From: a virus
Lineage: Duplodnaviria > Heunggongvirae > Uroviricota > Caudoviricetes
DNA length: 64,000 nucleotides
Reading direction: 5' to 3' (one strand)
IMG/VR virus record: IMGVR_UViG_3300025310_000004
Location: 59,759-123,758 of that record
Of this stretch, positions 1-64,000 are shown in pieces (positions within the stretch are counted from its first letter, which is position 1; the number at the start of each line of letters is the position of its first letter). The translations under genes were made by a program, and so were the position numbers. Under the pieces are notes generated by a model, which saw only the letters and a list, made by a program, of their open reading frames with translations, was not told where the DNA came from and did not search any database.

Positions 1-163
1 GGCTGCGTGACCTTCTCTACGAGCGTGACGCTGAGATCAGGCGGCTCAAGGAGCAGATCAAGATGGAGCACGCTTGGAAGGCGTCTGAGGTCGAACGCCT
101 CTCTGGGTCGCTCGCTCCATGCGTCTGCCCAACCTGCACGGAGCCGCTGTACGCGGACGTGAC

Positions 164-580
164 ATGAGGTTGCTGGTCTGTGGCTCGCGTGATTGGACCG
201 ACCGTCGCATCTTCGGGATCGTCCTTCGTGGCTTCTTGGATCGCGAGGGCGATGGCTTGGAGATCATCGAGGGCTGTGCTCGTGGCGCTGACGCCATGGC
301 GGAGGAGTTCGCTGAGAGGTTCGGCCTCGTCTGCCACCACTATCCGGCCAAGTGGAACGACTACCCCAAGGCCGAACGCTGGCGCGCTGGGCATGATCGC
401 AACCGTGCGATGCTTGAGCGGGGGAAGCCGGACATGGTGGTTGCCTTCAAGGACACTCTGTCGGACGATCTTCGCCGTGGTGGCACTGAGAACATGGTGC
501 GGATTGCTAAGGAGTCTGGAATCCCCACCATGGTTGTCGGATCAGGACCGTCTCTTGGTCGCCGTCCCAGCAGTCGATGA
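164..580 (+). CDS. DUF2493/SLOG-family (YspA/LOG-like Rossmann) protein
   Basis: ORF 119..580 with internal start MRLLVCGSRDW. The CGSRDW and GCARGAD motifs are typical of the DUF2493 SLOG fold. Confidence 0.5.
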   Translation: MRLLVCGSRDWTDRRIFGIVLRGFLDREGDGLEIIEGCARGADAMAEEFAERFGLVCHHYPAKWNDYPKAERWRAGHDRNRAMLERGKPDMVVAFKDTLSDDLRRGGTENMVRIAKESGIPTMVVGSGPSLGRRPSSR

Positions 581-628
581 CTGACGAACCTGTCCGACAC
601 GGCTAGCGTTAGGGGGTCGGGTTGAGAC

Positions 629-1732
629 GTGAGGATGAAGATGGCCCTGCCCCGCAAGGATGTTCCACCGCGCCAGACCGTGCGACCAGATCGCGCGACT
701 CGTGGTCCGATCCGCAGGACCTCCTCCCCATTCTCATTCGCCACCGACTCGAAGCCTGAGAAGCGCGTGCCGTTCAAGGTCCTAGCCCACGTCCACCTCT
801 ACCCACCGTCCCACAATGCTGGGGCGGAGTGGATGCTTCATGCTCTCCTGAGGTACGGCAAGGAAGTCCGTGGGTGGGACATCCAGGTCATCACCGACCA
901 CCTCCCCGAGCGTTCGGACGAGTGGCAGGGGATCAAGGTTCGCCACGATCGCAACGTTCAGCGCCTCGCGCTCGACTATCGCTTCTGCAACGTCGTCATC
1001 ACCCACCTTGATGCCACCCGCAAGGCGATCGACCTGTCGGCGAGGTCGGGGCGTCCCTTGGTGCACATGATCCATAATGACGCTCAGTTGGCCTATCACC
1101 GAGTCCAGCGACGCAATGCCGCCCTGGTCATCTACAACAGCGAGTGGATCAAGAAGGCTGTGGCCTGGCAGGGTCCTGGTGTCGTCTTGCATCCTCCGAC
1201 TCGGATTGCTGACTACGAAACTGACCCGGTTGGGTCGCACGTTTCGTTGCTCAACCTCTCTGCCGCCAAGGGCGCTTCCACCTTCTACGAAGTGGCGAGG
1301 CGAAATCCAGCGATTGAGTTCTTGGGTGTCCGTGGCTCTTACGGCCACCAAGAGCAACCACCCACCGAACTGCCCAATGTCGAGATCATCGACAACCAGG
1401 CTGATGTGGTTGGCCAGGTCTACAGTCGGACTCGCGTGCTGCTCGTCCCGAGCCACTACGAGTCATGGGGCAGGGTCGCCGTCGAGGCAGCATGTTCTGG
1501 TATCCCATCGATCTGTGCTCCAACCCCTGGGCTGCGTGAGGCTGGCGTCGCTGCCGCCTACGTCGATCCAGATGACACCGCTGAGTGGAACAAGCAACTA
1601 CGCCGACTCATGCGGAGCCAGGGCGCGTGGGAGGAGGCGAGTGGCGTCGCCAAGCAAAGGGCTGTCGAGTTGGACAAGATCGCCGAGGAGCAGTTGGCCG
1701 AAACGGCCGAAGCGATGGAGGCACTCGGATGA
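629..1732 (+). CDS. glycosyltransferase, GT4 family (GT-B fold)
   Basis: 367-aa ORF. The C-terminus VLLVPSHYESWGRVAVEAACSGIPSICAPTPGLRE matches the GT1/GT4 EX7E region. Confidence 0.7.
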   Translation: MRMKMALPRKDVPPRQTVRPDRATRGPIRRTSSPFSFATDSKPEKRVPFKVLAHVHLYPPSHNAGAEWMLHALLRYGKEVRGWDIQVITDHLPERSDEWQGIKVRHDRNVQRLALDYRFCNVVITHLDATRKAIDLSARSGRPLVHMIHNDAQLAYHRVQRRNAALVIYNSEWIKKAVAWQGPGVVLHPPTRIADYETDPVGSHVSLLNLSAAKGASTFYEVARRNPAIEFLGVRGSYGHQEQPPTELPNVEIIDNQADVVGQVYSRTRVLLVPSHYESWGRVAVEAACSGIPSICAPTPGLREAGVAAAYVDPDDTAEWNKQLRRLMRSQGAWEEASGVAKQRAVELDKIAEEQLAETAEAMEALG

Positions 1733-2427
1733 GGAAGGCAGGGCAGTACCTCATCACCGGATGCGGACACCAGGGGACCGGATGGATGGCCCGAGCGATG
1801 AACCTGCTCGGCCACGCCACGGGCCATGAGTGGGTCTACAACTTCCGCGACGAACCTCGTTGGGCGAACCTGCAGGGTGAGAGTTCTTGGCCAGCAGCAG
1901 CCAAGATCACCGAGATGCGCCGACCCATGGCAGTGATGCACCTGACCCGTCACCCCATGGATGTTGTGGCCTCGATCCACAACTCGAACTTCCTGCGATC
2001 GAACTGCACATGCGGGCATGAGCCAGATGCTCACCGAGGTGAGCCGTATGTGCAGTACGTCTTGGCCGAGTTCCCCGACCTGTGGGACATCCAGCCAGAC
2101 GAGGTGCGTGCCACGGCCTGGGTGATCATGTGGAATCGCCTTGTCGAGTCCAACGCCAAGGATCGCTTCTATCGCAAGTTCAAGATCGAGGACGTGTCAT
2201 CGCAGCCATCTGAGTTGGTACGGGCCGCCCTGTTCCTCACTGGCATCGTCCACTCCGAGGAGTTGGCCGTTGAGGTGCAGTCGTTGATCCCGAGCAACTT
2301 CAACACTCACCGACACAACCCCGAACCCATCCTCACGATGGACGATCTTCCGGCTGGGTACTGGCGCGACCAACTCCGACTCCTGATCAACGACTACGGC
2401 TATGGAGACACCGATGGAAGTCAATGA
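1729..2427 (+). CDS. hypothetical protein, weak sulfotransferase-like P-loop (ITGCGHQGTGW)
   Basis: Internal ATG at 1729 forms an ATGA overlap with the upstream stop. Codon usage is coding-like. Similarity is weak. Confidence 0.4.
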   Translation: MRKAGQYLITGCGHQGTGWMARAMNLLGHATGHEWVYNFRDEPRWANLQGESSWPAAAKITEMRRPMAVMHLTRHPMDVVASIHNSNFLRSNCTCGHEPDAHRGEPYVQYVLAEFPDLWDIQPDEVRATAWVIMWNRLVESNAKDRFYRKFKIEDVSSQPSELVRAALFLTGIVHSEELAVEVQSLIPSNFNTHRHNPEPILTMDDLPAGYWRDQLRLLINDYGYGDTDGSQ

Positions 2428-3079
2428 GGTCGCAAGGGCTTGGGAGCAGGCCGCGAAGTCCGACAAGGCGCAGGGCTACATCCACCCTGCAGGCAACCTG
2501 GGCGATGATGCCTACGAGCAGTCGGGGCAGGAGTCTGCCGTCGCTTTGATGTCTGCAGTCTCCCCTTACCTCGGGATGCTCCCAACCGACCCGAAGGTCC
2601 TCGACTTCGGCTGTGGTGACGGCAGGGTGCTCAAGTACGTCGCTCAGGAGTTCACTGACATCTGGGGGGCTGACGCTTCGGCCACCATGCTTGAGCGCCT
2701 TGCCCGTCGCGTGCCAGAGGCCAAGCGCATCCAATCGACGGCAGCAGATGGGGCGATGGATGGCATGGGGTTCAACTTGATCTACTCCTGGGCCGTGTTC
2801 ATCCACCATGACCATTCCGGCGGCCGAGACATGTTGGTGGGGCTCGCCAACGCGGCGGCACCTGGGGCGATCCTGGCCGTCCAGATTCCCTGCTACGAGG
2901 TTGCTCGCGAGCGTGATGGGTGGATCGATGTCACCGTGTGGACCGAGACGCTGATCTACGCAGCGGCCAAGAGGGCTGGGCTGGCGGTTGTCGAGTTGCA
3001 CAAGTGCCCAGGTGAGTTCTCGTATGAGAACGTCGGGGAGAACCACTTCAAGGTTCAGGTGTTTCGCAAGCAGCCTTAG
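2402..3079 (+). CDS. class I SAM-dependent methyltransferase
   Basis: Motif I VLDFGCGDGRVLKYV, followed by an acidic motif II region. Confidence 0.7.
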   Translation: METPMEVNEVARAWEQAAKSDKAQGYIHPAGNLGDDAYEQSGQESAVALMSAVSPYLGMLPTDPKVLDFGCGDGRVLKYVAQEFTDIWGADASATMLERLARRVPEAKRIQSTAADGAMDGMGFNLIYSWAVFIHHDHSGGRDMLVGLANAAAPGAILAVQIPCYEVARERDGWIDVTVWTETLIYAAAKRAGLAVVELHKCPGEFSYENVGENHFKVQVFRKQP

Positions 3080-3332
3080 GGCGTCGATTCCGACGTAGGC
3101 GAGCCTCGCGGCGTCGCTCATCTTGGTCCATGCCGCCCCAGATGCCAAAGCGCTCACCGTTGGACAGCGCTTCGTCCAGGCACTCCATCCGCACCGGGCA
3201 GCGATAGCAGATCGCCTTGGCCTCTCGGGCTAGGGCTAGATTCCGCTCAGGGAAGAAGATGCGTAGTTCTTCCCCTAGGCAAGCAGCCTCATCGCGCCAT
3301 GCGCCCATCGTCTTGGGCCTGCGGGCGGCCAT
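3048..3332 (-). CDS. whiB: WhiB-family (Wbl) transcription factor
   Basis: 94 aa with four Cys (C..x..CYRCPVRMEC) plus GIWGG and a basic C-terminal tail. Confidence 0.8.
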   Translation of the reverse strand: MAARRPKTMGAWRDEAACLGEELRIFFPERNLALAREAKAICYRCPVRMECLDEALSNGERFGIWGGMDQDERRREARLRRNRRPKAACETPEP

Positions 3333-3335
3333 GTC

Positions 3336-3650
3336 TCATTCCTGCGAGCGGCATCGCTTGCACGACCCACTGCACTTCCCGCCCATGGTCTGCACGGGCG
3401 AACGCAAAGCGAGCAACCGATGGAACTGGTTGGTCAACTCGGGCCACACCGCCTCAAGGACTGTCCTGACCACGCAGGTGTCGCACGAACATCCGTAGCC
3501 TTCATAGGCGCTGTCGTACAGCACCATGAGCGCAGCCTTGGCTGCATCTTCGGCGACTGAGAATCGCTGCCAGAAGTCGTCGTCCCACAACTCGTCGCCG
3601 AGCGCCGTGTCGAGTGAAGCGACCTCGCCGTTCTCATCTTGCATGGACAT
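3336..3650 (-). CDS. hypothetical protein (CxC..C cluster)
   Basis: 104-aa ORF with a GAAAGG SD upstream of the ATG. Confidence 0.5.
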   Translation of the reverse strand: MSMQDENGEVASLDTALGDELWDDDFWQRFSVAEDAAKAALMVLYDSAYEGYGCSCDTCVVRTVLEAVWPELTNQFHRLLALRSPVQTMGGKCSGSCKRCRSQE

Positions 3651-3671
3651 GCCTTTCAGCGTACTTGTGGG

Positions 3672-3821
3672 TCAGTCCCACATCGCGGCAGCAGATCGCC
3701 TGTAGCCAGCAGGACAGTCGCAGAGGGCGGAGCCGTTCTTCTCGTCGTACTTCAAGCCCGTCCCGCCACAGTTCTCACACCTGGGTGGCTTGGGCTGGTT
3801 GTCAGCCTTCTTCGTGGCCAT
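3672..3821 (-). CDS. small Zn-ribbon protein (49 aa, MATKKADNQPKPPRCENCGG...CDCPAGY)
   Basis: Hand-translated. GGAGG SD 6 nt upstream. CxxC...CxC pattern. Below the ORF-track size cutoff. Confidence 0.35.
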   Translation of the reverse strand: MATKKADNQPKPPRCENCGGTGLKYDEKNGSALCDCPAGYRRSAAAMWD

Positions 3822-3882
3822 CCTTGCCTCCCGGTGTCGGGCGGCAAGATACTATCGAAACCCTACCAAGGCAAGGAATGTG

Positions 3883-4245
3883 TCAAGAGAGGGCTTCGCT
3901 ATCGTCTGTCCAGCCGGACGCGTCGATTGCGGCCTCGATGATCTCGATGTGCTCGTTGGGTGGAATCGGCACCGCCTCAACGTTGAGCATGAGCCACTTG
4001 AGGGCTTCCCACATGCGGTCTGCTTCGGCGAACAACTCCTGCACATGGTGATGGTCGAGCACCGTCTCCACGACGCGTCGTGCCGCCTCTCCCTCATCCA
4101 TATCGAGGAAGTCGATGCCCGACCCGTCGGGGCGCTCAACGATGATGTCGCCCTCGATGTGGATGGGCGCTTCTCGGCTCTTGGCGAGGTCTTGCAGGGA
4201 AACAGCGATGGCGGCGATGCGGTTGAAGTCGAGCCGCCCCGTCAT
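3883..4245 (-). CDS. hypothetical protein
   Basis: Start MTGRLDFNRI. ATGA overlap with the upstream gene. The longer ORF N-terminus is out-of-frame junk. Confidence 0.5.
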   Translation of the reverse strand: MTGRLDFNRIAAIAVSLQDLAKSREAPIHIEGDIIVERPDGSGIDFLDMDEGEAARRVVETVLDHHHVQELFAEADRMWEALKWLMLNVEAVPIPPNEHIEIIEAAIDASGWTDDSEALS

Positions 4246-4427
4246 GAGCCGCTCCCGACAGGGCGCACCTTGTAGACGGGGGTCTGGGTCACGGTCGTCC
4301 CGTGGACCCTGATCTCCATGCGCTCCTCGATGATCTCGTAGTCGCCATCGGCGAACGAGCCGAGTTGCGCCATGGTGTAGAACCTGTCGAAGTCGATGAT
4401 CTCGATGGGCTTCTTCGTAGTGGCCAT
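4242..4427 (-). CDS. hypothetical small protein (MATTKKPIEIIDFDRFY...)
   Basis: AAGGAG SD before the ATG at 4427. 61 aa. Confidence 0.5.
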   Translation of the reverse strand: MATTKKPIEIIDFDRFYTMAQLGSFADGDYEIIEERMEIRVHGTTVTQTPVYKVRPVGSGS

Positions 4428-4483
4428 GGTGATCTCCTTTCGTTGGCGGAGTTGCCATGATACAACACAGGTGCGACACCGAC

Positions 4484-4505
4484 TGTCGCACCCATCGTGT
4501 AGGGT
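4484..4505 (+). promoter_or_regulatory. conserved phage promoter motif TGTCGCACCC-N6-TAGGGT (copy 1)
   Basis: Motif immediately upstream of the GTG start at 4506/4512. It forms an inverted repeat with GTGCGACA at 4471-4478. Confidence 0.5.
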
Positions 4506-5375
4506 GTGCGCGTGCAAGAAGTCGAGGCAGCAGAGCGGAAGTTGCCCAAGGGCCTGTCCCCCTCCTCGATGGAGATGTACCACCAGTGCCCAAGGCGCTT
4601 CGAGGTCCAGAAGATCGATGGTGGTTACGAGCCATCCGGGTATCCGGCCCTGCTCGGCACCTTCGTGCACCGCATCCTTGAGTTGTTGATGCAGCATCCT
4701 CCCGAGGAGCGCACCATCGAAACGGCCAAGGAGTGCGCCAAGAAGGCATGGCCTGAGACGGATGCCGACCCGGACTTCCAACTCCTGCAGTTGGATGAGG
4801 ATGCCAAGCGCAAGTTCCGTTGGTCAGGCTGGCACTCGGTGGAGAACTACTTCACCATGGAGGACCCGAAGTCAGTCGAGGTCGAAGCAACTGAGCAGTG
4901 GGTGGAGGCTCGGATCAACGGGGTGCTGATGCGCGGCATCATCGACCGTCTCGACCGCAACGACACCGGCCAACTCGTCATCTCTGACTACAAGAACGGC
5001 AAGGTCCCCGGTGAGCGCTATCGAGGCTCCAAGTGGGAGCAGTTGGCCTTCTACGCCGCGGTGGTTCAGGACAACCTCGGGATCACTCCCGTCCAAGGAC
5101 GCCTCATCTTCACCGCCCACGGCGAGGTGCTTGAAACCCCGATCAATGACGCTTCGGTCACCAAGGTCATCACCAAGGTCACCGCCACATGGTCAGACAT
5201 CGAGGCCGACTTCCATGAGCGTGGATTCAGGGCGACGCCCAACAACCTCTGCGGGTGGTGTCCGATCCTTCCGGGGTGCCCCGAAGGGATGGCGCACTGC
5301 TACATGCAGATGAAGAAGGGGCGGCTCAAGCAGACTGCTCCTGGTTACGCCGTCGTTCAGCAGTTGTCACGCTGA
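4506..5375 (+). CDS. Cas4/RecB-family PD-(D/E)xK exonuclease with Fe-S cysteines
   Basis: N-terminal YHQCPRRFE, ISDYKNGK (DxK motif), and C-terminal CGWCPILPGC three-Cys cluster. Confidence 0.75.
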   Translation: MRVQEVEAAERKLPKGLSPSSMEMYHQCPRRFEVQKIDGGYEPSGYPALLGTFVHRILELLMQHPPEERTIETAKECAKKAWPETDADPDFQLLQLDEDAKRKFRWSGWHSVENYFTMEDPKSVEVEATEQWVEARINGVLMRGIIDRLDRNDTGQLVISDYKNGKVPGERYRGSKWEQLAFYAAVVQDNLGITPVQGRLIFTAHGEVLETPINDASVTKVITKVTATWSDIEADFHERGFRATPNNLCGWCPILPGCPEGMAHCYMQMKKGRLKQTAPGYAVVQQLSR

Positions 5376-5476
5376 GCAAACCCATCCCGTCGAGAACGCC
5401 GACGGCGATGTTGGTGACGGCCTCCATCTCGGAGAGGGTCAGCGAGATTGATCCGTTGACCTGAGCCCTCTGTAGA

Positions 5477-6004
5477 TCAGCCCGCATCAGTCCCTTGAAG
5501 GTCATCTCCGTCTCGGTCATGTCGTGCCCCCAACCGTTCGTAGTCGGGGTCACCTGCCCTGATGACCAACCCGATCTCTCGGGCCTTCGCAGGGTGATCC
5601 TCGACCCAGCCATTGCAGAAGTTGCATGCCGGGACCAGATTATCCCTGTTGACCAGGCTGCCGCCGTCTGATCGCTTGCGAAGTTCGTGGATGCCTTCGA
5701 TGCGTCCTCGGCAGTGGCGAGCATCAGCCTCGCCGTAGTGCTCAAGTACCGGACCGATCTCGCAGCCAAACCCAGCCTCGACCAACTGCTTGATGAGGGG
5801 GATGCGGTCGTCCTGCATGACGCGCTGACGCTTCTCTGAGCGCTTCTTCAACTCGGTGCGCTTCAACTCGCCGCCACTCTTGAGGCCAGAACCGGACTGC
5901 AAGCCCTTCTTGGTCTTGAGTGGCGTCTTGCGCTTCGGTGGACCTGACCGCTTCACCAGACAGACTCGCCGTGCGATGCCTTGTGCAGAGCGATGGGCCA
6001 CCAC
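5477..6004 (-). CDS. HNH endonuclease
   Basis: HELRKRSDGGSLVNRDNLVPACNFCNGW HNH motif with a basic N-terminus. The alternative start at 5818 is possible. Confidence 0.65.
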   Translation of the reverse strand: MVAHRSAQGIARRVCLVKRSGPPKRKTPLKTKKGLQSGSGLKSGGELKRTELKKRSEKRQRVMQDDRIPLIKQLVEAGFGCEIGPVLEHYGEADARHCRGRIEGIHELRKRSDGGSLVNRDNLVPACNFCNGWVEDHPAKAREIGLVIRAGDPDYERLGARHDRDGDDLQGTDAG

Positions 6005-6153
6005 CCACGAGGCTTACCCTCGTCGTCGGTTCTCATCTTCCAAGTCTGACCACAGTGCTTGCACCAGCAGCGATCCGACAGGTACTTCATCCCGTAGGCG
6101 TGATCGCAGTCCTTGACTGGCGGCGTAGGCCCATAGGGGCGTCGCCCGCTCAC
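5953..6153 (-). CDS. small Cys/His-rich hypothetical protein
   Basis: 66-aa ORF with CDH..CWCKHC. It overlaps the long HNH start. Confidence 0.3.
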   Translation of the reverse strand: MSGRRPYGPTPPVKDCDHAYGMKYLSDRCWCKHCGQTWKMRTDDEGKPRGWWPIALHKASHGESVW

Positions 6154-6210
6154 GGCCTCAGCACCCTAGGGAACGAGGAAGGGGGTGAGCCGAAGCCCAC
6201 CCCCACTCGA

Positions 6211-6723
6211 TCAGAACGGTTCCTCGTTGGGGTCGTAGTCGGGCTGCGACTGACCACGACGGCTGCCGCCATCGCTGCCACGGCGGCTACCGCCGCCATC
6301 GCCGCCCCGACGACCACCACCACTGCCACGTCGTGACGACTGCTCATGGCCCTCGTCCCTCCGCTCGTTCTTGGTGATGTCGGTGGTTGCCCACCGCAGG
6401 GAGGGGCCGATGTCGTCGGCGACGACATCCACCTTGGAGCGGTTCTCGCCCGTCTCCTTGTCCTCCCAGGTGCGGAACTGCAACCGGCCCTCAACGATGA
6501 CCCGATCGCCCTTCTGGATGGATTCCGCCACGTTCTCCGCGAGGTCACGCCAAGCGGTCACGTCGAAGAAGTGGGCTTCCTCCTGCCACTCGCCATCCTG
6601 CTGCCAGCGCCGGTTGACGGCGAGGCCGAATGAAGCGAGGGCCGCTCCACCGTTGGTGAACCTCAACTCGGGGTCCCGAGTCACGTTCCCAACGAGGACG
6701 ACGCTGTTTCCTGATGCTGCCAT
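6211..6723 (-). CDS. ssb: single-stranded DNA-binding protein
   Basis: OB-fold N-terminus, Gly/Arg-rich linker and acidic tail DYDPNEEPF. Confidence 0.8.
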   Translation of the reverse strand: MAASGNSVVLVGNVTRDPELRFTNGGAALASFGLAVNRRWQQDGEWQEEAHFFDVTAWRDLAENVAESIQKGDRVIVEGRLQFRTWEDKETGENRSKVDVVADDIGPSLRWATTDITKNERRDEGHEQSSRRGSGGGRRGGDGGGSRRGSDGGSRRGQSQPDYDPNEEPF

Positions 6724-6832
6724 GCTTCACACTCCGTGATTGAGTCGCTGTTGCTTAGTCGGTGGCATCACCGTGGCGGCGACGCTAAGCCCGTGGGCAG
6801 AACGTTGTCAAGAGGTGCCACCAACACCTTGG

Positions 6833-7156
6833 TCAGAAGGGGTCGTTGGGGCCAACCTGGGGTGGCTCCACCATGGGTGGCAACGGCCCTTCGTCCAAGA
6901 CCTTCATCTCGACCTCGACATCGCGATCGAATTGCTCGCGTGTCTTGCCGAGGTGGGCGATGGTGTCGTCCACCATCTGCTGCCACCACTCCGACGCTTC
7001 GTTGTAGCCACCCACCAAGGCGGTGTTGATCACCATGATCCCGTAGGGGTGAGCGTTGGCGCGCAGGCAATCGGTGCAGTAGGCGACGCTCATGGGGACG
7101 CCGGGCACAGAAGCGACTCCGACTTCCTCATGTTCGCCGCAGACATCGCATGCCAT
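6833..7156 (-). CDS. Zn-ribbon hypothetical protein (MACDVCGEHEE...CTDC)
   Basis: Internal start at 7156 overlaps the upstream stop (TGATG). Confidence 0.45.
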   Translation of the reverse strand: MACDVCGEHEEVGVASVPGVPMSVAYCTDCLRANAHPYGIMVINTALVGGYNEASEWWQQMVDDTIAHLGKTREQFDRDVEVEMKVLDEGPLPPMVEPPQVGPNDPF

Positions 7157-7560
7157 CAGAAGGGTTCCCCCTGGTTGACCCGATCCAGGGTCAACTGCAC
7201 CCCAGGGTTGTTGGGGTGGTCGGGGTTGATCTGCACCATGGTGATGGATGCCTGCCACTGCTCTCCGCCATCGATCAGGGGGGCAAGACGCTCAGCCACG
7301 GTGCGCGGGACGTGCCCGATCATGCCCTGGTTGCCCAGGGATGGCACATGCACCTCAATGGCGTTGGCGTCGAACTCGTTGTTGGGGTTGCGGATGAGCA
7401 CTGCCGGAAGTGGCTCAGGATCGGTTCCCTGGCCGAACTTCGCTGGCGTCGTCAGGAAGCGCTCAGCCGCGATGTCATTGAGGCGGAAGATGTTACCGGG
7501 GTAGCCCGGCACGAAGGTGACGCCGACCACCTTGGTCTTGAACTGATCGGGCAGAGCCAT
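7156..7560 (-). CDS. HIRAN-domain protein
   Basis: VVGVTFV..., NPNNEFDANAIEV and GHVPRTVAERLAPLIDGG match the HIRAN consensus. Confidence 0.6.
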   Translation of the reverse strand: MALPDQFKTKVVGVTFVPGYPGNIFRLNDIAAERFLTTPAKFGQGTDPEPLPAVLIRNPNNEFDANAIEVHVPSLGNQGMIGHVPRTVAERLAPLIDGGEQWQASITMVQINPDHPNNPGVQLTLDRVNQGEPF

Positions 7561-8291
7561 CAGGACGGCCCCTCGAACCAGGAGTCGATCTCAACGAGGT
7601 CCTCAGGGGTCCACGCGTTGGGGTCGTCGGGGATGTCGTTCGCCCGCAGGAACTTGTCGAGGTCGCGACGATCACGCTCGTTGAGGCCCTCGACCTCCTC
7701 CAACAACTTGTCGAAGTCGATGGGCTTGGTGTCGCCCGACGGCTCGTCCTCCACCACCTCGGCGTCAACGATCGAGTCGTCGCCGGAGTTGATGTCCGTC
7801 TCGTAGCCCCTGGTGTCGGCAGCGGGCTGCACGTCATCGTCGGTGGCATCATGGTCAACGTCGGGACGACCATCGTCGTCGGCGTCACGGCCGCCAGCCT
7901 CGATCTCAAGCGGTGCCGGTCCCGCGGTGAGGGCCTGCCCTGACCCGATGGCCGCCACCTCAGCGTTGCGCTGACGCCACAGCACCAGGGCCTTGAGGTC
8001 CTTGAGGTCGTCGGGGTACCCAGCCTTCTTGAGTGCCCGCCCCAGGGTCTTGGTGCACGCGACGACCCACTCGTCAGGGTCCTTGCGCTTCGGTGCCTCC
8101 TTGTAGGCAACGATCGGCTCCTGACCAGGGATGTGGATGGTGCAGACGCAGAAGTTGCCATCGCCGCCGTACTCGGACGGGATGCCGATGACGGTCCCCT
8201 TCTTCAACTCGAACTCGTGGGTGGCCCGAGGATGGTCCTCAAGCAGCAGCCCCCAACGCAGTCCTGGGCTGGCAAACGTCTCGATGCTCAT
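7560..8291 (-). CDS. hypothetical protein with acidic C-terminal half
   Basis: 243-aa ORF that starts the leftward operon. Confidence 0.55.
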   Translation of the reverse strand: MSIETFASPGLRWGLLLEDHPRATHEFELKKGTVIGIPSEYGGDGNFCVCTIHIPGQEPIVAYKEAPKRKDPDEWVVACTKTLGRALKKAGYPDDLKDLKALVLWRQRNAEVAAIGSGQALTAGPAPLEIEAGGRDADDDGRPDVDHDATDDDVQPAADTRGYETDINSGDDSIVDAEVVEDEPSGDTKPIDFDKLLEEVEGLNERDRRDLDKFLRANDIPDDPNAWTPEDLVEIDSWFEGPS

Positions 8292-8417
8292 AGCGCTCCT
8301 TGTCTGGGCAGGTGAACGGGGTTACTTTAGCAGGGGGGTGTGACACCCCTCCTGAGGCCCCCTGGTCAAGTGGGGCTGGGCTACGCTGTTGTCTGAATCT
8401 GTCGAGAGAGGTGCCGC

Positions 8418-11400
8418 GTGCCACGATCTGGCCCACTGCGTCGAGTCCAACTGATGACCAACCGGCGCTTGGCGGGGTTTGCCATGGCGCGCCCACAGGC
8501 ATCGGCCTACGCCACCACTGCGGCCCTCACCAAGATCGGCGACATCAAGGCCCCCTACGGCACCGTCGAGGCGTGGCAGCGCGACGCTTACGGCTACTAC
8601 GAGGTCATCGGTGAGGTCGGGTACATCATCGGCATGACGGCCAACACGGTGGCCGCGTGCGAGATCAGGCCCATCGAGGTGGACAACGAGGTTGCCCCCG
8701 GTGGATGGCGAGAGACGGGCGATGAGCGCGTCCTGCGGGTGTGGAATGCCCTCGTTGGACCTCGCGGCGGCAAGGCCGAGTTGTATCGCAAGGCGTCCAT
8801 GAACCTGCAGATCGCGGGCGAGTGCTTCTTGCTCGGCTCGCCGATGGAGGACGAGTTCGGTCGTGAGGCTGGCATCTCCTGGGAGTTCATCTCCCCCGAG
8901 GAGTTGAAGGTCGAGAACTACGGCCGCACCATCAAGCGCAACATGGGTGGCTACGGGGGTCAGCAGATCGTTGACCTCGATCCTGACGCCCACTACATCG
9001 CCCGGCTATGGCGTTCTGACCCAAGGTTCTCAGACCGCCCCGACTGTGCACTCAAGCACGTCCTTCCCATCTGCCGTGAGGTCGTTGTTCTCACCCAGGT
9101 GGTCGATGCCATCGCCAAGTCGCGACTGCCTGCCGGAATCCTGTTCGTCCCCGACGAGATGTCGTTCGGCCCCTACGACGAGACTGAGGACGACAGCGAC
9201 AACACCGACGAGATCGATCCGTTCACCCAGGAACTCATCGACCACCTGACCGCTCCCATCGAGGATCGTACCTCGGCTGCGTCGCTGGTCCCGCTGCTCA
9301 TGCGCGGTCCGGCCGAGTTCTTCGACAAGGTGAAGTTGATCGACATTGCCAAGGAACTCGACACGCTCTACATGGAGTTGCGTCAGGAGGCAATTCATCG
9401 TCTCGCTACCGGCCTGGACGTTCCGCCCGAGATCATGGAAGGCAAGGGCGGCCTCAACCACTGGTGCTTCGATGACCAGACCGAGGTGCTCACCACTGAG
9501 GGGTGGAAGTGCCTCGATGAGTTCGAGGTCGGCGACGTGGTGCTGTCGCTCAACCATGAGACTGGCACCACTGAATGGCGTCCGTCTGTGGACATGTACG
9601 TGGCTGACGTGGTGGATGAGCCGATGTTGAGCATCGAGGGTGATCGTCATTCGTCGTTGACCACGATGGATCACCGTTGGCCCACTCTCCACAGGGTGCG
9701 GGAGAATGTGGTTGACCCCGAGACGGGTCGTAAGACCTCTCGCGTTGTCGGCCAAGAGCGCATCTGGACCACCAGCGAGAAGTTGAACTCCAACGACTCA
9801 CTGATTGTTGGTGCCCGTTCATCGGAGCAGCCCGCCGAGCAGAAGTGGTCTGACGAGTTGGTCGAGGTGGCTGCTTGGCTGTGGACCGAGGGCAATATTC
9901 GGTTCCGTCATCAACGCGTGTCTCCGCAAATCGGCATCTGGCAGTCCATCAAGGTGAATCCTGACAACGTGGCCAGGATCAGGGCGGCGTTGACCGGGGT
10001 GTTTGGACCAGCCCTTGAATCTCTTACTGATGGTGAGGTTGGTCGGCCGACCGGCGATCGCCGTGAGGCGGCCTGGGTAGAGCGGATTCAGCCAGGTCGC
10101 CCCGATATGGTTGAGTTCAGGCTCAACGCCTCGGCGGCTGACGCCCTTGTTGGGTTGTTTGACGACCCCGCCCGCAAGGTCCTCAAGTTGGATTTCATCC
10201 GCGATCTCACCGTGGCGCAGTTGGAACTGTTCATCGACACCTCCATTCGAGCGGATGGCACTGTCTTGCCAGCCGGGACCATTCACATCACGCAATCCGA
10301 CCCCGACCGGCTCGCGCCGTTGGAGTTGGCCGCCATCCTTTCGGGCCGTTCCACCCACCTGTATGAAACGAAGCAGAACGGCACCATGCTGTCGATCTCA
10401 CCAAAGACGACTTTCACCCTGAGCCGCAAGCAGTTGCGGGTTGTGGACTACACGGGTCGCATCTGGTGCCCCACGGTTCCACCTTATCACAGTGTTCTGA
10501 TTCGGCGAAATGGAAAGGTTGCATTTACTGGACAAACCGGCTACAACATCGACGCGGACTTCATCTCCAAGCACGTCTCCCCCCTCGGTGACATGCTCTC
10601 GGAGTTCCTCACCTCGGCCTACCTGCGACCCATGCTGGTGGAGTTCGAGGACATGTCCGAAGATGAGGCATCGCAGTATCGCCTCCTGTTCGACCCCAGC
10701 CGCATCACGTCGCGTACCGACACCGGCCCCAATGCTCGTGCCGCCTACGACCGCACCGAGTTGTCTCGCGTCGCCTACCTGCGTGAGTCGGGCTTTGACG
10801 AGGCCGACGCTCCTGACTACGACGAGCGCAAGGAGCGTGACCTTCGCAGCCTGATGGCCGCCGAGCCGATCATCTTCGGCCCGCAGGTGATGGGCATGCT
10901 GTACCCCGAACTTGAGGGTGAACTCACCCTGCCGGAGAGCAGCGGCGGCAACGACGGGGGCGATCCCGGCAACCCGACTGACGTTCCTGAGCGCAAGAAC
11001 GACACGGGGCCATCATCGCGTCCCGTCATCGACAACGAGACGGGTCAGGACGAGCCGATGCCACGGGGTCCATCTGGGCCTCGCATGGAAGAAACCATCA
11101 TCGATCGGCTCGCTACCGGGGCAGACGCGGCCCTTGAGCGTGCCCTTGAGCGCGCTGGCAACAGGGTGCTGTCCAAGATGAATGGTGCCCACGTCTCGAT
11201 GAAGGACCGCTTCAAGTCCACCCCCAAGACCGAGATCATCTCTGGCGTCAGCGATCGCGAGTTGAGTCAACTTGGGTTGACGCTGACCGACCTGTTCGCT
11301 GGTTCGTGGGACAACCTGGCCGTTCGCGGCAAGGGTTGGCTGCGTCAGCACTTCATCGATCAGGGCATCGACAACTTCACCGCCGACGAGAAGGCAGCGA

Positions 11401-11546
11401 TGGTCATGAACTGTCTGCTCGCACTTCTTGAGGTTGAGGCCATGTCTGCGATGCAGCGCCCCCTGAGGGTTGGGCCGAACGGCTTGCGGGTCCCCAACGA
11501 GATGATCGAGCAGGCCCTTGAGCAGCACGAGAGGATTCCGACATGA
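8418..11546 (+). CDS. portal protein interrupted by an intein (Hint + LAGLIDADG-like endonuclease)
   Basis: 1042 aa. Portal-like exteins surround an insert that begins CFDDQTEVLTTEGW and has a WCP motif near its end. Confidence 0.6.
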   Translation: MPRSGPLRRVQLMTNRRLAGFAMARPQASAYATTAALTKIGDIKAPYGTVEAWQRDAYGYYEVIGEVGYIIGMTANTVAACEIRPIEVDNEVAPGGWRETGDERVLRVWNALVGPRGGKAELYRKASMNLQIAGECFLLGSPMEDEFGREAGISWEFISPEELKVENYGRTIKRNMGGYGGQQIVDLDPDAHYIARLWRSDPRFSDRPDCALKHVLPICREVVVLTQVVDAIAKSRLPAGILFVPDEMSFGPYDETEDDSDNTDEIDPFTQELIDHLTAPIEDRTSAASLVPLLMRGPAEFFDKVKLIDIAKELDTLYMELRQEAIHRLATGLDVPPEIMEGKGGLNHWCFDDQTEVLTTEGWKCLDEFEVGDVVLSLNHETGTTEWRPSVDMYVADVVDEPMLSIEGDRHSSLTTMDHRWPTLHRVRENVVDPETGRKTSRVVGQERIWTTSEKLNSNDSLIVGARSSEQPAEQKWSDELVEVAAWLWTEGNIRFRHQRVSPQIGIWQSIKVNPDNVARIRAALTGVFGPALESLTDGEVGRPTGDRREAAWVERIQPGRPDMVEFRLNASAADALVGLFDDPARKVLKLDFIRDLTVAQLELFIDTSIRADGTVLPAGTIHITQSDPDRLAPLELAAILSGRSTHLYETKQNGTMLSISPKTTFTLSRKQLRVVDYTGRIWCPTVPPYHSVLIRRNGKVAFTGQTGYNIDADFISKHVSPLGDMLSEFLTSAYLRPMLVEFEDMSEDEASQYRLLFDPSRITSRTDTGPNARAAYDRTELSRVAYLRESGFDEADAPDYDERKERDLRSLMAAEPIIFGPQVMGMLYPELEGELTLPESSGGNDGGDPGNPTDVPERKNDTGPSSRPVIDNETGQDEPMPRGPSGPRMEETIIDRLATGADAALERALERAGNRVLSKMNGAHVSMKDRFKSTPKTEIISGVSDRELSQLGLTLTDLFAGSWDNLAVRGKGWLRQHFIDQGIDNFTADEKAAMVMNCLLALLEVEAMSAMQRPLRVGPNGLRVPNEMIEQALEQHERIPT

Positions 11547-14500
11547 GCGGCAAGCGTTGGCTGGGGGTTGAGGCTGCTGCTGCTCGGCTCAAGGCTTCCT
11601 ACGCCGCCGATCAGCCCGACCACTCCGCCGGGATCATGGCGTGCGTGCGACCGAACGATCCAGGTCGGTTTGTTGTTGAGGGCGGCACCCCCGAGGAGGA
11701 GGTGCACCTCACCTTGGCCTACTTCGGCAAGGTGACCGACGAGGAGTGGACCGATTCAGCGCGCCAGCAGATCGCCGAGGTCATCTCGGCTGAGATCGCT
11801 GCTGACCGTGAGCCGATCCATGGCGAGATCACAGCCGTCACCACCTTCGAGTTGGCTGGCGAAGATGAACCGCCTCTCGTCTTGTTGGTTGATGCCCCTG
11901 GGCTTGGGGAGATGCGTGCGGCTCTCGTCAAGTCGGTCAACTCGGCCCTGGGTTCCGACCAGGAGATCAAGTCCAATCACGACTTCATGCCCCACATCAC
12001 CTTGTGTTACGGGGCGAATGACAGCGAGGAAGCCTTTGCCGAGGGACTCATCGGCGAGAAGGTGACCTTCGATTCGGTCGAACTTGTGTGGGGTACCGAG
12101 TCCTCCGTATGGCCCTTGGGGTCAAATCGATCCGATGCCATCTCTGACTCTGAGGCCGAGAACGGGCTACGATTTGAGGACACGAATGCCCCGCAGTTCG
12201 CTGAGCCAGGTGCCCAGGAGGGTGAGATGCCTTACGAGATCGTGGAGAAGCACCCTGAGTGCAGCGCGGGCGACCCCTACGCGGTCGTCAAGTCTGACGA
12301 CGGGGAACTGATGGGCTGCCATCCCAGCCGCCAGGATGCGGAGGAGCAGATGGCTGCTCTGTACCAGGCCGAGGAGGGCAAGGAGGAGGACTCCATCGAG
12401 GCTTCGGCCGATCCGCTAGCCATCGTGATCGGCGACGAGCCGACTCGTGATGAGCGCCTAGCGGCGATCGATGAGTTCGTTGCACCGAAGAACGGTGCTG
12501 GTGGCGGGGGCGCGAGCGACGACGAGGACGAGGAGGATGACTCTGAGTCCGAGGATGAGGTGGAGATCGAGGTTGAGGTCAAGGATTCCGAGTCCGACGA
12601 CGAGGAGTCCGACGACGAGGAGGACATGGACGCCGAGGGCTCGGCTGAGTTCCAGGCCGTGGCGATCCACCACACCCCGACTTCCGATGGGCCGTGGGAC
12701 GGTCCGGCCAACGAGGCTCGTGCCAAGTCCGGCGAGAGCGAGGACTACTACCGGAACATCTTCGCGTGGCAGGACCCCGAGGGTGACCCTGAGACGAAGG
12801 CTGCCTGGCGGTTCATCCACCACGAGGTGAGCGAGGACGGCACCCCTGGTGCCGCCAACCTGCGCGCCTGCTCGACCGGCATCGGCGTGCTCAACGGTGG
12901 GCGCGGCGGGACCACGATCCCTGCCGCCGACCGCGAGGGTGTCTATCGCCACCTGGCAGCCCACCTGGCCGATGCCGAGAAGGAGGTCCCCGAGTTGACC
13001 TCCCTAGAGGGTGGCGAGGCCATGGAGGCGGAGAGCACCGCTGAGTTCAAGGCCGTCCCCTCGCACGACACCGCCACCATCGACCCGCCCACCTTCACTG
13101 AGTGGGACGGCGATGAGGCGGCCAAGCGTGCCCGGTCCGGCGAGACGCCTGACTACTACAACAAGATTTACGCGTGGGTTGACTCCAACGGTGACCCCAC
13201 CAACAAGACCTCCTACAAGTTCCCGCACCACGTCGTGTCCGAGTCCGGTGAGCCTGGTGCAGCCGTCGTCTGGGCCGTCCACTCCTCGATCGCCGTGATC
13301 GATGACTCGACCATCCCGACGAGCGACTACCAGGGGGTCTACAACCACCTCGCCAGGCACCTGCGTGATGCTGGTGTCGAGGACATCCCCGAGTTGGGCG
13401 AGGACGTTGCATCCATCGATGAGGTGCGTGCGGCGATCGCCACGATGCGCGCTCGGTTCCACGCCATGGCCGCCAAGGCCGTGCAGGAGGCTTCCGTGTC
13501 CAAGTCCGACATCACCGCATCCGACGACCTAGCCCTAGTGGGCGAGGTGGTTCGTCGTTGGTTCGAGTCCGTCGCCAAGTCCGAGGCCAAGGCCGTCGAG
13601 TCCGACGCAGCCTTCGCTGCCGATGACGAGGCAGCCATCTCCGACTGCCCCTGCCACGATGGCGTCCTAGAGGACGGGGCTACCCACACCGAGGGATGCC
13701 CCTTCGCCAAGTGCGACGACGAGATGGCCGAGGAGGCACCCGAGGGCGAGGAGATGCCCCCGGAGGACGACGAGGTTGTGGTCGGCGACTTCAAGCGCGG
13801 CGACTACGAGTGGGAGGGTGTGCTCATCGTTGAGGGCCTACCCTCCGGCGACGGCCGCATGATCGATGAGGGTGCGCTCACCTGGCGTGAGTTGCCGGTT
13901 CCCCTCATGCTGCAGACCATCAACGCTGGTGGTCACGATGGTGCTGTCATCGCTGGTTCGATCCACGAGATCGAGCGAGTCGGCCACGAGATCGTTGGCC
14001 GCGGCTACTTCGACTCTGGTGAGGCTGGCCAGGAGGCCAAGCGTCTGCTGAGCGAGGGCACCATGCGCGGCGTGAGCGCCGACATCGATTCGGTGGTGGC
14101 CGAACTGCGCGACGAGTCTGGTGCCGACGTTGCCATGGAGGATGTGTTGTTCGGCGATCCCGGCAACGTCATGGAGGTGCTGACCGAGGGTCGCATCATG
14201 GGAGCGACGATGACGCCGTTCCCCGCCTTCCAAGAGGCACACCTCAAGGTCATCGGCAAGGATGATGTCGATGAGGACATGGTGCTGGTGGCTTCCGGCT
14301 CCAAGGCCGACGGTGAGGTCTGGCGCTTCACCAGCCCCTACCCGCTGGTTGGTCGGGGTGGAGAGTCCTACAAGGTCGAGAGCCTCGTGGCATCCGGTGG
14401 CACGGTCACCGAGTTGCCGGTTATCCCGGTCCACCCGCCGCTGGCGTGGTTCGCCGCCGAGGACCCGGAACTCGATCCCAACATGCCCTTCACGGTGTTC

Positions 14501-15232
14501 CCCAACGGACGCATCTACGGCCTCGTTGCTCGGTGGGGCACTTGCCACATCGGCTTCTCGGATCGTTGTGTCCAGGTGCCGCGGCCTCACGACGGCTACG
14601 CCAACTTCCGTTGTGGTCACGTCCTGACCGCAGAGGGCACGTTGGTCAGCACCGGCCCCATCTACGCCGACACCGTGCACCCCAGCCTCAAGATGAGCGC
14701 CAGCGACGCCCAGGCGTTCTACGCTCACACGGGTTGCGCTCTGGGTGATGTCGTGCTCTACGAGGGCGAGTTCGGCATCTTGGCCGCTGGTGCGGTCAAG
14801 TCCGATGCTCCCATCGAGGCAGTCAACCGCCTGCGCGCTGCCGGGGTTTCCCCCGACTGGCGCACCATCGATCGCAACCTTGAGATCGTCGGCCTGCTGT
14901 CGGTCAACGTCTCCGGGTTCCCGGTGTCCACCGCCCTCGTTGCGGCGGCTTCGGAGATCGGTGGCATCGTTCCCACGGTCGGCGGTGAGCCGAAGTGGGA
15001 GGTCGATCGTGGTGAGTTCACGTCGCTGGTGGCCGCTGGCTCGCTGATGCCGTGCACCAACTGCGGATCGCACTCCATCGACAACGGGACGGCTCTGGCC
15101 CTCCTTGAGATGCTGAACGATCACGCCATCAAGATCGCCGAGTTGAGCGAGGTTGTGCGCCCCTACCGCATGGAGCGGCTGGTGTCTCGCTTGACCGAAC
15201 TCGGCATCGGGAGTGATCGCTCCGACAGTTAG
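11543..15232 (+). CDS. polyprotein-like fusion: 2H phosphoesterase domain, 2x ~130-aa repeats, U35 prohead protease, C-terminal domain
   Basis: HLTLAY and HITLCY H-x-T/S-x motifs at the N-terminus. Repeats FQAVAIHHTPTSDGPWDG / FKAVPSHDTATIDPPTFTEWDG. Protease block EGVLIVEGLPSGDGRMID...PLMLQ..H. Confidence 0.6.
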   Translation: MSGKRWLGVEAAAARLKASYAADQPDHSAGIMACVRPNDPGRFVVEGGTPEEEVHLTLAYFGKVTDEEWTDSARQQIAEVISAEIAADREPIHGEITAVTTFELAGEDEPPLVLLVDAPGLGEMRAALVKSVNSALGSDQEIKSNHDFMPHITLCYGANDSEEAFAEGLIGEKVTFDSVELVWGTESSVWPLGSNRSDAISDSEAENGLRFEDTNAPQFAEPGAQEGEMPYEIVEKHPECSAGDPYAVVKSDDGELMGCHPSRQDAEEQMAALYQAEEGKEEDSIEASADPLAIVIGDEPTRDERLAAIDEFVAPKNGAGGGGASDDEDEEDDSESEDEVEIEVEVKDSESDDEESDDEEDMDAEGSAEFQAVAIHHTPTSDGPWDGPANEARAKSGESEDYYRNIFAWQDPEGDPETKAAWRFIHHEVSEDGTPGAANLRACSTGIGVLNGGRGGTTIPAADREGVYRHLAAHLADAEKEVPELTSLEGGEAMEAESTAEFKAVPSHDTATIDPPTFTEWDGDEAAKRARSGETPDYYNKIYAWVDSNGDPTNKTSYKFPHHVVSESGEPGAAVVWAVHSSIAVIDDSTIPTSDYQGVYNHLARHLRDAGVEDIPELGEDVASIDEVRAAIATMRARFHAMAAKAVQEASVSKSDITASDDLALVGEVVRRWFESVAKSEAKAVESDAAFAADDEAAISDCPCHDGVLEDGATHTEGCPFAKCDDEMAEEAPEGEEMPPEDDEVVVGDFKRGDYEWEGVLIVEGLPSGDGRMIDEGALTWRELPVPLMLQTINAGGHDGAVIAGSIHEIERVGHEIVGRGYFDSGEAGQEAKRLLSEGTMRGVSADIDSVVAELRDESGADVAMEDVLFGDPGNVMEVLTEGRIMGATMTPFPAFQEAHLKVIGKDDVDEDMVLVASGSKADGEVWRFTSPYPLVGRGGESYKVESLVASGGTVTELPVIPVHPPLAWFAAEDPELDPNMPFTVFPNGRIYGLVARWGTCHIGFSDRCVQVPRPHDGYANFRCGHVLTAEGTLVSTGPIYADTVHPSLKMSASDAQAFYAHTGCALGDVVLYEGEFGILAAGAVKSDAPIEAVNRLRAAGVSPDWRTIDRNLEIVGLLSVNVSGFPVSTALVAAASEIGGIVPTVGGEPKWEVDRGEFTSLVAAGSLMPCTNCGSHSIDNGTALALLEMLNDHAIKIAELSEVVRPYRMERLVSRLTELGIGSDRSDS

Positions 15233-15291
15233 GCGCTCCATCGTCTAACATGGTCGGCGCGACCATAATGGTCTAACCAGGGGGTTCAGCC

Positions 15292-15624
15292 TTGGGGCTC
15301 GCCGACGAGATCAGTGCATCCCAGGAGAGTCTTTACCGGCGCAGCCGTTCAGCGGTTTGCTCGGTGAAGTTCATCCTCGACTATCTCTCTCCTGAGGACA
15401 GGAAGGCGCTCCAAGCCCTTCTTGACGACAAGCGCGTGTTCGGCACCTCCATTGCCGAGTTGCTCAACGGATGGGCACCCAAGGTGGAGATCGCTGCAGA
15501 AGATGAGAAGGACTCGGCGCGCTCTGCCGAACTCATTCATCTCGCTCAGTTGTGTGGCTCCATCTCCGATGGAACCGTTCAGCGCCATCGGCGCGGAAAG
15601 TGTCTCTGTGCTGAGGACGCCTGA
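15292..15624 (+). CDS. hypothetical protein
   Basis: 110-aa ORF with an AGGGGG SD. Confidence 0.45.
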   Translation: MGLADEISASQESLYRRSRSAVCSVKFILDYLSPEDRKALQALLDDKRVFGTSIAELLNGWAPKVEIAAEDEKDSARSAELIHLAQLCGSISDGTVQRHRRGKCLCAEDA

Positions 15625-16868
15625 TGGCCGACAAGCGTCTGACCGAGGACGTTCCTCAGTTGAGCATCATCAGCGACGCCAACCGGGTCGTCGCTGAGAC
15701 AGAGCGGCGAACCGTCAAGCACCCCAAGGGGTGGGAGCCTGGCGTCGCGTTCGATGGCCAAAGCGGCGTGATCTCGACCGGCCCGCGCACTGCCCCCAGC
15801 GCCCCCAGCGACAACGACTGGCTCGATCTGCTCGCCATCTGGAACCTCGACCCTGAGGTCTACGAGGTTGACCCCGACTACAACCCGGAGTTCCGAGCGT
15901 GGGACGCCAACATCGGTGGTGGAGAGGTTCAGCGGTTCTACTACTACAAGGCTCGTATCCGCCTGCGCCACCAGCGCTATGGCATCGATATGGACGAGGT
16001 GCTCGATGGCATCCGTCGGTGGAAGCGCCTCAGGGCAGTGCCCACCGGACCTCACTCGCTAGTCGTTCCTGTGTCGGACTGGCAGATCGGCAAGGGTGAT
16101 GGCGACGGCGTGCGCGGCACTGTCGATCGGATCATGACCTCCTTCGATCGGCTCGAAGATGTCATCGATGACCTCAAGCGCTCCAAGATCGGCCTTGAGT
16201 GCCTCTACTTGATCGGCATGGGCGACCTGATCGAGCAGTGCACCGGCAACTACCCGGCCCAGGCGTTCACCACCGAGTTGAATCGGCGCGAGCAGTTGCG
16301 ACTCACCTTCCGCTGCATGCGCGATGGAGCAGCACGTCTCTCGCGCAAGATGGATCGCATGGTGGTCGGTGGGGTCGCTGGCAACCACGGCGAGAACCGC
16401 ATCGACGGCAAGTTGTATACGACGCCCGGAGACAACGACGACCTGTTGGTGATCGAGATGGTCGCCAACGCTCTCTTGGAGAACGACGAAGCGTTCGGCC
16501 ACGTTTCGTTCGCCATCCCCGAGGAGAAGTTGTGGCTCGTGCTGGACATCTCCGGCGTTCCCGTCGGCTTCACTCATGGCCACCAAGCAGGACGTGGGGC
16601 TACTCCGCAGCAGAAGCAGAAGGAGTGGCTCAAGGACATGGCCTTCGGTGACCACGACATCGGCCAGGCCCGCATCGTGGTGACGGGCCACTACCACCAC
16701 TTGTCGGTGATCGATCACGGTCCCAAGGTGCACATCCAGTGCCCAGCGATGGATGGTGGGTCGCAGTGGTGGATCAACCGCACCGGATCGGACTCCTCCC
16801 CCGGCACCGCTTGTTTCGTCGTATCATCGGAGTACCGAATGGGGTTCGATCATCTCCGAGTGGTGTGA
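15624..16868 (+). CDS. calcineurin-like metallophosphoesterase (Mre11/SbcD-type motifs) with N-terminal extension
   Basis: GMGDLIE, AGNHGE, GHYHH and GH motifs. Confidence 0.6.
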   Translation: MADKRLTEDVPQLSIISDANRVVAETERRTVKHPKGWEPGVAFDGQSGVISTGPRTAPSAPSDNDWLDLLAIWNLDPEVYEVDPDYNPEFRAWDANIGGGEVQRFYYYKARIRLRHQRYGIDMDEVLDGIRRWKRLRAVPTGPHSLVVPVSDWQIGKGDGDGVRGTVDRIMTSFDRLEDVIDDLKRSKIGLECLYLIGMGDLIEQCTGNYPAQAFTTELNRREQLRLTFRCMRDGAARLSRKMDRMVVGGVAGNHGENRIDGKLYTTPGDNDDLLVIEMVANALLENDEAFGHVSFAIPEEKLWLVLDISGVPVGFTHGHQAGRGATPQQKQKEWLKDMAFGDHDIGQARIVVTGHYHHLSVIDHGPKVHIQCPAMDGGSQWWINRTGSDSSPGTACFVVSSEYRMGFDHLRVV

Positions 16869-17092
16869 TGGCTGGCGCAAACATCTTGGATCGCCTACAA
16901 AGAGACGACCATGACTGGCGAGCGCTAGTCGTCCTAGGGGCGTGCACATGGGAGATCACTGCGATCCTGTCGGGACGCCTGCCAACGATCACCGCAGTGT
17001 GGCATCGCTTTCGGACCCACCGTCTTGGGCGGCTTGGACTCTGGCTCGCTTTGGGGTGGCTGGTGGAGCACCTGTTCGGGGAGAACCGTTGA
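16868..17092 (+). CDS. small membrane protein (2 TM)
   Basis: ATGA overlap with the upstream gene. Hydrophobic segments. Confidence 0.45.
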   Translation: MAGANILDRLQRDDHDWRALVVLGACTWEITAILSGRLPTITAVWHRFRTHRLGRLGLWLALGWLVEHLFGENR

Positions 17093-17218
17093 TGGTGCCT
17101 TGCCTTGTCTGTGGGCAGGAGTATGATCCCATCCGGCATCGCTGGCTGAGCCCGTGTTGCCATGCGAAGGACACATGCTGCGAGGGGGAAGCCTGCCCCC
17201 TCCCCGAAGGGAGCACCT

Positions 17219-17815
17219 ATGCCGGAAGTCTTGATCGGAGTGGCGGGGTACGCGGGAGCAGGCAAGGACACCCTGGCTGACCTGCTGGTCGCTCACTTCG
17301 GGTTCACCAAGATGGCCTTTGCTGACCCGATGCGCGACATGGCGGCTGCCATCGATCCCATCGTGGGCTACCTCGATACCGAGGACCCCAACGAGGACGA
17401 GATCATCCGCTACACCGACGCCATCGAGTGGCATGGCTACACCGACGCCAAGGTGCTCTACCCCGAGATCAGGCGCTTCCTGCAGCGCCTCGGCACCGAG
17501 GCTGGCCGCGAGGGGCCGCTGGGTCAGGACATCTGGGTGAACGTCGGCATGGAGCGTGCCGAGGCTTACGACCGAGTGGTGTTCGCCGACACACGGTTCC
17601 GCAACGAGGCCGAGGCGATCAAGGCTCGCGGTGGGCGCACCATCCGCATCGAGCGCCCCGGCGTGGTCGCCCCCAACGACCACACCTCCGAGCATGACCT
17701 GGCGAAGTGGGACTTCGATCTGCACGTCAACAACAAGGGCACCATCGCCGACATGCTCCCGCGCCTCGAAGGCTTCTTCGCCCGCCACTTCCCCAGGGTC
17801 ATGCGAATCTCCTAG
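17219..17815 (+). CDS. P-loop kinase, dNMP kinase-like
   Basis: Walker A GVAGYAGAGKDT near the N-terminus. Resembles T4 gp1-type deoxynucleoside monophosphate kinases. Confidence 0.6.
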   Translation: MPEVLIGVAGYAGAGKDTLADLLVAHFGFTKMAFADPMRDMAAAIDPIVGYLDTEDPNEDEIIRYTDAIEWHGYTDAKVLYPEIRRFLQRLGTEAGREGPLGQDIWVNVGMERAEAYDRVVFADTRFRNEAEAIKARGGRTIRIERPGVVAPNDHTSEHDLAKWDFDLHVNNKGTIADMLPRLEGFFARHFPRVMRIS

Positions 17816-17819
17816 CCCG

Positions 17820-17841
17820 TGTCGCACCCAGGTGCCAAGGT
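17820..17841 (+). promoter_or_regulatory. conserved promoter motif TGTCGCACCC...CAAGGT (copy 2)
   Basis: Followed 7 nt later by the ATG at 17849 of a 16-codon ORF (MKRYSSSEVYSYSSSS). Confidence 0.4.
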
Positions 17842-17897
17842 GGTCCCCATGAAGCGCTACTCCTCCTCCGAGGTCTATTCCTACTCATCGAGTAGTT

Positions 17898-17925
17898 GAG
17901 CGAGCGCGTTCTCTGGCGCTCGCTC
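17898..17925 (+). terminator. perfect 10-bp hairpin GAGCGAGCGC-gttctctg-GCGCTCGCTC
   Basis: Seen directly. No U-tract follows. Confidence 0.4.
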
Positions 17926-17931
17926 TCACGA

Positions 17932-18017
17932 GAGGGTGCGCCGGAGTTGGAGAGCCGGGTTTGGCTGTAAACCAGATGGCACTGCCTGAGGGGGTTCGAT
18001 TCCCTCCACCCTCACCA
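17932..18017 (+). tRNA. tRNA-Tyr(GTA), class II, CCA encoded
   Basis: Acceptor GAGGGTG/CACCCTC. Anticodon loop CTGTAAA. T-arm GGGGG-TTCGATT-CCCTC. Confidence 0.7.
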
Positions 18018-18077
18018 CTTAGGTCCGTGGCGGAAACACTGCTCCTAGGGCAGAGAAACCGCAGCGGACCTAAGCAT

Positions 18078-18164
18078 GGAAGGTCAACCAGACAGGCGTG
18101 CTGGGACTCCCTGCTAAGGAGTTCGCCCCTTCCGGGGGGTGGGGTTCGAGTCTTCGGCCTTCCG
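18078..18164 (+). tRNA. tRNA-Ser(GCT)
   Basis: Acceptor GGAAGGT/GCCTTCC. Anticodon loop CTGCTAA. Long variable arm. No CCA. Confidence 0.6.
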
Positions 18165-18247
18165 CCGGAACGAACGTACCGATCTAGTTTTCGAGTCAGG
18201 TCAGTGAGCCTGCTCCGTACTGGAATCGGTACGGTCGTGCCGGACAT

Positions 18248-18337
18248 GGAGAGTCAACCGGGCAGGCGTACCGGCGCTCGTTGGAAGCGAGTTGGCACCT
18301 TCACGGGTGTGGGGTTCGAGTCCTCGGCTCTCCGCCA
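18248..18337 (+). tRNA. tRNA-Ser(GGA), CCA encoded
   Basis: Acceptor GGAGAGT/GCTCTCC. Anticodon loop TTGGAAG. Confidence 0.6.
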
Positions 18338-18338
18338 A

Positions 18339-18426
18339 GGAGAGTGAACCGGACAGGCGTGCCGGGACCGTCTCGAAAGCGGATCGCCCCTCCGGGGGTG
18401 GGGTTCAAGTCCTCCGCTCTCCGCCA
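18339..18426 (+). tRNA. tRNA-Ser(CGA), CCA encoded
   Basis: Anticodon loop CTCGAAA. Same acceptor as Ser(GGA). Confidence 0.55.
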
Positions 18427-18427
18427 C

Positions 18428-18515
18428 GGAAGGTCAACCCGACAGGCGTGCGGGCACCGCCTTGAAAGCGGATGGGGGCATCAGCCCTGGGGTTCGAGTC
18501 CTCGGCCTTCCGCCA
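18428..18515 (+). tRNA. tRNA-Ser(TGA), CCA encoded
   Basis: Anticodon loop CTTGAAA. Acceptor GGAAGGT/GCCTTCC. Confidence 0.55.
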
Positions 18516-19008
18516 TCTCTCGCTTGGTGAGCCGAGCGACGTAGGAGTGGTCCATGCTCAACTCCTCAGCGATCGCCCGGTAGGTCCATCCCTGGGAGCG
18601 CAACTCCACCATGCGGCGCAAGTCGTCGGGCGTCGTCCGGCGATACCCGGAGAAGTTGTCTCCCGCCGCCTTGCGGGCTCGGTACTCCCGCATGTAGGTG
18701 GCCTTCGCCGATGTCGATGGCACCCTGGGGTTGGTGGGCCTCGGCTTGCGGGTCGCGACCTTCTTGACGGGAGGGCTTGCGGCCTGCTCTGTCTTGGTGG
18801 CCTTCTTCCTCCTGGCGCACACCGAACAAGCGCAGTCGTTGCGACCTCGACACCGATGATGTGAGCCGGAGAGGCAGTTGGTGCAGGTGATCACGCCGCC
18901 ACCATAGCAATCCACTGAGACATGTCGCACCCATGATGTATGGTGTGGACCCCGACGAAAGGAGGCCCCCATGATCGACCTGCACGCTCTATTCGCACCC
19001 GACGACAT
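18481..19008 (-). CDS. Zn-finger + C-terminal HTH (sigma-70 region-4/LuxR-like) regulator
   Basis: N-terminal Cys clusters, basic linker and WTYRAIAEELSMDHSYVARL. The 3' end overlaps tRNA-Ser on the opposite strand. Confidence 0.55.
   Translation of the reverse strand: MSSGANRACRSIMGASFRRGPHHTSWVRHVSVDCYGGGVITCTNCLSGSHHRCRGRNDCACSVCARRKKATKTEQAASPPVKKVATRKPRPTNPRVPSTSAKATYMREYRARKAAGDNFSGYRRTTPDDLRRMVELRSQGWTYRAIAEELSMDHSYVARLTKREMAEGRGLEPQG
18923..18944 (+). promoter_or_regulatory. conserved promoter motif TGTCGCACCC-N6-TATGGT (copy 3)
   Basis: This copy has a ~20-nt leader with GAAAGGAGG SD before the ATG at 18971. Confidence 0.45.
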
Positions 19009-19849
19009 CCAGGCCGCTCTGGACGCTGGGCACCTGCTCTCGCAGACCCACCCCGAGTTCGACCTGACGATCTACAACTACTCGTCGCTGTGCCAGATCA
19101 GCCGCGCCTGGACCCCGGTCACCTCGTCGTGCCGGGGCATGATCGTCGGTCCCGACGGCAAGGTGCTGGCTCGGCCGTTCCCGAAGCGCTACAATCATCA
19201 GATGGCGCGATTCTCAAGCACCCCCGAAGCCGCAGCGATCGATCACGAGTTCTTTGGGACCGGGAAGCCCGAGGCTGATTGGCTAGCCGGGCTTGTGGCG
19301 GCGGATGGCTGCATCAAGAACGAGAAGTTCTGGACCATCACACAGTCGGGGGATCACGGACTTGAGTTGATTGAAGCGGTCAGGGGCATGATCAACCATG
19401 GCCTGTCTGTTGGTCACTACAAGCCCAAGCGGGGACGAGTGGCTCATTCGATCTACGTTCCGTCGGCCCAGATGGTGGCAGACCTGGCGACCAACTACAG
19501 CATCACGCCCCGTAAGAGCCTCACGTTGACTCCCCCCACATTGGACGAAAGTCGGTTCTCTAACTTCCTGAGGGGCTACATCGACGGAGACGGCACCGTG
19601 GGGAGATACTCGGTGGGGCGCTGTCCGAACTACCTGATCGTATGCTTGGTCGGAACCGAGGACTTCATCGAATCGGTACACCACCTCAACGAGTCCGGGC
19701 GCGTGAGGGAACTCAAGAGGGCCAAGAATACTTGGGAGATCAGGTTCAACGGGAATCACGCCGTTGACTTCTGTCGTCGGACATATGCGGCTGGGAGCGA
19801 CCTTCCTGTCACGACCAAGGCGAAGAAGGCTTTGGGAGCAATCGGATGA
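18971..19849 (+). CDS. LAGLIDADG homing endonuclease fused to a duplicated RNA-ligase N-terminal segment
   Basis: The first ~100 aa parallel the N-terminus of ORF 19846 (HPEFDL.IYNY...CRG.IV). Then LAGLVAADGCI and LRGYIDGDGTV dodecapeptide motifs. Confidence 0.6.
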   Translation: MIDLHALFAPDDIQAALDAGHLLSQTHPEFDLTIYNYSSLCQISRAWTPVTSSCRGMIVGPDGKVLARPFPKRYNHQMARFSSTPEAAAIDHEFFGTGKPEADWLAGLVAADGCIKNEKFWTITQSGDHGLELIEAVRGMINHGLSVGHYKPKRGRVAHSIYVPSAQMVADLATNYSITPRKSLTLTPPTLDESRFSNFLRGYIDGDGTVGRYSVGRCPNYLIVCLVGTEDFIESVHHLNESGRVRELKRAKNTWEIRFNGNHAVDFCRRTYAAGSDLPVTTKAKKALGAIG

Positions 19850-20940
19850 ATCACATTGGCGAGTTCTTGGATTTGGCCTCCCTGGATGCCCACATCGAAG
19901 CGGGCAACATCTCTCGATCCCCACATCACGAATTCGACCTCTACGTCCTGAACTACACGAACCAGGCGCAGTTCTCTCGCTCGTGGGACAACGAGACGCT
20001 TAATTGCCGGGGCCTGATTGTTGACTCGGGCGGTCTGGTCGTTGCTCGAAGTTGGGCCAAGTTCTTCAACCACACCGAGACGGCCGTCCCCAAGTACGCC
20101 CTGACCACGCCGCCCATCGTCACCGAGAAGATGGATGGCTCGCTGGGGATCATCTACCAGCGTCCCGATGGGCGCTTCGCCGTCGCCACGCGTGGCTCGT
20201 TCGCGTCTGACCAGGCCGTCTGGGCAACGCAGTGGCTCACCGTCGAGATGCCGGGGTTCATCCAGCCTGCTGGTGTGACCACCCTGGTGGAGATCATCTA
20301 CCCCGAGAACCGGATCGTTGTGGACTACGGCGACCGTGCGGAGTTGGTGCTGCTGGGTGCCATCAACATCGCCACCGGAGCCGACATCCCCCTGTGGGAG
20401 ATCGACTGGTGGCCTGGTGCTCGCGCCGAGATGCACACCGGCATCGGCCACATGGACGACGTGTACCGCTTCGCGACGGGCAACGAGAAGGAGAACGATG
20501 AGGGCATCGTGGCGGTCTGGTACCGCCCCGGCGAGCCGTCGTTCCGGCTCAAGGTGAAGCACCCCGAGTACGTCCGGCTCCACCGGATCATCACGGGCAT
20601 CAATACCAAGCGCGTCTGGGAGGTGCTGGCTTCTGGCGGCGACTTCTACGACGTACTGGATCGTGTCCCCGACGAGTTCTACGGCTGGGTCAAGGGGGTC
20701 ATCACTGACCTCCGCAACCAGTACCAGGACATCGAGGATGCGGTCTATGAGCAGTTCCAGATCATCTGCCTCAACACCGACGACGGCGACCGCAAGGGCT
20801 TCGCCGCCAAGGCCAAGGCCACGCCGTGGCCGGGGTTGATGTTCGCCCTGCTCGATGGCAAGGACATCGAGCGTGCCATCTGGGACATGATCAAGCCCAA
20901 GGCCGAGAAGCCCTTCGCTGACCAGGGTGAGGACACCTGA
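19846..20940 (+). CDS. RNA ligase (Rnl-type nucleotidyltransferase)
   Basis: KMDGSLG motif I lysine. Sits beside a Pnkp gene. Confidence 0.7.
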   Translation: MNHIGEFLDLASLDAHIEAGNISRSPHHEFDLYVLNYTNQAQFSRSWDNETLNCRGLIVDSGGLVVARSWAKFFNHTETAVPKYALTTPPIVTEKMDGSLGIIYQRPDGRFAVATRGSFASDQAVWATQWLTVEMPGFIQPAGVTTLVEIIYPENRIVVDYGDRAELVLLGAINIATGADIPLWEIDWWPGARAEMHTGIGHMDDVYRFATGNEKENDEGIVAVWYRPGEPSFRLKVKHPEYVRLHRIITGINTKRVWEVLASGGDFYDVLDRVPDEFYGWVKGVITDLRNQYQDIEDAVYEQFQIICLNTDDGDRKGFAAKAKATPWPGLMFALLDGKDIERAIWDMIKPKAEKPFADQGEDT

Positions 20941-21006
20941 TCCTCCCCTGGTCAGTGTCGCAGTGGTGTGCTACTATCACGCCACGCCAAGAGAGAGGAG
21001 ACACCC

Positions 21007-21864
21007 ATGGCACGACTCATCATCACCCGAGGTCTACCGGCATCGGGCAAGTCCACCTGGGCGATCGAGCAGATCGCCAAGAACCCCGGTCGCACCATCC
21101 GTGTCAACCGGGATGACATCCGCGCCTCGATCCATGGCGGCGGCAAGTGGTCCAAGACCAAGGAGAAGGCGACCGTTGCAGTTCGCGACGCCATGATCCG
21201 TGCTGGTCTGGCGCAGGGCCTCACGGTCATCTGCGACGACACGAACCTGCCCCAGAAGGTCGTGGACGACCTGACCTTCCTGGCGCACGAGGCCAAGGCC
21301 GATGTGCTGGTGCAGGACTTCACCCACGTCTCGCCCGAGGAGTGCATCAAGCGTGACCTCGCCCGTGAGCGCACGGTGGGGGCCGAGGTCATCATGCGGT
21401 GGTACAACGACTTTCTCAAGCCGGACATGACCGTCACCGTGGATGAGTCCAAGCCCAAGTGCGTCATCGTGGACGTGGACGGCACCCTCGCCCTCCACGT
21501 CGCTCGCGGCCCCTTCGAGTACGACAAGTGCTCGACGGACGCTCCCAATCCCCGTGTGGTCGAGTTGATCAAGATGCTCCGCTCGACCTACGAGGTGGTG
21601 GTGTGCTCTGGCCGTGAGGGCACCGATCAGTGCCGCGCTGACACCATCGAGTGGCTGCAGCGTCACGGCATCACCTTCTCGGGGTTCTTCATGCGCCCCG
21701 AGGGTGACATGCGGAAGGACGCCATCATCAAGCGCGAGATTCTGGAACGGGACATCCTCCCGCGCTGGAACCCTGTGCTGGTGGTGGACGACCGCGATCA
21801 GGTCGTCCGCATGTGGCGCGATGCCGGGCTGACCTGCTGGCAGGTCGCCGACGGCAACTTCTGA
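21007..21864 (+). CDS. pnkp: polynucleotide kinase-phosphatase (T4 Pnkp-like)
   Basis: N-terminal P-loop GLPASGKST and C-terminal HAD motif VIVDVDGTLA. Confidence 0.8.
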   Translation: MARLIITRGLPASGKSTWAIEQIAKNPGRTIRVNRDDIRASIHGGGKWSKTKEKATVAVRDAMIRAGLAQGLTVICDDTNLPQKVVDDLTFLAHEAKADVLVQDFTHVSPEECIKRDLARERTVGAEVIMRWYNDFLKPDMTVTVDESKPKCVIVDVDGTLALHVARGPFEYDKCSTDAPNPRVVELIKMLRSTYEVVVCSGREGTDQCRADTIEWLQRHGITFSGFFMRPEGDMRKDAIIKREILERDILPRWNPVLVVDDRDQVVRMWRDAGLTCWQVADGNF

Positions 21865-21870
21865 GAGCCG

Positions 21871-21912
21871 CCCCCTGTTGTAGTCCTGTCGATCAGGTGC
21901 TACAACAGGGGG
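21871..21912 (+). promoter_or_regulatory. perfect 13-bp hairpin ending 2 nt before the WhiB-like ATG
   Basis: CCCCCTGTTGTAG-(16 nt)-CTACAACAGGGGG. The 3' arm contains the AGGGGG SD. Confidence 0.4.
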
Positions 21913-21914
21913 CC

Positions 21915-22145
21915 ATGCTCGAACCTCCCGCATGGCACGCCTTCGCCAACTGCCGGGGTTGTGACCCCGACCTGTTCTTCCCCCAACGAGGTGAATCGAC
22001 CAGGGAGGCCAAGGCGGTGTGTGCTGGGTGCGTGGTGCGCGAGGACTGCCTTGCCGACAGCGTTAGTGAGAAGTTCGGCATCTGGGGTGGCCTGAGCGAG
22101 CGTGAGCGACGCCGCATCCGCAGGCGGATCGCCCTCGCTGGATAA
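21915..22145 (+). CDS. WhiB-like (Wbl) protein
   Basis: CRGC, CAGCVVREDC and FGIWGG. Confidence 0.7.
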   Translation: MLEPPAWHAFANCRGCDPDLFFPQRGESTREAKAVCAGCVVREDCLADSVSEKFGIWGGLSERERRRIRRRIALAG

Positions 22146-22157
22146 CCCCTTGCGCTG

Positions 22158-22180
22158 GTGTCGCACCCGTGTGCTAGGGT
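22158..22180 (+). promoter_or_regulatory. conserved promoter motif GTGTCGCACCCGTGTGCTAGGGT (copy 4)
   Basis: TGcTAGGGT extended -10, with the ATG at 22188 seven nt downstream (leaderless 28-codon ORF). Confidence 0.5.
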
Positions 22181-22307
22181 CGTAGACATGTTCAGGTCCA
22201 GCGACTTCCGCGAACGAGATCAGCGCCGCTCCCGGCGTTGGCGTCGCGATGCGCGACCTGAGGAGCGCAACTAACCCGTACCCCTCATATCCGGGTGCGG
22301 GAATCAT

Positions 22308-22378
22308 CCCCCCGGAGACATAGGGTGCGTCACCTGCCTCTCAAGCAGGAGAATCGGGTTCGAGTCCCGGCGGGGGGA
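22308..22378 (+). tRNA. tRNA-Glu(CTC)
   Basis: Acceptor CCCCCCG/CGGGGGG. Anticodon loop CTCTCAA. Confidence 0.6.
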
Positions 22379-22381
22379 CTA

Positions 22382-22464
22382 GGGAGTGTGGTGGTCGCGT
22401 GAGCACCATCCCGAGTCAGGAACAACACCAGTGGATCGGTGCCTGACGAGTTGGAGCACTCCCT
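22382..22464 (+). ncRNA. atypical tRNA-like element (acceptor and D-stem pair, no canonical T-loop or anticodon loop)
   Basis: GGGAGTG...CACTCCC 7-bp acceptor, with internal helices GTCAGG/CCTGAC and CACC/GGTG. Confidence 0.3.
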
Positions 22465-22473
22465 CACAACCTA

Positions 22474-22549
22474 GGTCCGTTGGTGTAGTGGTCTTGCACG
22501 TTGGCTTGTCACGCCAAAGGAATTGGGGGTTCGATTCCCCTACGGACCG
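22474..22549 (+). tRNA. tRNA-Asp(GTC)
   Basis: Acceptor GGTCCGT/ACGGACC. Anticodon loop TTGTCAC. Confidence 0.7.
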
Positions 22550-22599
22550 CGTAACTCCCTGGTGAGCCTCTCACCGAAGCGCCCAGGGAGAGAGAACAA

Positions 22600-22671
22600 G
22601 CCCCAGGAGACGTATGGCGAGTCGCCGGACTTTCAATCCGGTTGTAGCGGGTTCGATTCCCGTCTGGGGTA
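22600..22671 (+). tRNA. tRNA-Glu(TTC)
   Basis: Anticodon stem CCGGA/TCCGG. Anticodon loop CTTTCAA. Confidence 0.6.
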
Positions 22672-22684
22672 CGCAACAACACAT

Positions 22685-22754
22685 AGGCCAGCCACAGGGT
22701 GGACGGGAGTCTCCAAAACTCCTAGGCAGGGTTCGAGTCCCTGTTGGCCTGCCA
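22685..22754 (+). tRNA. tRNA-Trp(CCA) with shortened D-arm, CCA encoded
   Basis: Anticodon stem GGAGT/ACTCC. Anticodon loop CTCCAAA. Only 14 nt between acceptor and anticodon stem. Confidence 0.5.
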
Positions 22755-22755
22755 A

Positions 22756-22832
22756 GCGCCCGTGGTCTAATGGATTAGGACACTTGACTACGAATCAAGA
22801 GGCTGCAGGTTCGAGTCCTGCCGGGCGCGCCA
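22756..22832 (+). tRNA. tRNA-Arg(ACG), CCA encoded
   Basis: Acceptor GCGCCCG/CGGGCGC. Anticodon loop CTACGAA. Confidence 0.75.
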
Positions 22833-22833
22833 A

Positions 22834-22906
22834 CCCGATGTAACTCAGCGGAGAGAGTGCCGTCTTGCGAAGGCGGAAGTCGCAGGTTCGACTCCTGCCA
22901 TCGGGG
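22834..22906 (+). tRNA. tRNA-Arg(GCG)
   Basis: Acceptor CCCGATG/CATCGGG. Anticodon loop TTGCGAA. Confidence 0.6.
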
Positions 22907-22922
22907 CTTGACAACAGAACTT

Positions 22923-22997
22923 CCCCCGTTGGTGAAACGGAGATCACGGCGTCGTCCGAAGGCGCAGTTCCAGGTTCGATTCCTGGGTGGGGGGCCA
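22923..22997 (+). tRNA. tRNA-Arg(CCG), CCA encoded
   Basis: D-stem GTGA/TCAC. Anticodon loop GTCCGAA. Confidence 0.55.
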
Positions 22998-23075
22998 CCG
23001 GGTAGGGGTGACGGCTTGGAAGCACGCCGGTCTGGGGGACCGGAGGACGCGGGTTCAAATCCCGCCTACCCGACC
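22998..23075 (+). tRNA. tRNA-Pro(GGG), CCA encoded
   Basis: Acceptor CGGGTAG/CTACCCG. Anticodon loop CTGGGGG. Confidence 0.6.
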
Positions 23076-23079
23076 AGAA

Positions 23080-23445
23080 CTACTTGCGACGAAGGTACTT
23101 CCAGACTCGTGAGTCCGAATCAAACAGGTGCTTGAGGAACCATGCGAAGAAGGTCACGACTCCACCAGCGATGATCGCCGTCCAGACCGGAGACTCTCCG
23201 GCGACGTACTGGATGTGCTCGGTGAGAGTGTCGCCGCCGCTGTCGTTGATGAGCGCTGGGACCTCGATGGCGAAGAAGCCGACGACGGCGCTCACCAGCC
23301 AGATCACCCAGGCGATCGTCCAGCCCTTGCGAGGCTGATCCCCCTCGGGAGTGGGCGGCTTCTTGGCAAGGAAGGCCATGCGCCCCACGAAGGCCGCTCC
23401 ACCCAGAAGGGCTACCGTGAGCAGGGTGGTGGCGACGACATCCAT
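23080..23445 (-). CDS. small membrane protein (3-4 TM)
   Basis: Hydrophobic ORF. The long N-terminus would overlap tRNA-Arg, so the shorter MDVV start is preferred. Confidence 0.45.
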   Translation of the reverse strand: MDVVATTLLTVALLGGAAFVGRMAFLAKKPPTPEGDQPRKGWTIAWVIWLVSAVVGFFAIEVPALINDSGGDTLTEHIQYVAGESPVWTAIIAGGVVTFFAWFLKHLFDSDSRVWKYLRRK

Positions 23446-23462
23446 AGCGCAAGCGTACTCTC

Positions 23463-23534
23463 GCCCTCGTGGTGGAAGGGATACCACGGCTCTCTCCTAA
23501 AGAGCAGGTCTGGGTTCGAGTCCCAGCGAGGGCG
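23463..23534 (+). tRNA. tRNA-Arg(CCT)
   Basis: Acceptor GCCCTCG/CGAGGGC. Anticodon loop CTCCTAA. Confidence 0.7.
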
Positions 23535-23540
23535 CTACAA

Positions 23541-23612
23541 GCCTCCGTCGTCCAACGGATAGGACACCCGCCCTCTAAGCGGTGGATGCGGGTTCGACTC
23601 CTGCCGGGGGCG
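23541..23612 (+). tRNA. tRNA-Arg(TCT)-like (C33, weak anticodon stem)
   Basis: Anticodon loop CCTCTAA. The alternative register CTCTAAG would give a CTA anticodon. Confidence 0.4.
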
Positions 23613-23614
23613 CT

Positions 23615-23635
23615 GTCGCACTCAAGTAGTACGAT
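23615..23635 (+). promoter_or_regulatory. promoter motif variant TGTCGCACTC...TAGTACGAT (copy 5)
   Basis: GTG start at 23643, seven nt after TACGAT. Confidence 0.4.
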
Positions 23636-23642
23636 CTGTTGC

Positions 23643-24407
23643 GTGATCGGTGAAGTTGAGTTCGAGGTACCAGACCTTGCCGAGCCAATCAGGGCTTGGA
23701 GATGTTGGCTGCTGGATGGCGACTTCGCTACGCCCATCTTGAAGTCGCCTCAGTCTGGTGTCATCTGGCCGCCAGTGAACGGGTGGCCGAGCGCAGTGAT
23801 TCGTGATCCTGAGCGCAACTACATCACCGCGACGTGTCGGAACGTGACGGGACCTTGTGGGTCATCGCCGTCGGCATCGCGAGATGGTCACCGTGGGGTC
23901 GGTTGTGGCATCTACGCCTACAAGACCGTCGAGGACCTGGCGTGGGATTGGCCTCTTGCTGGCTTGAGCCGCTTCTCCCCCATGAACCTGCTTCCCCCAC
24001 CGTGGGCGCAAGTGGTGTGGGGCCGTGTGCTGTTGTGGGGTCGCGTGTTCGAGCACGATCGTGGCTATCGGGCTGAGTTCGCTCGCATCGACTCGTTGGT
24101 GAGCGTGCCAAACCTTGGCTTCCTGTCGGACGACAAGTTGCTTGATGTCGCCAAGTTCTACGGGGTTCCCTACGAGGTGCTCACCACCGTGTCCAAGGCC
24201 GACCTCGAAGCGGCGGCGTTGGCTCGCGAGAACGAGATGGTGGAGCGGATCAATGCCGCCTACACCAGCCTCGGGGTAGCCCTGGACAACTTGGTTGATG
24301 TGATGACGCGTGGCATGACCCAGATGGTCAAGAGCGTGGCGGATGCCATCGAGCGCTTCAATGCCACCTACGGCAAGGGCGACGACAAGGAGGATGACGA
24401 TGGGTGA
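23643..24407 (+). CDS. hypothetical protein
   Basis: The ORF-track N-terminus overlaps tRNAs, so I trimmed it to the leaderless GTG after the promoter motif. Confidence 0.5.
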   Translation: MIGEVEFEVPDLAEPIRAWRCWLLDGDFATPILKSPQSGVIWPPVNGWPSAVIRDPERNYITATCRNVTGPCGSSPSASRDGHRGVGCGIYAYKTVEDLAWDWPLAGLSRFSPMNLLPPPWAQVVWGRVLLWGRVFEHDRGYRAEFARIDSLVSVPNLGFLSDDKLLDVAKFYGVPYEVLTTVSKADLEAAALARENEMVERINAAYTSLGVALDNLVDVMTRGMTQMVKSVADAIERFNATYGKGDDKEDDDG

Positions 24408-24534
24408 GATCGGAGAGCCGGTGCGTGAGGAGCCATGGCAGGTCCCCGCACCGCCAACGCATGAGCCGGTGAAGGAGCCTTCCCCTGAGCCGGTCGAGCA
24501 GCCCGAGCCTGAGCGCCCCCTGATTCCCGCCTGA
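24394..24534 (+). CDS. small Pro/Glu-rich hypothetical protein
   Basis: Internal ATG overlaps the upstream gene end. Confidence 0.3.
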   Translation: MTMGEIGEPVREEPWQVPAPPTHEPVKEPSPEPVEQPEPERPLIPA

Positions 24535-24538
24535 TCGA

Positions 24539-24560
24539 TGTCGCACCCGGCTGCTATGTT
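24539..24560 (+). promoter_or_regulatory. conserved promoter motif TGTCGCACCC-N6-TGcTATGTT (copy 6)
   Basis: ATG at 24567, six nt after the -10. Confidence 0.5.
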
Positions 24561-24566
24561 GCAGCC

Positions 24567-25256
24567 ATGAACGTGATCCTGCAAGGGGTTGTCGGCTCAA
24601 CCGCCTACGGCCTCGCTACCCCAACTTCCGACATCGACCGCCTCGGCGTGTTCCAAGCCCGCACCTCTGAGTTGCTGGGCCTGCATCCGCCCAAGGAGTC
24701 GCGCGTCTCGACCAACCCGGACGTGACCCACCACGAGTTGGGCAAGTTCGTGAAGTTGTGCCTGGCGAACAACCCCACGGTGATGGAGTTGCTCTGGCTT
24801 GACGAGTACGAGGTGATGACCCCCCTGGGTGAGCGCCTCATCGAGCATCGTCAGTCCTTCATGTCGCAGCGCATCCGCAAGACCTACGGTGGCTATGCCC
24901 GCCAGCAGTTCGAGCGGCTGATGCGTCGTGAGGAGGCCGAGCCGGGCGCTGGCTTCGCTGCCGACCTCAAGAAGCGCACCGAGAAGCACGCCCGCCACTG
25001 CTACCGCCTCATCCTGCAGGGCACCCATGCGCTTCGCACGGGTGAGTTGCGGGTGCGGCTGACTTCTGAGGAAGTTCAGATGTGCCGTGAGGCTGGGCTG
25101 ATGGCAGCCAATGACGTGGTGGAGTTCGGCAAGTCCGTCGAGATCGCCATGGCCGAGTTCGATGCCACCCCCACGGACCTCCCTGAGCATCCCGACGATG
25201 CGGACGCGAACTCGATGCTCGTGGTGGCTCGCACGCTCGATCTCACCGCTCCCTGA
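24567..25256 (+). CDS. Pol-beta-superfamily nucleotidyltransferase
   Basis: VVGSTAYGLATPTSDIDRLGVF GS..D.D motif. Confidence 0.65.
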   Translation: MNVILQGVVGSTAYGLATPTSDIDRLGVFQARTSELLGLHPPKESRVSTNPDVTHHELGKFVKLCLANNPTVMELLWLDEYEVMTPLGERLIEHRQSFMSQRIRKTYGGYARQQFERLMRREEAEPGAGFAADLKKRTEKHARHCYRLILQGTHALRTGELRVRLTSEEVQMCREAGLMAANDVVEFGKSVEIAMAEFDATPTDLPEHPDDADANSMLVVARTLDLTAP

Positions 25257-25273
25257 GAAACTCCTTGCGCGGG

Positions 25274-25295
25274 TGTCGCACCCAGGTGCTAAGGT
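25274..25295 (+). promoter_or_regulatory. conserved promoter motif TGTCGCACCC-N6-TGcTAAGGT (copy 7)
   Basis: Upstream of a 27-codon ORF (ATG ~25340, AGGAGG SD) and the tRNA cluster. Confidence 0.45.
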
Positions 25296-25439
25296 GATCG
25301 AAGAACGCATCGAGCGTTGAGCCACAGGAGGTGACCCAAATGCGAGCGTGTACGAGCATCACAACTGAGATGACCGGCGCTGGCATGGGGATTCCCGTAG
25401 GCTCCGGTCGATTTACCGGCTGACGCTGGTAGCCCAGGT

Positions 25440-25515
25440 CGCGGCTGGGTGAAACGGTTTCCACGCCTGGCTCATAACCAGGAGACATCCGGTTCGACTC
25501 CGGTAGCCGCCACCA
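25440..25515 (+). tRNA. tRNA-Met(CAT), initiator-like (C1·C72 mismatch, A73), CCA encoded
   Basis: Acceptor CGCGGCT/AGCCGCC. Anticodon stem CCTGG/CCAGG. Anticodon loop CTCATAA. Confidence 0.55.
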
Positions 25516-25648
25516 ACCTGCCAGACCGATGATGGGACGCCCACCGAATGACCCGGAGGCGAAACCCGGAGGTCTGACTCCCGACGAGATGGTGCAGGCC
25601 ACTTGTCGGACTCGGGTGAGGGGGCTTCGGCCCCCCACCCGACACCAT

Positions 25649-25722
25649 GGGGCAGCATGTACCAAGGCGGGCGACAGTGCTTTGCAAGCACCGTGTGGTG
25701 GGTTCGATTCCCACCTGCTCCA
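25649..25722 (+). tRNA. tRNA-Ala(TGC) with G3·U70
   Basis: Acceptor GGGGCAG/CTGCTCC. Anticodon loop TTTGCAA. T-arm GTGGG-TTCGATT-CCCAC. Confidence 0.6.
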
Positions 25723-25781
25723 CTGCAGCAGGGTCACCTGCGAGCAAGCGATCATTGACAACTGAATAGGTCTACACAGAT

Positions 25782-25849
25782 GGGGCACGCGCAGGGCGCA
25801 CGCGTCGCTGGCAGCGAAGCATCGCGGGGTTCGAGTCCCCGGTGCTCCA
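25782..25849 (+). pseudogene. tRNA-Ala-like pseudo-tRNA lacking an anticodon loop
   Basis: Acceptor GGGGCAC/GTGCTCC with G3·U70 and a canonical T-arm. Only 36 nt separate them: helix TCGCT/AGCGA with a 3-nt loop. Confidence 0.4.
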
Positions 25850-26029
25850 CTGTGGGGAAGGCCGACGGACAAGGCTTAGGCCCGTGAGAGCGTCAGTACG
25901 AACGTGGGAGGACTTCGGTCCGCTTCACCACGCGGAGGCGTTCAAGCCGGGGTGGGTAGCGAGTGGTCGAGTTCTTCCCCCACCAAGGTCGTGGTACGGC
26001 TCCGGGCAACCGGGCCGCCACGGCCTCGT

Positions 26030-26104
26030 GCGGCATAGGTGTTACGGGTTGCATACCTGCCTTCCAAGCAGAGGGACGGGGTTCGAGTCCCCGATGCCGC
26101 TCCA
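26030..26104 (+). tRNA. tRNA-Gly(TCC), CCA encoded
   Basis: Acceptor GCGGCAT/ATGCCGC. Anticodon loop CTTCCAA. Confidence 0.65.
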
Positions 26105-26217
26105 ACCCCATGGATCGGAGTCGCTACCCGCTCCATGCGTCGCCCTACTGCTGACGGGGGCGTGAAGGTGATACCCCACGAGAGTGTGCACGCTCGACCG
26201 GGGCACGTCGGCTCCAA

Positions 26218-26292
26218 GCGTTCAAGGTGTTCCTGGCTGCACGCCACCTTGCCATGGTGGAGGAGGGGGTTCGAGTCCCCCTGGACGCTCCA
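26218..26292 (+). tRNA. tRNA-Gly(GCC), CCA encoded
   Basis: Anticodon stem CCACC/GGTGG. Anticodon loop TTGCCAT. Confidence 0.7.
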
Positions 26293-26293
26293 A

Positions 26294-26369
26294 GGTTCTC
26301 AGGTGTCCGGTTGGATCGGCACGACGGTCTGAAAAGCCGTAGGGCTGGGTTCGAGTCCCAGGGGAACCA
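26294..26369 (+). tRNA. tRNA-Phe(GAA)
   Basis: Anticodon stem ACGGT/GCCGT. Anticodon loop CTGAAAA. Confidence 0.7.
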
Positions 26370-26374
26370 CACAA

Positions 26375-26414
26375 GGTGTTTCCACTGTTTCCTCTGGCGG
26401 AAACAGGAAACACC
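26375..26414 (+). other. long imperfect hairpin in tRNA spacer (GGTGTTTCC..GGAAACACC)
   Basis: About 16 bp of pairing around the loop tctggc. Confidence 0.4.
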
Positions 26415-26421
26415 GAGGACA

Positions 26422-26499
26422 TGCACGGGTAGCGCCAAGCGGCAAAGGCACCTCCTTCACACGGAGGGGATCGTGGGTTCGAGTCCCACCCCGTGTACC
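26422..26499 (+). tRNA. tRNA-Val(CAC), CCA encoded
   Basis: Anticodon stem CCTCC/GGAGG. Anticodon loop TTCACAC. Confidence 0.7.
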
Positions 26500-26500
26500 A

Positions 26501-26577
26501 AGCGCCGGTGCCCGAGCGGCCTAAGGGGGCGGCCTGCAAAGCCGTACTACGGGGGTTCAAATCCCCCCCGGCGCTCC
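26501..26577 (+). tRNA. tRNA-Cys(GCA), CCA encoded
   Basis: Acceptor GCGCCGG/CCGGCGC. Anticodon loop CTGCAAA. Confidence 0.65.
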
Positions 26578-26682
26578 ATCGCAAGAACTCCCACCCGAGC
26601 ACTCGGGGGTGGATCGAGTAACAAGGACCCATCGTCCCCCGCTTCGGCCGGATCGGTGCTAGGAACCCACTGAGTGCGTCAC

Positions 26683-26762
26683 CGGGGCGTATACCCTCCG
26701 TCTGATAAGCGGTAGAAAGGTTAGTTGGTGACACGGAGGTTCAAATCCTCCCGCCCCGACCA
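26683..26762 (+). tRNA. atypical tRNA (possible Ile-GAT loop CTGATAA; D-region too short, long extra region), CCA encoded
   Basis: Acceptor CGGGGCG/CGCCCCG and a canonical T-arm. The internal region does not fold canonically. Confidence 0.3.
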
Positions 26763-26763
26763 T

Positions 26764-26925
26764 GGTGAGAGACAGGAAGGTACGAGGGTTCGATTCCCTC
26801 ACGCTCCACTCGTGGGGCGTCCGGTGGACTCCGGTGAAGTCGGTTCGATTCCGACGCCCCGTAGGGGTGATGGTCACGAATAGGGTCGCTCCCGCCGAGG
26901 TGGTTCGACTCCACCACTCTCACCA
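26764..26925 (+). ncRNA. three tandem tRNA-like T-arm/acceptor minihelices enclosed by an 8-bp terminal helix, ending CCA
   Basis: T-arms at ~26784, 26851 and 26905, spaced 54-67 nt apart. 5' GGTGAGAG pairs with 3' CTCTCACC. Confidence 0.4.
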
Positions 26926-26931
26926 GATCAT

Positions 26932-27008
26932 GCACGGGTGGCCAAGTCTGGTAAGGCCCCTCCATGACACGGAGGAAACCGCGGGTTCAAATCCCGCCTC
27001 GTGCACCA
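26932..27008 (+). tRNA. tRNA-Val(GAC), CCA encoded
   Basis: Anticodon loop ATGACAC. T-arm GCGGG-TTCAAAT-CCCGC. Confidence 0.65.
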
Positions 27009-27009
27009 C

Positions 27010-27083
27010 TGCGCCGAAGTCGATTGGCGAGACAGCGGCCTCATAAGCCGTGGTAGAGGGTTCGATTCCCTCCGGCGCGACCA
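27010..27083 (+). tRNA. tRNA-Met/Ile2(CAT), CCA encoded
   Basis: Anticodon stem GCGGC/GCCGT. Anticodon loop CTCATAA. Confidence 0.6.
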
Positions 27084-27084
27084 C

Positions 27085-27159
27085 GCACCCAAGGTCTAGA
27101 CGGCGAGACGGCGGCATGGTAAGCCGCAGAGCGGGGTTCAAGTCCCCGTGGGTGCTCCA
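27085..27159 (+). tRNA. tRNA-Thr(GGT), CCA encoded
   Basis: Acceptor GCACCCA/TGGGTGC. Anticodon loop ATGGTAA. Confidence 0.7.
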
Positions 27160-27160
27160 C

Positions 27161-27235
27161 GCACTGGAAGCATGAATGGTGATGCGGCTGTCTCGTAAAC
27201 AGCAGAACCGGGTTCGATTCCCGGCCGGTGCTCCA
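27161..27235 (+). tRNA. tRNA-Thr(CGT), CCA encoded
   Basis: D-stem GCAT/ATGC. Anticodon loop CTCGTAA. Confidence 0.75.
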
Positions 27236-27236
27236 T

Positions 27237-27308
27237 GCCGTTGGCCCTGGTGGGCGCGCCGCCGTTGTACCGCGGTTACCTCGGGTTCGATCCCTGGCGA
27301 CGGCTCCA
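27237..27308 (+). tRNA. atypical tRNA: reduced D-arm and apparent 9-nt anticodon loop (CGTTGTACC), CCA encoded
   Basis: Acceptor GCCGTTG/CGACGGC. T-loop TTCGATC. Confidence 0.35.
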
Positions 27309-27360
27309 AGCACTAGACATCGTTAGACCTGTTCAGTTGTCTGCCCTCAAGGAGACAGAT

Positions 27361-27995
27361 CATGCGAGTTGAGATTCGCCCCGGTGAAGGGGGTGAGGAC
27401 GCCCAGCGCTTCGCCAAGGAGTGCCTTTGACGCGTTCTGCAAGGCGGCCCGCCGACGTGGGCTTGAGCCAGCAGTCAGCGAGTCCGCTCGCACCATGATC
27501 TTGGAGATCGCCGACATCTCCTTCCTTGAGCCCTTCGTCGGCACCCACCGCGTGCAGCGCATCCCCAAGGGGGAGCAGCGCCGTCACACCTCGACGGCCA
27601 CGGTTGCGATCGTCGGCCAGGTAGACAATGACGACTTCATCCCCGATGAGGAAATCGAGGAGCGGTTCGATCGCGGTGGCGGCAAGGGTGGCCAGCACCA
27701 GAACACCACCGACTCGGCGGTGACCCTCACCCACACCCCCACCGGGATCACGGTCCACATCGAGGGACGCAAGCAGTGGGGCAACCGCCAGGAAGCACGT
27801 CGGGTGCTATCCGAACGGGTAGCAGCCCATCGCCGAGCAGAGGCGTTGCGGATGTGCAACGACCAGCGGCGCGCCCAGATCAACCCGGAGCGCTCCGCCA
27901 AGTCGTTCACCCACAACACTCAGCGCAACGAGGTGGTGGACCACGACTCGGGTCGGTCGTGGCGGCTCACCGAGTTCCATAAGGGCAAGTTCTGA
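27361..27995 (+). CDS. prfH-like: class-I release-factor homologue lacking domain 1 (RF-H/PrfH-like); full length requires +1 frameshift at CUU UGA C
   Basis: Frame A gives MRVEIRPGEGGEDAQRFAKECL then TGA. The +1 frame continues DAFCKAARRRG...HRVQRIP...GGQHQNTTDSAVTLTHTPTGI. AAGGAG sits 3 nt upstream of CTT. Confidence 0.65.
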
Positions 27996-28017
27996 TGTCA
28001 CAGCCATCCGCTATGGT

Positions 28018-28827
28018 GTGCCGATGGCCAGGATGCTCGTACTCGGTGACACGCACGGCGACGTGAAGTTCTTGGAGCGCGCCTGCCGGATGGCCGTGAA
28101 GTCCGACTGCGACCGCATCGTCCAGGTCGGCGATTGGGGCTTCCTGTGGCCAGGAGCGAAGAACGATCGCCTCAAGGCGATCACCAACGTGTTGGCGCAG
28201 TTCGACCTCCACATGTTCTTCCTCGACGGCAACCATGAGTGGTATGGCCGCTTGGAGGAGATGGGGGCGACCCCCGATGCTCCCCACATGGTTGCGCTGT
28301 CGGATCGGGTCGCCTACTTGCCTCGTGGCTTCACTTGGGCTTGGGGCGGCGTGACCTTCATGTCGCTTGGCGGTGCCTTCTCCATCGACCAGGACCAGCG
28401 GACCAAGTTCATCGACTATTGGCCCCAGGAGACGATCCGTTACGCGGACGCTGACCGTGCCATTGCCGCTGGGCATGTGGACGTGATGTTCACCCACGAC
28501 GTTCCCGAGGGCGTTGTCAAGTTGGAGGCGATGCTGCATCGCGCCAGTGATCACTACCGGAGGTCCTACGGGGCCAAGTGGAACTACAAGTTGGACCCCG
28601 GCAGCCGGGCCAACCGCAAGACGTTGCGCGCCGTCGTTGACGAGGTGCAGCCCTTCTTGCTGATCCACGGCCACTACCACTGGCGCTACGACGACACCTT
28701 GGTGGGCGAGGACTACACCACCGAGGTGCGCGGCCTTGACTGCAACGGCTCGGGCGAGAGGGCCTGGGGAGTCGTGGATACGGCCGATGTCTTGAGATGG
28801 AGACTTGTCGTTGACGACGACGAATGA
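28018..28827 (+). CDS. calcineurin-like metallophosphoesterase
   Basis: GDTHGD, GDWG, DGNHE and GHYH motifs. Confidence 0.75.
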   Translation: MPMARMLVLGDTHGDVKFLERACRMAVKSDCDRIVQVGDWGFLWPGAKNDRLKAITNVLAQFDLHMFFLDGNHEWYGRLEEMGATPDAPHMVALSDRVAYLPRGFTWAWGGVTFMSLGGAFSIDQDQRTKFIDYWPQETIRYADADRAIAAGHVDVMFTHDVPEGVVKLEAMLHRASDHYRRSYGAKWNYKLDPGSRANRKTLRAVVDEVQPFLLIHGHYHWRYDDTLVGEDYTTEVRGLDCNGSGERAWGVVDTADVLRWRLVVDDDE

Positions 28828-28987
28828 GGACATCCAGCAGCACCCGCTCCACCGGGTGGTGGTGGGGGCGTTGAAGGACACCATCAACATGCACGGCCCC
28901 ATCACCCCCGAGTGGATCGGGTCTGCCGCCAAGCGGATCACGGCTGCCGTGGTGGCCGAGCAGAAGAAGTCTGCGGAAACCTCTTGA
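28805..28987 (+). CDS. small hypothetical protein
   Basis: 60-aa ORF with a TTG start overlapping the upstream gene. Confidence 0.3.
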   Translation: MSLTTTNEDIQQHPLHRVVVGALKDTINMHGPITPEWIGSAAKRITAAVVAEQKKSAETS

Positions 28988-28991
28988 TCGA

Positions 28992-29013
28992 GTGTCGCAC
29001 CCGTGTGCTAGGG
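28992..29013 (+). promoter_or_regulatory. conserved promoter motif TGTCGCACCCGTGTGCTAGGGT (copy 8)
   Basis: Identical to copy 4. ATG at 29021 of a 33-codon ORF, then the Leu tRNA cluster. Confidence 0.5.
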
Positions 29014-29158
29014 TCGTAGACATGTACCGATTGCTCCCCCTCCTACGGCCACTCAAGGCCAAGCCTGGGCATCAGCGCCCGCGCCATGCTGCGCGACCGC
29101 TGAATCCCCAGCAACAGGGGTAGAGCACCTTCTCTCCCCCTGTGGCCTGAGAAGGTCT

Positions 29159-29242
29159 TGCGGGGGTGGCGTAACTGGCAGCCGCGCCGGGTTTAGGTCC
29201 CGGTGGCCGAGAGGTCGTGAGGGTTCGAGTCCCTCCTCCCGC
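29159..29242 (+). tRNA. tRNA-Leu(TAG)
   Basis: Anticodon stem CCGGG/CCCGG. Anticodon loop TTTAGGT. 15-nt variable arm. Confidence 0.65.
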
Positions 29243-29246
29243 ACCG

Positions 29247-29333
29247 AGTGCCCGTGGCGGAACTGGTAGACGCGTTGTCCTCAGAAGGCAATGTCCGCAA
29301 GGGCGTGAGGGTTCGACTCCCTCCGGGCACACC
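29247..29333 (+). tRNA. tRNA-Leu(CAG), CCA encoded
   Basis: Acceptor GTGCCCG/CGGGCAC. Anticodon loop CTCAGAA. Confidence 0.7.
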
Positions 29334-29334
29334 A

Positions 29335-29420
29335 AGTCAGCATGGTGGAATGGTAGACACGCCGTCTTGAGGGGGCGGTGGCCGCAAGGTCGTGAGGGTT
29401 CGACTCCCTCTGCTGACACC
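29335..29420 (+). tRNA. tRNA-Leu(GAG), CCA encoded
   Basis: Acceptor GTCAGCA/TGCTGAC. Anticodon loop TTGAGGG. Confidence 0.7.
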
Positions 29421-29445
29421 AAACGCAAGAAACGCAACAAGATCA

Positions 29446-29527
29446 AGCCCGAGTGGCGGAACTGGCAGACGCGCTCGTCTCAAGAACGAGTGACCTAGGT
29501 CGTGTGGGTTCGACTCCCACCTCGGGC
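29446..29527 (+). tRNA. tRNA-Leu(CAA)
   Basis: Anticodon stem CTCGT/ACGAG. Anticodon loop CTCAAGA. Confidence 0.7.
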
Positions 29528-29560
29528 ACGCAAGGCTCTTTGACAACAGAAGATCACCGA

Positions 29561-29585
29561 TACAACGGGACGGGGTGACGGCTTG
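29561..29585 (+). repeat. duplicated 5' fragment of tRNA-Pro(CGG) (CAACGGGACGGGGTGACGGCTTGG)
   Basis: 24/25 identity with 30021-30045 at the start of the intact tRNA-Pro downstream of the HNH gene. Confidence 0.6.
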
Positions 29586-29600
29586 GATTAGACGGCAACG

Positions 29601-29606
29601 CTATAA
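29601..29606 (+). promoter_or_regulatory. perfect TATAAT -10 box 8 nt upstream of HNH ATG
   Basis: Seen directly. The surrounding sequence has lower GC. Confidence 0.4.
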
Positions 29607-29614
29607 TCTAATCC

Positions 29615-30037
29615 ATGACGATCACCCAGAAGTGCAAGCGCTGCGGAAAGCGGCGTGAACACGGACTCCGACGCAATGGCAGTGCTCAGGCGTACTGCCG
29701 TCAGTGTCAGAGGGAATACAGCAAGAGTCACTACGAAACCAACAAGGGTTCGTACAACGGCAGGAGGTTGAAGCACCAACGGCAGCGACGCCAAGACGGA
29801 TACAAGATCACGAACTCGGCCAAGGATCGCCCTTGCGTCGATTGCGGGGTCAAGTACCCGACCTACGTCATGCAGTTCGATCATCGGGACCCGACGACCA
29901 AGAACTTCACGATTGCCACCCATGTTCGCAATGGTGGCTCCTTGAAGGCGCTGATCGCCGAGATCGAGAAGTGTGACGTGGTTTGTGCGAATTGTCATGC
30001 CGAAAGGACGCATCAACAACGCAACGGGACGGGGTGA
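29615..30037 (+). CDS. HNH homing endonuclease
   Basis: MQFDHRDP and CANCHAERTH HNH motif. The gene has lower GC than its flanks. Confidence 0.8.
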   Translation: MTITQKCKRCGKRREHGLRRNGSAQAYCRQCQREYSKSHYETNKGSYNGRRLKHQRQRRQDGYKITNSAKDRPCVDCGVKYPTYVMQFDHRDPTTKNFTIATHVRNGGSLKALIAEIEKCDVVCANCHAERTHQQRNGTG

Positions 30038-30102
30038 CGGTTTGGTTGCACGCCGCGTTCGGGACGCGGAGGTCGCGGGTTCAAATCCCGCCGTCCCGAC
30101 CA
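30025..30102 (+). tRNA. tRNA-Pro(CGG), CCA encoded
   Basis: Acceptor CGGGACG/CGTCCCG. Anticodon loop TTCGGGA. The 5' end overlaps the HNH stop. Confidence 0.65.
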
Positions 30103-30103
30103 T

Positions 30104-30176
30104 CGGAAGGTGGTGACAAGCGCACAGCGGCCGTTGGGGCCGCAGGACCGGGGGTAGCGTCCCGGCTTTCCGACCA
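30104..30176 (+). pseudogene. cloverleaf tRNA-like with non-canonical loops (T-loop GGTAGCGT, anticodon loop CGTTGGG), CCA encoded
   Basis: Acceptor CGGAAGG/CTTTCCG. All four helices are present. Confidence 0.35.
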
Positions 30177-30177
30177 A

Positions 30178-30249
30178 CGGGTAGGTGCCGGATGGCAAGG
30201 CACTCGGTTTGGGGCCGAGACTAAGGAGGTTCGATTCCTCTCTACCCGA
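30178..30249 (+). tRNA. tRNA-Pro(TGG)
   Basis: Anticodon stem CTCGG/CCGAG. Anticodon loop TTTGGGG. Confidence 0.65.
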
Positions 30250-30254
30250 CTTGA

Positions 30255-30323
30255 TCGATGGTGGCCGCAATTGGTAGCGGTAGCCCGACGGGGTTTGTGC
30301 GGGTTCGAGTCCCGTCCATCGAT
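30255..30323 (+). pseudogene. tRNA-like with canonical acceptor/T-arm but collapsed anticodon arm
   Basis: Acceptor TCGATGG/CCATCGA and T-arm GCGGG-TTCGAGT-CCCGT. Internal CCCGACGGG. Confidence 0.3.
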
Positions 30324-30330
30324 CAACCAT

Positions 30331-30406
30331 TCCGGGGAAGGTTGATGGCATCCTGCCCGCACTCTGAATGCGGACCACGTTGGTTCGATTCCAACCCCCG
30401 GAGCCA
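30331..30406 (+). tRNA. tRNA-Gln(CTG), CCA encoded
   Basis: Anticodon stem CCGCA/TGCGG. Anticodon loop CTCTGAA. Confidence 0.7.
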
Positions 30407-30407
30407 T

Positions 30408-30483
30408 GGTGACCGGAGCCGGATGGAGAGGCGCTTGGTTGTGACCCAAGCAGCAGGGGGTTCGATTCCCCTCGGTCACCCCA
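30408..30483 (+). tRNA. tRNA-His(GTG) with encoded G-1 and C73, CCA encoded
   Basis: G-1 + GTGACCG/CGGTCAC. Anticodon loop TTGTGAC. Confidence 0.7.
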
Positions 30484-30487
30484 TCGA

Positions 30488-30562
30488 TCGGGAGTGGTGT
30501 AACGGCAGCACGCGAGGCTTTGAACCTCGTAGGTGAGGGTTCGAGTCCTTCCTCCCGAGCCA
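30488..30562 (+). tRNA. tRNA-Gln(TTG), CCA encoded
   Basis: Acceptor TCGGGAG/CTCCCGA. Anticodon loop CTTTGAA. Confidence 0.7.
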
Positions 30563-30591
30563 ACGTCACAGCGACATGATACTATAGGAGA

Positions 30592-30744
30592 ATGCTAGGT
30601 AACCGAAAGAACCGAGGTCGCCACGGCGATAGGTACTGCCCCTACGGGTGCTGCCGCAGCCTGGTGACCGGCAAGAAGTCCAAGACCCGCCGCATCTTGC
30701 GGACCCGCGACAAGCGGGCCTGGGTCAAGGACCAGCGCAACTGA
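30592..30744 (+). CDS. small basic Cys-containing protein (50 aa)
   Basis: AGGAG SD. MLGNRKNRGRHGDRYCPYGCCRS... Below the ORF-track cutoff. Confidence 0.3.
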   Translation: MLGNRKNRGRHGDRYCPYGCCRSLVTGKKSKTRRILRTRDKRAWVKDQRN

Positions 30745-30748
30745 TCGT

Positions 30749-30824
30749 TCCGGGGTGGCCGATAGGCAAGGCGGCTCCCTGTTAAGGAGTTTCAATGTGG
30801 GTTCGAGTCCCACCCCCGGAGCCA
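30749..30824 (+). tRNA. tRNA-Asn(GTT), CCA encoded
   Basis: Anticodon loop CTGTTAA. T-arm GTGGG-TTCGAGT-CCCAC. Confidence 0.7.
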
Positions 30825-30825
30825 A

Positions 30826-30900
30826 CCCGAGATGGCGTAGCAGGCAACGCGGCTGGCCGTTAACCAGCAGTGGGGGGTTCAAGTCCTTCTCTCGGGGCCA
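30826..30900 (+). tRNA. tRNA with GTT anticodon and C33 (second Asn-like), CCA encoded
   Basis: Anticodon stem GCTGG/CCAGC. Anticodon loop CCGTTAA. Confidence 0.45.
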
Positions 30901-30901
30901 T

Positions 30902-30979
30902 CCAGGTGTAGCAAACGTTGGCATTGCACCCGCCTCTTAAGCGGACTAAACGTGGGTTCGATTCCCGCCGCCTGGACCA
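30902..30979 (+). tRNA. tRNA-Lys(CTT), CCA encoded
   Basis: Anticodon loop CTCTTAA. T-arm GTGGG-TTCGATT-CCCGC. Confidence 0.6.
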
Positions 30980-30980
30980 A

Positions 30981-31055
30981 CCGCCTCAAGCATTGATGGT
31001 GATGCACCCGACTCTTAATCGGGAGAGCAGGTTTCGAGTACCTGGGGGCGGACCA
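30981..31055 (+). tRNA. tRNA-Lys(CTT) second copy, CCA encoded
   Basis: D-stem GCAT/ATGC. Anticodon stem CCCGA/TCGGG. Anticodon loop CTCTTAA. Confidence 0.6.
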
Positions 31056-31086
31056 TGAGAACGAAACCAACGCCAACTCCAATCTC

Positions 31087-31158
31087 GGGGGTATGGCGTA
31101 GCGGTAGCGCACCGGACTTTTAATCCGAGAGGCCAGGGTTCGATCCCCTGTGCCCCCA
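31087..31158 (+). tRNA. tRNA-Lys(TTT)
   Basis: Acceptor GGGGGTA/TGCCCCC. Anticodon loop CTTTTAA. Confidence 0.6.
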
Positions 31159-31179
31159 CTGCACCCAGGAGGTGACCCA

Positions 31180-31323
31180 TGGCGAAGTATCTTCGCAAGG
31201 CGCAGGAGCGCCTGGCCAAGCGCATCAAGGCATACGAGGAGGACACCAAGGGTGCCTCTGGCAAGTCCTCCGGCCGCAAGCGGCCCGGCAGCCTCAAGAC
31301 GCGCCGCTAGATAAGGGTGTCAT
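31180..31323 (+). CDS. small basic protein (47 aa, MAKYLRKAQERLAKRIKAYEED...)
   Basis: AGGAGG SD. Below the ORF-track cutoff. Confidence 0.35.
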
Positions 31324-31339
31324 CAAGACGCGACACCAG

Positions 31340-31361
31340 TGTCGCACCCAGGCGCTAGGAT
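31340..31361 (+). promoter_or_regulatory. conserved promoter motif TGTCGCACCC-N6-TAGGAT (copy 9)
   Basis: ATG at 31369 seven nt downstream. Preceded by a GGTGTC/GACACC hairpin. Confidence 0.5.
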
Positions 31362-31368
31362 CGTCGCC

Positions 31369-31626
31369 ATGTACGGGTTCATGCTGTTCCTGGCCACGGT
31401 CGCCCTCGTAGCCTTCATTGTGGTCGCTTGCCTCGGCATCCGTTCGCAGTGGCGGGCGATGAGGGCATCCAGCGTCACGATCAAGCATGGCGAGGTTGAT
31501 CACAACCATCGAGAGATGGCTCGCCTGCTTGACGCCATGCTGGTCCAAGACGAGATGGTCCCGTACCTCAACGCTCACCACCGTGACCGCGCGAAGCAGT
31601 TGGTGGATGAGTTCCACTCCCCCTGA
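31369..31626 (+). CDS. small membrane protein (1 TM)
   Basis: MYGFMLFLATVALVAFIVVACLGI. Confidence 0.5.
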   Translation: MYGFMLFLATVALVAFIVVACLGIRSQWRAMRASSVTIKHGEVDHNHREMARLLDAMLVQDEMVPYLNAHHRDRAKQLVDEFHSP

Positions 31627-31636
31627 AAGGACCATC

Positions 31637-32542
31637 ATGAAGTACCGCTTGGCTGCGGTGTTCGCAGCACTTGTCGTCGTGCTCGCAGGTTGCACCTACG
31701 ACTCGACACAGAGCGACGAGGTGTCGTGCGCCTACGGTGGCGGCCCCTTCGAGTCGCCGCAGTTGAAGGAGGAACTCGACCCTGGATCGGGCCGCTCCTT
31801 CATCGGGGTGTTCGATGACACCTACCACTACCCGACTTCCCAGCGCACCTACGACATCAGCCCCGTCGAGGGCGAGGGTGACGAGCCGTCTCGCTCCGAC
31901 CTGATCATGGCACCGTCGTCTGACGACATCCGCATGGAGGTCGGCATGATCGTGCGGTTCAAGTTGAACACCAACATCGTGTGCGAGTTCCACGAGCAGG
32001 TCGGCCGCAAGTACGACGCCTGGACCGACGAGGGTTGGCGCAACATGCTGCGCGAGACGTTCCGTCGTCCCCTTGAGCGCTCGATTCAGGAGACGGTGCG
32101 TCGCAACGAGGGCCGCGCTCTCTACTCCAACGCTGATCTTCTGATCGAGGTCGAGCGTCAGGTCGGCACCGGACTCAAGGACAACATCAACCGCACCCTT
32201 GGTGCCGACTACTTCTGTGGCCCCGGCTTCCAGCATGGCGAGGAAGCCTGCCCCGAGTTCGAGGTGACGCTCACCCATCTGCAGCCCTCGGACCCATCGG
32301 CCCTGGTGGCCTTCGAGGCCGTCGAGATCGAGAAGGCCAACACCGCCGCGGCAGAGCAGAAGGTGCTCACCGCCGAGCAGGAGGCCCTCGCGATTCAGGA
32401 GTTGCAGGACGTGATGGCAAACGGCGGCAGCGCTGTGGCCCTGCTCGAAGCCGTGCGGTCCGGCAAGGTCACCTTCTGGGTGATCGATGGTGAGGGCCTG
32501 TCCGTGCAGGCACCTCCTCCCACGACGACCCCTGGTGGCTGA
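31637..32542 (+). CDS. lipoprotein with SPFH/band-7-like C-terminal region
   Basis: Lipobox LAGC after the signal peptide. AEQKVLTAEQEALAIQELQ region. Confidence 0.5.
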   Translation: MKYRLAAVFAALVVVLAGCTYDSTQSDEVSCAYGGGPFESPQLKEELDPGSGRSFIGVFDDTYHYPTSQRTYDISPVEGEGDEPSRSDLIMAPSSDDIRMEVGMIVRFKLNTNIVCEFHEQVGRKYDAWTDEGWRNMLRETFRRPLERSIQETVRRNEGRALYSNADLLIEVERQVGTGLKDNINRTLGADYFCGPGFQHGEEACPEFEVTLTHLQPSDPSALVAFEAVEIEKANTAAAEQKVLTAEQEALAIQELQDVMANGGSAVALLEAVRSGKVTFWVIDGEGLSVQAPPPTTTPGG

Positions 32543-33036
32543 TGAGCGACCTGGCGTCTGAGCGCACCTGCTGGGACTGCTTCTTCATGGAGCAGGTCGA
32601 TCTTGCGGCCAAGCAGTCCACCTGCAGGACGCGCCACGTTGGTGGCGTGCTGGTGCGAGGCAACCGCATCGTTGCTCAGGGCTTCAACGGCAACCTCCCT
32701 GGTCACCCTCACTGTGACCAGGGAGGTTGCGACCGTTGTGCCGACCGAGCGCGAGGCATCGGCGAGTCCGGTGAGGCCCTGGGTGCATGTCTGTGCGTCC
32801 ATGCCGAGCAGAACATCGTCTCCTACTGCGCCCGCAACGGCATCTCGATGGCCGACACCACGATCTACCTGCCGTGCAACCCGTGCTTGGACTGCATGAA
32901 GTTGATCGTCTCGGCCGGGGTGAGCGAGATCGTGTTCCGCGACCGCTACCCATCGACGTTTATCTTGGTGCGTCGCGTCGCCGAGGTGTCCGGGGTGACC
33001 ATGCGGTTCGCCTCGTGCAACTGCACCACCGAGTAG
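32542..33036 (+). CDS. dCMP/cytidine deaminase-family zinc enzyme
   Basis: HAEQN and PCNPCLDC zinc motifs. Confidence 0.8.
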   Translation: MSDLASERTCWDCFFMEQVDLAAKQSTCRTRHVGGVLVRGNRIVAQGFNGNLPGHPHCDQGGCDRCADRARGIGESGEALGACLCVHAEQNIVSYCARNGISMADTTIYLPCNPCLDCMKLIVSAGVSEIVFRDRYPSTFILVRRVAEVSGVTMRFASCNCTTE

Positions 33037-33099
33037 GTCGTTCGGATCATCTTCCGAGAAACCCCTTGCAGGTGTCTCACTCGTTTGCTAGAGTTTGCT

Positions 33100-33790
33100 C
33101 TAGTTCGCAAGACCCCAGACCGCAAGGACGGGGCACTACAACTGAATAGATCGCAGCAGCAGCGTTGCGTAGGAACGGGTTACTTCTCCTGTTAAGAGAG
33201 TGGAGAGGGTTCGACTCCCTCCGGGGCCGCCAACATGGTCCCGTGGTGTAACGGCCAGCACACTAACCGTCACCTGATCCGCCGAGTTCTCGCTGCTGCT
33301 CAATCGCACGACGACGTTGCGAAGCGTTGGGATACTTCCGGTACCACTTTCACCGGGCCTACCTCGTGGTCGAGGACCTGCACTCCGTTGCAGGAAGTGG
33401 GGTTCGATTCCCCGGCTCTCCTCCTGATGCGCCAAGTTCTCGTCGTCGCACCACCTCGGTGGCGATGCGTAGCGTTGGGATACTTCGGTAACACAGGTTC
33501 GACTCCTGTCGGCCAGAGCAATCTGGTTTGGCCCCACTTCGGAGGGGCATCGAGTCCTCGGACTCAACAGCACTCCTGATGCGCCAAGTTCACGCCACCA
33601 AGATGTGGGACGTTGCGAAGGTCCGGGTTACTTCTGGCTTCCAATCAGACCCAACACCTGTACCGACGAGTTCTCGTCCCCTCAACCGCTGGTGGCGGTG
33701 GCGATGCGAAGCCATGGGTTACTTCATCTTGGAACGAACACCTGCGGCGACCAAGTTCACGCCACTGCACCCAGCCCAACCGAAAGGAGC
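33100..33790 (+). ncRNA. tandem array of Y-RNA-like repeats with tRNA-like T-arm modules upstream of Ro60 gene
   Basis: Four to five ~150-bp units share GTTGCG(A/T)AG..GGGTTACTTC and CCTGATGCGCCAAGTTC. T-arms at ~33204, 33397 and 33494. Confidence 0.5.
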
Positions 33791-33796
33791 ACCACC

Positions 33797-35404
33797 ATGG
33801 CCAAGTTCTCGAACACCAAGCCCGCGCCGCGCAAGCGTGCGACGGCCCCGACGAAGGTGACCGGCACCCGCCTCGCTACGCACGAGGGCGGCACCGGCTA
33901 CGCCAAGGACGACAAGACGGCCCTCTACACGCTGGCCGTCACCAACATGGTCGGCGAGCCGACCTTCTACGAGTCCGGCAAGGACCGTGACGACCGCTTC
34001 CGCACCCTGGTGCGGCGCGTGACCACGCAGGACCCCACCTGGGTCGCCGGGTTCATCGGCTTCCTCCGCAACGAGGCCAACATGCGGTCGGCATCGATCG
34101 TCGTGGCTGCCGAGGCGGCCAAGACCCTGCTCGACCTGCGCGCCAAGGGCGTCGAGGTGGACGGCAACGTGCGCTCAATCATCGCTTCGGCGTGCGAACG
34201 TGCCGATGAGCCTGCAGAGATGCTGGGCTACTGGCTCGCCAACTACGGCCGCGCCCTGCCCATGGGCGTCAAGCGCGGCATCGGCGACGCGGCTGTGCGT
34301 CTCTACACCGAGCGCAACGCTCTCAAGTACGACGGCGGAAGCCGTGGCGTGCGGATGGGCGACGTGCTCAACCTGACCCACCCCACCCCTGGTGCGGCCT
34401 GGCAGTCGGACCTGTTCCGCTACCTGCTGGACCGCCGTCACGGGCACGCCGAGGGCGTGGTCCCCGAGACGCTGGCGACCATCCTCGCCGCAACCGACCT
34501 CGACGCGACCCCCGAGGGTCAGCGTCGTGCGCTCCTGCGTGAGCGTGGCCCCGAGGCTCTGGCCGACGCGGGCTACACCTGGGAGCGCCTGAGCGGCTGG
34601 CTGCCCGGCGGCATGGACGCCGAGGCGTGGGAGGCCATCATCCCCTCGATGGGGTATATGGCCCTGCTGCGGAACCTCCGCAACTTCGAGCAGGCCAAGG
34701 TGGAGAAGGCCGTCCTCAAGGGCGTGGCCGACCACCTGGCTGACCCCGAGGCTGTGGCCAAGAGCCGTCAGTTCCCGTACCGCTTCTTCTCGGCGTGGAA
34801 GGCGTCGGGCAGCACCTTCTTCGGTGCTGCGCTTGAAGCGGCGCTGGACGAGTCGGTCAAGAACCTCCCGATCTTCTCGGGGCGCACCCTGGTCGCCATC
34901 GACACCAGCGGCTCGATGCAGTCGCCCGTGTCGGGCCGCAGCCAGGCGCAGTGCTACGAGGTGGGCGCGCTGTTCGGCTCTGCCGTGGCCGCTCGCTCCG
35001 ACTGCGACGTGATCCTCTACGCGGATCGCTGGGACTGGTTCACCCCCGAGGTGTCCGTCCTGCGTTCGGTGGAGAAGGTCCGTCGTCTGATCGGCGAGGT
35101 CGGGTACGGCACCAACACCTGGCCGTCCGTCGCCCAGGCGTTCGCCAACAAGGGCGGCTATGACCGCATCGTGGTCATGACCGACTGCCAGGACCACCCG
35201 GCTCGTGGTGGCCTCTACGGCCACCGCGACACCAGCACGCTGCCGGATGTCCCGATCTACGTCTGGGACCTCCGCGGCTACGAGGCCACCAACATCGACA
35301 ACACGCCGGGGCGCTACCTGTTCGGAGGCTTCTCCGACGCGGCGTTCAAGATGATCGCTCTCATCGAGCGCGGTCAGAACGCCGAGTGGCCCTGGCTCGA
35401 CTGA
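33797..35404 (+). CDS. rsr: Ro60/Rsr orthologue (TROVE domain + vWA domain)
   Basis: N-terminal TROVE-like region and C-terminal vWA MIDAS DTSGSM. GAAAGGAG SD. Confidence 0.75.
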   Translation: MAKFSNTKPAPRKRATAPTKVTGTRLATHEGGTGYAKDDKTALYTLAVTNMVGEPTFYESGKDRDDRFRTLVRRVTTQDPTWVAGFIGFLRNEANMRSASIVVAAEAAKTLLDLRAKGVEVDGNVRSIIASACERADEPAEMLGYWLANYGRALPMGVKRGIGDAAVRLYTERNALKYDGGSRGVRMGDVLNLTHPTPGAAWQSDLFRYLLDRRHGHAEGVVPETLATILAATDLDATPEGQRRALLRERGPEALADAGYTWERLSGWLPGGMDAEAWEAIIPSMGYMALLRNLRNFEQAKVEKAVLKGVADHLADPEAVAKSRQFPYRFFSAWKASGSTFFGAALEAALDESVKNLPIFSGRTLVAIDTSGSMQSPVSGRSQAQCYEVGALFGSAVAARSDCDVILYADRWDWFTPEVSVLRSVEKVRRLIGEVGYGTNTWPSVAQAFANKGGYDRIVVMTDCQDHPARGGLYGHRDTSTLPDVPIYVWDLRGYEATNIDNTPGRYLFGGFSDAAFKMIALIERGQNAEWPWLD

Positions 35405-35476
35405 GCACAACGCTCACCATGAAGTGCATGAAGCCCCTCCCCACCGGGAGGGGCTTCTGCCGTTACAGGAGACAAT

Positions 35477-35677
35477 ATGCAACTCAACGGACACAAGATC
35501 AGGCGGCTACGCGAAGATGCCGGGATGACTGCACGGGACCTTTGCCGAGCCGCCTCGATCTCACCACCCTTCTTGAGCCAGATCGAAGGTGGCACTCGCA
35601 ACTGCTCGCCCCCGGTGGCAGCACGACTCGCAGCAGCACTTGAAGTAGCCATCGTGGACTTGAGGGAGGACGACTGA
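35477..35677 (+). CDS. XRE-family HTH transcriptional regulator
   Basis: LREDAGMTARDLCRAASISPPFLSQIEGG. Confidence 0.7.
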   Translation: MQLNGHKIRRLREDAGMTARDLCRAASISPPFLSQIEGGTRNCSPPVAARLAAALEVAIVDLREDD

Positions 35678-36138
35678 TGAAGCGACCGTGGCGCTTGATC
35701 CTTGAGGTGGGGAACCCTGATAGCCCGAGGGCTATCACTAGCAATCAGCCAGCAGAGGTGATCGAGCCAGCGAAGCCATCTCTCGACGCGGTGTGGCCGA
35801 TGTTGGTCGATGCCCGTCACAAGTTGATCGACGCCATGGCCAACGGTGCCGACTCCAAGGTGGCTGACACCAACTCGTGGATCGGTGGTGCTCTGGCCGC
35901 TGCAGCCGTCCTCACCGGCAACTCGGCAGAGGCACTGAGGGACAGGCTCTTGGCCGAGGTACCTACGCCGTCGTCCACGAACCCCTACGAGCGCCTTGGT
36001 GAGTTCCGCTCCACCGAGCGTCGTCGTCCTTCCCCTCCACCCGGAGCGCCCAAGCCGATTGACCCGGCCACGCTCACCCCTGAGGAGCGGGAAGAACTCG
36101 GGATCGTGATGCCGGAGGACGACGCGGCTGAACCATAG
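35677..36138 (+). CDS. hypothetical protein
   Basis: 153-aa ORF with ATGA overlap. Confidence 0.5.
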   Translation: MKRPWRLILEVGNPDSPRAITSNQPAEVIEPAKPSLDAVWPMLVDARHKLIDAMANGADSKVADTNSWIGGALAAAAVLTGNSAEALRDRLLAEVPTPSSTNPYERLGEFRSTERRRPSPPPGAPKPIDPATLTPEEREELGIVMPEDDAAEP

Positions 36139-36190
36139 ACATTAGCAATGGCACCCGGTATGCTTATTACATCATTTGTGCTAGGAGGTC

Positions 36191-36433
36191 GTGATGCCCA
36201 ACATCATGAGCGACACCAAGGACAACAGCACCGCTGCCATCATCGCTCGCGAGGCCATCGCTCTTGCCGAGGAACTCGATCAGATTCGGTCGATCTACGG
36301 TGACGAGTGCTGGACCACGGTGAAGCGCGCCCTGCACATGGACCCCACGTTGGAGTGGCACGACACCATCGAACGCGCCCTCACGGATTGGGAGTCTGCT
36401 CACCCACGGTTCGACCCCAGCACGATCTTCTGA
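36191..36433 (+). CDS. hypothetical protein
   Basis: 80-aa ORF with an AGGAGG SD. Confidence 0.5.
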   Translation: MMPNIMSDTKDNSTAAIIAREAIALAEELDQIRSIYGDECWTTVKRALHMDPTLEWHDTIERALTDWESAHPRFDPSTIF

Positions 36434-36632
36434 CAGTCGCAGTTGCGGGAACTTCGGATTTCTGCTCACCCATCCACACACCCACTCGGTTGGCTCGCAT
36501 ATATTAGGAACCAATCCGCTCGTGGACTAAGAACCACGGTGGTGGTAGGTCGCAACCTAGTTGCGGCAAGAGGGAACGGCGTAGCCGGGCCTTCGAGCCA
36601 GAAAGCAACCGACGCAAACCGGAGGCAACCAA

Positions 36633-38594
36633 GTGGAGCCGATTCAGATTCCTGAGGACCTCGCGGGTCTATCGGATGAGGAACTGACTTCCCTAGGCGT
36701 TGAGATCAGGGAGCGTGTCGAGGGTCTGGCCGAGGAGGCCCGCACTTCCGACGAGGCTCTGTCTCAGGTCGAGGGACTCATTTCCGACTTCGATCGGATC
36801 AACGAGGAACTCAACAACCGTGAGGAGGCCGCAGCGAACCGCTCGGCTCGCCTCGATGCCGCTCTTGAGCGGTTTGGTCCTGCCGAGGGCGAGGACACCG
36901 ACGAGGCCACCGAGGAGGCCGTCGCCGAGGAGGCCGAGCAGGACTCGGCTGACGAGGAGGCTGCAGCCGAGGAGGACACCGAGGTGAGCGAGGACGCTGA
37001 GGCCGATGCTGATGCTGTCGCCGCTTCCACCGAGGACGAGGCCACCGCCGAGTTCACCGCTGAGGACAGCACCGACACCCCGGATGAGGCACCCGCCGAG
37101 TCCACCACCGAGTTCACCGCCGAGGTGGAGGCCCCTGAGGCCGCTGCTGAGGAGTTCAACGCCGAGGACAACCAGTCCGAGGACTTCACCACCGAGGACG
37201 AGCAGTCCGACGAGTTCACCAACGAGGAGGTCACCGAAGTGGCTGCTTCTGACGACCGGACCCCCAAGGTGTCTCGCCTGCGCGAGCGTCGCCCGGAGGC
37301 TGTCGCCCCCCGCTCCCAGGTGGAGCGGGCCGGTGCCACCCTTGCGGCCCGCTTCGCTGGCGGCAACACCGTCGAGGGTCAGCCCATCGACATCCCCACG
37401 CTGGCCCAGGCCATCGTGGACAAGCGCCTAGCCATGGGCAACGTGCCCAGCGGCATCTTCGACAAGATCACCGTGGCCTCCGCCACGATGGAGTTCGGCG
37501 ATGACGTGGTTGGCGGCGGTGCCCAGGAGAACTTCTCCACCCTGCGCCGGGTCGCCGAGCGCAACACCCAGGTCCGCGAGGAGATCACCGCTCTGGTGGC
37601 CTCCGGCGGCGTCTGCGCCCCGTTGGAGCCGTCCTACGACTTCTTCCGGCTGGCAGAGGCCATGGACCCGGTTGAGCGGTGCCTCGGCACCGTCGGCGCT
37701 CCCCGTGGAGGCATCCGCTACATCCAGCCGCCGGACTGGCGTGACGCCTGCGCTGGCGTCCGGGTCACCACCGAGGCTGAGGACGCCGCTGGCTACGTCA
37801 GCCAGGGTGGCCCCACCCCTGACAAGCCCTGCGTGGCCGTCGAGTGTCCTCCGATCTTGGAGTGCCGCGTCGATGCCGTCTCGCAGTGCGTGACCTTCGG
37901 CAACCTGAACTACCGGGTGTTCCCCGAGCAGGTTGAGGCGTTCCTGGCCGATCTGTCGGTGTGCTTCTCCGAGACGAAGGAGATTTTCTACCTCGACGCG
38001 ATCGACGCCGCCTCGACCCCGGTGACCGCTGGTCCCTCCCCCTACGGCGCTTCCCGCGCTGCGGCCTACGACCTGTCGGTGGCCGCCGCCAACTACCGCC
38101 GTCGTCACCACATGTCGCCGGATGCGACCTTGACGGTGCTCCTGCCCTCCTGGGCGATCGAGTTCCTCAAGATCGACATGCTCAACGACCACTCGTTGGG
38201 CCTGGCGAACTGGTGCCTGTCCGACGCCGACGTTGCTTGCTGGTTCGCCCAGAACAACCTCGACGTGTGCTTCTACTACGACTCGGCCACTGGTGCTGGC
38301 CAGGCGTTCAACGACATCCAGGCTCCTGGTGCCATCAACCAGTGGCCTGACACCATGGTGTCGTACATGTTCGCCCCCGGCACCTTCGTCCGGCTCGACG
38401 CAGGCACGCTCGATGTCGGCCTCATCCGCGACAGCGCCCTCAACGGCACCAACGACCTGCAACTGTTCGCTGAGCAGTGGATTCAGGTCTGCAAGGTCGG
38501 CATCGAGTCGCTCCGCATCGAGCACACCCTGTGCCCGACGGGTGCGGCAACCGAGCCGGTCCCGCCGCTGGTCTGCGCTGCAGGCGTCTCCTGA
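36633..38594 (+). CDS. major capsid protein (HK97-like C-terminal region) with long N-terminal coiled-coil/acidic scaffold-like domain
   Basis: N-terminal ~250 aa are coiled-coil plus Glu/Asp-rich repeats. The C-terminal ~400 aa look capsid-like. Confidence 0.5.
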   Translation: MEPIQIPEDLAGLSDEELTSLGVEIRERVEGLAEEARTSDEALSQVEGLISDFDRINEELNNREEAAANRSARLDAALERFGPAEGEDTDEATEEAVAEEAEQDSADEEAAAEEDTEVSEDAEADADAVAASTEDEATAEFTAEDSTDTPDEAPAESTTEFTAEVEAPEAAAEEFNAEDNQSEDFTTEDEQSDEFTNEEVTEVAASDDRTPKVSRLRERRPEAVAPRSQVERAGATLAARFAGGNTVEGQPIDIPTLAQAIVDKRLAMGNVPSGIFDKITVASATMEFGDDVVGGGAQENFSTLRRVAERNTQVREEITALVASGGVCAPLEPSYDFFRLAEAMDPVERCLGTVGAPRGGIRYIQPPDWRDACAGVRVTTEAEDAAGYVSQGGPTPDKPCVAVECPPILECRVDAVSQCVTFGNLNYRVFPEQVEAFLADLSVCFSETKEIFYLDAIDAASTPVTAGPSPYGASRAAAYDLSVAAANYRRRHHMSPDATLTVLLPSWAIEFLKIDMLNDHSLGLANWCLSDADVACWFAQNNLDVCFYYDSATGAGQAFNDIQAPGAINQWPDTMVSYMFAPGTFVRLDAGTLDVGLIRDSALNGTNDLQLFAEQWIQVCKVGIESLRIEHTLCPTGAATEPVPPLVCAAGVS

Positions 38595-38640
38595 TCGCCT
38601 GGTCGCACTCGATCGTCTAGTACGATCACCTGCATGAGAT

Positions 38641-38668
38641 GGGCCGGGTGGCTTCGGCCACCCGGCCC
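38641..38668 (+). terminator. strong hairpin GGGCCGGGTGG-CTTCGG-CCACCCGGCCC after capsid gene
   Basis: Seen directly. Confidence 0.5.
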
Positions 38669-38709
38669 TCATGCGTTAGGACCGAAGCACTCAACGAGGG
38701 GATAACCGC

Positions 38710-39945
38710 ATGGGTATCGCACCTGAAACTGTCGTGGCCCCTCCGGCTACCACGCCGCCGCTGCACTCGTTGATTGCGTCGGCGGTCGTTGTCGATGAGC
38801 CGGAGGGTTCTCGGTGGGAGGCTGGCTTCTCCTTCCAGCCCGAGAACTGCATTGAGGCTGAGGCATGGAACCCATGTGGTGAGTGCAACCCAGCCATTCT
38901 CTATCTCTACATCTGCGCCGGGTCGGGCACCTTCACCGTCACTTGGTACGGCGAGTCCACCCCCGCGCTGCCCTACAACGTCTCGGCCGAGGACTTCGAG
39001 ACGGCTCTCAACGACCTGATCCTCGTGGCCCTAGGTTCTCCCGAGGTGGTCGTGGAGGTTACGGGCGGCCCTGGTGCACCCAGCGAGCCCGAGCCCTACA
39101 TCATCACCCTGTCTGGCCCCATCCTCGACACCTACTGCGAGACGGGAGTTCCTCCGGCCTTCGAGCCATTCACCACCGACGGCGATCTTGCTGATGGCGA
39201 GTGCAAGAACACCGTCTACGGTGGCACGTTCCAAGAGCCTGGTCCCTACAAGGTCAACAAGAAGTCCTACGACGGCAACCAGGATGAGGTGGACTACGAG
39301 CCCTTCATCATCGAGGTGCCCTACACCTGCTCGACGTTCGGCTTCCAGGCGGCCGACTACGAGAAGCGCGCTCGTCGGCAGTTGATGGCGACGATGCACA
39401 AGGCGTTGGAGAACGAGTTCTGGACGGGCTCGATCAACCCCACCAACCTTTCGCTGGTTGGCTCGACGCCCAACGACGACGCCCACATCCTCAACCCTGG
39501 TGGGGCGGCTGCTCCGGTTGCGGTTAGCCCCGGCGTCGCCCTCATGCTGCTGTCCCAGGCGCTCGCGAACTGCGGCTCCGGTGGACGCGGCATGATCCAT
39601 GCCACTCCGGCCACCGTTGAGCGCTGGATCAACCTCACCAACGTCCGCTGTGACGACAAGTTGATCCAGACCTGCTCGCGTGGCGACATCATCGTCAACG
39701 GATCGGGCTACCCCGGCACCGGCCCCGAGGGCCAGCCAGCGCCCGGCCCCAACGAGGTGTGGGCCTACGCCACCGGCATGGTCAACATCCGACTCGGTGA
39801 TCCTGAGGTGTACCCCAAGGAGTTCGCCGAGGCGATCGACCGCAAGACCAACACCGTGACCTACCGAGGAGAGATCGTCGCATCTGCTGTTCATGATCTG
39901 TGCTGCTCGTTCGCAGTCCTGATCGACCTGTGCGGCACGGTCTGA
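38710..39945 (+). CDS. hypothetical structural protein (Cys-rich)
   Basis: 411-aa ORF in the structural block. Confidence 0.45.
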   Translation: MGIAPETVVAPPATTPPLHSLIASAVVVDEPEGSRWEAGFSFQPENCIEAEAWNPCGECNPAILYLYICAGSGTFTVTWYGESTPALPYNVSAEDFETALNDLILVALGSPEVVVEVTGGPGAPSEPEPYIITLSGPILDTYCETGVPPAFEPFTTDGDLADGECKNTVYGGTFQEPGPYKVNKKSYDGNQDEVDYEPFIIEVPYTCSTFGFQAADYEKRARRQLMATMHKALENEFWTGSINPTNLSLVGSTPNDDAHILNPGGAAAPVAVSPGVALMLLSQALANCGSGGRGMIHATPATVERWINLTNVRCDDKLIQTCSRGDIIVNGSGYPGTGPEGQPAPGPNEVWAYATGMVNIRLGDPEVYPKEFAEAIDRKTNTVTYRGEIVASAVHDLCCSFAVLIDLCGTV

Positions 39946-39955
39946 GGGGGTCCAG

Positions 39956-40498
39956 ATGAGCCTCGGCGCTCCCATCCCAGAGTGCGTCGTCAGCCCCGGC
40001 GACAACTGCCTGCCAGTGCAGGTCATGGTGCTGTGCGATCAGCACCCACCGCCCGACGCTGGTGATGGCGCTCTCGTTCCCTTCATCCGTGAGTTCCAGT
40101 TCAACTGCGACACGGGTGCTCTGATCGGGTTCAACGACTACGACTTCGATGGTGCTCCCTACTCGGTCATCGGCACCGTGCAGGACTGCGCCGCGTCTGC
40201 TGTGGTCGATGCCGACAACCCGGTCAACATTCGACGCGAGAACTTGGTCGGCCCTTCTGCCTGGTCGCCGTCGCCTTGCACCATCGCCGTGACGGTGAAG
40301 GTGCGTGCCGTTGGTGTGGCTGGATCGGTCACCTTCACCGACGAACAGGGAATCGTCTCGGACATGTTCGTTGGTGACGAGGAGTCATGGCGTTCGCCGA
40401 GCGACGTTCCCTTCTACGGCTCCGCTACCGTCACCCTCACCGACCCCGGCGACCTCGTGACCGTCATCTGGTCCGAGGTGCCTGGATGCGCGGGCTGA
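39956..40498 (+). CDS. repeat-motif protein, paralogue of the two downstream fibre-like genes
   Basis: Shares the VLCD...NDYDFDGAPYSVIGTV motif. Confidence 0.45.
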   Translation: MSLGAPIPECVVSPGDNCLPVQVMVLCDQHPPPDAGDGALVPFIREFQFNCDTGALIGFNDYDFDGAPYSVIGTVQDCAASAVVDADNPVNIRRENLVGPSAWSPSPCTIAVTVKVRAVGVAGSVTFTDEQGIVSDMFVGDEESWRSPSDVPFYGSATVTLTDPGDLVTVIWSEVPGCAG

Positions 40499-40516
40499 TG
40501 TGGGAGGATAGGTGAC

Positions 40517-42175
40517 ATGGCAGGTGCCCCCATCCCCAACTCTGAGTGCGCTGATGGCGGCTGCCCCGAGTTGACCACTTCGATCGCCACGACGGGTCTT
40601 TGTCTCGATGACAACACGCCCATCGCGATCGTTGTCACGCGGGACTGCGATGGCGTAGTCACCGAAGATGGCTGGCTTGACCTGACCACCGGCACCTTCA
40701 CCGCTGGTCCTCCGCCGCCCGGAACCTCTGCCTGCACCACCGACAACTACGACTTCGCCCTCTCGGGCTGGCTCTGCGACATCTTGCCTGACGGCTCGGT
40801 GGCTGGCATCGCCCTAGTTCAGATCGAGCGTGACGGCTCGGGTGCTGTCATCGGCATCACCCTGATTGGTGTCGATGGACTGCCGTATGTCCCGGTCGGC
40901 ACGATGACGCGCTGCCCCGAGGATCGGCTTGCTGCTGAGGTGCTTTGCGACGCCGGAGCGGCCAACACGCCCTTCGTGCGCTTCTACACCTACAGCCCCG
41001 TCGGATCGATCCCGGCTCGTGACACCGATCTCGATGGCAACCCCTACGTCGTGGTTGGTCCGGTCGTTCGGTGCCTCACTGAGATCGATGACTCGACCCC
41101 GGTCGATGTCAACGTCACCAACACTCCGCTGCCCATCTCCGATGGTGGTGGATCGATCACTGTCGATGGGACGGTTGACGTTGGGAACTTCCCCGACGAT
41201 GCCGAGTTCTTGATCCTCTGCGACTTCCCGCCGCTGTTCCCGAACGCGACGGTGGTCCCGTTCCTACGTCGGTATGACGTGGACGATGCCGGTGTGGTCA
41301 CCACGACCGATACCGACCTCGATGGAGTGACGCCGTATGTCCCCACCGTTGGCGGGGCCGTCTCGATCTGTGATGTCGCCTACCAGGACTTCGAGCCAGA
41401 GGTGCTCTGCGACTTCGGGAACGCCAACACGCAGTTCCTTCGTCGCTACCGCGATACGGCCCTTGGTGTTCTGACCACCGACACCGACCTCGATGGCACC
41501 ACCCCTTACGTCGTGGTTGGCCCGGTTGGCACCTGCGCCGATGTGACCGGAACGGTTGATGTCGGCAACTGGCGCGATGACGCCGAGTACGCGGTTCTGT
41601 GCGACCTTGGTGCCGCCAACACGCCCTTCGTCCGTCGCTACGACGTGAGCGATACCGGAGTGGTCACCACCACGGACACGGCCCTAGACGGAACGACCCC
41701 CTACGTTGTGGTCGGCCCCGCTGGCATCTGCCCGGTGTCGGGCTCCGTTTCTGTGTCGTCGCTCCCCGAGCCCGTCAGCGTGGATGACAACGGCGGCTCG
41801 CTCACGGTGGACACCGACGGCGGGCCACTCGACGTTGCGATCGACACCGCTGCTGGCGACACGATCCGCATGGGCCGCGTGCGCCTGAACGGTGCTGGCG
41901 CTTCGTGGACCTTCGCCTCTACCGGAGGTGGACGCGTCAAGTCCGTCACCGTGATCTGCCTCGATGATGGAGTCGCTGGCGGTCCCGGCGCTGGCTCTGA
42001 CGTGACCGTGATCGACAGTTTCACCAACTCATTCGACATGAACACCGGACAGACGTTCTCTTGGTCAACCGACGCCATTGACGACGAGTTGACCGACGGA
42101 GCAGCCTTCACGGTGGTGCTCGGTCCAGGTGGGGCGAACGCCTATGTCGATGTTCTCTGGACGGAGGTGCTCTGA
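40517..42175 (+). CDS. tail fibre-like protein with ~6 tandem ~45-aa repeats
   Basis: Repeats of (V/L)LCD.G(A/N)ANT.F(V/L)RRY...TDTDLDG(T)TPYVVVGPV. Confidence 0.5.
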   Translation: MAGAPIPNSECADGGCPELTTSIATTGLCLDDNTPIAIVVTRDCDGVVTEDGWLDLTTGTFTAGPPPPGTSACTTDNYDFALSGWLCDILPDGSVAGIALVQIERDGSGAVIGITLIGVDGLPYVPVGTMTRCPEDRLAAEVLCDAGAANTPFVRFYTYSPVGSIPARDTDLDGNPYVVVGPVVRCLTEIDDSTPVDVNVTNTPLPISDGGGSITVDGTVDVGNFPDDAEFLILCDFPPLFPNATVVPFLRRYDVDDAGVVTTTDTDLDGVTPYVPTVGGAVSICDVAYQDFEPEVLCDFGNANTQFLRRYRDTALGVLTTDTDLDGTTPYVVVGPVGTCADVTGTVDVGNWRDDAEYAVLCDLGAANTPFVRRYDVSDTGVVTTTDTALDGTTPYVVVGPAGICPVSGSVSVSSLPEPVSVDDNGGSLTVDTDGGPLDVAIDTAAGDTIRMGRVRLNGAGASWTFASTGGGRVKSVTVICLDDGVAGGPGAGSDVTVIDSFTNSFDMNTGQTFSWSTDAIDDELTDGAAFTVVLGPGGANAYVDVLWTEVL

Positions 42176-43707
42176 TGCCTACGAGTGGCAGTGCAGGCGT
42201 TCCCGAGCCGCTTTCCGTTGACGTTGACGACTCGACTCCGGTCCAGGTCAGCGTGCAGGAGCCGGTGTCGGTCGATGACAACGGCGGCAGCCTGACCGTC
42301 GATGGTGCGGTCACCGTCTCGGGTGGCCCGGTGTCGGTCACCGACGGCGGTGGTTCGCTCACCGTGGACGGCACTGTGGACGTGGGGAACTTCCCATCCG
42401 ATCGCGAGTTGGAAGTTCTCTGCGACGCTGGCGCTGCCAACACAGTGTTCTTGCGGCGCTACAACGTCACCCCTGCCGGGGTGGTCACTTCCACCGACAC
42501 CCTGCTCGACGGCACGACCGCCTACGTTCCAGTCGGCCCTGTCGTCGTGTGTGCGTCGGGTGGTTCGACTGGTGACGACTTCGAGATCGTGGAGATGTGC
42601 GACTCGATCCCGCAGCAGGAGTTGTGGGCAATCCAGCAGGACGGGGCCAACTACGACCTGATCGAGACGAATCCGCTCGACGGCACTACCACGGTCCTGC
42701 TCAACAACTTCACCACTCAGAACGTCAATGCTCTTGCGTGGGTGCCTGAGCGGCGGCGGCTCTACGGACGCACGCAGTCCGGGGCCGGGGCGAACAACGT
42801 GTGGGAGATCGACCCGTATGCCCCGAGCGCCGCGGTGATCGGAACTGTCACCGGCCTTCCCGCTGGGACATGGATCTTCGGGGCTTACGATCCGCACACG
42901 CAGCGGTGGATCGTCGGCGGCAACAGCCTGCCCCTCTACGGAATCGACCTGAACACCCTCGTTGCTGAGCGAGCATCGACCTTCACCCTCCCGGCGGGCG
43001 GCTCGGGCGACATCGCCTTCGATCAGTGCGGTCGCTGCTACGTCTCGTCCGATGGGGTCATCACCCGCTACAACTCCCTGTTCGATGGTTCGCCGACGAC
43101 GATCGCCACCGTCCCCAACAACGGCTCGGGCTTCGCTGGCGCGGGCTACTGGAAGGACGGCTTCTACGTCGGCACTTTCAGCAACGGGGAAGTGTTCTCG
43201 GTCAACACGTCCACCGGCCAGATCACCACGGGCCTCGGCCCGATCGGTGGTGGCACGCTGATCGACTTCGCTGCCGATCCACGCAGTGTGTTCACCGTCC
43301 CGTTCCATCGGGTCTGGAACCTGACCGACGGCACCTTCACCGACACCGACGCGAACGGCGACCCATACACCATCGAGGGCGAGGTCGCGATCGGTCGCTG
43401 CCCCTGGTGCTGCGACTGCGGAGAGCCTGGCGACCGTCCCTACGGCAACCCGGTCGCGACGCTCGTCACGACCATCACCTCGGGTGGGTCGATCGTTACT
43501 TCCGTATCCGCTCGCCGAGTCTTGGTGTTCTTCGAGGCACAGCCGGGTGCCGGACGCGACACCATCAACGGGTCGATCCTGCCGGACACCACTACCGACA
43601 CGGTGCTGACCTTCGGAAGTCTGGATGCTCCGGGGCACGTTCCGCCGCTGACGATCGCCACTCCCGGTGGGTCCGGCCGTGAGATCATGGTGATTCAGGA
43701 GTTCTGA
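42175..43707 (+). CDS. tail fibre-like protein (N-terminal repeat units as in 40517, distinct C-terminal domain)
   Basis: The same repeat motif, then a Gly-rich beta-rich C-terminus. Confidence 0.5.
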   Translation: MPTSGSAGVPEPLSVDVDDSTPVQVSVQEPVSVDDNGGSLTVDGAVTVSGGPVSVTDGGGSLTVDGTVDVGNFPSDRELEVLCDAGAANTVFLRRYNVTPAGVVTSTDTLLDGTTAYVPVGPVVVCASGGSTGDDFEIVEMCDSIPQQELWAIQQDGANYDLIETNPLDGTTTVLLNNFTTQNVNALAWVPERRRLYGRTQSGAGANNVWEIDPYAPSAAVIGTVTGLPAGTWIFGAYDPHTQRWIVGGNSLPLYGIDLNTLVAERASTFTLPAGGSGDIAFDQCGRCYVSSDGVITRYNSLFDGSPTTIATVPNNGSGFAGAGYWKDGFYVGTFSNGEVFSVNTSTGQITTGLGPIGGGTLIDFAADPRSVFTVPFHRVWNLTDGTFTDTDANGDPYTIEGEVAIGRCPWCCDCGEPGDRPYGNPVATLVTTITSGGSIVTSVSARRVLVFFEAQPGAGRDTINGSILPDTTTDTVLTFGSLDAPGHVPPLTIATPGGSGREIMVIQEF

Positions 43708-44099
43708 TGACGCGCTACTGGAAGATCGGCAACAACACTCTCGGAACGTCGAACGACGACGTTGACTTGGCGGTGCTCGAACCGGCTGCCGAGGAGTTGA
43801 CCTTCGCCGAGTATGAGCAAGCGCAGGCCGACCTCACCGCGCTTCTCGGCAGCGCATCGCCCCCGGTTACGACTTCCCTTGCTGGTAACGGACAGTCGTA
43901 TGCAACCAACCCTTCCGCACGGAAGGTGACCGTTCAGGTCATCGCCCCCACTGGTGGCCCATCTCGGGCGCGCCCTACCGTTGATGGAACCCCGGTTGCT
44001 GGTGGCGCTGGATCGTTCGTCTACGACCAGCCTGGTCATGCGCTCGTCATCAAGACGAACGCCGGGAACAACGACGTGGTGATCGTGGAGGAGTTCTGA
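43707..44099 (+). CDS. hypothetical protein
   Basis: ATGA overlap. 130 aa. Confidence 0.45.
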   Translation: MTRYWKIGNNTLGTSNDDVDLAVLEPAAEELTFAEYEQAQADLTALLGSASPPVTTSLAGNGQSYATNPSARKVTVQVIAPTGGPSRARPTVDGTPVAGGAGSFVYDQPGHALVIKTNAGNNDVVIVEEF

Positions 44100-44566
44100 T
44101 GGCATCCGCAGACGAGATTCTCAGCCTCGACCGCTCCTACTTCCGCGTCATCGCTCGCGCCAACGGGACCCTGCAGGTCACCGCCATCGCAGCCACCATC
44201 GACCATGGTGACGAGTCGGACATCACCGACTTCGTTGAGACGCAGATGAACAACCCCGCCGTCGCCCCGATCTTGCAGGGTGGCGAGATGCGCTGGGAGT
44301 CGAGCGGCATCATCGCCTTGCTACTCACTGACCCGACCGACCAGAAGCAGGTCCTCATGCGGGACTTCCTGTTCATGGCCATGATCTCGGGTCGGTTCCG
44401 CCCCAGCGAGGGGACCCAGAAGTTGATCTGGGCCGACGCTGCTACCGGGGTGCAGCCCACCTATCCGCCCGTTCCTGACGAGTGGTGGGTTGAGTTGGAT
44501 GCGGGGACCGCTCCGCCGATGGATCAGTACGGCGCTTGGTACATGGCCTGGGTCGCTGCTCAGTAG
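44099..44566 (+). CDS. hypothetical protein
   Basis: 155 aa. Confidence 0.45.
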   Translation: MASADEILSLDRSYFRVIARANGTLQVTAIAATIDHGDESDITDFVETQMNNPAVAPILQGGEMRWESSGIIALLLTDPTDQKQVLMRDFLFMAMISGRFRPSEGTQKLIWADAATGVQPTYPPVPDEWWVELDAGTAPPMDQYGAWYMAWVAAQ

Positions 44567-44607
44567 GCCATGGTGCCGATGGCACCCGGAAGTGGGATAC
44601 TTGAGTC

Positions 44608-45567
44608 GTGGCTATCTGCTGTCCGAAGTCGATCAAGGCGTGCGCCATCAGGATCACGCGCCTGAACGCTTCTGACGTTCCCCTAGACCCACTCACCCCC
44701 AACAGCCGCATCCAGACCGCTGGGTTCATGGAGTTGAACCTGTCGCCAGACATCATCGTTGGTGAGGTCACCGACATTGCCACGACGTGCGGAGACATCT
44801 GCATCTCGCACAACGATTGCGATGTGGTCAAGGGCTTCGAGTTGGAACTCAAGTTGTGCGGCGTCCCGTTGCCCGTCCTAGAGATGCTCACCGGGATCAC
44901 GTTGCTTGATGACGGGATGGGCAACTTCGTCGGTGGCGCTCTACGGGAAGGCAAGAGCAACACCTGCAACAACGACCCCAAGATGTTGGAGTTGTGGACG
45001 AAGAACGCCGACAAGGGAACCTGCGACATCGACGGCGTGCCGACCAACCTTTGGGTGCATTGGGTTCTGCCAAGGACCATCAAGTGGGAGATCACCGGGG
45101 GACTGAACTTCACCAGGGGGCCGCTTGAGTTCACCTTGTCGGGCTACGCAGAGAACAACCCCAACTGGTATCCGTCGCTGCCTGGTTCGACCTTCCCGTC
45201 CTATGTGCCAGGAGGTGGCGATCCATCAGGATTCCCAACCGGGCCGCCTTCCCCGGTGTTGCCCGACGGCATCGCCGCCGACCCATGGACGCTCAGTGAC
45301 CAGATGGTCATTCAGCAGGCTGGCCCGTTGGCATGGAAGTGCGTCAACGCTCTCCCGTCGCCGATCAACGATTGCGACTACCTCCCCTACGAGCCACCCG
45401 GCGGCTGCACCCCAGATGCTTTCTCGGAGGACTTCTGTGGCGCTGGGGCGGTTGGCTCACCATGGGCCGATTGGGAGCGCTTCGGCGATCCCCTCGACCC
45501 GACGCTCGGCCCACTTGTTCGTTCCGGCGCTTGCAGCGTCGAGCCTGACGAGGAGGGTTGTTCGTAG
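44608..45567 (+). CDS. Cys-rich structural protein, paralogue A (MAICCPKSIKACA...)
   Basis: About 60% identical over ~260 aa to ORF 48472..49269. Confidence 0.5.
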   Translation: MAICCPKSIKACAIRITRLNASDVPLDPLTPNSRIQTAGFMELNLSPDIIVGEVTDIATTCGDICISHNDCDVVKGFELELKLCGVPLPVLEMLTGITLLDDGMGNFVGGALREGKSNTCNNDPKMLELWTKNADKGTCDIDGVPTNLWVHWVLPRTIKWEITGGLNFTRGPLEFTLSGYAENNPNWYPSLPGSTFPSYVPGGGDPSGFPTGPPSPVLPDGIAADPWTLSDQMVIQQAGPLAWKCVNALPSPINDCDYLPYEPPGGCTPDAFSEDFCGAGAVGSPWADWERFGDPLDPTLGPLVRSGACSVEPDEEGCS

Positions 45568-46778
45568 TCATGACGATCCAACGATCGATGGTCCCCATCC
45601 TCTCGGAGTGCTGTGGAGAGGTCTGTCAAACAGCGCGCCTCGGCGGCATCTGGCGTTGGGAAACCTTCACCAACTTCGAGAGTGCTCGCACACAGCGCCT
45701 CGGAATCATCTTCACCAACGGTGAGTCCTACATCTTCGACTACGAATACTTCATCGAATACATCACGATCGATGGCGGGACCTTCTACAGCGACAGCCTC
45801 GGAGGGGACTTCGAGGGCAATGTTCCGGGTGGTGGCAATTGGGATGTTGGCATCTATCGCTACTCGGGTGACGTTTACTCGCCAGACCCACCTGAGCCAC
45901 CTCTAGAGGGATCGAACTATGAGTTGTCGGTGAGTTGGTGTCCGGCTTGCGAGAACGGCATCACCTGCACCATCGAGTTCGACGGCGTTCCGTATCAGTC
46001 GTTCACGATCGAAGATGCCTGCGAGCCTCGGTACGACTTCGAGTGTGATGTCGAGTTGGCCTGCTCGCCTCAGACCGTCATCGGCAATGACATGAGCACG
46101 ACGACCGACCTGTTCGTCACGGTCACCGATTTCGGTGGCGGCCTCTACCAACTCATCATCGATGACCTCAACGCGAGTGGGCTCTGGACGGACCCGCTTG
46201 CCTACTACAGCCCTACCTATACGACGCCGACTACTCCGATTCCGAACCTCTACAGTGGCGCTGGGTTCATGTGCTACGACTGCACAACCGACCTTGGCTA
46301 CCTGTTCTCGCCATACCGGCTTTGGCACCTTGTTGACCCCAACGATGGTGATGCTCCGTACACGCTGCCCATCGAAGTCTCCGGCGCTGGATTCGGAGCC
46401 ATCTTCGGAATTAGCACGGGAGCGATCGGTCTGCAGGCTCAGATCGACTACGACTTCTCGAACCCAGATGGCGAATGCGACGACCTCAACGTGTTGAAGG
46501 CCCAGGCTCAGGCCCTCCTCGATGCCTGGGTGACGCAGTTTGGTTCCGGCAACGTCGTGCAGGTCAGGAACGCTACGGCAACATCTGTTGATTGCTATGG
46601 ATACCGCGAACAGCAACTTCCTGGCACGATCATGGATGTCGCCAATCTTGGAGTTGCCGTCAACCCGTATTTCTGCGCGGAACCTGTTCCATCGAATGTC
46701 ACCTCATTCGAGGTCGAGTGTGGTGACTTGCCGGTGAGTCCGAACATCGTTGAGTGGGTCTACAATCCACCCACCTAG
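45558..46778 (+). CDS. hypothetical structural protein
   Basis: 406-aa ORF. Confidence 0.5.
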   Translation: MFVVMTIQRSMVPILSECCGEVCQTARLGGIWRWETFTNFESARTQRLGIIFTNGESYIFDYEYFIEYITIDGGTFYSDSLGGDFEGNVPGGGNWDVGIYRYSGDVYSPDPPEPPLEGSNYELSVSWCPACENGITCTIEFDGVPYQSFTIEDACEPRYDFECDVELACSPQTVIGNDMSTTTDLFVTVTDFGGGLYQLIIDDLNASGLWTDPLAYYSPTYTTPTTPIPNLYSGAGFMCYDCTTDLGYLFSPYRLWHLVDPNDGDAPYTLPIEVSGAGFGAIFGISTGAIGLQAQIDYDFSNPDGECDDLNVLKAQAQALLDAWVTQFGSGNVVQVRNATATSVDCYGYREQQLPGTIMDVANLGVAVNPYFCAEPVPSNVTSFEVECGDLPVSPNIVEWVYNPPT

Positions 46779-46781
46779 GAG

Positions 46782-47291
46782 ATGAGCATGGCAGAGCAAG
46801 TTTCGCGACTAGGGGTCCCACCGCCCTGGCTCGATCGCGCCAAGGCTGCGGCTGAGCAGAGGAACGCCAACGCTGATCTGTTCGTTGTTGGCGCACCATC
46901 GAGCGGAACGCGCCTGTTCACCCGCCTCATGGGAGAGTCAGGGTTGACCGTTGTTCACGACCACTCGCATGGTCATGTCGATCGTCCGCTCCTCAAGGTT
47001 GTCTGCATCGAGCGCGACCGCGATGCGGTGGTCGCGTCATGCCTGGCACGAACCGACTCTCCGGTGTTCACCGCCATCACCACCCAGGCCGAAGCCGAAG
47101 CCTTCGTTGACGAGCGCCAAGCCCGAGTCCGCAACAAGTACCCCACTCGGCCCTTCGCCTCGTTCGAGGCCCTTGTTGCTGATCGCGACGCTGAACTCGA
47201 TCGCATCGCTGACGCCCTCGGGATGCCTCACTGGCAGGCGACCGAGGTGGTCACCGACGAGAACGCCAAGCATCTGCTCAAGAGGAAGTGA
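46782..47291 (+). CDS. sulfotransferase-like P-loop protein
   Basis: FVVGAPSSGTRLFTRLM PAPS-binding-like loop. Confidence 0.4.
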   Translation: MSMAEQVSRLGVPPPWLDRAKAAAEQRNANADLFVVGAPSSGTRLFTRLMGESGLTVVHDHSHGHVDRPLLKVVCIERDRDAVVASCLARTDSPVFTAITTQAEAEAFVDERQARVRNKYPTRPFASFEALVADRDAELDRIADALGMPHWQATEVVTDENAKHLLKRK

Positions 47292-47545
47292 TGGCACTTC
47301 TCGAAGCGCACATCGGTGACGATTGGACCATCACCTTGGTCAACCGCACCGGCCACCCCGAGAACTTCTTCGTCTCGGGGGCGTTGAGCGATGTCTACAT
47401 CAACCTGGACGGCAACACGAGGTACTCGACAAACCTTAGGCCGCGTCCAGAATCGACTATTGTGGAAGTGCGCCACGAAGGGCCTGATGGCCGAGTCCTA
47501 GCCCATCGGCGACTAGATCAAGAGGACGATGCAGATGTCTCGTGA
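47288..47545 (+). CDS. hypothetical protein
   Basis: 85 aa, overlapping start. Confidence 0.4.
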   Translation: MMALLEAHIGDDWTITLVNRTGHPENFFVSGALSDVYINLDGNTRYSTNLRPRPESTIVEVRHEGPDGRVLAHRRLDQEDDADVS

Positions 47546-48056
47546 AGCAACCAGGCAGGAAGTCGAGGATTTCCTTGCCACCCCACATGACGAGTTGCAG
47601 ACGGGATGGGCCAACAAGGTCCTAGAAGCCGCTGATGAGGCTCGCTTCTGGGTGACCGAGGATGGCGGCAACATCATCGGCCTTGGCATCCTGGCCAAGT
47701 TCTCCACCGAGCACGCCGATCCGGCTGGCTGGTGGATTCCGCTGGTCTGGACTGACCCCGCCTACCGGCCTGACCACTACGCGTGGGAGATGGCCGACGC
47801 TGGCATCGCGAGCCTCGCCGCCGAAGGCCACACCTTCCGCTGGAAGGACTGCATGGGTCCCGATCTCTGCGGTGGTCGATGCACGCCCTATGTGGCCAGC
47901 ATCGATCGCAGCCCCGACGACGTGCCCTACGGGCCTGGCACCGGGGGCTACCTACCTACTTCTCGTCCGTTCCGTCTCCTCAATCACAACCACACCCAGG
48001 GGTTCATCCTATATGTGGTGACCGACGAGGTTGACACTGATTGGGAGCCAGCCTGA
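47529..48056 (+). CDS. hypothetical protein
   Basis: 175 aa. Confidence 0.45.
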   Translation: MQMSREATRQEVEDFLATPHDELQTGWANKVLEAADEARFWVTEDGGNIIGLGILAKFSTEHADPAGWWIPLVWTDPAYRPDHYAWEMADAGIASLAAEGHTFRWKDCMGPDLCGGRCTPYVASIDRSPDDVPYGPGTGGYLPTSRPFRLLNHNHTQGFILYVVTDEVDTDWEPA

Positions 48057-48406
48057 TGGGTCGATACAGCCGTTACCCCGCCGTCAATCGTGAGGTTCCT
48101 TCGGAGGACCCGGAGGAACTCATCGATAGCGAGGAGGAACCGGAGGAACCGACCTACACCGAGCCGGTCGAGGTCGCTCCCGAGGTTGATGACGTTGTTG
48201 TCTCCGAGCCCGACACCGAGGTGTCGAATGAGGGCGACAACCAGGATGGGGTCGATTGGCCCTCTCCGACCGCCCTGGGTGAGATGTCAACCAGGGAGGT
48301 GCTCAAGTGGGTTGGTGACGACCCTGATCGGGCAGCCTATGCGGCAGGCGTCGAGGAGGCTGGCCGAGAGCGCAAGACGCTCCTCCGCAAGTTGCGTGGA
48401 GCATAG
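48041..48406 (+). CDS. acidic hypothetical protein
   Basis: 121 aa, Glu/Asp-rich. Confidence 0.4.
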   Translation: MGASLMGRYSRYPAVNREVPSEDPEELIDSEEEPEEPTYTEPVEVAPEVDDVVVSEPDTEVSNEGDNQDGVDWPSPTALGEMSTREVLKWVGDDPDRAAYAAGVEEAGRERKTLLRKLRGA

Positions 48407-48471
48407 ACACACCTGCAAGGGACACCAGCCTACAATGGCGGTGATCGGTCAAGCCTAGGAGGCAAAGACAC

Positions 48472-49269
48472 ATGGCAATCTGCTGCCCCAAGTCCATCAA
48501 GGCGTGTGCCATGCGGATCACGCGCCAGGACGAGTGCGACATCGCCCTCGATCCCCTAGTCCCCAACAGCCGCATCCAGACGGCAGGCTTCATGGAGTTG
48601 AACCTGTCGCCGGATGTTGAGTCTGGTGAGGACATCACCACCAAGAACGCCTGCGGCGACATCTGCATCCGTGACAAGGACTGCGACCGCCTCAAGGGCT
48701 TCGAGGTCGAACTCAAGTTGTGCGGCGTCCCCCTACCCGTGATCGAGATGCTCACGGGCGCCACGCTCCTATCTGACGGTGCCGGTGGGTTCAACGGCGC
48801 CGTCATGCGGGAGTCCAAGGACGCCGCGTGCGAGAACTCCAAGGCGTTGGAGTTCTGGTCCAAGAACGCTGACAAGGGCGTGTGCGCCGTGGATGGTTCG
48901 ATCTCGAACCTCTACATCCATTGGGTGCTCCCACGCACGATCAATTGGGAGATCAGTGGTGGCCTGAACTTCACCACCGGCCCCCTTGAGATCACCTTGA
49001 TGGGCTACGCCGAGAACAACCCGCTGTGGTTCCCGTCGTACCCCGGTGTGGACTTCCCGTCCTACGTCCCCGGTGGTGGCGATCCCACCAGCCACCCGGT
49101 CGGCCCGCCCCCGCCCGTCCTGCCTCCGCAGGTCACGGCGGACCCGTGGACCTTGGCCGACCAGGCAGCCATCCAGGCGGGCGGCCCGCTGGCCTGGAAG
49201 TGCGTCCCGGCTCTCCCGACGCCGATCGATGACTGCGGCTACGTCCCGGTCACGGCGGCTTCTTCCTGA
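48472..49269 (+). CDS. Cys-rich structural protein, paralogue B
   Basis: Same N-terminus MAICCPKSIKACA.RITR as ORF 44608. Confidence 0.5.
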   Translation: MAICCPKSIKACAMRITRQDECDIALDPLVPNSRIQTAGFMELNLSPDVESGEDITTKNACGDICIRDKDCDRLKGFEVELKLCGVPLPVIEMLTGATLLSDGAGGFNGAVMRESKDAACENSKALEFWSKNADKGVCAVDGSISNLYIHWVLPRTINWEISGGLNFTTGPLEITLMGYAENNPLWFPSYPGVDFPSYVPGGGDPTSHPVGPPPPVLPPQVTADPWTLADQAAIQAGGPLAWKCVPALPTPIDDCGYVPVTAASS

Positions 49270-49367
49270 GCCAAGCACTCCCAGCGACCGATCCAGCAGC
49301 CCCCCGCTTCGGCGGGGGGCTGTTCGCGTTACCCCGTTCCTTAGCGTCGCAGGCGCGGTATACGATC

Positions 49368-49871
49368 ATGGCTATGTACGAGCGAGTCCTTCTTCTCAAC
49401 GCAACTTACGAGCCGATCTGCGTCGTGTCGCTCAAGCGCGCCGTCGTGCTGGTCCTCGCCGAGAAGGCCGAGGTCGTCTCTGCACGCGACCGCGAGGTGC
49501 GCTCGGCCTCGTTCGTCCTAGATGCACCCTCGGTCATCCGCCTGGTGCGCTACGTCAACGTGCCGCGCTTCCGCAAGGCGTATCTGAGTCGTCGCACCAT
49601 CCTGCAGCGCGACAACCACGAGTGCTGCTACTGCGGCAAGCGCGCTACCACGATGGACCACATCATGCCCCGTAGCCGCGGCGGCCAGCACTCGTGGACC
49701 AACGTGGTTGCCTGCTGCTTCGACTGCAACCAGGCCAAGGACAACAAGACCCCCGAGGAGATGGGCTGGAAGATGCGGTACCAGCCCTTCGAGCCCGAGG
49801 GCAACCGTCGCATCGTGCTGATCGTTGGTCACCTCGACCCCGCGTGGGAGGAGTGGGTCGCGGTAGCCTGA
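49368..49871 (+). CDS. HNH endonuclease
   Basis: CCYCGK...DHIMPRSRGG...CCFDCNQAK. Confidence 0.75.
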   Translation: MAMYERVLLLNATYEPICVVSLKRAVVLVLAEKAEVVSARDREVRSASFVLDAPSVIRLVRYVNVPRFRKAYLSRRTILQRDNHECCYCGKRATTMDHIMPRSRGGQHSWTNVVACCFDCNQAKDNKTPEEMGWKMRYQPFEPEGNRRIVLIVGHLDPAWEEWVAVA

Positions 49872-49979
49872 GTTGGCCTCGTGACACCAGAAGAAGGCGC
49901 TCCATGCCGGGGGCGCCTTCTTCTGGTGTCACACCCTCATGGTGGAATAGGGTTCCCATCCGACAGAAGGGAGCCAACC

Positions 49980-50534
49980 ATGGCACGAGAGAGGGACACT
50001 CAGAGAAGCCGCCTGTACGCATCCGAGAACTTCCTGCAGGCCCGAGGGCCGCGCCACGAGACGGTCGAGGAGATGCAGGCGTATGTGGACCGGCTGCTGC
50101 GAAGCGCCTGGTTCAAGCGCCGCTGGCCCCGCACGGCAAGCGGTGGCATTGGGGTGTGCGATGGCCGAGGCAGGAGCCACGCCTGCGCCACCACCGATTG
50201 GGCGCAGCGCATCATCAAGATGCCCCGGTGGAGCCGCTCGCGGGCTGTGGTGTTGCACGAGATCGCTCACCACTGCACCGACGAGGCCCACGGGGTTCGG
50301 GACGTGGCTGCCCACGGGTGGCAGTTCGCCGCCACCCTGCTCGAACTCGTCACCCACGAGATGGGGGCCGAGGCAGGTCAGGACCTCAAGGCGTCCTACA
50401 AGGCGAAGAAGGTCCGCTACAAGGCACCCCGCCAGCGCAAGCCGCTCACCGAGGAGCAGAAGGCTGTCCTGCGGGAGAGGATGGCCGTCGCTAGAGCGGC
50501 AAAGGCCGCCAAGGTACACTCGGTGGAGGTCTGA
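49980..50534 (+). CDS. HExxH zinc-metallopeptidase-like protein (SprT-like)
   Basis: VVLHEIAHHCTDEAHG. The internal MARERD start is preferred. Confidence 0.5.
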   Translation: MARERDTQRSRLYASENFLQARGPRHETVEEMQAYVDRLLRSAWFKRRWPRTASGGIGVCDGRGRSHACATTDWAQRIIKMPRWSRSRAVVLHEIAHHCTDEAHGVRDVAAHGWQFAATLLELVTHEMGAEAGQDLKASYKAKKVRYKAPRQRKPLTEEQKAVLRERMAVARAAKAAKVHSVEV

Positions 50535-50553
50535 ACAACCACCGAGGTGTCGA

Positions 50554-51027
50554 ATGGCCGCTTCACCAGCCCAAGTCCCATGTGAGCCGTGCGTCCCCAC
50601 CGACCTTGCGCGCCTGTGGGCCAAGATCGAGAAGGCCCCCTCCGGGTGCTGGGAATGGACCGGCGGTCTGAGTGCTGGACGTTATGGGCATCTCAAGTGG
50701 GGAGGGAGGCTTCGGAAGGCCCACGTTGTGATGTACGAGTTGTACGTCGCTCGGGTTCCTGACGGTTTGGAGTTGGATCATCTCTGTGAGAACACAATCT
50801 GCGTGAATCCCAATCATCTTGAGCCGGTCACTCATGCTGAGAACATGAGGCACGCTGCCCCTCGGGTGTCTGCGGCGCTCCGGGCCATCACTGAGTGCCC
50901 TAGCGGCCATCCCTACGACGAGGCCAACACCTACATTCGGCCCAACGACGGGCATCGCCAGTGTCGGGCGTGCCAGCGACTTCGAGATCGTCGTCGTTAC
51001 CACGCCAGGAAGAAGGAGGTCGCCTGA
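50554..51027 (+). CDS. HNH endonuclease (HNH_3 type)
   Basis: GYGHLKW...ELDHLCENTICVNPNHLEPVTHAEN. Its N-terminus resembles that of the downstream gene. Confidence 0.7.
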   Translation: MAASPAQVPCEPCVPTDLARLWAKIEKAPSGCWEWTGGLSAGRYGHLKWGGRLRKAHVVMYELYVARVPDGLELDHLCENTICVNPNHLEPVTHAENMRHAAPRVSAALRAITECPSGHPYDEANTYIRPNDGHRQCRACQRLRDRRRYHARKKEVA

Positions 51028-51857
51028 TGGCCGCTCCACCCGAGCAGGTGCCGTGTAGTCCATGGACCACCCCTGAGGAGGTCCGTGAGTGCTGTGGCGG
51101 GCTAGACCCGGCCTTCGACCTGACCGACGCTATCACGTTCGCCTCGGCGATCCTGTTCCGCCTATCGGGACGGCAGTTCCCTGGCGAGTGTGAGCGCACG
51201 GTCTGGCCGTGCTCGGGGGATAATTGCGGCTGTGGCTGTGCTCAGGGTGGGGCGGTGTCCTACCTGGGCAACGACTGGTGGTGGACCTGGCACTCCTATC
51301 CGGCATGGCCCGTTCCCAACGGCTCTGGTGATGGCTTCGTCAACTGCGGTCGATGCTGCGGGGAGTGCTGCATCCCCAAGTTGGCGCTTCCCTCGACGGT
51401 CAACGAGATCGTGGAGGTGGTCATCGACGGCGTGGTGCTCGACCCGAGCGCGTACGCGATCGAGGCGTACCGCTGGTTGGTTCGTGTTGATGGCGAGGGA
51501 TGGCCCTGCACCAACGACTTGACCGGCGATGTTGGCGACCCTGGCACCTGGACGGTCACCTACCGCTACGGCAAGCCCGTGCCCGCTGACGGCCGTATCG
51601 CTGCAGCCATCTTCGCCTGCCAGATCGCTCTCAACCGTTGCGGTGGCGACTCCTGCCTCCCCCAGCGCCTCAAGGAGATCACCCGCCAGGGTGTCGATAT
51701 GGCCTTTGCCGACCCCCTAGAGTTCTTGGACAAGGGTCAGACCGGCATCTACGAGGTGGACCTCTGGCTGCAGTCGGTCAACCCCTCCAAGTTGAAGCGG
51801 CGCTCGCGCTTGCACCGCCCCGACAAGCCCAAGAACATCACGACCTACACTGGCTGA
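51027..51857 (+). CDS. Cys-rich hypothetical structural protein
   Basis: TGATGG overlap. Start MAAPPEQVPCSPW. Confidence 0.5.
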   Translation: MAAPPEQVPCSPWTTPEEVRECCGGLDPAFDLTDAITFASAILFRLSGRQFPGECERTVWPCSGDNCGCGCAQGGAVSYLGNDWWWTWHSYPAWPVPNGSGDGFVNCGRCCGECCIPKLALPSTVNEIVEVVIDGVVLDPSAYAIEAYRWLVRVDGEGWPCTNDLTGDVGDPGTWTVTYRYGKPVPADGRIAAAIFACQIALNRCGGDSCLPQRLKEITRQGVDMAFADPLEFLDKGQTGIYEVDLWLQSVNPSKLKRRSRLHRPDKPKNITTYTG

Positions 51858-52426
51858 TGGCACTCCTCAACCCCACCCACATCAACGACATGATGCAGGC
51901 CATGCTCGACGTGGCTTGCAACTGCCTTGAGAACACGCCTCTCGGCGCGCCCGCCGACTGCTACATCAGCCACAACCAACCGCCGGATGACTGCTGTGAC
52001 TTCCTGGCGATCTGGTTGGAGCGCATCCGCCCTCGCGTCGGCTTCGAGAACGCTCAATACATCACGGGCGAGAAGGTCTGGGCCAAGTGCGGTGACATCG
52101 GCGGCGTGGCCGACATTGCTCTGCGCCTCATGCGTCCGTGCTTCCCAACGCTCAAGGACAACGCCACCAATCCCTTCCCGTCGGCCACCGAGATGCAGGC
52201 GGCCACGGAGAACCTGCTGATCGATGTCCAGGTGCTCCGGTGCTGCATCTCGGCGTCGTACTGTGCCGGGCTGCTGTTCCCTGACACCCCCGACGCTGAC
52301 TGCCTCGAACTTGCCATTGGCGACATCGTTCCTGCTGGCCCTCGTGGTGGGTGCGCTGGCTGGACTCTCTACTTCGCGATCGAACTCGACTCGTGCTGGT
52401 ACGGGGACCTGCCTACATCATCTTGA
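51857..52426 (+). CDS. hypothetical protein
   Basis: TGATGG overlap. 189 aa. Confidence 0.5.
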   Translation: MALLNPTHINDMMQAMLDVACNCLENTPLGAPADCYISHNQPPDDCCDFLAIWLERIRPRVGFENAQYITGEKVWAKCGDIGGVADIALRLMRPCFPTLKDNATNPFPSATEMQAATENLLIDVQVLRCCISASYCAGLLFPDTPDADCLELAIGDIVPAGPRGGCAGWTLYFAIELDSCWYGDLPTSS

Positions 52427-52437
52427 GGGGGTAGGCG

Positions 52438-52863
52438 ATGGCAGCCAACATCAGCGTCCGCCTCGACATCGATCTCAAGATTGATCAGGCGGCCCTGAAC
52501 TTGATGCTCCAAAGCCCGCGCGGATTGGTGGGCGAATACATCTACCGCATGGGCCTACTCGCTACGGCCGAGGCGCGTCAACGCGCCCCGGTCAAGACGG
52601 GGGCGCTTAAGTCCAGCATCGGGATGATTCGTGGGGTGGGTGGCGTCCCTGCCGCCGTCGAGATCACGGCCAACATCTCCTACGCCCTGGCCGTACATAA
52701 TGGGGTCGGGGCCAGGACGATCAATGCCAAGCCAGGGGGCCTGCTCAGGTTCCCCAACAAGGCCGGGATCATCGTCTACGCTCCTCAGGTCCACCAAGGG
52801 CCTCGGGCCGCCAATCCCTTCCTCTGGGATGCCCTCGTGGATGCTGTGGCGGCCATGGCTTGA
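52438..52863 (+). CDS. HK97 gp10-family head-tail/tail-completion protein
   Basis: APVKTGALKSSI motif. Confidence 0.55.
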   Translation: MAANISVRLDIDLKIDQAALNLMLQSPRGLVGEYIYRMGLLATAEARQRAPVKTGALKSSIGMIRGVGGVPAAVEITANISYALAVHNGVGARTINAKPGGLLRFPNKAGIIVYAPQVHQGPRAANPFLWDALVDAVAAMA

Positions 52864-53336
52864 TGTCTGATAGGGTTGACATCAACAGTCCACCGAAAGG
52901 AACCAACATGAGCGACGTGCAGACCTCGGGCACCGAGGGTACCCCCGTGGATACCTCCGATTCGGCTTCCGCCGAGGTGACCGCGCAGCCCATCAAGGGC
53001 GGCGAGTTGAACCCTGAGGGCTACGAAGCCATGAAGGCCGAGGCCAAGGAGGACGACGGTACCACCGAGGTCGAGATTCGTGACCAGACCTTCAAGGTCG
53101 TCGCCAACCTCCCCGGAATCGTGCTGCTCGACCTCGGCGTTGCGTCTGACCCCTCGGCAACCCAGGGTGAGCAGTTGCGTGCCCTGCGCGAGTTCCTCAA
53201 GTCGGCTATCGCCCCCGAGGACCTCGGTCGCTTCGAGCACTTCCTCCGCACGGCTCAGCCCACTATCTACATCGATGAACTGAACAAGATCGTGGAGAAG
53301 TTGCTGGCGGTGATCGGCGGACGCCCTACCGAGTAG
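52860..53336 (+). CDS. tail assembly chaperone-like acidic protein
   Basis: Position immediately upstream of the tape measure gene. Confidence 0.45.
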   Translation: MMSDRVDINSPPKGTNMSDVQTSGTEGTPVDTSDSASAEVTAQPIKGGELNPEGYEAMKAEAKEDDGTTEVEIRDQTFKVVANLPGIVLLDLGVASDPSATQGEQLRALREFLKSAIAPEDLGRFEHFLRTAQPTIYIDELNKIVEKLLAVIGGRPTE

Positions 53337-53356
53337 TCAACTCCCTTTCGGTCTGG

Positions 53357-53644
53357 GTGTTGGCTAACATCTACGAGGTCGATGGACGCCTCGTTGAGAC
53401 GGGCCGGAGGCTGGTCGATCTATCGGCGTTGGAACTGCTCAACTTCGCCTACTCGATCTTGATGAAGGACGCTACGCAGGAGGGTCGGCAACGCATCAAT
53501 GCCGTTCTTGAGGGTCGTGTCGGGCCTAATGGGGGTATCCTGGTGGATGACGACACGCTGCCTGAGGCCCTGCAGGGGATGGAAGCGCCGTCCTGGTGGT
53601 CAGATGATCACGACCCATTCGCTGAGCAGCATAGAATCGGGTAG
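53357..53644 (+). CDS. possible second tail assembly chaperone ORF (T-like)
   Basis: Short ORF between the chaperone and the tape measure gene. Confidence 0.35.
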   Translation: MLANIYEVDGRLVETGRRLVDLSALELLNFAYSILMKDATQEGRQRINAVLEGRVGPNGGILVDDDTLPEALQGMEAPSWWSDDHDPFAEQHRIG

Positions 53645-53666
53645 TACCCTGCTCCCGAGGTAGGCC

Positions 53667-56600
53667 ATGGCGAACGTCGTCGGCTCAGCCACAATCCGCA
53701 TCATCCCTGACACTTCGGGATTCAGCGCGGCTCTGCGCGGCCAACTCAACACCCTGACGAGCCAGGTCGGCGCCATGGGTGGCCGGAACATCACCGGCAA
53801 CCTATCAACCCAACTCAACACGCTGGGCACGAGCCTAGACCGGACTGGCACCAGGGCAGCCCTCGTCGGACAGGCGTTCACCTACGGCCTGACTCGGCCA
53901 CTCATCCGTGCTGGCGAGGCCATCATCGGAGTGGCTGCCGACTTCGATGAAGCGGCCCGGACCGTGGCCGCCGTCACCATCCCCGACCCCATCGAGGGTG
54001 TCTTTGAGTCGATGGACATGTTCGAGGGACGCGTCCAGCAATACAAGGACTCGGCTCGCGAGATGGCGCGCGAAACGGTGTTCTCCTCGACCGAGGTCGA
54101 GAAGGCATACGTTGACTTGGCTCGTGCCGGTCTGACGAGCGCCGATCAACTCGAATCAGTCATCGGGACCGTCGCCAACGTGGCTCTGGTCGAGGGTGGC
54201 TCGATGGCCGATTTCAGCGACAAACTCGTCCAAATCTTCACCGGCTTCGGCGGCAACTTCGAGGAGGTCGGCGAGCAGTACGAAACCATCTTCGGTGATG
54301 TCCGAGCCACCACGGCCGATCTGACTGCTGAGTTCGAGCACATGGGCGACATCCTGGCCCTGACCTCGCAGCGCACCGTCACCGACATCACCGACCTGGC
54401 CGTGGCCTTCCGTTACGCCGGTCCCACCGCCAAGGCCGCTGGCTTGTCCTTCGAGGAGACGGCCGCCGGTCTTGGCCTGCTTGCTCAGGCGGGTTTCAGC
54501 GCCAGCATGGGCGGCACGGCCCTTCGTGGCATCATCACCCGTCTAGCCATCCCAACGAAGTTGAGTGAGGAAATCTTCGAGAAGTTCGGGATGACCATGG
54601 AGCAGGCGTTCCAACCTGAGAACGCAGCCAGGTTGCAGGACACCCTGCACTCCATGGGCGTGGCGCAAGAGGAAATCGATGAGATCATGGCTGGTGGCGC
54701 CCAGGGCTTCAGGGAGGCCCAGGACGCGATCGCCGAATATGGATTCGAGGTGTTCGACGCCGCTGGCAACATGAGGCCACTCGTTGACATCGTTGAGGAG
54801 TTCGTTGACAAGGGCGCCCGCGTTGGTGACATCAGCAAGGTGTTCGGTCAACGCGCTGGTCCCGCCTTCCAGGGCCTCATGGACAACTTGCCAGCCCTGC
54901 AGCGCTTGACCGTCGAACTCGACGGCGCCGAGGGCGCTCTCGACCGTATGGCCGAGCGGATGAAAACGTCTGCGTCGGTTCAGTTCAAGTTGCTCAAGAA
55001 CTCCTTGATCGAGTTGGCCATCGCCTTCGGTGAGTCTGGCGTGCTCAAGTTCTTCTCCGACTTGGCAGCCGATCTTCGCGACTTCGCTCTGGGGCTGGCT
55101 GACACCAATCCCCAGATTCTCAAGATCGTTGGGGCTGTGGCTGCCCTTGTCGCGGCCATCGGACCTGTCGGCCTCGTCTTTGGGCTGTGGACTCAGGGCC
55201 TTGGCAAGTTCATCCAGTTTCTTGGCTTCGTCGTGAGTGGGCCAATCGGGGCCTTCGTGGCGGCCATGACCGTCATTGGGGCCACCATCGGGTTCCTGAT
55301 CTCAAGGTCGGAGGCCCTCGGGACAGCCTTCGGCGCTCTTTTCGACTCCATTATGACGGTGGTCGGACCTATCGCCGAACAATTCGGTCGCTTCATCGCA
55401 GGGGTCGTTGGGGGTATTGGCAAACTTGCCGAGATGCTTGGCAACTACCTAGCACCAGCAGTTGCGGATACAGCGGACAAGATCAACGATTGGGTGGAGG
55501 GCGGCGGCCTATTCAAGTTCCTATCCGACTCGATCAATTGGGTGGGCGACCTAGCGAACAAGGTGTTTGACCTTTGGCAGCAGTTCAAGTTGGCTGGCGG
55601 TCTTGAGACAGTTGAGAACGGTCTCAGCGCGGTCAGGGAGGCCGCTGATCGCCTTGTCGCTATTTTCATTGATCTCTGGGATGCGTCACAACCCATCTTC
55701 ACCAATCTTCTCCCCGCTCTCAGAGATGTAGGGAGTGCCCTAGCGACTACTGTCGGCGCCGCCTTTGTTGTTGCCTGGAATGCGGCTTCTGGATTTCTCA
55801 GCGCCATTGAACTGCTTGTTGACGTGCTCAAGCCCGTGCTGGGATTCTTGGGCGACAACCTGACCAACGTCCTTCAAATCTTGGTCATGTGGTTCCTACG
55901 GACACGTTCAAGCATCGACCAAGCGGTCATTGGGTTTGGACGCCTAGGGCAAGCGGCTGATAGGTCCCTAGGCATGTTCGGGAACTTCTTTGGGGGGGCC
56001 GCTCAACGAGTCGATGGGTTCACCCTGAGGGTTTCGGACGCAGTAGCGCGTGTGTCTGTAGCCCTGACGACGATGAGCGCGAGCGCCTCGGTGGCCGCCG
56101 GTAGGTTTAGTGCGGCCATTTTCAGGATGGGGGATCGCGCCGGGTCCATCCTTAGAGGGTTGTCGAGAGGGTTCCAGACCTTCGCCAATGTGACCAAGAA
56201 TGTGATGGCAAACTCCTCAGCCATTCTTTCTGGGTTCTTCGCTGGCCAGATGGCAGCACAGGCAACCACCTTCAAGGATAAGATCGTCTCGCTGGGAACA
56301 GTATTCGTTTCGATGGCTACATCTATCGCCATGCTTCCCGGCCCCGCCGGATTGGCGTTGGCCGTCCTCACAGGCATCGCTGCCATCATGGGGAACCTGC
56401 TGGGAAAGGCCGAGGAATGGGACGCCCTCACCTTCGACATGGGCGGGAGCATCCGAACCCTTTCCGCTGAGTTCGAGAAGATGGGCACTACGGACATGCC
56501 CATTGGCCAGACTCTCGATGCCTTCAATGACCAACTTGAAGGCATGGACCCGCGCAATGTTGCCATCATGAAGAACAACATCGAGGAGTTGGGGTTCTCG

Positions 56601-59600
56601 ATGACGGACCTCGGTGAAGCCTTCATGGGCGGCGAAGAAGAAGTCGCCAAGTTCGTTGACACGTTGGGCCAGACCTTCGCTGATCAGGTCATGGCCGGGA
56701 CCATTGAGTCGGAGAGGTTTGGAATCACCGTTCGACGTTCATTCGGGATGGGCGACAGGGGGCCAGAAGAATACGCCACGGCCTGGGGGGACATTGCCAC
56801 GGAGATTGGCAAGGCCGGTGACGAACTGTTCTACGTCACCGTTAACGGCGAGAAGGTGGGGGAAGGGTTCACTGACGCGGCCGGTGCCGCTACGCGACTC
56901 AAGGAAATCTTCGACAAGGACTTCTTGGGTCAAGCCGTCAGAGACTTCGGGACCGCTATCGACGCCGCTCGTGACAAGTTCGATGCCACTCGGACCATCC
57001 AGCGATTGGTGATGGCCGAACAGACCGACCTCAACGAACGGGCCAAGGGGTGGAGCACCCGCATTGAGGAAGCCAATTCTGGCCTAGACCGAGCACGCAG
57101 CAAGATCGCCAATCTGTTCAAGGGTCCAGACGATCCGGCTGAGGCCACGGCGAGACTTTTCGAGTCAATCGATCAGAGCATCGCAAGCCTCATGATCGAC
57201 GGCAACCTCATGCTCACGCCCCCGGACCCCACGTCCCCTCAGGCCGGGGCTTGGTACGACTCCATGGAGCAAATCACGGGTAATGCCCAGCAAGTCCTTG
57301 CGGGCATTGCACTTGAAATCCCCCCCGTTGCCCCACCCGAGATCAAGCGTGCCGAGTTCGAGCGGCGCTTCGGCGAGATGCGGGCCATCTACATGAGCGC
57401 TCTGCAGCGGCCCGTTGCCGAGGGCGGTCGAGGCATGACTCAGACTCAGGCCAACGAGTTCCTCAACACGATCATGCCGATGCCGTCCGAGGAGCAGATC
57501 ACCGCGTGGCTGGGCGATCAGGACATCGTGGCTGCACAAATCCCAGATTTGGCTCGCATTTTCAACCTTCCAGCCAGCGGGGAACGCATCGATGCGTTCG
57601 TCAACATCCAGAGCATGATTACCGGGCCTCTTGACCCCAACGCCCAGGGCGACCTGGCGTCGGTGTTGCGTACCGGCAACATCGACGTACTCGCTCGCAT
57701 CAACTTGGCCTTGGAGGAGGGCGTAGGACTCCCAGCGGGGATGACCTCTGCCACCCTTGCCAACCTGTTGGCCACCGGTCAGTTGGGTATCAGCCAGTAC
57801 GATGCCTTTATCAATGTTTGGCCAAGTGTGAATGGCCTTGAATCGCTCTCCGAGCAGCAGCGATCCATCATCACGGCTGCCTTTGCTCGTGGAAATGTCA
57901 CGGACACGCAGCAGATCAATTCCTATTTGAGCGTGTTCCAGAACCCACTTCCACCAGGGTTGACCTACGACATGCTCACAGCGCTCCTTGGGTTTGATGT
58001 GATTGAACCCAAGCAGTTGACTGCCTATGTCAACCTCCTTGGTGGCGCTCTCCCCACGGGATGGAATGCAGAGAAAATCAACCAACTGCTCACCACCGGC
58101 AACATGAGCCTTGGCCAAGTTGAAGTCTTTCTGAGAGTGATCCCAGAAATCCCGGTAATCGCAGGACTTGACCCAGCCCAGGTGCAGGACTTGGTGCAGA
58201 AGATGGCAGGTAGCGGGGCTACTCAGCAGCAGATCAACGCGACCCTGAACATCATCTCAGGCGACCCGGCCAAGTTCGCTGAAATCCAGTCGATCTTGAA
58301 CGCCGGGCTTAACCCCGTAAAGATTCCGGTCTACTTCGATGTGCAGAATGCCAACCCGAACATGACTCCCCAGCAGATCGTCGAGTTGATCAACTTTGCC
58401 GCTGGGTTCAACTTCGCTGAGGGCGGCATCGTCACTTCGGAAACCTTCGCTCGCATCGGCGAGGATGGCCCCGAGGTGGTCATCCCGCTGACGAAGCCCG
58501 ATCGTGCTGCCTCACTCATGGCCGACTCTGGCCTGTATCAGTTCGCGTTCAAGACGGCCATGGCTGGTGGGGTTCCACCCGGCATCATCAACATCGCCAA
58601 TGCAACCCCCTACTCGGGGTTCGTGATCGACCCCAACGCCCTCCCGGCCCCTGCTGCCGTTGGCGGCGGTGGCCCCGTCAGCATGACGCTGCCCGGAGCC
58701 ACCGTCAGCGGAGCAGTGCCCCCCGTGACGGACGTGTTGGTGAACGTCGTCTTGGTGCTGGTTGGGGCGGAATTGGTACTGGCAACCTTCTCGGCGATCG
58801 TCAACTCTGCTCTGGCTATGGCCGGGACGATTGGGTCGGCCTTCGCCATCATGAACATCCAGACGATCGAATCGCTGCAGGGCGTCATGGGAACCCTGTT
58901 GCAGATCATCTCCATCACCCCCGCCCTCTTGGAAATGGTTGCCACCATCGGGGCGGGCTTCACTTCTATGGCATTTGTAGTGGTGACTGCGATTACGGCC
59001 ATCGTCCAGGCTTTGTCCCTCATCCCTATTGTCATGGCATCGGTTGGAGAGTCCATCGCCCGTGGCTTCTCTCGCCCCTTCAATCTCATCGCTTCGTCGG
59101 TGTGGAACCCCTTCGCCTCCTTCATCAACTCCGCAGCCACGGCTCTCGGCCTTGGTCCACTTCTCCCCACGGGTCTTTCCATCCCCGTGTTCCACAAGGG
59201 TGGCATCGTTGGCGACGCCACCGGGGATTCCTACGACGGATCGCGCAGCACCACCCAGGACGAGGTGTTCGCCCTTCTGCAGAAGGGCGAGGGCGTCATG
59301 TCCAAGCAGATGATGGCGAACATGACGGCTGCACAGATCAGCGCCTTCAAGAAGGGCGAGAAGCGTTGGTGGGCAGTTGGCGGTCCCTACGAGTCCGGCA
59401 AGGGCCAGGCCGGGACGCGGATCGATTCTGGGTACGCCTACAACTCGCCGGACATCCCGAACTTCGAGCAGACCAAGGCGTTCTACGAGGGCACCATCAA
59501 GCCGCTCATCGGATCGGTGACGACCGCCTACCCAGGCAACCTGGCCGCCAACATTGGCGGGACCTCGATGAGCCGTCTGGGCGACGCTGCCGTGGAATAC

Positions 59601-60377
59601 ACCCGCGGTTACACCGATCGGATGACCGAGGAGCAGCAGAAGTACCTCGTGCAGATCGGGCTTCCGCCGGACTTCGACATCGACGGCGCCCTCCCGGCTG
59701 GATTCGACCTTGCTGAGTGGCGCTCGTTCCTGGGGGCCAACAAGAAGCCTGGGAGTTGGCCGTTCATCGCCGCCTACCTGAATGCTGCCGGGATTCCCTT
59801 CCTGACCAACTCGACGCTACGTCCCGGTGATGTCGGCTCTTACCACGCCTCGGGTCGCGCCATCGACCTCGGTGCCCCTGGTGACGCCAACTACGACTCG
59901 CCCGGACTTCTTCGCATCAACCATGCCCTGGCCCCCCTGCTGGGCGTGCTGGCCGAGTTGATCTACTCCGGCCCCGGCGGCATCAGTGACAAGGCATACG
60001 ACGCCGGGACGATGGCGCAACACCACAACCACGTCCACGCCGCCCTGCGCGATGGCGGGATCGTTCAGGACCTCGTGTACGCCATGCTTGGCGAGGACGG
60101 CCCCGAGGTGGTCATCCCGCTGAACGACCCCAACCGCGCTCTGAGCCTGGCTCGTCGCTCGGGACTGCTGCGCACGCTGCAGGGCGCCCAGAACCGTTCC
60201 ACCTCCTACTCGCCCCCCTCGGCCGTATCGGACGCCCGGAGTGCCACCACAGGTGGCGACGACGACGGAATCCTGGGCGGCGCCGGCAACACCTACCACA
60301 TCCACGGCATCTCCTGGGACCAGGCCCGCAAGAAGATCGAGAACAGGGATCGGGCGGCCCTTCGCCGCCGCCGCTAG
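53667..60377 (+). CDS. tape measure protein
   Basis: 2236 aa with helical/Ala-rich repeats and TM segments. Duplicated motif GGIV..FARIGEDGPEVVIPL. C-terminal zinc-peptidase-like H..D...HNHVH. Confidence 0.9.
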   Translation: MANVVGSATIRIIPDTSGFSAALRGQLNTLTSQVGAMGGRNITGNLSTQLNTLGTSLDRTGTRAALVGQAFTYGLTRPLIRAGEAIIGVAADFDEAARTVAAVTIPDPIEGVFESMDMFEGRVQQYKDSAREMARETVFSSTEVEKAYVDLARAGLTSADQLESVIGTVANVALVEGGSMADFSDKLVQIFTGFGGNFEEVGEQYETIFGDVRATTADLTAEFEHMGDILALTSQRTVTDITDLAVAFRYAGPTAKAAGLSFEETAAGLGLLAQAGFSASMGGTALRGIITRLAIPTKLSEEIFEKFGMTMEQAFQPENAARLQDTLHSMGVAQEEIDEIMAGGAQGFREAQDAIAEYGFEVFDAAGNMRPLVDIVEEFVDKGARVGDISKVFGQRAGPAFQGLMDNLPALQRLTVELDGAEGALDRMAERMKTSASVQFKLLKNSLIELAIAFGESGVLKFFSDLAADLRDFALGLADTNPQILKIVGAVAALVAAIGPVGLVFGLWTQGLGKFIQFLGFVVSGPIGAFVAAMTVIGATIGFLISRSEALGTAFGALFDSIMTVVGPIAEQFGRFIAGVVGGIGKLAEMLGNYLAPAVADTADKINDWVEGGGLFKFLSDSINWVGDLANKVFDLWQQFKLAGGLETVENGLSAVREAADRLVAIFIDLWDASQPIFTNLLPALRDVGSALATTVGAAFVVAWNAASGFLSAIELLVDVLKPVLGFLGDNLTNVLQILVMWFLRTRSSIDQAVIGFGRLGQAADRSLGMFGNFFGGAAQRVDGFTLRVSDAVARVSVALTTMSASASVAAGRFSAAIFRMGDRAGSILRGLSRGFQTFANVTKNVMANSSAILSGFFAGQMAAQATTFKDKIVSLGTVFVSMATSIAMLPGPAGLALAVLTGIAAIMGNLLGKAEEWDALTFDMGGSIRTLSAEFEKMGTTDMPIGQTLDAFNDQLEGMDPRNVAIMKNNIEELGFSMTDLGEAFMGGEEEVAKFVDTLGQTFADQVMAGTIESERFGITVRRSFGMGDRGPEEYATAWGDIATEIGKAGDELFYVTVNGEKVGEGFTDAAGAATRLKEIFDKDFLGQAVRDFGTAIDAARDKFDATRTIQRLVMAEQTDLNERAKGWSTRIEEANSGLDRARSKIANLFKGPDDPAEATARLFESIDQSIASLMIDGNLMLTPPDPTSPQAGAWYDSMEQITGNAQQVLAGIALEIPPVAPPEIKRAEFERRFGEMRAIYMSALQRPVAEGGRGMTQTQANEFLNTIMPMPSEEQITAWLGDQDIVAAQIPDLARIFNLPASGERIDAFVNIQSMITGPLDPNAQGDLASVLRTGNIDVLARINLALEEGVGLPAGMTSATLANLLATGQLGISQYDAFINVWPSVNGLESLSEQQRSIITAAFARGNVTDTQQINSYLSVFQNPLPPGLTYDMLTALLGFDVIEPKQLTAYVNLLGGALPTGWNAEKINQLLTTGNMSLGQVEVFLRVIPEIPVIAGLDPAQVQDLVQKMAGSGATQQQINATLNIISGDPAKFAEIQSILNAGLNPVKIPVYFDVQNANPNMTPQQIVELINFAAGFNFAEGGIVTSETFARIGEDGPEVVIPLTKPDRAASLMADSGLYQFAFKTAMAGGVPPGIINIANATPYSGFVIDPNALPAPAAVGGGGPVSMTLPGATVSGAVPPVTDVLVNVVLVLVGAELVLATFSAIVNSALAMAGTIGSAFAIMNIQTIESLQGVMGTLLQIISITPALLEMVATIGAGFTSMAFVVVTAITAIVQALSLIPIVMASVGESIARGFSRPFNLIASSVWNPFASFINSAATALGLGPLLPTGLSIPVFHKGGIVGDATGDSYDGSRSTTQDEVFALLQKGEGVMSKQMMANMTAAQISAFKKGEKRWWAVGGPYESGKGQAGTRIDSGYAYNSPDIPNFEQTKAFYEGTIKPLIGSVTTAYPGNLAANIGGTSMSRLGDAAVEYTRGYTDRMTEEQQKYLVQIGLPPDFDIDGALPAGFDLAEWRSFLGANKKPGSWPFIAAYLNAAGIPFLTNSTLRPGDVGSYHASGRAIDLGAPGDANYDSPGLLRINHALAPLLGVLAELIYSGPGGISDKAYDAGTMAQHHNHVHAALRDGGIVQDLVYAMLGEDGPEVVIPLNDPNRALSLARRSGLLRTLQGAQNRSTSYSPPSAVSDARSATTGGDDDGILGGAGNTYHIHGISWDQARKKIENRDRAALRRRR

Positions 60378-60458
60378 GGAGAACGCCCCTGATGGCGATT
60401 TGCGCGATCATGTAGGGGATAGCGTCTCAGTTGGATCGACGCATCGAAGGCGACCACC

Positions 60459-63400
60459 GTGTATTCAGGGTACCTCTACTTCAACTCCACCGAGATCGCC
60501 AACAACCAACGCGTCGTCGCGTACCTGAACGGCAACCCGTCCCTGGGAATCCCTGGCCTCAAGAGCCCGAACCTCTCGGTGTCTCCGTCCTGTGGGTGTG
60601 ACGCACTGTGCCTCTATTGTGACCAGGGCTCCGGGGAGGGCGGTGCCTTCGTTTCTCCGAAGTTGGATGACGCCCCCTGGTACGACCCAGACGTGCCAGA
60701 TTCGGAGTCCTTCGCTGGATTCTTCATCGAGGACATCACCGGGTTCGACTCGGTAGTGAGGCGCGATTTCTCTGATGGGGCGATCTCGGGCGGATCGCTT
60801 GGGCCACTTCGCCTGTCGGGTCGCTGCATGACCGTCACCGGATGGCTGATGGCCTCCACTTGCTGTGGCGCTGAGTACGGGTTGCGCTGGCTGCAGGAAG
60901 CGCTCATGGGCAACGTGTGCGATGAGTGCGCCTACGGCGATCTCTACATGATCAAGTGCTGCCCCCCCGAGGGGGACACCTGCCACACGGTAGAAGTCGG
61001 CGCGACGGACACGGTGCCAGACACCACCGTCCCCTTCTCGGTCACCAACAACGCCGACGGCACCTACACCTTCTTCATCGATGATGCCCTGCAGGCAAAC
61101 CTGATCTCCGATCCAGACGGGCTCATCAACAACACCGATGGACCGATCCCCGCCTGCTATGGGGCCGGGAACACCTTCCGCTTCGTCCTGGCGGATGACC
61201 TGGGGGCCATCTTCACCTTCCTCATCCCGTTCGAGGCCATCACGTCTGCCGTCACTTCACCGTCGGGTAACGGGGCCGACATGACCTTCGTTGTTGACAC
61301 CAACGTCGTGGGTTCTTGTGATGACGTGGTTCGCAGCATCGAGAAGTTCACCACCCAGGTGACCGAGTACCTCTCCACCTACTCCTCAGCCGAGTTGGTC
61401 GATCTCACGTCGCCGACGCAGGTGCGGTGCTTCGAGACGCGTGAGGGCTACAACCCAGACGACTACGTTCGTCTCCTCCATCGCGTTGGCCTCACCGAAG
61501 GTCCGACGGTCTTGGAGCGCCTCGGCACTTGCTGTGAGTCCAACTGCGGATGCGTCTACCTCAAGGTGGAGTTCACGCTGTGCTCGGAGTCTCCCTACAT
61601 CTTCTCCGACATCGATTGGTGCATCGAGGGCGAAACCTTCGACTTCGATGAGTGCTACTGCCTCGACACCCGCAGGCTGTGCAACATCTGCTCCACTCAG
61701 GACGCGACCAAGTTCGTTGAGCGTGAGACGCGGCGTCCCAACTGCCCGATCACGTTGAGGTACGACCAGACGTGGTGTCCTGAGCAGTGGCCGGATGGGG
61801 TTGAGGACTGCCCTCCGGTTGACTGCCTTCTGACCATCGGAAGCCTTGAGGAGTTCGAGCCGGAGGACAACTCCGAGACGACCACTGGAACGGCAACGGG
61901 TGAGAACACCCTGTTGGTCAACCTCAATGCCGACTTCACTTGGTCGCCTATTGGCTTCAACCCCGAGGATGGGTTCCCGCCCGACTTTGCCGATCTCTAC
62001 CTGTTCAACGGCGGCAACTGCTGGCAGCCCTTCGAGAATCCCTACAGCGTCGATGGCGGCACTAGCGATTGCGACTACTTCGTAACGCTTGGGCCTCCTG
62101 GCTCCTACACATGGTCGCCGTTCTTGTGGAACCCGGTTGCCACCGGATTCCCACCCGAGCCATGCGCCATCTCGATCGTGCCAAGCCTGTGCGAGTGCCC
62201 CACCACTTCGCCTCGCCCCGAGCCGCCCGACACTGATCCCCCAACGCCTGACCCGGTGATCGATTGCGGTGGGGGCATCTGGTACAACCCCGAGGACTGC
62301 ACGCGTGGGTGCGACCCGTGCGGAGCCTGCAACACCTGCAAGCCAGACTGTGGCACCGATGGTGAGCCCATCAGGGCTCCGATCAGGTTGATCTGGAACA
62401 AGGCCAACAACACCTATCGGTTCGAGATTCTCACCTTCGTCACTGGTGCTGGCGGTGTCACCGGCTACGGCAACATCGACTGCTTCGAGATCACCGAGTA
62501 CGTCGTTGAGGGAGTGAAGCCCTGTTTGGTTCGCCTGATCTACGACGAGGGAACCAAGTCTCAAACGTGGGAACCCATTCGTTGGTCTGGATCGCTGCCA
62601 GCCCCATCGGACTGCGATTGCATCCAGATCGCTGAGATCGTTGTCAACAAGACGGAAACGCTTGATTGCGTTGATGCCACGGACTGCCCGATCAACGTGC
62701 AGTGCGATGTCGAGTGGCGTCCCGAGGACTGCACCACCCGTCAGGCCATGTGCGCGTTCTTCTACCGCCTCAACGGATCACCACCGTTCGTCCCTCCGAC
62801 TACTCCGACCTTCTCCGACGTTCCCACCAGCAACGCCTTCTACACCGAGATCGAGTGGGCCTATGCCCAGGGGCTCACTGATGGCTTCGGGGATGGAACG
62901 TTCCGTCCCGAGAACTCGGTGTCTCGTCAGGCGGCGGCTGCCTTCTTCTATCGCGACGCTGGTGAACCGGCCTTCACCCTCCCCTACAACCAGACCTTCT
63001 CCGACGTTGACCCGACCCACCCCTTCTACACCGAGATCGAGTGGGTGGCGGATCAGTGCATCTTCTTCGGGTATGGCGACGGGACCTACCGCCCTGAGGA
63101 CTGCCTGACGCGTCGCTCGGCCGCCATCACCATCTACCGATACGGTGGCGGAAAGCCTTCGTACTCTGACGTTGACCAGACCCACCCGTTCTTCAATGAG
63201 ATCGAGTGGGCTCGCGACCAGCGCATCTTCTGTGGGTACGGGGATGGCACTTTCCAGCCTGGGAACGATCTGTCGCGCCGGATCGCTGCGGTCAACTTCT
63301 ACCGCGATGCAGGGGAGCCTGCGTTCGTTCCTCCTGGCGTCCCGACCTTCTTGGATGTCCCCACCACCGATCCTCAGTACCTTGAGATCGAGTGGGCCTA

Positions 63401-64000
63401 TGCCCAGAACATCTTCGATGGTTTCCCTGGTCCGAACTTCCAGCCTGACGCCGACCTGTCGCGCCAGGCCGCAGCCGCAGCGTTCTATCGCTACAACGGG
63501 TCACCAGCCTTCGTTCCCCCTGGCGTTCCCACCTACACGGATGTCCCCCTGATCCACCCCTTCTATCTTGAGATCGAGTGGTGCACCTTCGCATCCATCA
63601 TGTTCGGCTTCGGCGATGGCACGTTCCGACCCACCGATCCGACCACGCGTCAGTCGATGGCTACCTTCTTCTACCGCAATGCTGGCAGCCCTCCCTACGC
63701 TCCTGTTGTCTACACCCCGACGCTGCCTCCCCACTTCTTCGATGTGCCTGAAACCGATCCTCAGTTCCAGCAGATCGAGTGGATGTACGACCAGGGGATC
63801 GGGTTCGGCTTCGTGGCATCGAAGTCCTGGCAGCCCATTGGTTGGGCTCTCGATCCCGATGCGGCCTTCCCTCCCGAGAACTGCAACCTCTACATCGCCA
63901 CGATCAACGGCGAGGAACCGGACACCAGCCCTATCAAGGAGTTGGTGGAGGTTCCATGGGATGAGTTCGTTCCCGACTGTGGGCCGTTCCCATCCGCCCC
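60459..64000 (+). CDS. minor tail protein with six C-terminal SLH-like repeats (3' partial)
   Basis: No stop from the GTG at 60459 to the window end. Repeats F.DV....PFY.EIEW...Q.I..GYGDGTFRP....SR..AA..FYR begin at ~62790. Confidence 0.6.
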   Translation, partial: MYSGYLYFNSTEIANNQRVVAYLNGNPSLGIPGLKSPNLSVSPSCGCDALCLYCDQGSGEGGAFVSPKLDDAPWYDPDVPDSESFAGFFIEDITGFDSVVRRDFSDGAISGGSLGPLRLSGRCMTVTGWLMASTCCGAEYGLRWLQEALMGNVCDECAYGDLYMIKCCPPEGDTCHTVEVGATDTVPDTTVPFSVTNNADGTYTFFIDDALQANLISDPDGLINNTDGPIPACYGAGNTFRFVLADDLGAIFTFLIPFEAITSAVTSPSGNGADMTFVVDTNVVGSCDDVVRSIEKFTTQVTEYLSTYSSAELVDLTSPTQVRCFETREGYNPDDYVRLLHRVGLTEGPTVLERLGTCCESNCGCVYLKVEFTLCSESPYIFSDIDWCIEGETFDFDECYCLDTRRLCNICSTQDATKFVERETRRPNCPITLRYDQTWCPEQWPDGVEDCPPVDCLLTIGSLEEFEPEDNSETTTGTATGENTLLVNLNADFTWSPIGFNPEDGFPPDFADLYLFNGGNCWQPFENPYSVDGGTSDCDYFVTLGPPGSYTWSPFLWNPVATGFPPEPCAISIVPSLCECPTTSPRPEPPDTDPPTPDPVIDCGGGIWYNPEDCTRGCDPCGACNTCKPDCGTDGEPIRAPIRLIWNKANNTYRFEILTFVTGAGGVTGYGNIDCFEITEYVVEGVKPCLVRLIYDEGTKSQTWEPIRWSGSLPAPSDCDCIQIAEIVVNKTETLDCVDATDCPINVQCDVEWRPEDCTTRQAMCAFFYRLNGSPPFVPPTTPTFSDVPTSNAFYTEIEWAYAQGLTDGFGDGTFRPENSVSRQAAAAFFYRDAGEPAFTLPYNQTFSDVDPTHPFYTEIEWVADQCIFFGYGDGTYRPEDCLTRRSAAITIYRYGGGKPSYSDVDQTHPFFNEIEWARDQRIFCGYGDGTFQPGNDLSRRIAAVNFYRDAGEPAFVPPGVPTFLDVPTTDPQYLEIEWAYAQNIFDGFPGPNFQPDADLSRQAAAAAFYRYNGSPAFVPPGVPTYTDVPLIHPFYLEIEWCTFASIMFGFGDGTFRPTDPTTRQSMATFFYRNAGSPPYAPVVYTPTLPPHFFDVPETDPQFQQIEWMYDQGIGFGFVASKSWQPIGWALDPDAAFPPENCNLYIATINGEEPDTSPIKELVEVPWDEFVPDCGPFPSA

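Follow-up and report, generated by a model that had tools for sequence, protein, structure and literature searches.

A LAGLIDADG endonuclease gene within a phage RNA ligase gene, flanked by the displaced 5' end of the ligase and a putative foreign replacement

The window, that is the whole 64,000-nt stretch of an IMG/VR virus record analysed here, is phage-like in context, with 37 tRNA genes, a polynucleotide kinase-phosphatase (PNKP) and a dNMP kinase. An initial annotation, made from the sequence alone, had proposed that one of its open reading frames (ORF-A) joins a copy of an RNA ligase N-terminus to a LAGLIDADG enzyme and adjoins an intact ligase gene, and both ORFs are present as described. 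The features of the locus, including the homing endonuclease gene (HEG) contained in ORF-A, are the following.

18961 to 18965, plus strand: GGAGG, the Shine-Dalgarno sequence of the original ligase gene, read directly, 5 nt 5' of the ORF-A ATG
18971 to 19849, plus strand: ORF-A, 292 aa, a fusion of in-frame remnant, junction and HEG
18971 to 19186, plus strand: remnant, codons 1-72 of the resident ligase (...VLARPFPK), forming the N-terminal leader of the HEG ORF
19187 to 20061, plus strand: inserted cassette, 875 nt, missing from three related HEG-free loci
19187 to 19201, plus strand: left junction, 15 nt, CGCTACAATCATCAG, encoding RYNHQ
19202 to 19849, plus strand: the LAGLIDADG homing endonuclease itself, 215 aa counted from its native Met
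19283 to 19309 and 19568 to 19594, plus strand: LAGLIDADG motifs of the HEG
19846 to 20061, plus strand: foreign, cassette-borne ligase 5' segment, codons 1-72, ending ...VVARSWAK
20062 to 20940, plus strand: body of the resident ligase, codons 73-364, with the catalytic EKMDG (K95)
19846 to 20940, plus strand: predicted full-length, chimeric T4 Rnl1-type RNA ligase, 364 aa
20968 to 21864, plus strand: PNKP (Pfam HAD_PNKP, E 6.9e-49, and AAA_33)

ORF-A and the ligase overlap by ATGA, the stop codon of the HEG (19847-19849) interlocking with the ATG from which the ligase starts afresh, and a GGGAG lies ~8 nt upstream of this new start codon. The GGAGG at 18961-18965 probably now drives translation of the fusion ORF, in which the left junction keeps remnant and HEG in one frame, and no comparable site lies upstream of the HEG's own ATG at 19202. 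As the displaced codons 1-72 and their strong ribosome-binding site stand in frame with the HEG, the endonuclease is probably translated as a 292-aa fusion. The left junction also contains TACAAT 6 nt 5' of the HEG ATG; a scan of 18400-21100 for the sigma-70 consensus found no promoter, and to regard this hexamer as one is speculative. The exact ORF-A protein is present in public assemblies (P0001). A near-identity DNA search with 18400-21900 against 50,697 phage records found nothing, indicative of the absence of a cultured close relative. The PNKP gene, which encodes the partner of the ligase in the RNA-repair module, lies outside the insertion as context and is syntenic in the HEG-free relatives L002, L004 and L174.

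The downstream ORF is predicted to encode a T4 Rnl1-type RNA ligase based on matches to Pfam RNA_lig_T4_1 (PF09511, E 5.7e-14) and PHROG 562 (E 1.9e-63) and on the presence of the motif I lysine (KxDG) as EKMDG. The endonuclease is a two-motif LAGLIDADG monomer of the free-standing type and not a working intein. Its motifs are LAGLVAADG (aa 105-113) and LRGYIDGDG (aa 200-208), the acidic residues of which, D112 and D207, both fall in columns invariant across 17 family members, and it matches Pfam LAGLIDADG_3 (PF14528) at 26.1 bits (cut-off 22.5) and an endonuclease family, PHROG 4645 (E 1.6e-21). Alignment with 16 homologues places M78 of ORF-A at the N-terminal end of their common block, and all invariant core residues are kept. 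An AlphaFold2 model (pLDDT 91.4, pTM 0.89) has two alpha-beta-beta-alpha-beta-beta-alpha halves, and the top Foldseek matches are all LAGLIDADG enzymes, the best being I-Tsp061I (PDB 2dch, E 9e-10), the entry also matched by a profile search of the PDB (E 1.5e-9); the core is thus predicted with confidence to fold intact as a LAGLIDADG monomer. Of the 16 aligned homologues, 15 have a C-terminal helix-turn-helix (HTH) tail of roughly 55 aa; the window HEG lacks this tail, along with any other DNA-binding extension, and may therefore be weakened or dead. Full-length homologues that retain the HTH tail include the L171 and L005 enzymes. A match to Streptomyces phage Jada that reached into the remnant was spurious, as it crosses a stop codon; the LAGLIDADG gene of Jada does not adjoin an Rnl1-type ligase.

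Similarity between the two ligase N-termini, on which the initial annotation depended, is borne out by an ungapped BLASTP alignment of aa 13-76 in both proteins (27/64 identical, 42%, E 7e-15). A tblastn search of the whole window with the ligase returned the ORF-A region as the sole second copy (E 2e-12) and no other ligase fragments. The parallel stretch, first estimated at ~100 aa, measures 72-76 aa, and it does not run as far as the KMDG motif, where it had been said to break off, but stops at ...ARPFPK, short of the catalytic lysine by 19-23 codons. The DNA-level comparison of the two copies that had been proposed as a check gave ~50% identity, with pS 0.66 and dS about 1.6, which upholds the homology and marks it as old rather than the product of a recent duplication. 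The remnant matches the HEG-free allele P0009 at 71/72 aa, which identifies the ligase piece in ORF-A as the displaced 5' end of the resident gene. Of the two origins first suggested for ORF-A, that of a free-standing HEG which had captured part of its target gene is therefore right as to the type of HEG and wrong as to the captured piece, the two copies having the opposite roles to those proposed.

Related loci without the HEG delimit the insertion. By blastn, positions 68-925 of L002 match 18335-19186 of the window and positions 923-2659 match 20059-21795; the breakpoints in L174 are the same as in L002, three HEG-free relatives give identical breakpoints at 19186 and 20059 (L002/L003 and L174), and L004 has the same gene order. 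Otherwise collinear genomes accordingly differ in whether they carry the cassette at one defined site. In the empty alleles the left flank stops at 19186, and the insertion falls directly after ligase codon 72, within the conserved ARPFPK/FFNH (the slash marking the breakpoint), although AAG stands at both cassette ends and the edges are therefore ambiguous by 3 nt. The empty site in L002 reads GTGTTGGCTCGGCCCTTCCCGAAG/TTCTTCAACCACAGCGAGACAGCC, and the left junction differs from the empty site TTCTTCAACCAC at 5 of the first 12 nt, against a flank divergence of about 7%. The remnant has 92.6% DNA identity with L002 (dS 0.34, dN 0.009, omega 0.03) and the ligase body about 95% aa and 92.5% DNA identity with the P0009/L002 allele (omega 0.09), whereas the inserted head has about 42% aa identity with P0009 (26/64), so that the native displaced end is much closer to the relatives than the inserted copy. 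On both flanks, dS between the window and the empty allele is about 0.3; the value of about 1.6 between the heads indicates that the second head was not made in place.

On these comparisons the intact ligase is best read as a chimera, with a foreign head on a resident body. A full HMMER scan of 1.84 billion representatives found no relatives of the foreign head above about 55% identity, tblastn found at most 47% identity in cultured phages, and neither search found a donor. The new head departs from strongly conserved N-terminal residues only at P68S and F69W, beside the breakpoint. The chimeric ligase is also encoded on a second phage contig, a Logan contig of 6,604 nt (P0342), with 4/72 differences in the head and 13/292 in the body.

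All of the sequences derive from metagenome assemblies. At no fewer than 12 unrelated loci, metagenomic or genomic, a relative of the HEG adjoins a T4 Rnl1-type ligase gene, standing immediately upstream of the ligase in L005, L087, L090, L093, L094, L097, L098, L171, L172, L173 and L181, frequently with a stop/start overlap, and between ligase and PNKP in L006. The layout of remnant, endonuclease and chimeric ligase recurs independently in L093, an unrelated contig of 50% GC. No empty allele closer than 57-67% identity was found for this locus, and P0238 and P0222 were used as lineage references in its place; the L093 remnant, which ends ...ARPFKKF/, is 74% identical to P0238, whereas its ligase is only 38% identical to P0238 in the head and 66.5% in the body. 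In L180, a member of the HEG family splits the ligase between the FWN and KxDG motifs, the N-terminal part ending ...AKPFCKFWNLSELINVKDIDNL* (stop) ahead of the HEG, after which the C-terminal part starts just before FDKTDGS. According to an N-terminal profile test, a remnant is kept in only 2/12 loci with HEG and ligase, suggesting that the route that leaves remnants is a minority outcome. Distant relatives of the HEG (at most 36% identity), found at 80 IMG/VR loci, are almost never beside a ligase, which makes the association specific to the closer clade.

The breakpoint lies in a stretch of the ligase, ARPFxKFFN, that is 78-99% conserved per position in 213 ligases. Deviation at two or more of its eight conserved positions was found in 10 of 11 ligases with the HEG upstream versus 46/212 in the background (Fisher p 4.6e-6, a statistic that ignores shared ancestry among the ligases), and the consensus motif in 0/11 versus 106/212. 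From this distribution, it seems likely that the unusual residues at the breakpoint mark the cleavage site. Motif deviation is not exclusive to HEG carriers, as there is no LAGLIDADG gene in the available sequence upstream of the deviant ligase P0080, nor in the only about 225 nt available upstream of another, P0073.

We consider it probable that a free-standing LAGLIDADG HEG invaded a phage Rnl1-type ligase gene and brought with it a foreign 72-codon 5' segment. Underlying this reading are the boundaries of the insertion, the sorting of resident from foreign pieces, an endonuclease fold that is intact and a layout that recurs, as documented here. The usual home of the HEG family is immediately upstream of Rnl1-type ligase genes, and the enzyme would cut such genes, where they lack the HEG, at or close beside ...CGGCCNTTCCCNAAG/TTCTTCAACCAC... 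The insertion may have arisen by one-sided break repair, in which the right break end would have invaded a donor arranged as HEG then ligase and copied leftwards through the donor ligase head and the HEG, while the left break end would have been attached some 15 nt ahead of the HEG start with no homology involved. Homing in T4 offers a documented case of illegitimate one-sided repair at microhomology (PMC2988022). The foreign segment is in frame with resident codon 73, giving a full-length chimeric ligase that needs no splicing. With ARSWAK in the new head and the left half-site disrupted, the carrier would be immune to its own enzyme, and with resident-type flanks on both sides the whole cassette could home in the manner of an intron into P0009-type ligase genes.

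In a different history, the cassette was assembled earlier in another phage and reached this genome by ordinary two-sided homing into an intact P0009-type ligase, with ligase codons 1-72 and 73 onwards as homology arms. Both flanks are indeed of the resident type as far as the junctions, the remnant seems recent (omega 0.03, one of its 72 aa changed), as expected if each homing event turns a working gene into a new remnant, the chimera also occurs in the second contig (P0342), and L093 is an independent example of the layout. However, no other contig was found with the 875-nt cassette between P0009-type arms, and the missing tail of the HEG casts doubt on its present activity; we regard this history as possible, if rather doubtful. 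It is very unlikely that a local tandem duplication of the ligase 5' end produced both heads, one copy diverging and an unrelated HEG later inserting between them. Two head-to-tail copies of one gene segment with a mobile gene in between do call for this idea, and for certain mitochondrial hybrids divergence in place has been considered (PMC3630166), but synonymous divergence between the copies is near saturation while the flanks differ from the empty allele by a dS of only about 0.3, the empty alleles have a single head that matches the upstream copy, and the downstream copy retains all conserved residues except two at the breakpoint, which argues against free drift.

Equally improbable is an assembly artefact, in which reads from two phages with different ligase alleles were joined into a false partial duplication. 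The window does come from a metagenomic contig, and its two heads belong to different ligase lineages, as would be expected of a chimeric join, yet such a join would have had to set a complete HEG exactly between two codons, reading in frame from the left and overlapping by ATGA on the right. Moreover, the ORF-A and ligase proteins are recorded on two contigs in JGI, Logan and ENA assemblies, a distinct contig has the same chimeric ligase with 17 aa differences, and the same layout is seen in the unrelated L093. The initial annotation's other suggestion, that ORF-A is the leftover of a second ligase with a LAGLIDADG intein at KxDG whose splicing domain and C-extein have been lost, was a reasonable one given that the search of relatives it called for recovered KxDG inteins in ligase family members P0122 (...EKMDG/CCDGDTLI...) and P0157 (...EKLDG/CMPYN...), that LAGLIDADG domains are typical of inteins and that intein endonucleases are among the fold matches, but it is scarcely credible for ORF-A, which has no Hint or intein domain (Pfam), has only about 28 aa separating the end of the ligase similarity from the first LAGLIDADG motif and thus no room for intein blocks A and B, and breaks at codon 72 and not at K95, while the genes closest to the HEG are free-standing and begin at the counterpart of M78, the empty alleles hold a single ligase gene with a clean insertion by comparison, and tblastn found no C-extein fragment anywhere in the window. 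A group I intron was also considered and rejected, since 18800-20300 has no Rfam match at E up to 1 and the part of the insert outside the HEG encodes a ligase-like head.

The usual view is that a HEG can last in an essential or useful gene only if it hides in a self-splicing intron or intein or, in phages, if it divides the gene into two subunits. Invasion of the ligase gene together with a foreign 5' segment, as we read the window locus, and the independent second case would add a third route in phages, in which the endonuclease brings a spare gene head; so far, descriptions of such a spare-end route have come from fungal mitochondria and concern the opposite gene end. To our knowledge, all described mobile-ORF (mORF) hybrids are mitochondrial and have the 3' end replaced; an early one, in atp6 of Allomyces macrogynus, was reportedly described by Paquin et al. 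in 1994.

The window locus is a phage mirror image of these fungal mitochondrial hybrid genes, which include atp6, atp9, cox2 and nad3 of Glomus (PMC3630166) and partial duplications of atp6 and cob in other work (PMC6279837, PMC7487136). In both, an endonuclease ORF sits in a conserved gene with a foreign copy of the displaced end in frame, which would keep the gene functional, the displaced end of native origin is still present alongside as a remnant, and this remnant is near-identical to close relatives while the inserted copy is strongly diverged; in the window, the endonuclease ORF and the in-frame replacement end lie within the host gene at its 5' end. In the mitochondrial hybrids the 3' end is replaced and the remnant is found downstream, whereas the window has a replaced 5' end and an upstream remnant that is fused to the endonuclease. 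The host is here a double-stranded DNA phage rather than an organelle, the target is an RNA-repair ligase, and the new head must supply its own start codon and ribosome-binding site, which it does with ATGA coupling to the HEG.

Among phage systems, the window HEG resembles the Seg and Mob enzymes of intronless homing in T4-like phages in lying outside any intron or intein and adjoining the gene it would cut, but those enzymes are GIY-YIG or HNH and the window HEG is LAGLIDADG. Seg/Mob homing takes flanking markers along, carrier alleles have a variant of the target, and one-sided illegitimate repair of the break has been documented as a way to reach new sites (PMC2988022). Where such genes lie inside others they reportedly split them into two polypeptides (mobE/nrdA, mobA/gene 60, seg/gene 43), with no replacement end reported and duplication absent from the review (PMC2988022). 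L180 likewise splits an Rnl1-type ligase, in the manner of nrdA-mobE in phage Aeh1 and gene 39/60 in T4, whereas the window ligase would be whole again through its imported head. LAGLIDADG inteins in nucleotidyltransferase active sites, including the KxDG site in relatives of the ligase, share the endonuclease fold, but the window has no protein-splicing domain, a different insertion site and a stop codon between the ORFs.

The HEGs described here form a previously undescribed LAGLIDADG family tied to phage RNA-repair ligases, in hosts from 31% to 67% GC, and come with a concrete predicted target sequence, which is useful for meganuclease discovery. Gene-calling pipelines will mislabel remnants of this kind as fusion proteins or small hypothetical ORFs. 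We think it unlikely, though worth stating, that a replacement gene end is a general, splicing-free means by which phage HEGs colonise the most conserved parts of useful genes. Were it true, the phage RNA-repair module (Rnl1 ligase and PNKP) would have in the HEG family a specialised parasite that is currently active, and each invasion would swap the N-terminal 72 residues of the ligase, diversifying a counter-defence enzyme. On this reading the fused remnant might also serve some purpose, for example expression of the HEG from ligase signals or interaction with the ligase. In structure, the window HEG shares with I-Tsp061I (2dch), I-AniI and I-SceI a pseudo-dimeric fold of about 200 aa and two LAGLIDADG helices each ending in a conserved Asp, at about 20% identity or less. 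Its close homologues carry an extra C-terminal, sometimes N-terminal, HTH domain that the window copy has lost; the arrangement recalls WhiA, a structure of which (3hyi) is among the fold matches of the HEG model.

The endonuclease ORF upstream of the RNA ligase (ORF-A) and the ligase itself are both real ORFs, which overlap by an ATGA:

18971-19849, plus strand: ORF-A, 292 aa, a ligase-like leader followed by a LAGLIDADG homing endonuclease
19846-20940, plus strand: T4 Rnl1-type RNA ligase, 364 aa, Pfam RNA_lig_T4_1, EKMDG motif with K95

As stated in the initial annotation, ORF-A joins a LAGLIDADG endonuclease to a copy of the ligase N-terminus next to an intact ligase: residues 13 to 76 of the two proteins align without gaps at 42% identity (E 7e-15), and the 3' part of ORF-A has both LAGLIDADG motifs, a Pfam LAGLIDADG_3 match above threshold and a PHROG endonuclease match. 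The similarity is shorter than the ~100 aa first proposed, extending over ~72 to 76 aa, and it ends 19 to 23 codons upstream of the catalytic lysine rather than at KMDG. No further ligase-like stretch was found in the 64 kb window.

Searches with ORF-A recovered intact 364-aa metagenomic ligases with N-termini matching ORF-A residues 1-72 near-perfectly. The ligase P0009 is identical to ORF-A at 71/72 of these residues, and shares ~95% identity with the window ligase from residue 73 on, but only ~42% over residues 1-72. The contig that encodes P0009 (L002) and lacks the endonuclease aligns as DNA to window positions 18335-19186 and then again from 20059-21795. A second endonuclease-free relative (L174) has exactly the same breakpoints and a third (L004) has the gene order of the window with the insertion absent, together indicating an 875-nt insertion in the window ligase gene (19187-20061), exactly 3' of ligase codon 72. 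The insertion point falls within ...ARPFPK/FFNH..., with AAG at both ends of the inserted cassette, which comprises in order:

left junction, 15 nt
endonuclease gene, native Met at ORF-A residue 78
72 ligase-like codons with a new start ATG, placed straight behind the endonuclease stop and reading in frame into codon 73 of the resident gene

The Met at residue 78 coincides with the N-terminal edge of a block common to 16 homologues. The P0009 identity pattern and the cassette layout show that the endonuclease-fused fragment is the displaced head of the resident ligase gene, and that the full-length window ligase is chimeric, joining a foreign head to the body of the resident gene. The initial reading of an endonuclease next to a ligase is partly right, but the two ligase-head copies have the opposite roles. 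The remnant head differs from the empty allele by one amino acid change in 72 versus 14.5 synonymous changes (omega 0.03), as expected if a functional ligase gene was invaded fairly recently. The imported head deviates from the strongly conserved N-terminal residues of the family only by P68S and F69W, both adjoining the breakpoint. Its donor was not found in protein and phage sequence searches.

The cassette most likely arose by one-sided break repair. A donor phage with an endonuclease-ligase arrangement, such as that of loci L005 or L171, would have supplied an enzyme that cleaved the motif in a P0009-type ligase gene. The right-hand break end would then have invaded the donor ligase at the conserved FFN region, with leftward copying through the donor head and the endonuclease gene, and the left end would have been joined without homology ~15 nt before the endonuclease start because upstream homology was missing. 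One-sided illegitimate repair is documented in T4 intron homing (PMC2988022). Once formed, the cassette, with ligase homology on both sides, could home in an intron-like manner; it may have formed in the window lineage or, somewhat less probably, have reached it ready-made.

Misassembly is an unlikely source of the layout: the junctions are precise and preserve the frame, several assembly sources record both proteins, and the chimeric ligase recurs on another contig (P0342) with 17 evenly spread substitutions (head 4/72, body 13/292). In-place duplication of the head was rejected, as the two heads are near saturation (pS 0.66, dS ~1.6) versus a dS of ~0.3 for both flanks against the empty allele; the second head was imported. 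The decayed intein-containing ligase also entertained in the initial annotation is not tenable, since ORF-A has neither a Hint domain nor sufficient room for one and the insertion point is not KxDG. The ligase relatives with an intein at KxDG that it had suggested seeking do exist: P0122 and P0157 carry inteins directly after the catalytic motif (EKMDG/CCDGDTLIQTE... and EKLDG/CMPYNTT...), so inteins do insert at the active site of this ligase family in other genomes. A group I intron was discarded, with no Rfam match in 18800-20300.

The closest endonuclease homologues (39 to 49% identity) are free-standing genes of 254 to 277 aa. Wherever context is readable, close homologues directly precede an Rnl1-type ligase gene, in many cases with overlapping stop and start codons, save for two arrangements:

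L005, L087, L090, L093, L094, L097, L098, L171, L172, L173, L181: endonuclease directly upstream of an Rnl1-type ligase
L006: endonuclease between ligase and polynucleotide kinase-phosphatase (PNKP)
L178 (Actinoplanes sp. NPDC023936, NZ_JBEZZR010000009.1), 2962-5337: endonuclease relative upstream of PNKP and a ligase of different type

The GC content of the loci with the endonuclease directly upstream of an Rnl1-type ligase is 32 to 66%, a range covering all of these except L181. The Actinoplanes relative is 40% identical and lies directly 5' of the PNKP gene and a shorter KMDG-containing ligase (216 aa), possibly a prophage RNA-repair module. More distant endonuclease relatives (≤36% identity) largely lack the ligase linkage. 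In the annotated genomes of Streptomyces phages Comrade and SparkleGoddess an HNH endonuclease gene directly precedes the gene for RNA ligase; thus homing endonucleases of more than one family seem to be drawn to the region 5' of Rnl1 ligase genes in phages. We found no report tying LAGLIDADG genes to phage RNA ligases in the literature searched, whose coverage is incomplete such that an earlier description is possible, and the ligase-associated LAGLIDADG family is newly delineated here.

Of 12 endonuclease-ligase loci searched with a ligase-head profile, only the window and L093 have two heads, L093 being a 50%-GC contig that independently replicates the window layout. In a Flavobacteriaceae MAG contig (L180, CAZRNW010000042.1, 1622-4645, 31% GC) an Rnl1-type ligase is split by a member of this endonuclease family, the break lying between its FWN and KxDG motifs, and ligase heads occur on two further contigs:

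L093, 83-aa ORF: ligase head to ...ARPFKKF/, then unrelated residues and a stop
L093, between head and endonuclease: promoter-like TGTTATAAT and a ribosome-binding site
L093, endonuclease: 271 aa
L093, full ligase: head reads ...VALPMKRFFNY
L180, first ORF: 450 aa, kinase and metallophosphatase, ending with ligase head ...AKPFCKFWNLSELINVKDIDNL and stop
L180, 2968-3753: homing endonuclease gene
L180, last ORF: starts just before FDKTDGS and holds the remainder of the ligase
L168 (JAVQIO010020040.1), 538-828: ligase head ending just past ...KFFN(Y/M), followed by unrelated DNA with a converging gene
L167, 2049-2279: ligase head at contig end, terminating ...KFFNM-GTARR and stop

Compared with its lineage relative P0238, L093 has only 38% identity in the ligase head, versus 74% in the remnant and 66.5% in the ligase body. 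In P0215 the ligase head changes at ...AKFF/IFLL..., and in P0129, owing to an internal deletion, ARPF runs straight into the residues that precede KMDG; taken with L168 and L167, these cases suggest that the KFF(N) site is a recurrent breakpoint. P0071, a predicted giant repeat protein of 6,524 aa composed of this N-terminal segment, matches the 72-aa ligase head in 15 distinct stretches (E 3e-32).

Few stretches in the ligase family are as strongly conserved as ARPFxKFFN (in 213 ligases: A 91%, R 92%, P 80%, F 85%, K 99%, F 97%, F 78% and N 96%). The consensus is present in 0/11 ligases with an endonuclease directly upstream versus 106/212 in the background, and at least two of the eight conserved positions deviate in 10/11 versus 46/212 (Fisher p 4.6e-6, ancestry ignored). 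Two deviant-motif ligases have no endonuclease gene upstream in the sequence at hand, which for one is only ~225 nt. The empty site is not rebuilt at either window junction: the left half-site is altered at 8/12 nt at the right junction, and the right half-site at 5/12 nt at the left junction. In the simplest reading the endonuclease would recognise ...CGGCCNTTCCCNAAG/TTCTTCAACCAC... in naive ligase genes and carrier alleles would be resistant, for which the motif deviation is supportive but not conclusive.

The endonuclease core retains every family-invariant residue and is modelled with a double alpha-beta-beta-alpha-beta-beta-alpha fold (pLDDT 91.4, pTM 0.89), its best solved relatives being monomeric LAGLIDADG enzymes with I-Tsp061I top. 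It lacks a ~55-aa C-terminal helix-turn-helix tail present in 15/16 aligned homologues and may thereby be weakened. Since a strong GGAGG lies 5 nt before the ORF-A ATG and none before the native endonuclease ATG, the enzyme is probably made as a 292-aa fusion from the old ligase signals, and the ligase is translationally coupled behind it (ATGA overlap, GGGAG upstream).

The closest described phenomenon is the mobile-ORF "gene hybrid" of fungal mitochondria, in which an endonuclease ORF enters a gene together with a foreign copy of the C-terminal end that it displaces, while the native C-terminal remnant stays downstream (Allomyces atp6; Glomus atp6, atp9, cox2 and nad3; PMC3630166). The window locus has the defining features of these hybrids, but is mirrored, with the 5' end replaced and an upstream remnant that is fused to the endonuclease, and resides in a phage genome. 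A review of T4 phage gives endonuclease insertions within genes only as gene splits, with duplication unmentioned (PMC2988022), and replacement gene ends are not described in a recent survey that covers nucleases at recombination boundaries in phages. The locus is a variant form of endonuclease-mediated hybrid-gene formation, the principle being already known from organelles, and a clear natural record of a homing endonuclease entering conserved coding sequence without splicing that yields a testable target site for the ligase-associated family.

The window (59 to 67% GC) looks like a large actinobacterial phage genome, and a search of 50,697 phage records gave no close relative at the DNA level. 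The ligase adjoins PNKP, a dNMP kinase is also present, and the surroundings include:

17932-18515 and 22308-31159: 37 tRNA genes in several tight arrays on both sides of the ligase/PNKP module, including 4 tRNA-Lys, 5 tRNA-Arg and 3 tRNA-Ser
18481-19008, minus strand: longest ORF, 175 aa, HTH_23 near its C-terminus, overlapping the ORF-A start
21813-22145, plus strand: WhiB-like small ORF (CxxC...C...GIWGG), directly 3' of PNKP

A 2026 paper reports that the T-even homing endonuclease SegB, in the tRNA region, promotes the amplification of anti-defence loci (PMC13096335). The window endonuclease is likewise located in a tRNA and RNA-repair region, and by analogy a similar amplification side-effect is conceivable. 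Internal DNA repeats are present in the tRNA-Ser region (18075-18515). As the counterpart of the minus-strand ORF in L002 is just 70 aa, the true gene is probably its 3' third and the remainder over-extension. The WhiB-like ORF of the window matches in its relative position a gene of L004 with a Pfam Whib assignment.

Follow-up and report, generated by a model that had tools for sequence, protein, structure and literature searches.

A short motif recurs in many near-identical copies along the genome of a large phage, which raises the question of what these copies do and how they relate to the genes beside them. We examined them in a window of 64,000 nucleotides, the whole stretch of DNA that was analysed here. 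A preliminary description of this window had reported about ten copies as a promoter or operator set and had overlooked its tRNA genes; the motif copies interleave with 37 or more of these and with RNA-repair genes.

The phage is metagenomic and actinobacterial, and has no close cultured relative. An actinobacterial host is indicated because the genome carries a WhiB gene, has a GC content of 0.62 and encodes proteins whose nearest homologs are found in Streptomyces and Arthrobacter phages. A megablast comparison of the region from 17 to 32 kb with 50,697 phage records returned no match, and a tblastn search with the terminase returned three remote matches only, at 32-40% identity. An exact scan of IMG/VR for the motif found 42 contigs with one match each, a result consistent with chance, and no relative with multiple copies; a portal-based locus search of IMG/VR gave two marginal loci only. 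Related contigs were reached via homologs of RlaP. The motif architecture is present at orthologous positions in contigs L049, L050, L051, L134, L056, L058 and L052, and the most distant relatives, L076 and L079, have the leaders and tRNA arrays described below and lack the conserved block.

A motif phased with a -10 hexamer

Exact TGTCGCACCC blocks occur eight times in the window, all on the + strand (4484, 17820, 18923, 22159, 24539, 25274, 28993 and 31340), against 0.23 expected from dinucleotide shuffles. The composite motif, TGTCGCACCC with at most two block mismatches followed by N6-TANNNT, is found 12 times where 0.20 occurrences are expected, with a maximum of one in 60 shuffles. The copy at 23614 (+) has one block mismatch. 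A relaxed search, which required GTC and TA...T, brought the number of copies in the window to 16, including sites at 20956, 27996, 30564 and 49345 on the + strand and at 4478 and 8345 on the - strand. Three more are found in the same genome a short distance upstream of where the window begins (L047).

All ten places named in the preliminary description were recovered with positions right to within 1 nt, so its count was sound as far as it went and the total is higher. Among them is the weaker variant reported at 33066, which is real and has its block (TGTCTCACTC) at 33073. The counts above show that the repetition is non-random, and every copy is oriented with its downstream gene. Other details needed revision. 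The gap between block and -10, given as 5-6 nt, is 6 nt throughout and never 5 nt, and the -10 boxes follow TANNNT in 15 of the 16 copies, the exception being CAAGGT at 17820.

Across the family the block has the consensus YGTCRCMCCC, which is 10 nt long and asymmetric. Each genome has its own variant, TGTCGCACCC being the form found here and CGTCACACCC, TGTCACCCC and CGTCATGG occurring elsewhere. The 6-nt gap is fixed in all copies in the window and across 7 genomes, and more than 60 sites in these 7 genomes show a single orientation and a single spacing relative to the -10. Directly upstream of the -10, the extended element TGn is present in 9 of the 16 window copies. Pairwise identity between orthologous sites is 0.75 in the block, 0.77 in the extended -10 and 0.80 in the -10, compared with 0.40-0.46 in the flanks, although the value for the block is partly circular because the relaxed search demanded GTC and TA...T. 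Positions 1, 2 and 6 of the -10 reach 0.98, and within the N6 gap positions 4-6 are more conserved than positions 1-3 (0.77 versus 0.46).

A TTGACA hexamer at 16-18 bp is absent from most copies, and a generic promoter scan detected none of them. Copies that head tRNA operons are marked by a TTGNNN hexamer 3 nt 5′ of the block (TTGCGC, TTGATC or TTGACC), which resembles a -35 element at a 19-bp spacer. This hexamer is missing at 17820, whose ortholog in L134 has TTGATT. A 17-bp spacer is found only at 33073..33094 (+), where the variant reads TTGCAG-1 nt-TGTCTCACTC-N6-TAGAGT; this site has an ortholog at position 14456 of L050 and lies upstream of tRNA-like or Y-RNA-like repeats and a Ro (TROVE) gene.

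Leaderless mRNAs, which the preliminary description had predicted for most copies, are well supported, if indirectly, for about two thirds of them, because in 10 of the 16 an ATG or GTG lies 6-7 nt past the -10, leaving no room for a Shine-Dalgarno sequence. By chance a start codon would be found at that distance at a rate of about 0.06 per site, as estimated from base composition, and the arrangement is kept in related phages. Moreover, independent gene calls begin at 4512 and 24567, which are the predicted leaderless codons. Of the other six copies, five have a Shine-Dalgarno leader and the one at 33073 has no nearby start codon. Leaderless translation from an RTG at +1 is established in mycobacteria (PMC4633059).

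Many of the copies stand before protein genes. At 4484..4505 (+), TGTCGCACCC-N6-TAGGGT is followed 6 nt past the -10 by GTG 4512, the predicted leaderless start of a PD-(D/E)XK exonuclease gene (4512-5375, +). Its divergent partner at 4457..4478 (-), TGTCGCACCT-N6-TATCAT, would drive a Shine-Dalgarno-led gene for 61 amino acids (4427 to 4242) and a leftward cassette ending with WhiB. Another leftward cassette, running from 8291 to 5326 and encoding a 243-aa protein, HIRAN, SSB and others, is Shine-Dalgarno-led and lies under TGTCACACCC-N6-TAAAGT at 8324..8345 (-). The copy at 18923..18944 (+) precedes a Shine-Dalgarno-led gene (18971-19849) whose product is nuclease-like or RNA-ligase-like and then an RNA ligase gene (19846-20940). 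A weaker copy at 20956..20977 (+), TGTCGCAGTG-N6-TACTAT, for which L050 has an orthologous site, precedes a polynucleotide kinase-phosphatase gene (ATG 21007).

Further along the + strand, TGTCGCACTC-N6-TACGAT at 23614..23635 begins one base past a tRNA-Arg gene and is followed by leaderless GTG 23643, which opens a 254-aa protein with no assigned function. The copy at 24539..24560 (+) leads to leaderless ATG 24567 of an RlaP-type nucleotidyltransferase (PF10127), and TGTCACAGCC-N6-TATGGT at 27996..28017 (+) to leaderless ATG 28024 of a metallophosphoesterase. At 31340..31361 (+), leaderless ATG 31369 opens an 85-aa membrane protein, which is followed by Band_7 and dCMP deaminase genes. Two variants complete the set: CGTCACAGCG-N6-TACTAT at 30564..30585 (+), within tRNA array H, with leaderless ATG 30592 opening a 50-aa Lys/Arg/Asn-rich ORF just 5′ of Asn and Lys tRNAs; and the weak CGTCGCAGGC-N6-TACGAT at 49345..49366 (+), before an HNH endonuclease gene in the structural module, with ATG 49374 lying 7 nt past the -10.

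The role of the block

The fixed spacing to TANNNT, the extended -10 in more than half of the copies, the co-directional orientation and the conservation of block and -10 but not flanks in orthologs all agree with the promoter reading of the preliminary description. We therefore regard the motif as probably one promoter class of a large uncultured actinobacterial phage, with a -10 of the host sigma-A type that is usually extended. Our estimate for this reading, taken jointly with that of the leaders below, is a probability of about 0.6. With its asymmetry and its fixed phase relative to the -10, the block behaves as a promoter element and not as a dimer operator. Transcription starting at the RTG would place it at about -28 to -19, where it would most likely be read by a factor acting with RNA polymerase.

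The preliminary description suggested that a single regulator may bind the block. Scans with Pfam and PHROG for a DNA-binding domain among the small early proteins gave WhiB only, the small proteins otherwise matching no family in either collection, and no block-binding protein was identified. No transcription factor could be recognised near the motif copies other than this WhiB-family protein, which has a basic C-terminal tail (3048..3332, -), lies downstream of the motif promoter at 4478 (-) and is conserved in relatives. It is a speculative candidate for the protein that reads the block.

A somewhat unlikely alternative is that the block is a repressor operator. In this view host RNA polymerase would use the extended -10 promoters unaided, until a protein of the phage or the host, bound at the block between the -35 and -10 positions, silences the whole class at a later stage. 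There is no obvious need for the block in basal activity, since promoters with an extended -10 can do without a -35; moreover, within a genome the block is more conserved than a typical -35, it overlaps the RNA polymerase footprint, and L076 and L079 drive the same operons from plain -35/-10 promoters that lack it. The two inverted repeats in the preliminary description also bear on this point, as an inverted half-site accompanies two copies (4469-4493 and 31325-31349). However, the first pair proves to be two promoters that stand back to back and diverge, with a separate -10 for each. The second is a dyad of 6+6 nt preceding the copy at 31340 (GCGACAccagTGTCGC), whose minus-strand half has no -10, and the half-site gaps differ between the two places (5 versus 4 nt). 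A dimer-operator model was rejected on these grounds, the block itself having no dyad symmetry. The strict phasing of orientation and spacing is also more typical of a promoter element, and Pfam and PHROG scans revealed no HTH protein of repressor type in the vicinity of the sites.

Far less probable still is an ECF41-type promoter set, in which the block would be the -35 element recognised by an alternative sigma factor of that type and the copies would form a sigma-factor regulon and not a group of sigma-A promoters. The ECF41 promoter signature is TGTCACA-n16-CGTC, and the family consensus TGTCACA equals the ECF41 -35 consensus (PMC3426412); the copy at 31340 even has CGTC at n15. Yet a CGTC, TGTT, TGTC or CGTT box lies 15-17 nt past the 7-mer in only 2 of 16 copies, and the model was rejected on this spacing. 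In contrast, TANNNT exactly 9 nt past the 7-mer is near-universal and conserved in orthologs. The start site of an ECF41 promoter would also land inside ORFs, downstream of the conserved RTG.

Among known phage systems, T4 middle promoters pair a MotA box near -30 with a host -10 and depend on sigma appropriation by MotA/AsiA. They resemble the promoter class proposed here in that a phage box at a fixed distance from a host -10 replaces or supplements the -35 and defines a temporal class. The present block lies nearer the -10, some -35-like hexamers are kept and the host is actinobacterial. MotA and AsiA homologs are absent from the Pfam and PHROG matches of the scanned window proteins; the sequence examined spans about 76 kb of a genome that may reach 171 kb. 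Actinobacteriophages also carry repeated motifs, namely the cluster A stoperators, which are repressor sites unphased with a -10, and the cluster K start-associated sequences at ribosome-binding sites. Like the present motif, these are asymmetric elements of about 10-13 bp, present in actinobacterial phages in many copies that all face the same way with respect to transcription. They are unrelated to it in sequence, however, and the present motif differs in being phased to a -10 and linked to leaderless starts.

tRNA arrays and the ORFs that precede them

ARAGORN identifies 37 tRNA genes, which form four arrays in the region from 17.9 to 31.2 kb; 30 of these genes pass the Rfam threshold. Each of the arrays stands behind a motif promoter of its own and then a leader ORF of 15-33 codons, which ends 16-36 nt before the first tRNA. 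Positional orthologs of the four leader ORFs are found in 8 further genomes. The same island encodes RNA ligase, polynucleotide kinase-phosphatase, RlaP and Ro with Y-like RNAs. The starts after 17820, 22159 and 28993, probably leaderless as the preliminary description proposed, open very short ORFs that mirror the tRNA arrays and not ordinary protein genes.

Array A (17932..18515, +; Tyr(gta), Ser(gct), Ser(gga) and Ser(tga)) is headed by the promoter at 17820..17841 (+), with its CAAGGT box, and by leaderless ORF A (MKRYSSSEVYSYSSSS; 17849..17899, +); the 4 tRNAs of the array can read 11 of the 15 codons in this ORF. The motif copy on which the original finding centred, 22159..22180 (+), has TTGCGC 3 nt 5′ of its block at a 19-bp spacer and heads leaderless ORF D (MFRSSDFRERDQRRSRRWRRDARPEERN; 22188..22274, +), which mirrors Glu, Asp, Arg, Pro and Trp. 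Array D (22308..23613, +) comprises Glu, Asp, Glu, three Arg and Pro tRNAs, a gap, Arg(cct) and Arg(tct), together with a tRNA-Trp homolog (22689-22754, +) missed by ARAGORN.

For array F, the promoter at 25274..25295 (+), again with TTGCGC 3 nt 5′ of the block, has a predicted 5′ UTR of about 38 nt with an AGGAGG Shine-Dalgarno sequence. The ORF that follows (MRACTSITTEMTGAGMGIPVGSGRFTG; 25340..25423, +) mirrors Met, Ala, Gly, Cys, Thr, Val, Ile and Phe. Its array (25440..27235, +) carries Met, Ala, two Gly, Val, Cys, Val, Met and two Thr tRNAs, plus a sub-threshold tRNA-Phe (26298-26369) and tRNA-like pieces (26580-26930). The promoter at 28993..29014 (+), which has 33 nt identical to the copy at 22159 and TTGATC 3 nt 5′ of the block, heads leaderless ORF H (MYRLLPLLRPLKAKPGHQRPRHAARPLNPQQQG; 29022..29123, +) and array H (29160..31159, +; four Leu, two Pro, Gln, His, Gln, two Asn and three Lys). 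This leader contains one matching codon for each Leu isoacceptor (TTG, CTC, CTA and CTG), and Pro, Gln, His, Asn and Lys codons besides.

The correspondence between leaders and arrays greatly exceeds chance. In the window, tRNAs can read 61 of the 100 codons in the leaders of their own arrays, compared with 22.8±4.1 by chance (maximum 39 in 20,000 re-deals), and 35 of 37 tRNAs find a cognate codon in their own leader, compared with 20.5±3.4 (maximum 33). The mirror is specific to the reading frame, there being 17 and 11 matching codons in the other two frames. Pooled over nine genomes, 426 of 766 leader codons and 243 of 259 tRNAs are matched, where leader ORFs of the relatives were partly chosen as the best-scoring upstream ORF, though they are positional orthologs of the window leaders. 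The mirror is also specific to the array, with 56% of codons matching their own array and about 10% matching the others. When the eight related genomes were tested singly, their own-array codon counts were reached in 0-4 of 5000 re-deals; tRNA coverage is weaker in L058, where it was reached in 106 of 5000. The gain or loss of tRNAs across genomes was compared with leader codons on too few variable cases to be informative (Fisher p = 0.19). Unrelated tRNA-rich phage contigs show no codon mirror (p 0.1-0.9), and in the cultured Streptomyces phage Wakanda, which has the RNA ligase in common, the tRNAs are scattered with no amino-acid grouping.

Three of the four leaders are followed by a hairpin. 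A GC-rich hairpin at 17898..17925 (+; z = -5.0), which has no U tract, begins within the leader A stop codon and ends 6 nt 5′ of tRNA-Tyr; one at 22275..22301 (+; z = -5.1) begins right after the leader D stop codon and ends 6 nt 5′ of tRNA-Glu; and a third at 29123..29159 (+; z = -3.0) lies between the leader H stop codon and tRNA-Leu. These z values come from folding each sequence individually with shuffles, and the stems vary in length and sequence. In all 13 class A and D leaders the start of the hairpin falls between -3 and +2 nt relative to the stop codon (z from -2.3 to -5.2), its sequence differing between genomes and its position being kept. Class F leaders have no stop-codon hairpin. 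They retain a strong Shine-Dalgarno sequence in all genomes, which supports their translation.

Neither a terminator/antiterminator pair nor a U tract was found at the hairpins, and a scan for intrinsic terminators was at chance level. When the leaders were refolded with the ribosome footprint masked, the freed 3′ arm paired with the 5′ strand of the tRNA in 5 of 11 cases only. With regard to possible Rho loading, leaders A and H are C-rich and G-poor, and leaders D and F are not.

A possible sensor of tRNA supply

Under the joint reading, sigma-A extended -10 promoters with a clade-specific block would feed ribosome-sensed “checklist” leaders that tune tRNA output. Four motif copies would head four tRNA operons, each opening with a translated short ORF that holds roughly one codon per downstream tRNA species, and in three of these a stable hairpin would extend from the stop codon to a few nucleotides before the first tRNA. 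A ribosome on the leader could then report the availability of each tRNA in the array. If stalled at the codon of a scarce tRNA it would never get to the stop-codon hairpin, and if it completed the leader it would melt this structure; the difference between stalling and run-through would set the yield of mature tRNA from the operon. The switch may operate via protection from Rho or RNases, or via correct folding and processing. Such a mechanism does not require the block, because L076 and L079 keep leaders and arrays without it.

As to the sign of the response, we favour negative feedback, in which scarcity would lead to more output. Depletion of a tRNA, for example by host anticodon nucleases or through a mismatch in codon usage, may thus stall the checklist leader and raise the output of exactly its operon. 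We offer this virus-encoded feedback on tRNA supply tentatively, at slightly less than even odds.

It is unlikely, on the other hand, that the leaders are translated but act positively, as self-licensing devices, or serve as mere ribosome-loading or stabilising 5′ ends and not as sensors of scarcity. Codons for its own array could keep a leader translatable once host tRNAs are destroyed, and a ribosome at the stop codon could melt the hairpin to allow read-through or processing; alternatively, the hairpin could shield the leader RNA from 3′ exonucleases. That the hairpin begins at the stop codon fits this proposal, since full translation most simply opens it, as does the lack of a terminator/antiterminator pair. 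In addition, RNase P cleavage at the first tRNA would leave the hairpin as the 3′ end of the leader RNA. However, it is hard to see what positive feedback would gain in the absence of a tRNA, the very case that phage tRNAs supposedly remedy. Coverage at one codon per tRNA, as found for 243 of 259, suits a sensor of each species better than generic ribosome loading, and class F leaders keep the mirror with no hairpin.

We consider it very improbable that the short ORFs are untranslated and their match to the arrays a by-product, with ATG being merely a preferred initiating sequence and the tRNA operons constitutive. The ORFs are indeed very short, efficient leaderless translation in the host is assumed, and the evidence for translation is indirect. 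Yet the match depends on frame and array and recurs in nine diverged genomes, the strong Shine-Dalgarno sequence of class F leaders is conserved, and the relation between stop codon and hairpin is fixed. No known by-product at the sequence level yields in-frame codons for neighbouring tRNAs.

Among the closest parallels to the checklist leaders are the attenuation leaders of enterobacteria and corynebacteria (trpL, hisL, pheL, thrL and ilv/leu), in which a 5′ short ORF is likewise rich in codons that report on the product of the operon. In both, the position of the ribosome relative to a hairpin by the stop codon is the likely signal. However, leader-peptide attenuation controls enzymes of amino-acid biosynthesis, whereas the phage leaders precede tRNA genes, and runs of one amino acid are replaced in the phage by about one codon for each of 4-14 tRNA species. 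The phage leaders also have no terminator/antiterminator pair and no U tract, three of the four are leaderless, and they are viral.

T-box riboswitches are similar in that a cis-acting 5′ leader monitors tRNA status by codon-anticodon recognition and adjusts genes related to translation. In T-boxes, unlike the phage leaders, tRNA is bound directly with no ribosome involved, the signal is the charging state of a single tRNA, and the targets are amino-acid or aminoacyl-tRNA synthetase genes; none was found in the window by Rfam. Leaderless short ORFs are also known to act as ribosome-stalling attenuators in mycobacteria (10.1101/834739), where polycysteine ORFs of this kind are cysteine-responsive and their operons share a common logic, termed a “ribulon” (Canestrari et al., 10.1101/834739). 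As proposed for the phage, these occur in Actinobacteria, place a sensory ORF at the 5′ end of the transcript, use a stalled ribosome to change downstream RNA structure, and serve several operons. They sense one amino acid and unmask the ribosome-binding site of a protein gene, whereas the phage leaders would sample many tRNAs before untranslated tRNA genes.

A full-text literature search returned nothing relevant, either on the motif string or on leader ORFs lying ahead of tRNA genes in phages. To our knowledge, almost nothing is understood of the way phages regulate the tRNA genes they carry. Phage tRNAs are usually viewed as constitutive, fixing gaps in codon usage or replacing tRNAs destroyed by host defences. 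The checklist leaders look like a previously undescribed viral way to sense and adjust the supply of a virus's own tRNAs, for which an ORF that lists the tRNAs provides a concrete and testable mechanism of on-demand supply.

If this is true, they would be the first known leader-peptide sensor to have tRNA genes under its control, and also the first that follows many tRNA species together, and ribosome-mediated attenuation would extend from amino-acid metabolism to the tRNA pool. The checklist leader would also represent a natural design for a multi-tRNA biosensor. For actinobacterial hosts, the promoter family offers a defined collection of extended -10 promoters that are probably leaderless, and its block may serve as a handle for finding the factor that times expression of the tRNA and RNA-repair island.

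A repeated promoter motif

The sequence at 22158-22180, GTGTCGCACCCGTGTGCTAGGGT, is one representative of a motif composed of a 10-nt asymmetric block, a spacer and a -10 box. Exact copies of the block TGTCGCACCC occur eight times in the window, each time on the plus strand, whereas dinucleotide shuffles predict 0.23. Likewise, the composite of block (two or fewer mismatches), N6 and TANNNT is present 12 times, compared to an expectation of 0.20 and a shuffle maximum of 1. The repetition claimed in a preliminary description of this DNA is therefore real, although its count of about ten copies was low: a family-level pattern adds copies at 20956, 30564 and 49345, and with the copy at 17820 the window total becomes 16. 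The suggested 5-nt spacing variant was not confirmed, since exactly 6 nt separate block and box in every copy; the box is TANNNT except at 17820 (CAAGGT).

All 16 copies face the following gene, including the two on the minus strand (4478 and 8345), each of which precedes a leftward gene cassette. Long structural genes are free of internal copies except for a weak one at 49345, ahead of an HNH endonuclease gene. In the same genome, the 5.7 kb directly upstream of the window (L047) hold three further copies with the block TGTCACACCC or CGTCACACCC, and the 6.4 kb downstream (L046, tail genes) hold none. The promoters at 22159-22191 and 28993-29025 are identical over 33 nt (TGTCGCACCCgtgtgcTAGGGTcgtagacATGt), while in related genomes the two orthologs are unlike one another, which suggests recent gene conversion or promoter-cassette duplication in this genome. 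A motif-like minus-strand site at 18901-18922 (TGTCTCAGTG-N6-TATGGT, with GTG 6 nt on) lies back to back with the 18923 promoter and faces a 400-nt unannotated gap 3′ of a tRNA-Ser gene; it could be an antisense promoter or a chance occurrence.

Related contigs were reached via RlaP homologs, with protein identities of 79% (L050/L051), 75-76% (L049, L134), 57% (L056), 50% (L058) and 48% (L052/L053, GC 0.535). At orthologous positions, an identical architecture stands ahead of the same small ORFs, RNA ligase, Pnkp, RlaP and tRNA arrays. Pairwise identity between orthologous promoters is 0.75 in the block, 0.77 in the three bases beside the -10 box (extended -10, TGn), 0.80 in the -10 hexamer, 0.98 at hexamer positions 1, 2 and 6, and 0.40-0.46 in the 20 nt upstream, the first spacer half and the discriminator, a comparison with some circularity, since GTC and TA...T were requirements of the site search. 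The preferred block differs genome by genome, being TGTCGCACCC in the window, TGTCACCCCT in L134, CGTCACACCC in L049 and L050, CGTCATGGCC in L056, TGTCACACCC in L058 and TGTCACCCCC in L052.

Copies that precede tRNA operons carry TTGCGC, TTGATC or TTGACC 3 nt 5′ of the block, yielding a 19-bp spacer to the -10 box; in L052 and L058 the hexamer directly abuts the block, and the spacer is 16 bp. This layout places the block at about -28 to -19, downstream of the -35 position and upstream of the extended -10. Because it is asymmetric and strictly phased, the block behaves as a promoter-class element, and the same two properties disfavour a dimer operator. Promoters of the ECF41 sigma type, whose signature is TGTCACA-n16-CGTC (PMC3426412), are excluded, as only two of the 16 copies have the required -10. 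Of the genes nearby, only one encodes a recognisable transcription factor, a WhiB-like protein whose C-terminal tail is basic; this gene is kept in relatives and itself lies behind a motif promoter.

Judged from sequence and its conservation, the motif copies are promoters of the tRNA/RNA-repair island and neighbouring early cassettes. Conservation of the block, extended -10 and -10 among orthologs bears out the promoter part of the earlier interpretation, which, leaderless starts included, is largely supported. The class also drives other stable RNAs, since in the distant relative L052 (158-kb contig, 2904-3356) TGTCACCCCC-N6-TAGGGT lies directly 5′ of what ARAGORN predicts to be a phage tmRNA gene. 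By itself, this family is ordinary, one more of the phage promoter classes.

Probable leaderless starts and the tRNA island

The proposal that most copies drive leaderless starts fits 10 of the 16, wherein ATG or GTG is found 6-7 nt past the -10 box without room for a Shine-Dalgarno sequence. In five others, a strong Shine-Dalgarno sequence lies within a 5′ UTR of ~20-40 nt, and the 33073 copy, upstream of tRNA-like or Y-RNA-like repeats ahead of Ro, is without a nearby start codon. Independent gene calls on metagenome contigs begin at the predicted leaderless codons of the exonuclease (4512) and RlaP (24567), and the arrangement is kept in relatives, including the most distant, block-less L076 and L079. 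Transcription presumably begins at the RTG, which is reasonable because in mycobacteria an RTG at +1 is both required and enough for leaderless translation (PMC4633059).

Overlooked in the preliminary description were 37 tRNA genes predicted by ARAGORN, all on the plus strand between 17932 and 31159, of which 30 pass the Rfam threshold. ARAGORN missed tRNA-Trp(cca) (22689-22754, 23.5 bits) and tRNA-Phe(gaa) (26298-26369, 28.9 bits), which score just under that threshold and are 97% and 91% identical to homologous tRNAs of L049. Four arrays are interleaved with RNA-repair and translation-related genes, which encode a T4-type RNA ligase, polynucleotide kinase-phosphatase, RlaP nucleotidyltransferase, an RF-1 domain protein and a metallophosphoesterase, and a Ro/TROVE gene (33605-35404) follows the last array.

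Between the 33073 promoter and Ro/TROVE, 33095-33620 holds three to four repeat modules that combine tRNA-like T-arms (GGTTCGAnTCC) with recurring GTTGCG...GGGTTACTTC segments. Only weak Rfam matches were obtained there (tRNA-Sec-like, 26 bits; YrlA, 15.6 bits), and from their sequence the modules look like tandem Y-RNA-like genes beside the phage Ro protein. A 350-nt gap in array F (26580-26930), at a position where relatives have tRNA-Ile, contains at least four T-arm-like motifs and a weak tmRNA-like match (26684-26811, 25 bits), and possibly represents degenerate or non-canonical tRNA-like genes.

DNA-level comparison with phage records gave no match to the window. Its proteins are also encoded in metagenome assemblies, on contigs of 79.8 and 44.8 kb in Logan SRR5581334, and the longest contig with portal-like and RlaP proteins is 171,330 bp. 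An actinobacterial host is indicated by the WhiB gene, the high GC (~0.62) and the protein homologs, the nearest of which belong to Streptomyces and Arthrobacter phages. The tRNA island lies between two structural blocks. One has giant ORFs of 1030 and 1229 aa (8454-11546 and 11543-15232) that match PHROG portal and MuF-like/head-protein families and are Pfam-negative save for an N-terminal 2H/2′-5′ RNA ligase domain in the second; the other is a separate head and tail gene block at 40-60 kb. A 2236-aa tape measure is followed by a 1348-aa protein with an SLH (S-layer homology) domain (60459-64000, continuing into L046 16793-20839), a possible sign that the host surface bears an S-layer or pyruvylated cell-wall polymer. 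To our knowledge, this would be an uncommon trait in the well-studied hosts of actinobacterial phages.

Leader ORFs that mirror the tRNA arrays

Very short ORFs begin at the predicted leaderless starts after the 17820, 22159 and 28993 promoters and at the Shine-Dalgarno-led start after 25274, and end 16-36 nt 5′ of the first tRNA of each array. These define class A (peptide MKRYSSSEVYSYSSSS; array Tyr, Ser, Ser, Ser), class D (MFRSSDFRERDQRRSRRWRRDARPEERN; Glu, Asp, Glu, (Trp), Arg x5, Pro), class H (MYRLLPLLRPLKAKPGHQRPRHAARPLNPQQQG; Leu x4, Pro x2, Gln x2, His, Asn x2, Lys x3) and class F (MRACTSITTEMTGAGMGIPVGSGRFTG; Met, Ala, Gly x2, (Phe), Val x2, Cys, Met, Thr x2), respectively.

Counting Watson-Crick or standard wobble matches, 61 of the 100 codons in the four leaders are readable by tRNAs of their own array. 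Expectations are 22.8±4.1 when codons are re-dealt among leaders and 21.7±4.0 for draws from phage codon usage, with a maximum of 39 in 20,000 trials under either null. Moreover, for 35 of the 37 tRNAs the leader of the same array contains a cognate codon (expected 20.5±3.4, maximum 33). This mirror is frame-specific: the other two frames contain 17 and 11 readable codons. Leader H has an exact separate codon for each of four Leu isoacceptors (TTG, CTC, CTA, CTG), leader D has one apiece for Arg(cct), Arg(ccg), Glu(ttc) and Glu(ctc), and TGG and TTT occur in the leaders corresponding to tRNA-Trp and tRNA-Phe.

In eight related genomes tested singly, the observed readable count was reached in 0-4 of 5000 re-deals, with weaker tRNA coverage in L058 (reached in 106 of 5000). 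Pooling nine genomes, own-array tRNAs can read 426 of 766 leader codons (56%), compared to ~10% for other arrays of the same genome, and 243 of 259 tRNAs (94%) are represented in their own leader. Peptide sequence drifts across relatives while composition is kept, as expected for putative sensory leaders. Other tRNA-rich phage contigs from the same search have no mirroring ORFs (p 0.1-0.9), and in a cultured Streptomyces phage sharing the RNA ligase the tRNAs are scattered and ungrouped.

Mirroring is less clear in two additional small, basic ORFs than in the four main leaders. One, of 50 aa (30592-30744, array H), is Cys-containing, rich in Lys/Arg/Asn, leaderless from 30564 and just 5′ of Asn/Lys tRNAs; the other, of 43 aa (31179-31310), is Lys/Arg-rich, Shine-Dalgarno-led and 3′ of the last tRNA-Lys.

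A stop-codon hairpin and a possible switch

All 13 examined leaders of classes A and D, and most of class H, have a stable hairpin whose 5′ end lies -3 to +2 nt from the stop codon and whose 3′ end falls 0-9 nt short of the first tRNA. Its z-scores range from -2.3 to -5.2 and its sequence varies among genomes; class F leaders, which are Shine-Dalgarno-led, lack it. The leader hairpins have no U tract and no evident alternative antiterminator. A ribosome at the stop codon must open the hairpin, and one stalled upstream leaves it closed; so far as sequence reveals, this is the sole ribosome-dependent difference.

We infer that the leader ORFs are translated and that ribosome progress along them would set the yield of mature tRNA. 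Such a switch might work by shielding the transcript from Rho or RNases, or by governing how it folds and is processed. A positive, self-licensing circuit is possible, but we favour negative feedback, wherein shortage of any listed tRNA would raise output, because only this direction makes functional sense of a one-codon-per-tRNA list amid tRNA-repair genes.

A literature search, with most subscription journals outside its coverage, found neither leader ORFs described upstream of phage tRNA genes nor the motif string. Nearest among known systems are classical leader-peptide attenuators and, in mycobacteria, leaderless polycysteine short ORFs (10.1101/834739). The tRNA-mirroring leaders would be a new form of ribosome-mediated attenuation.
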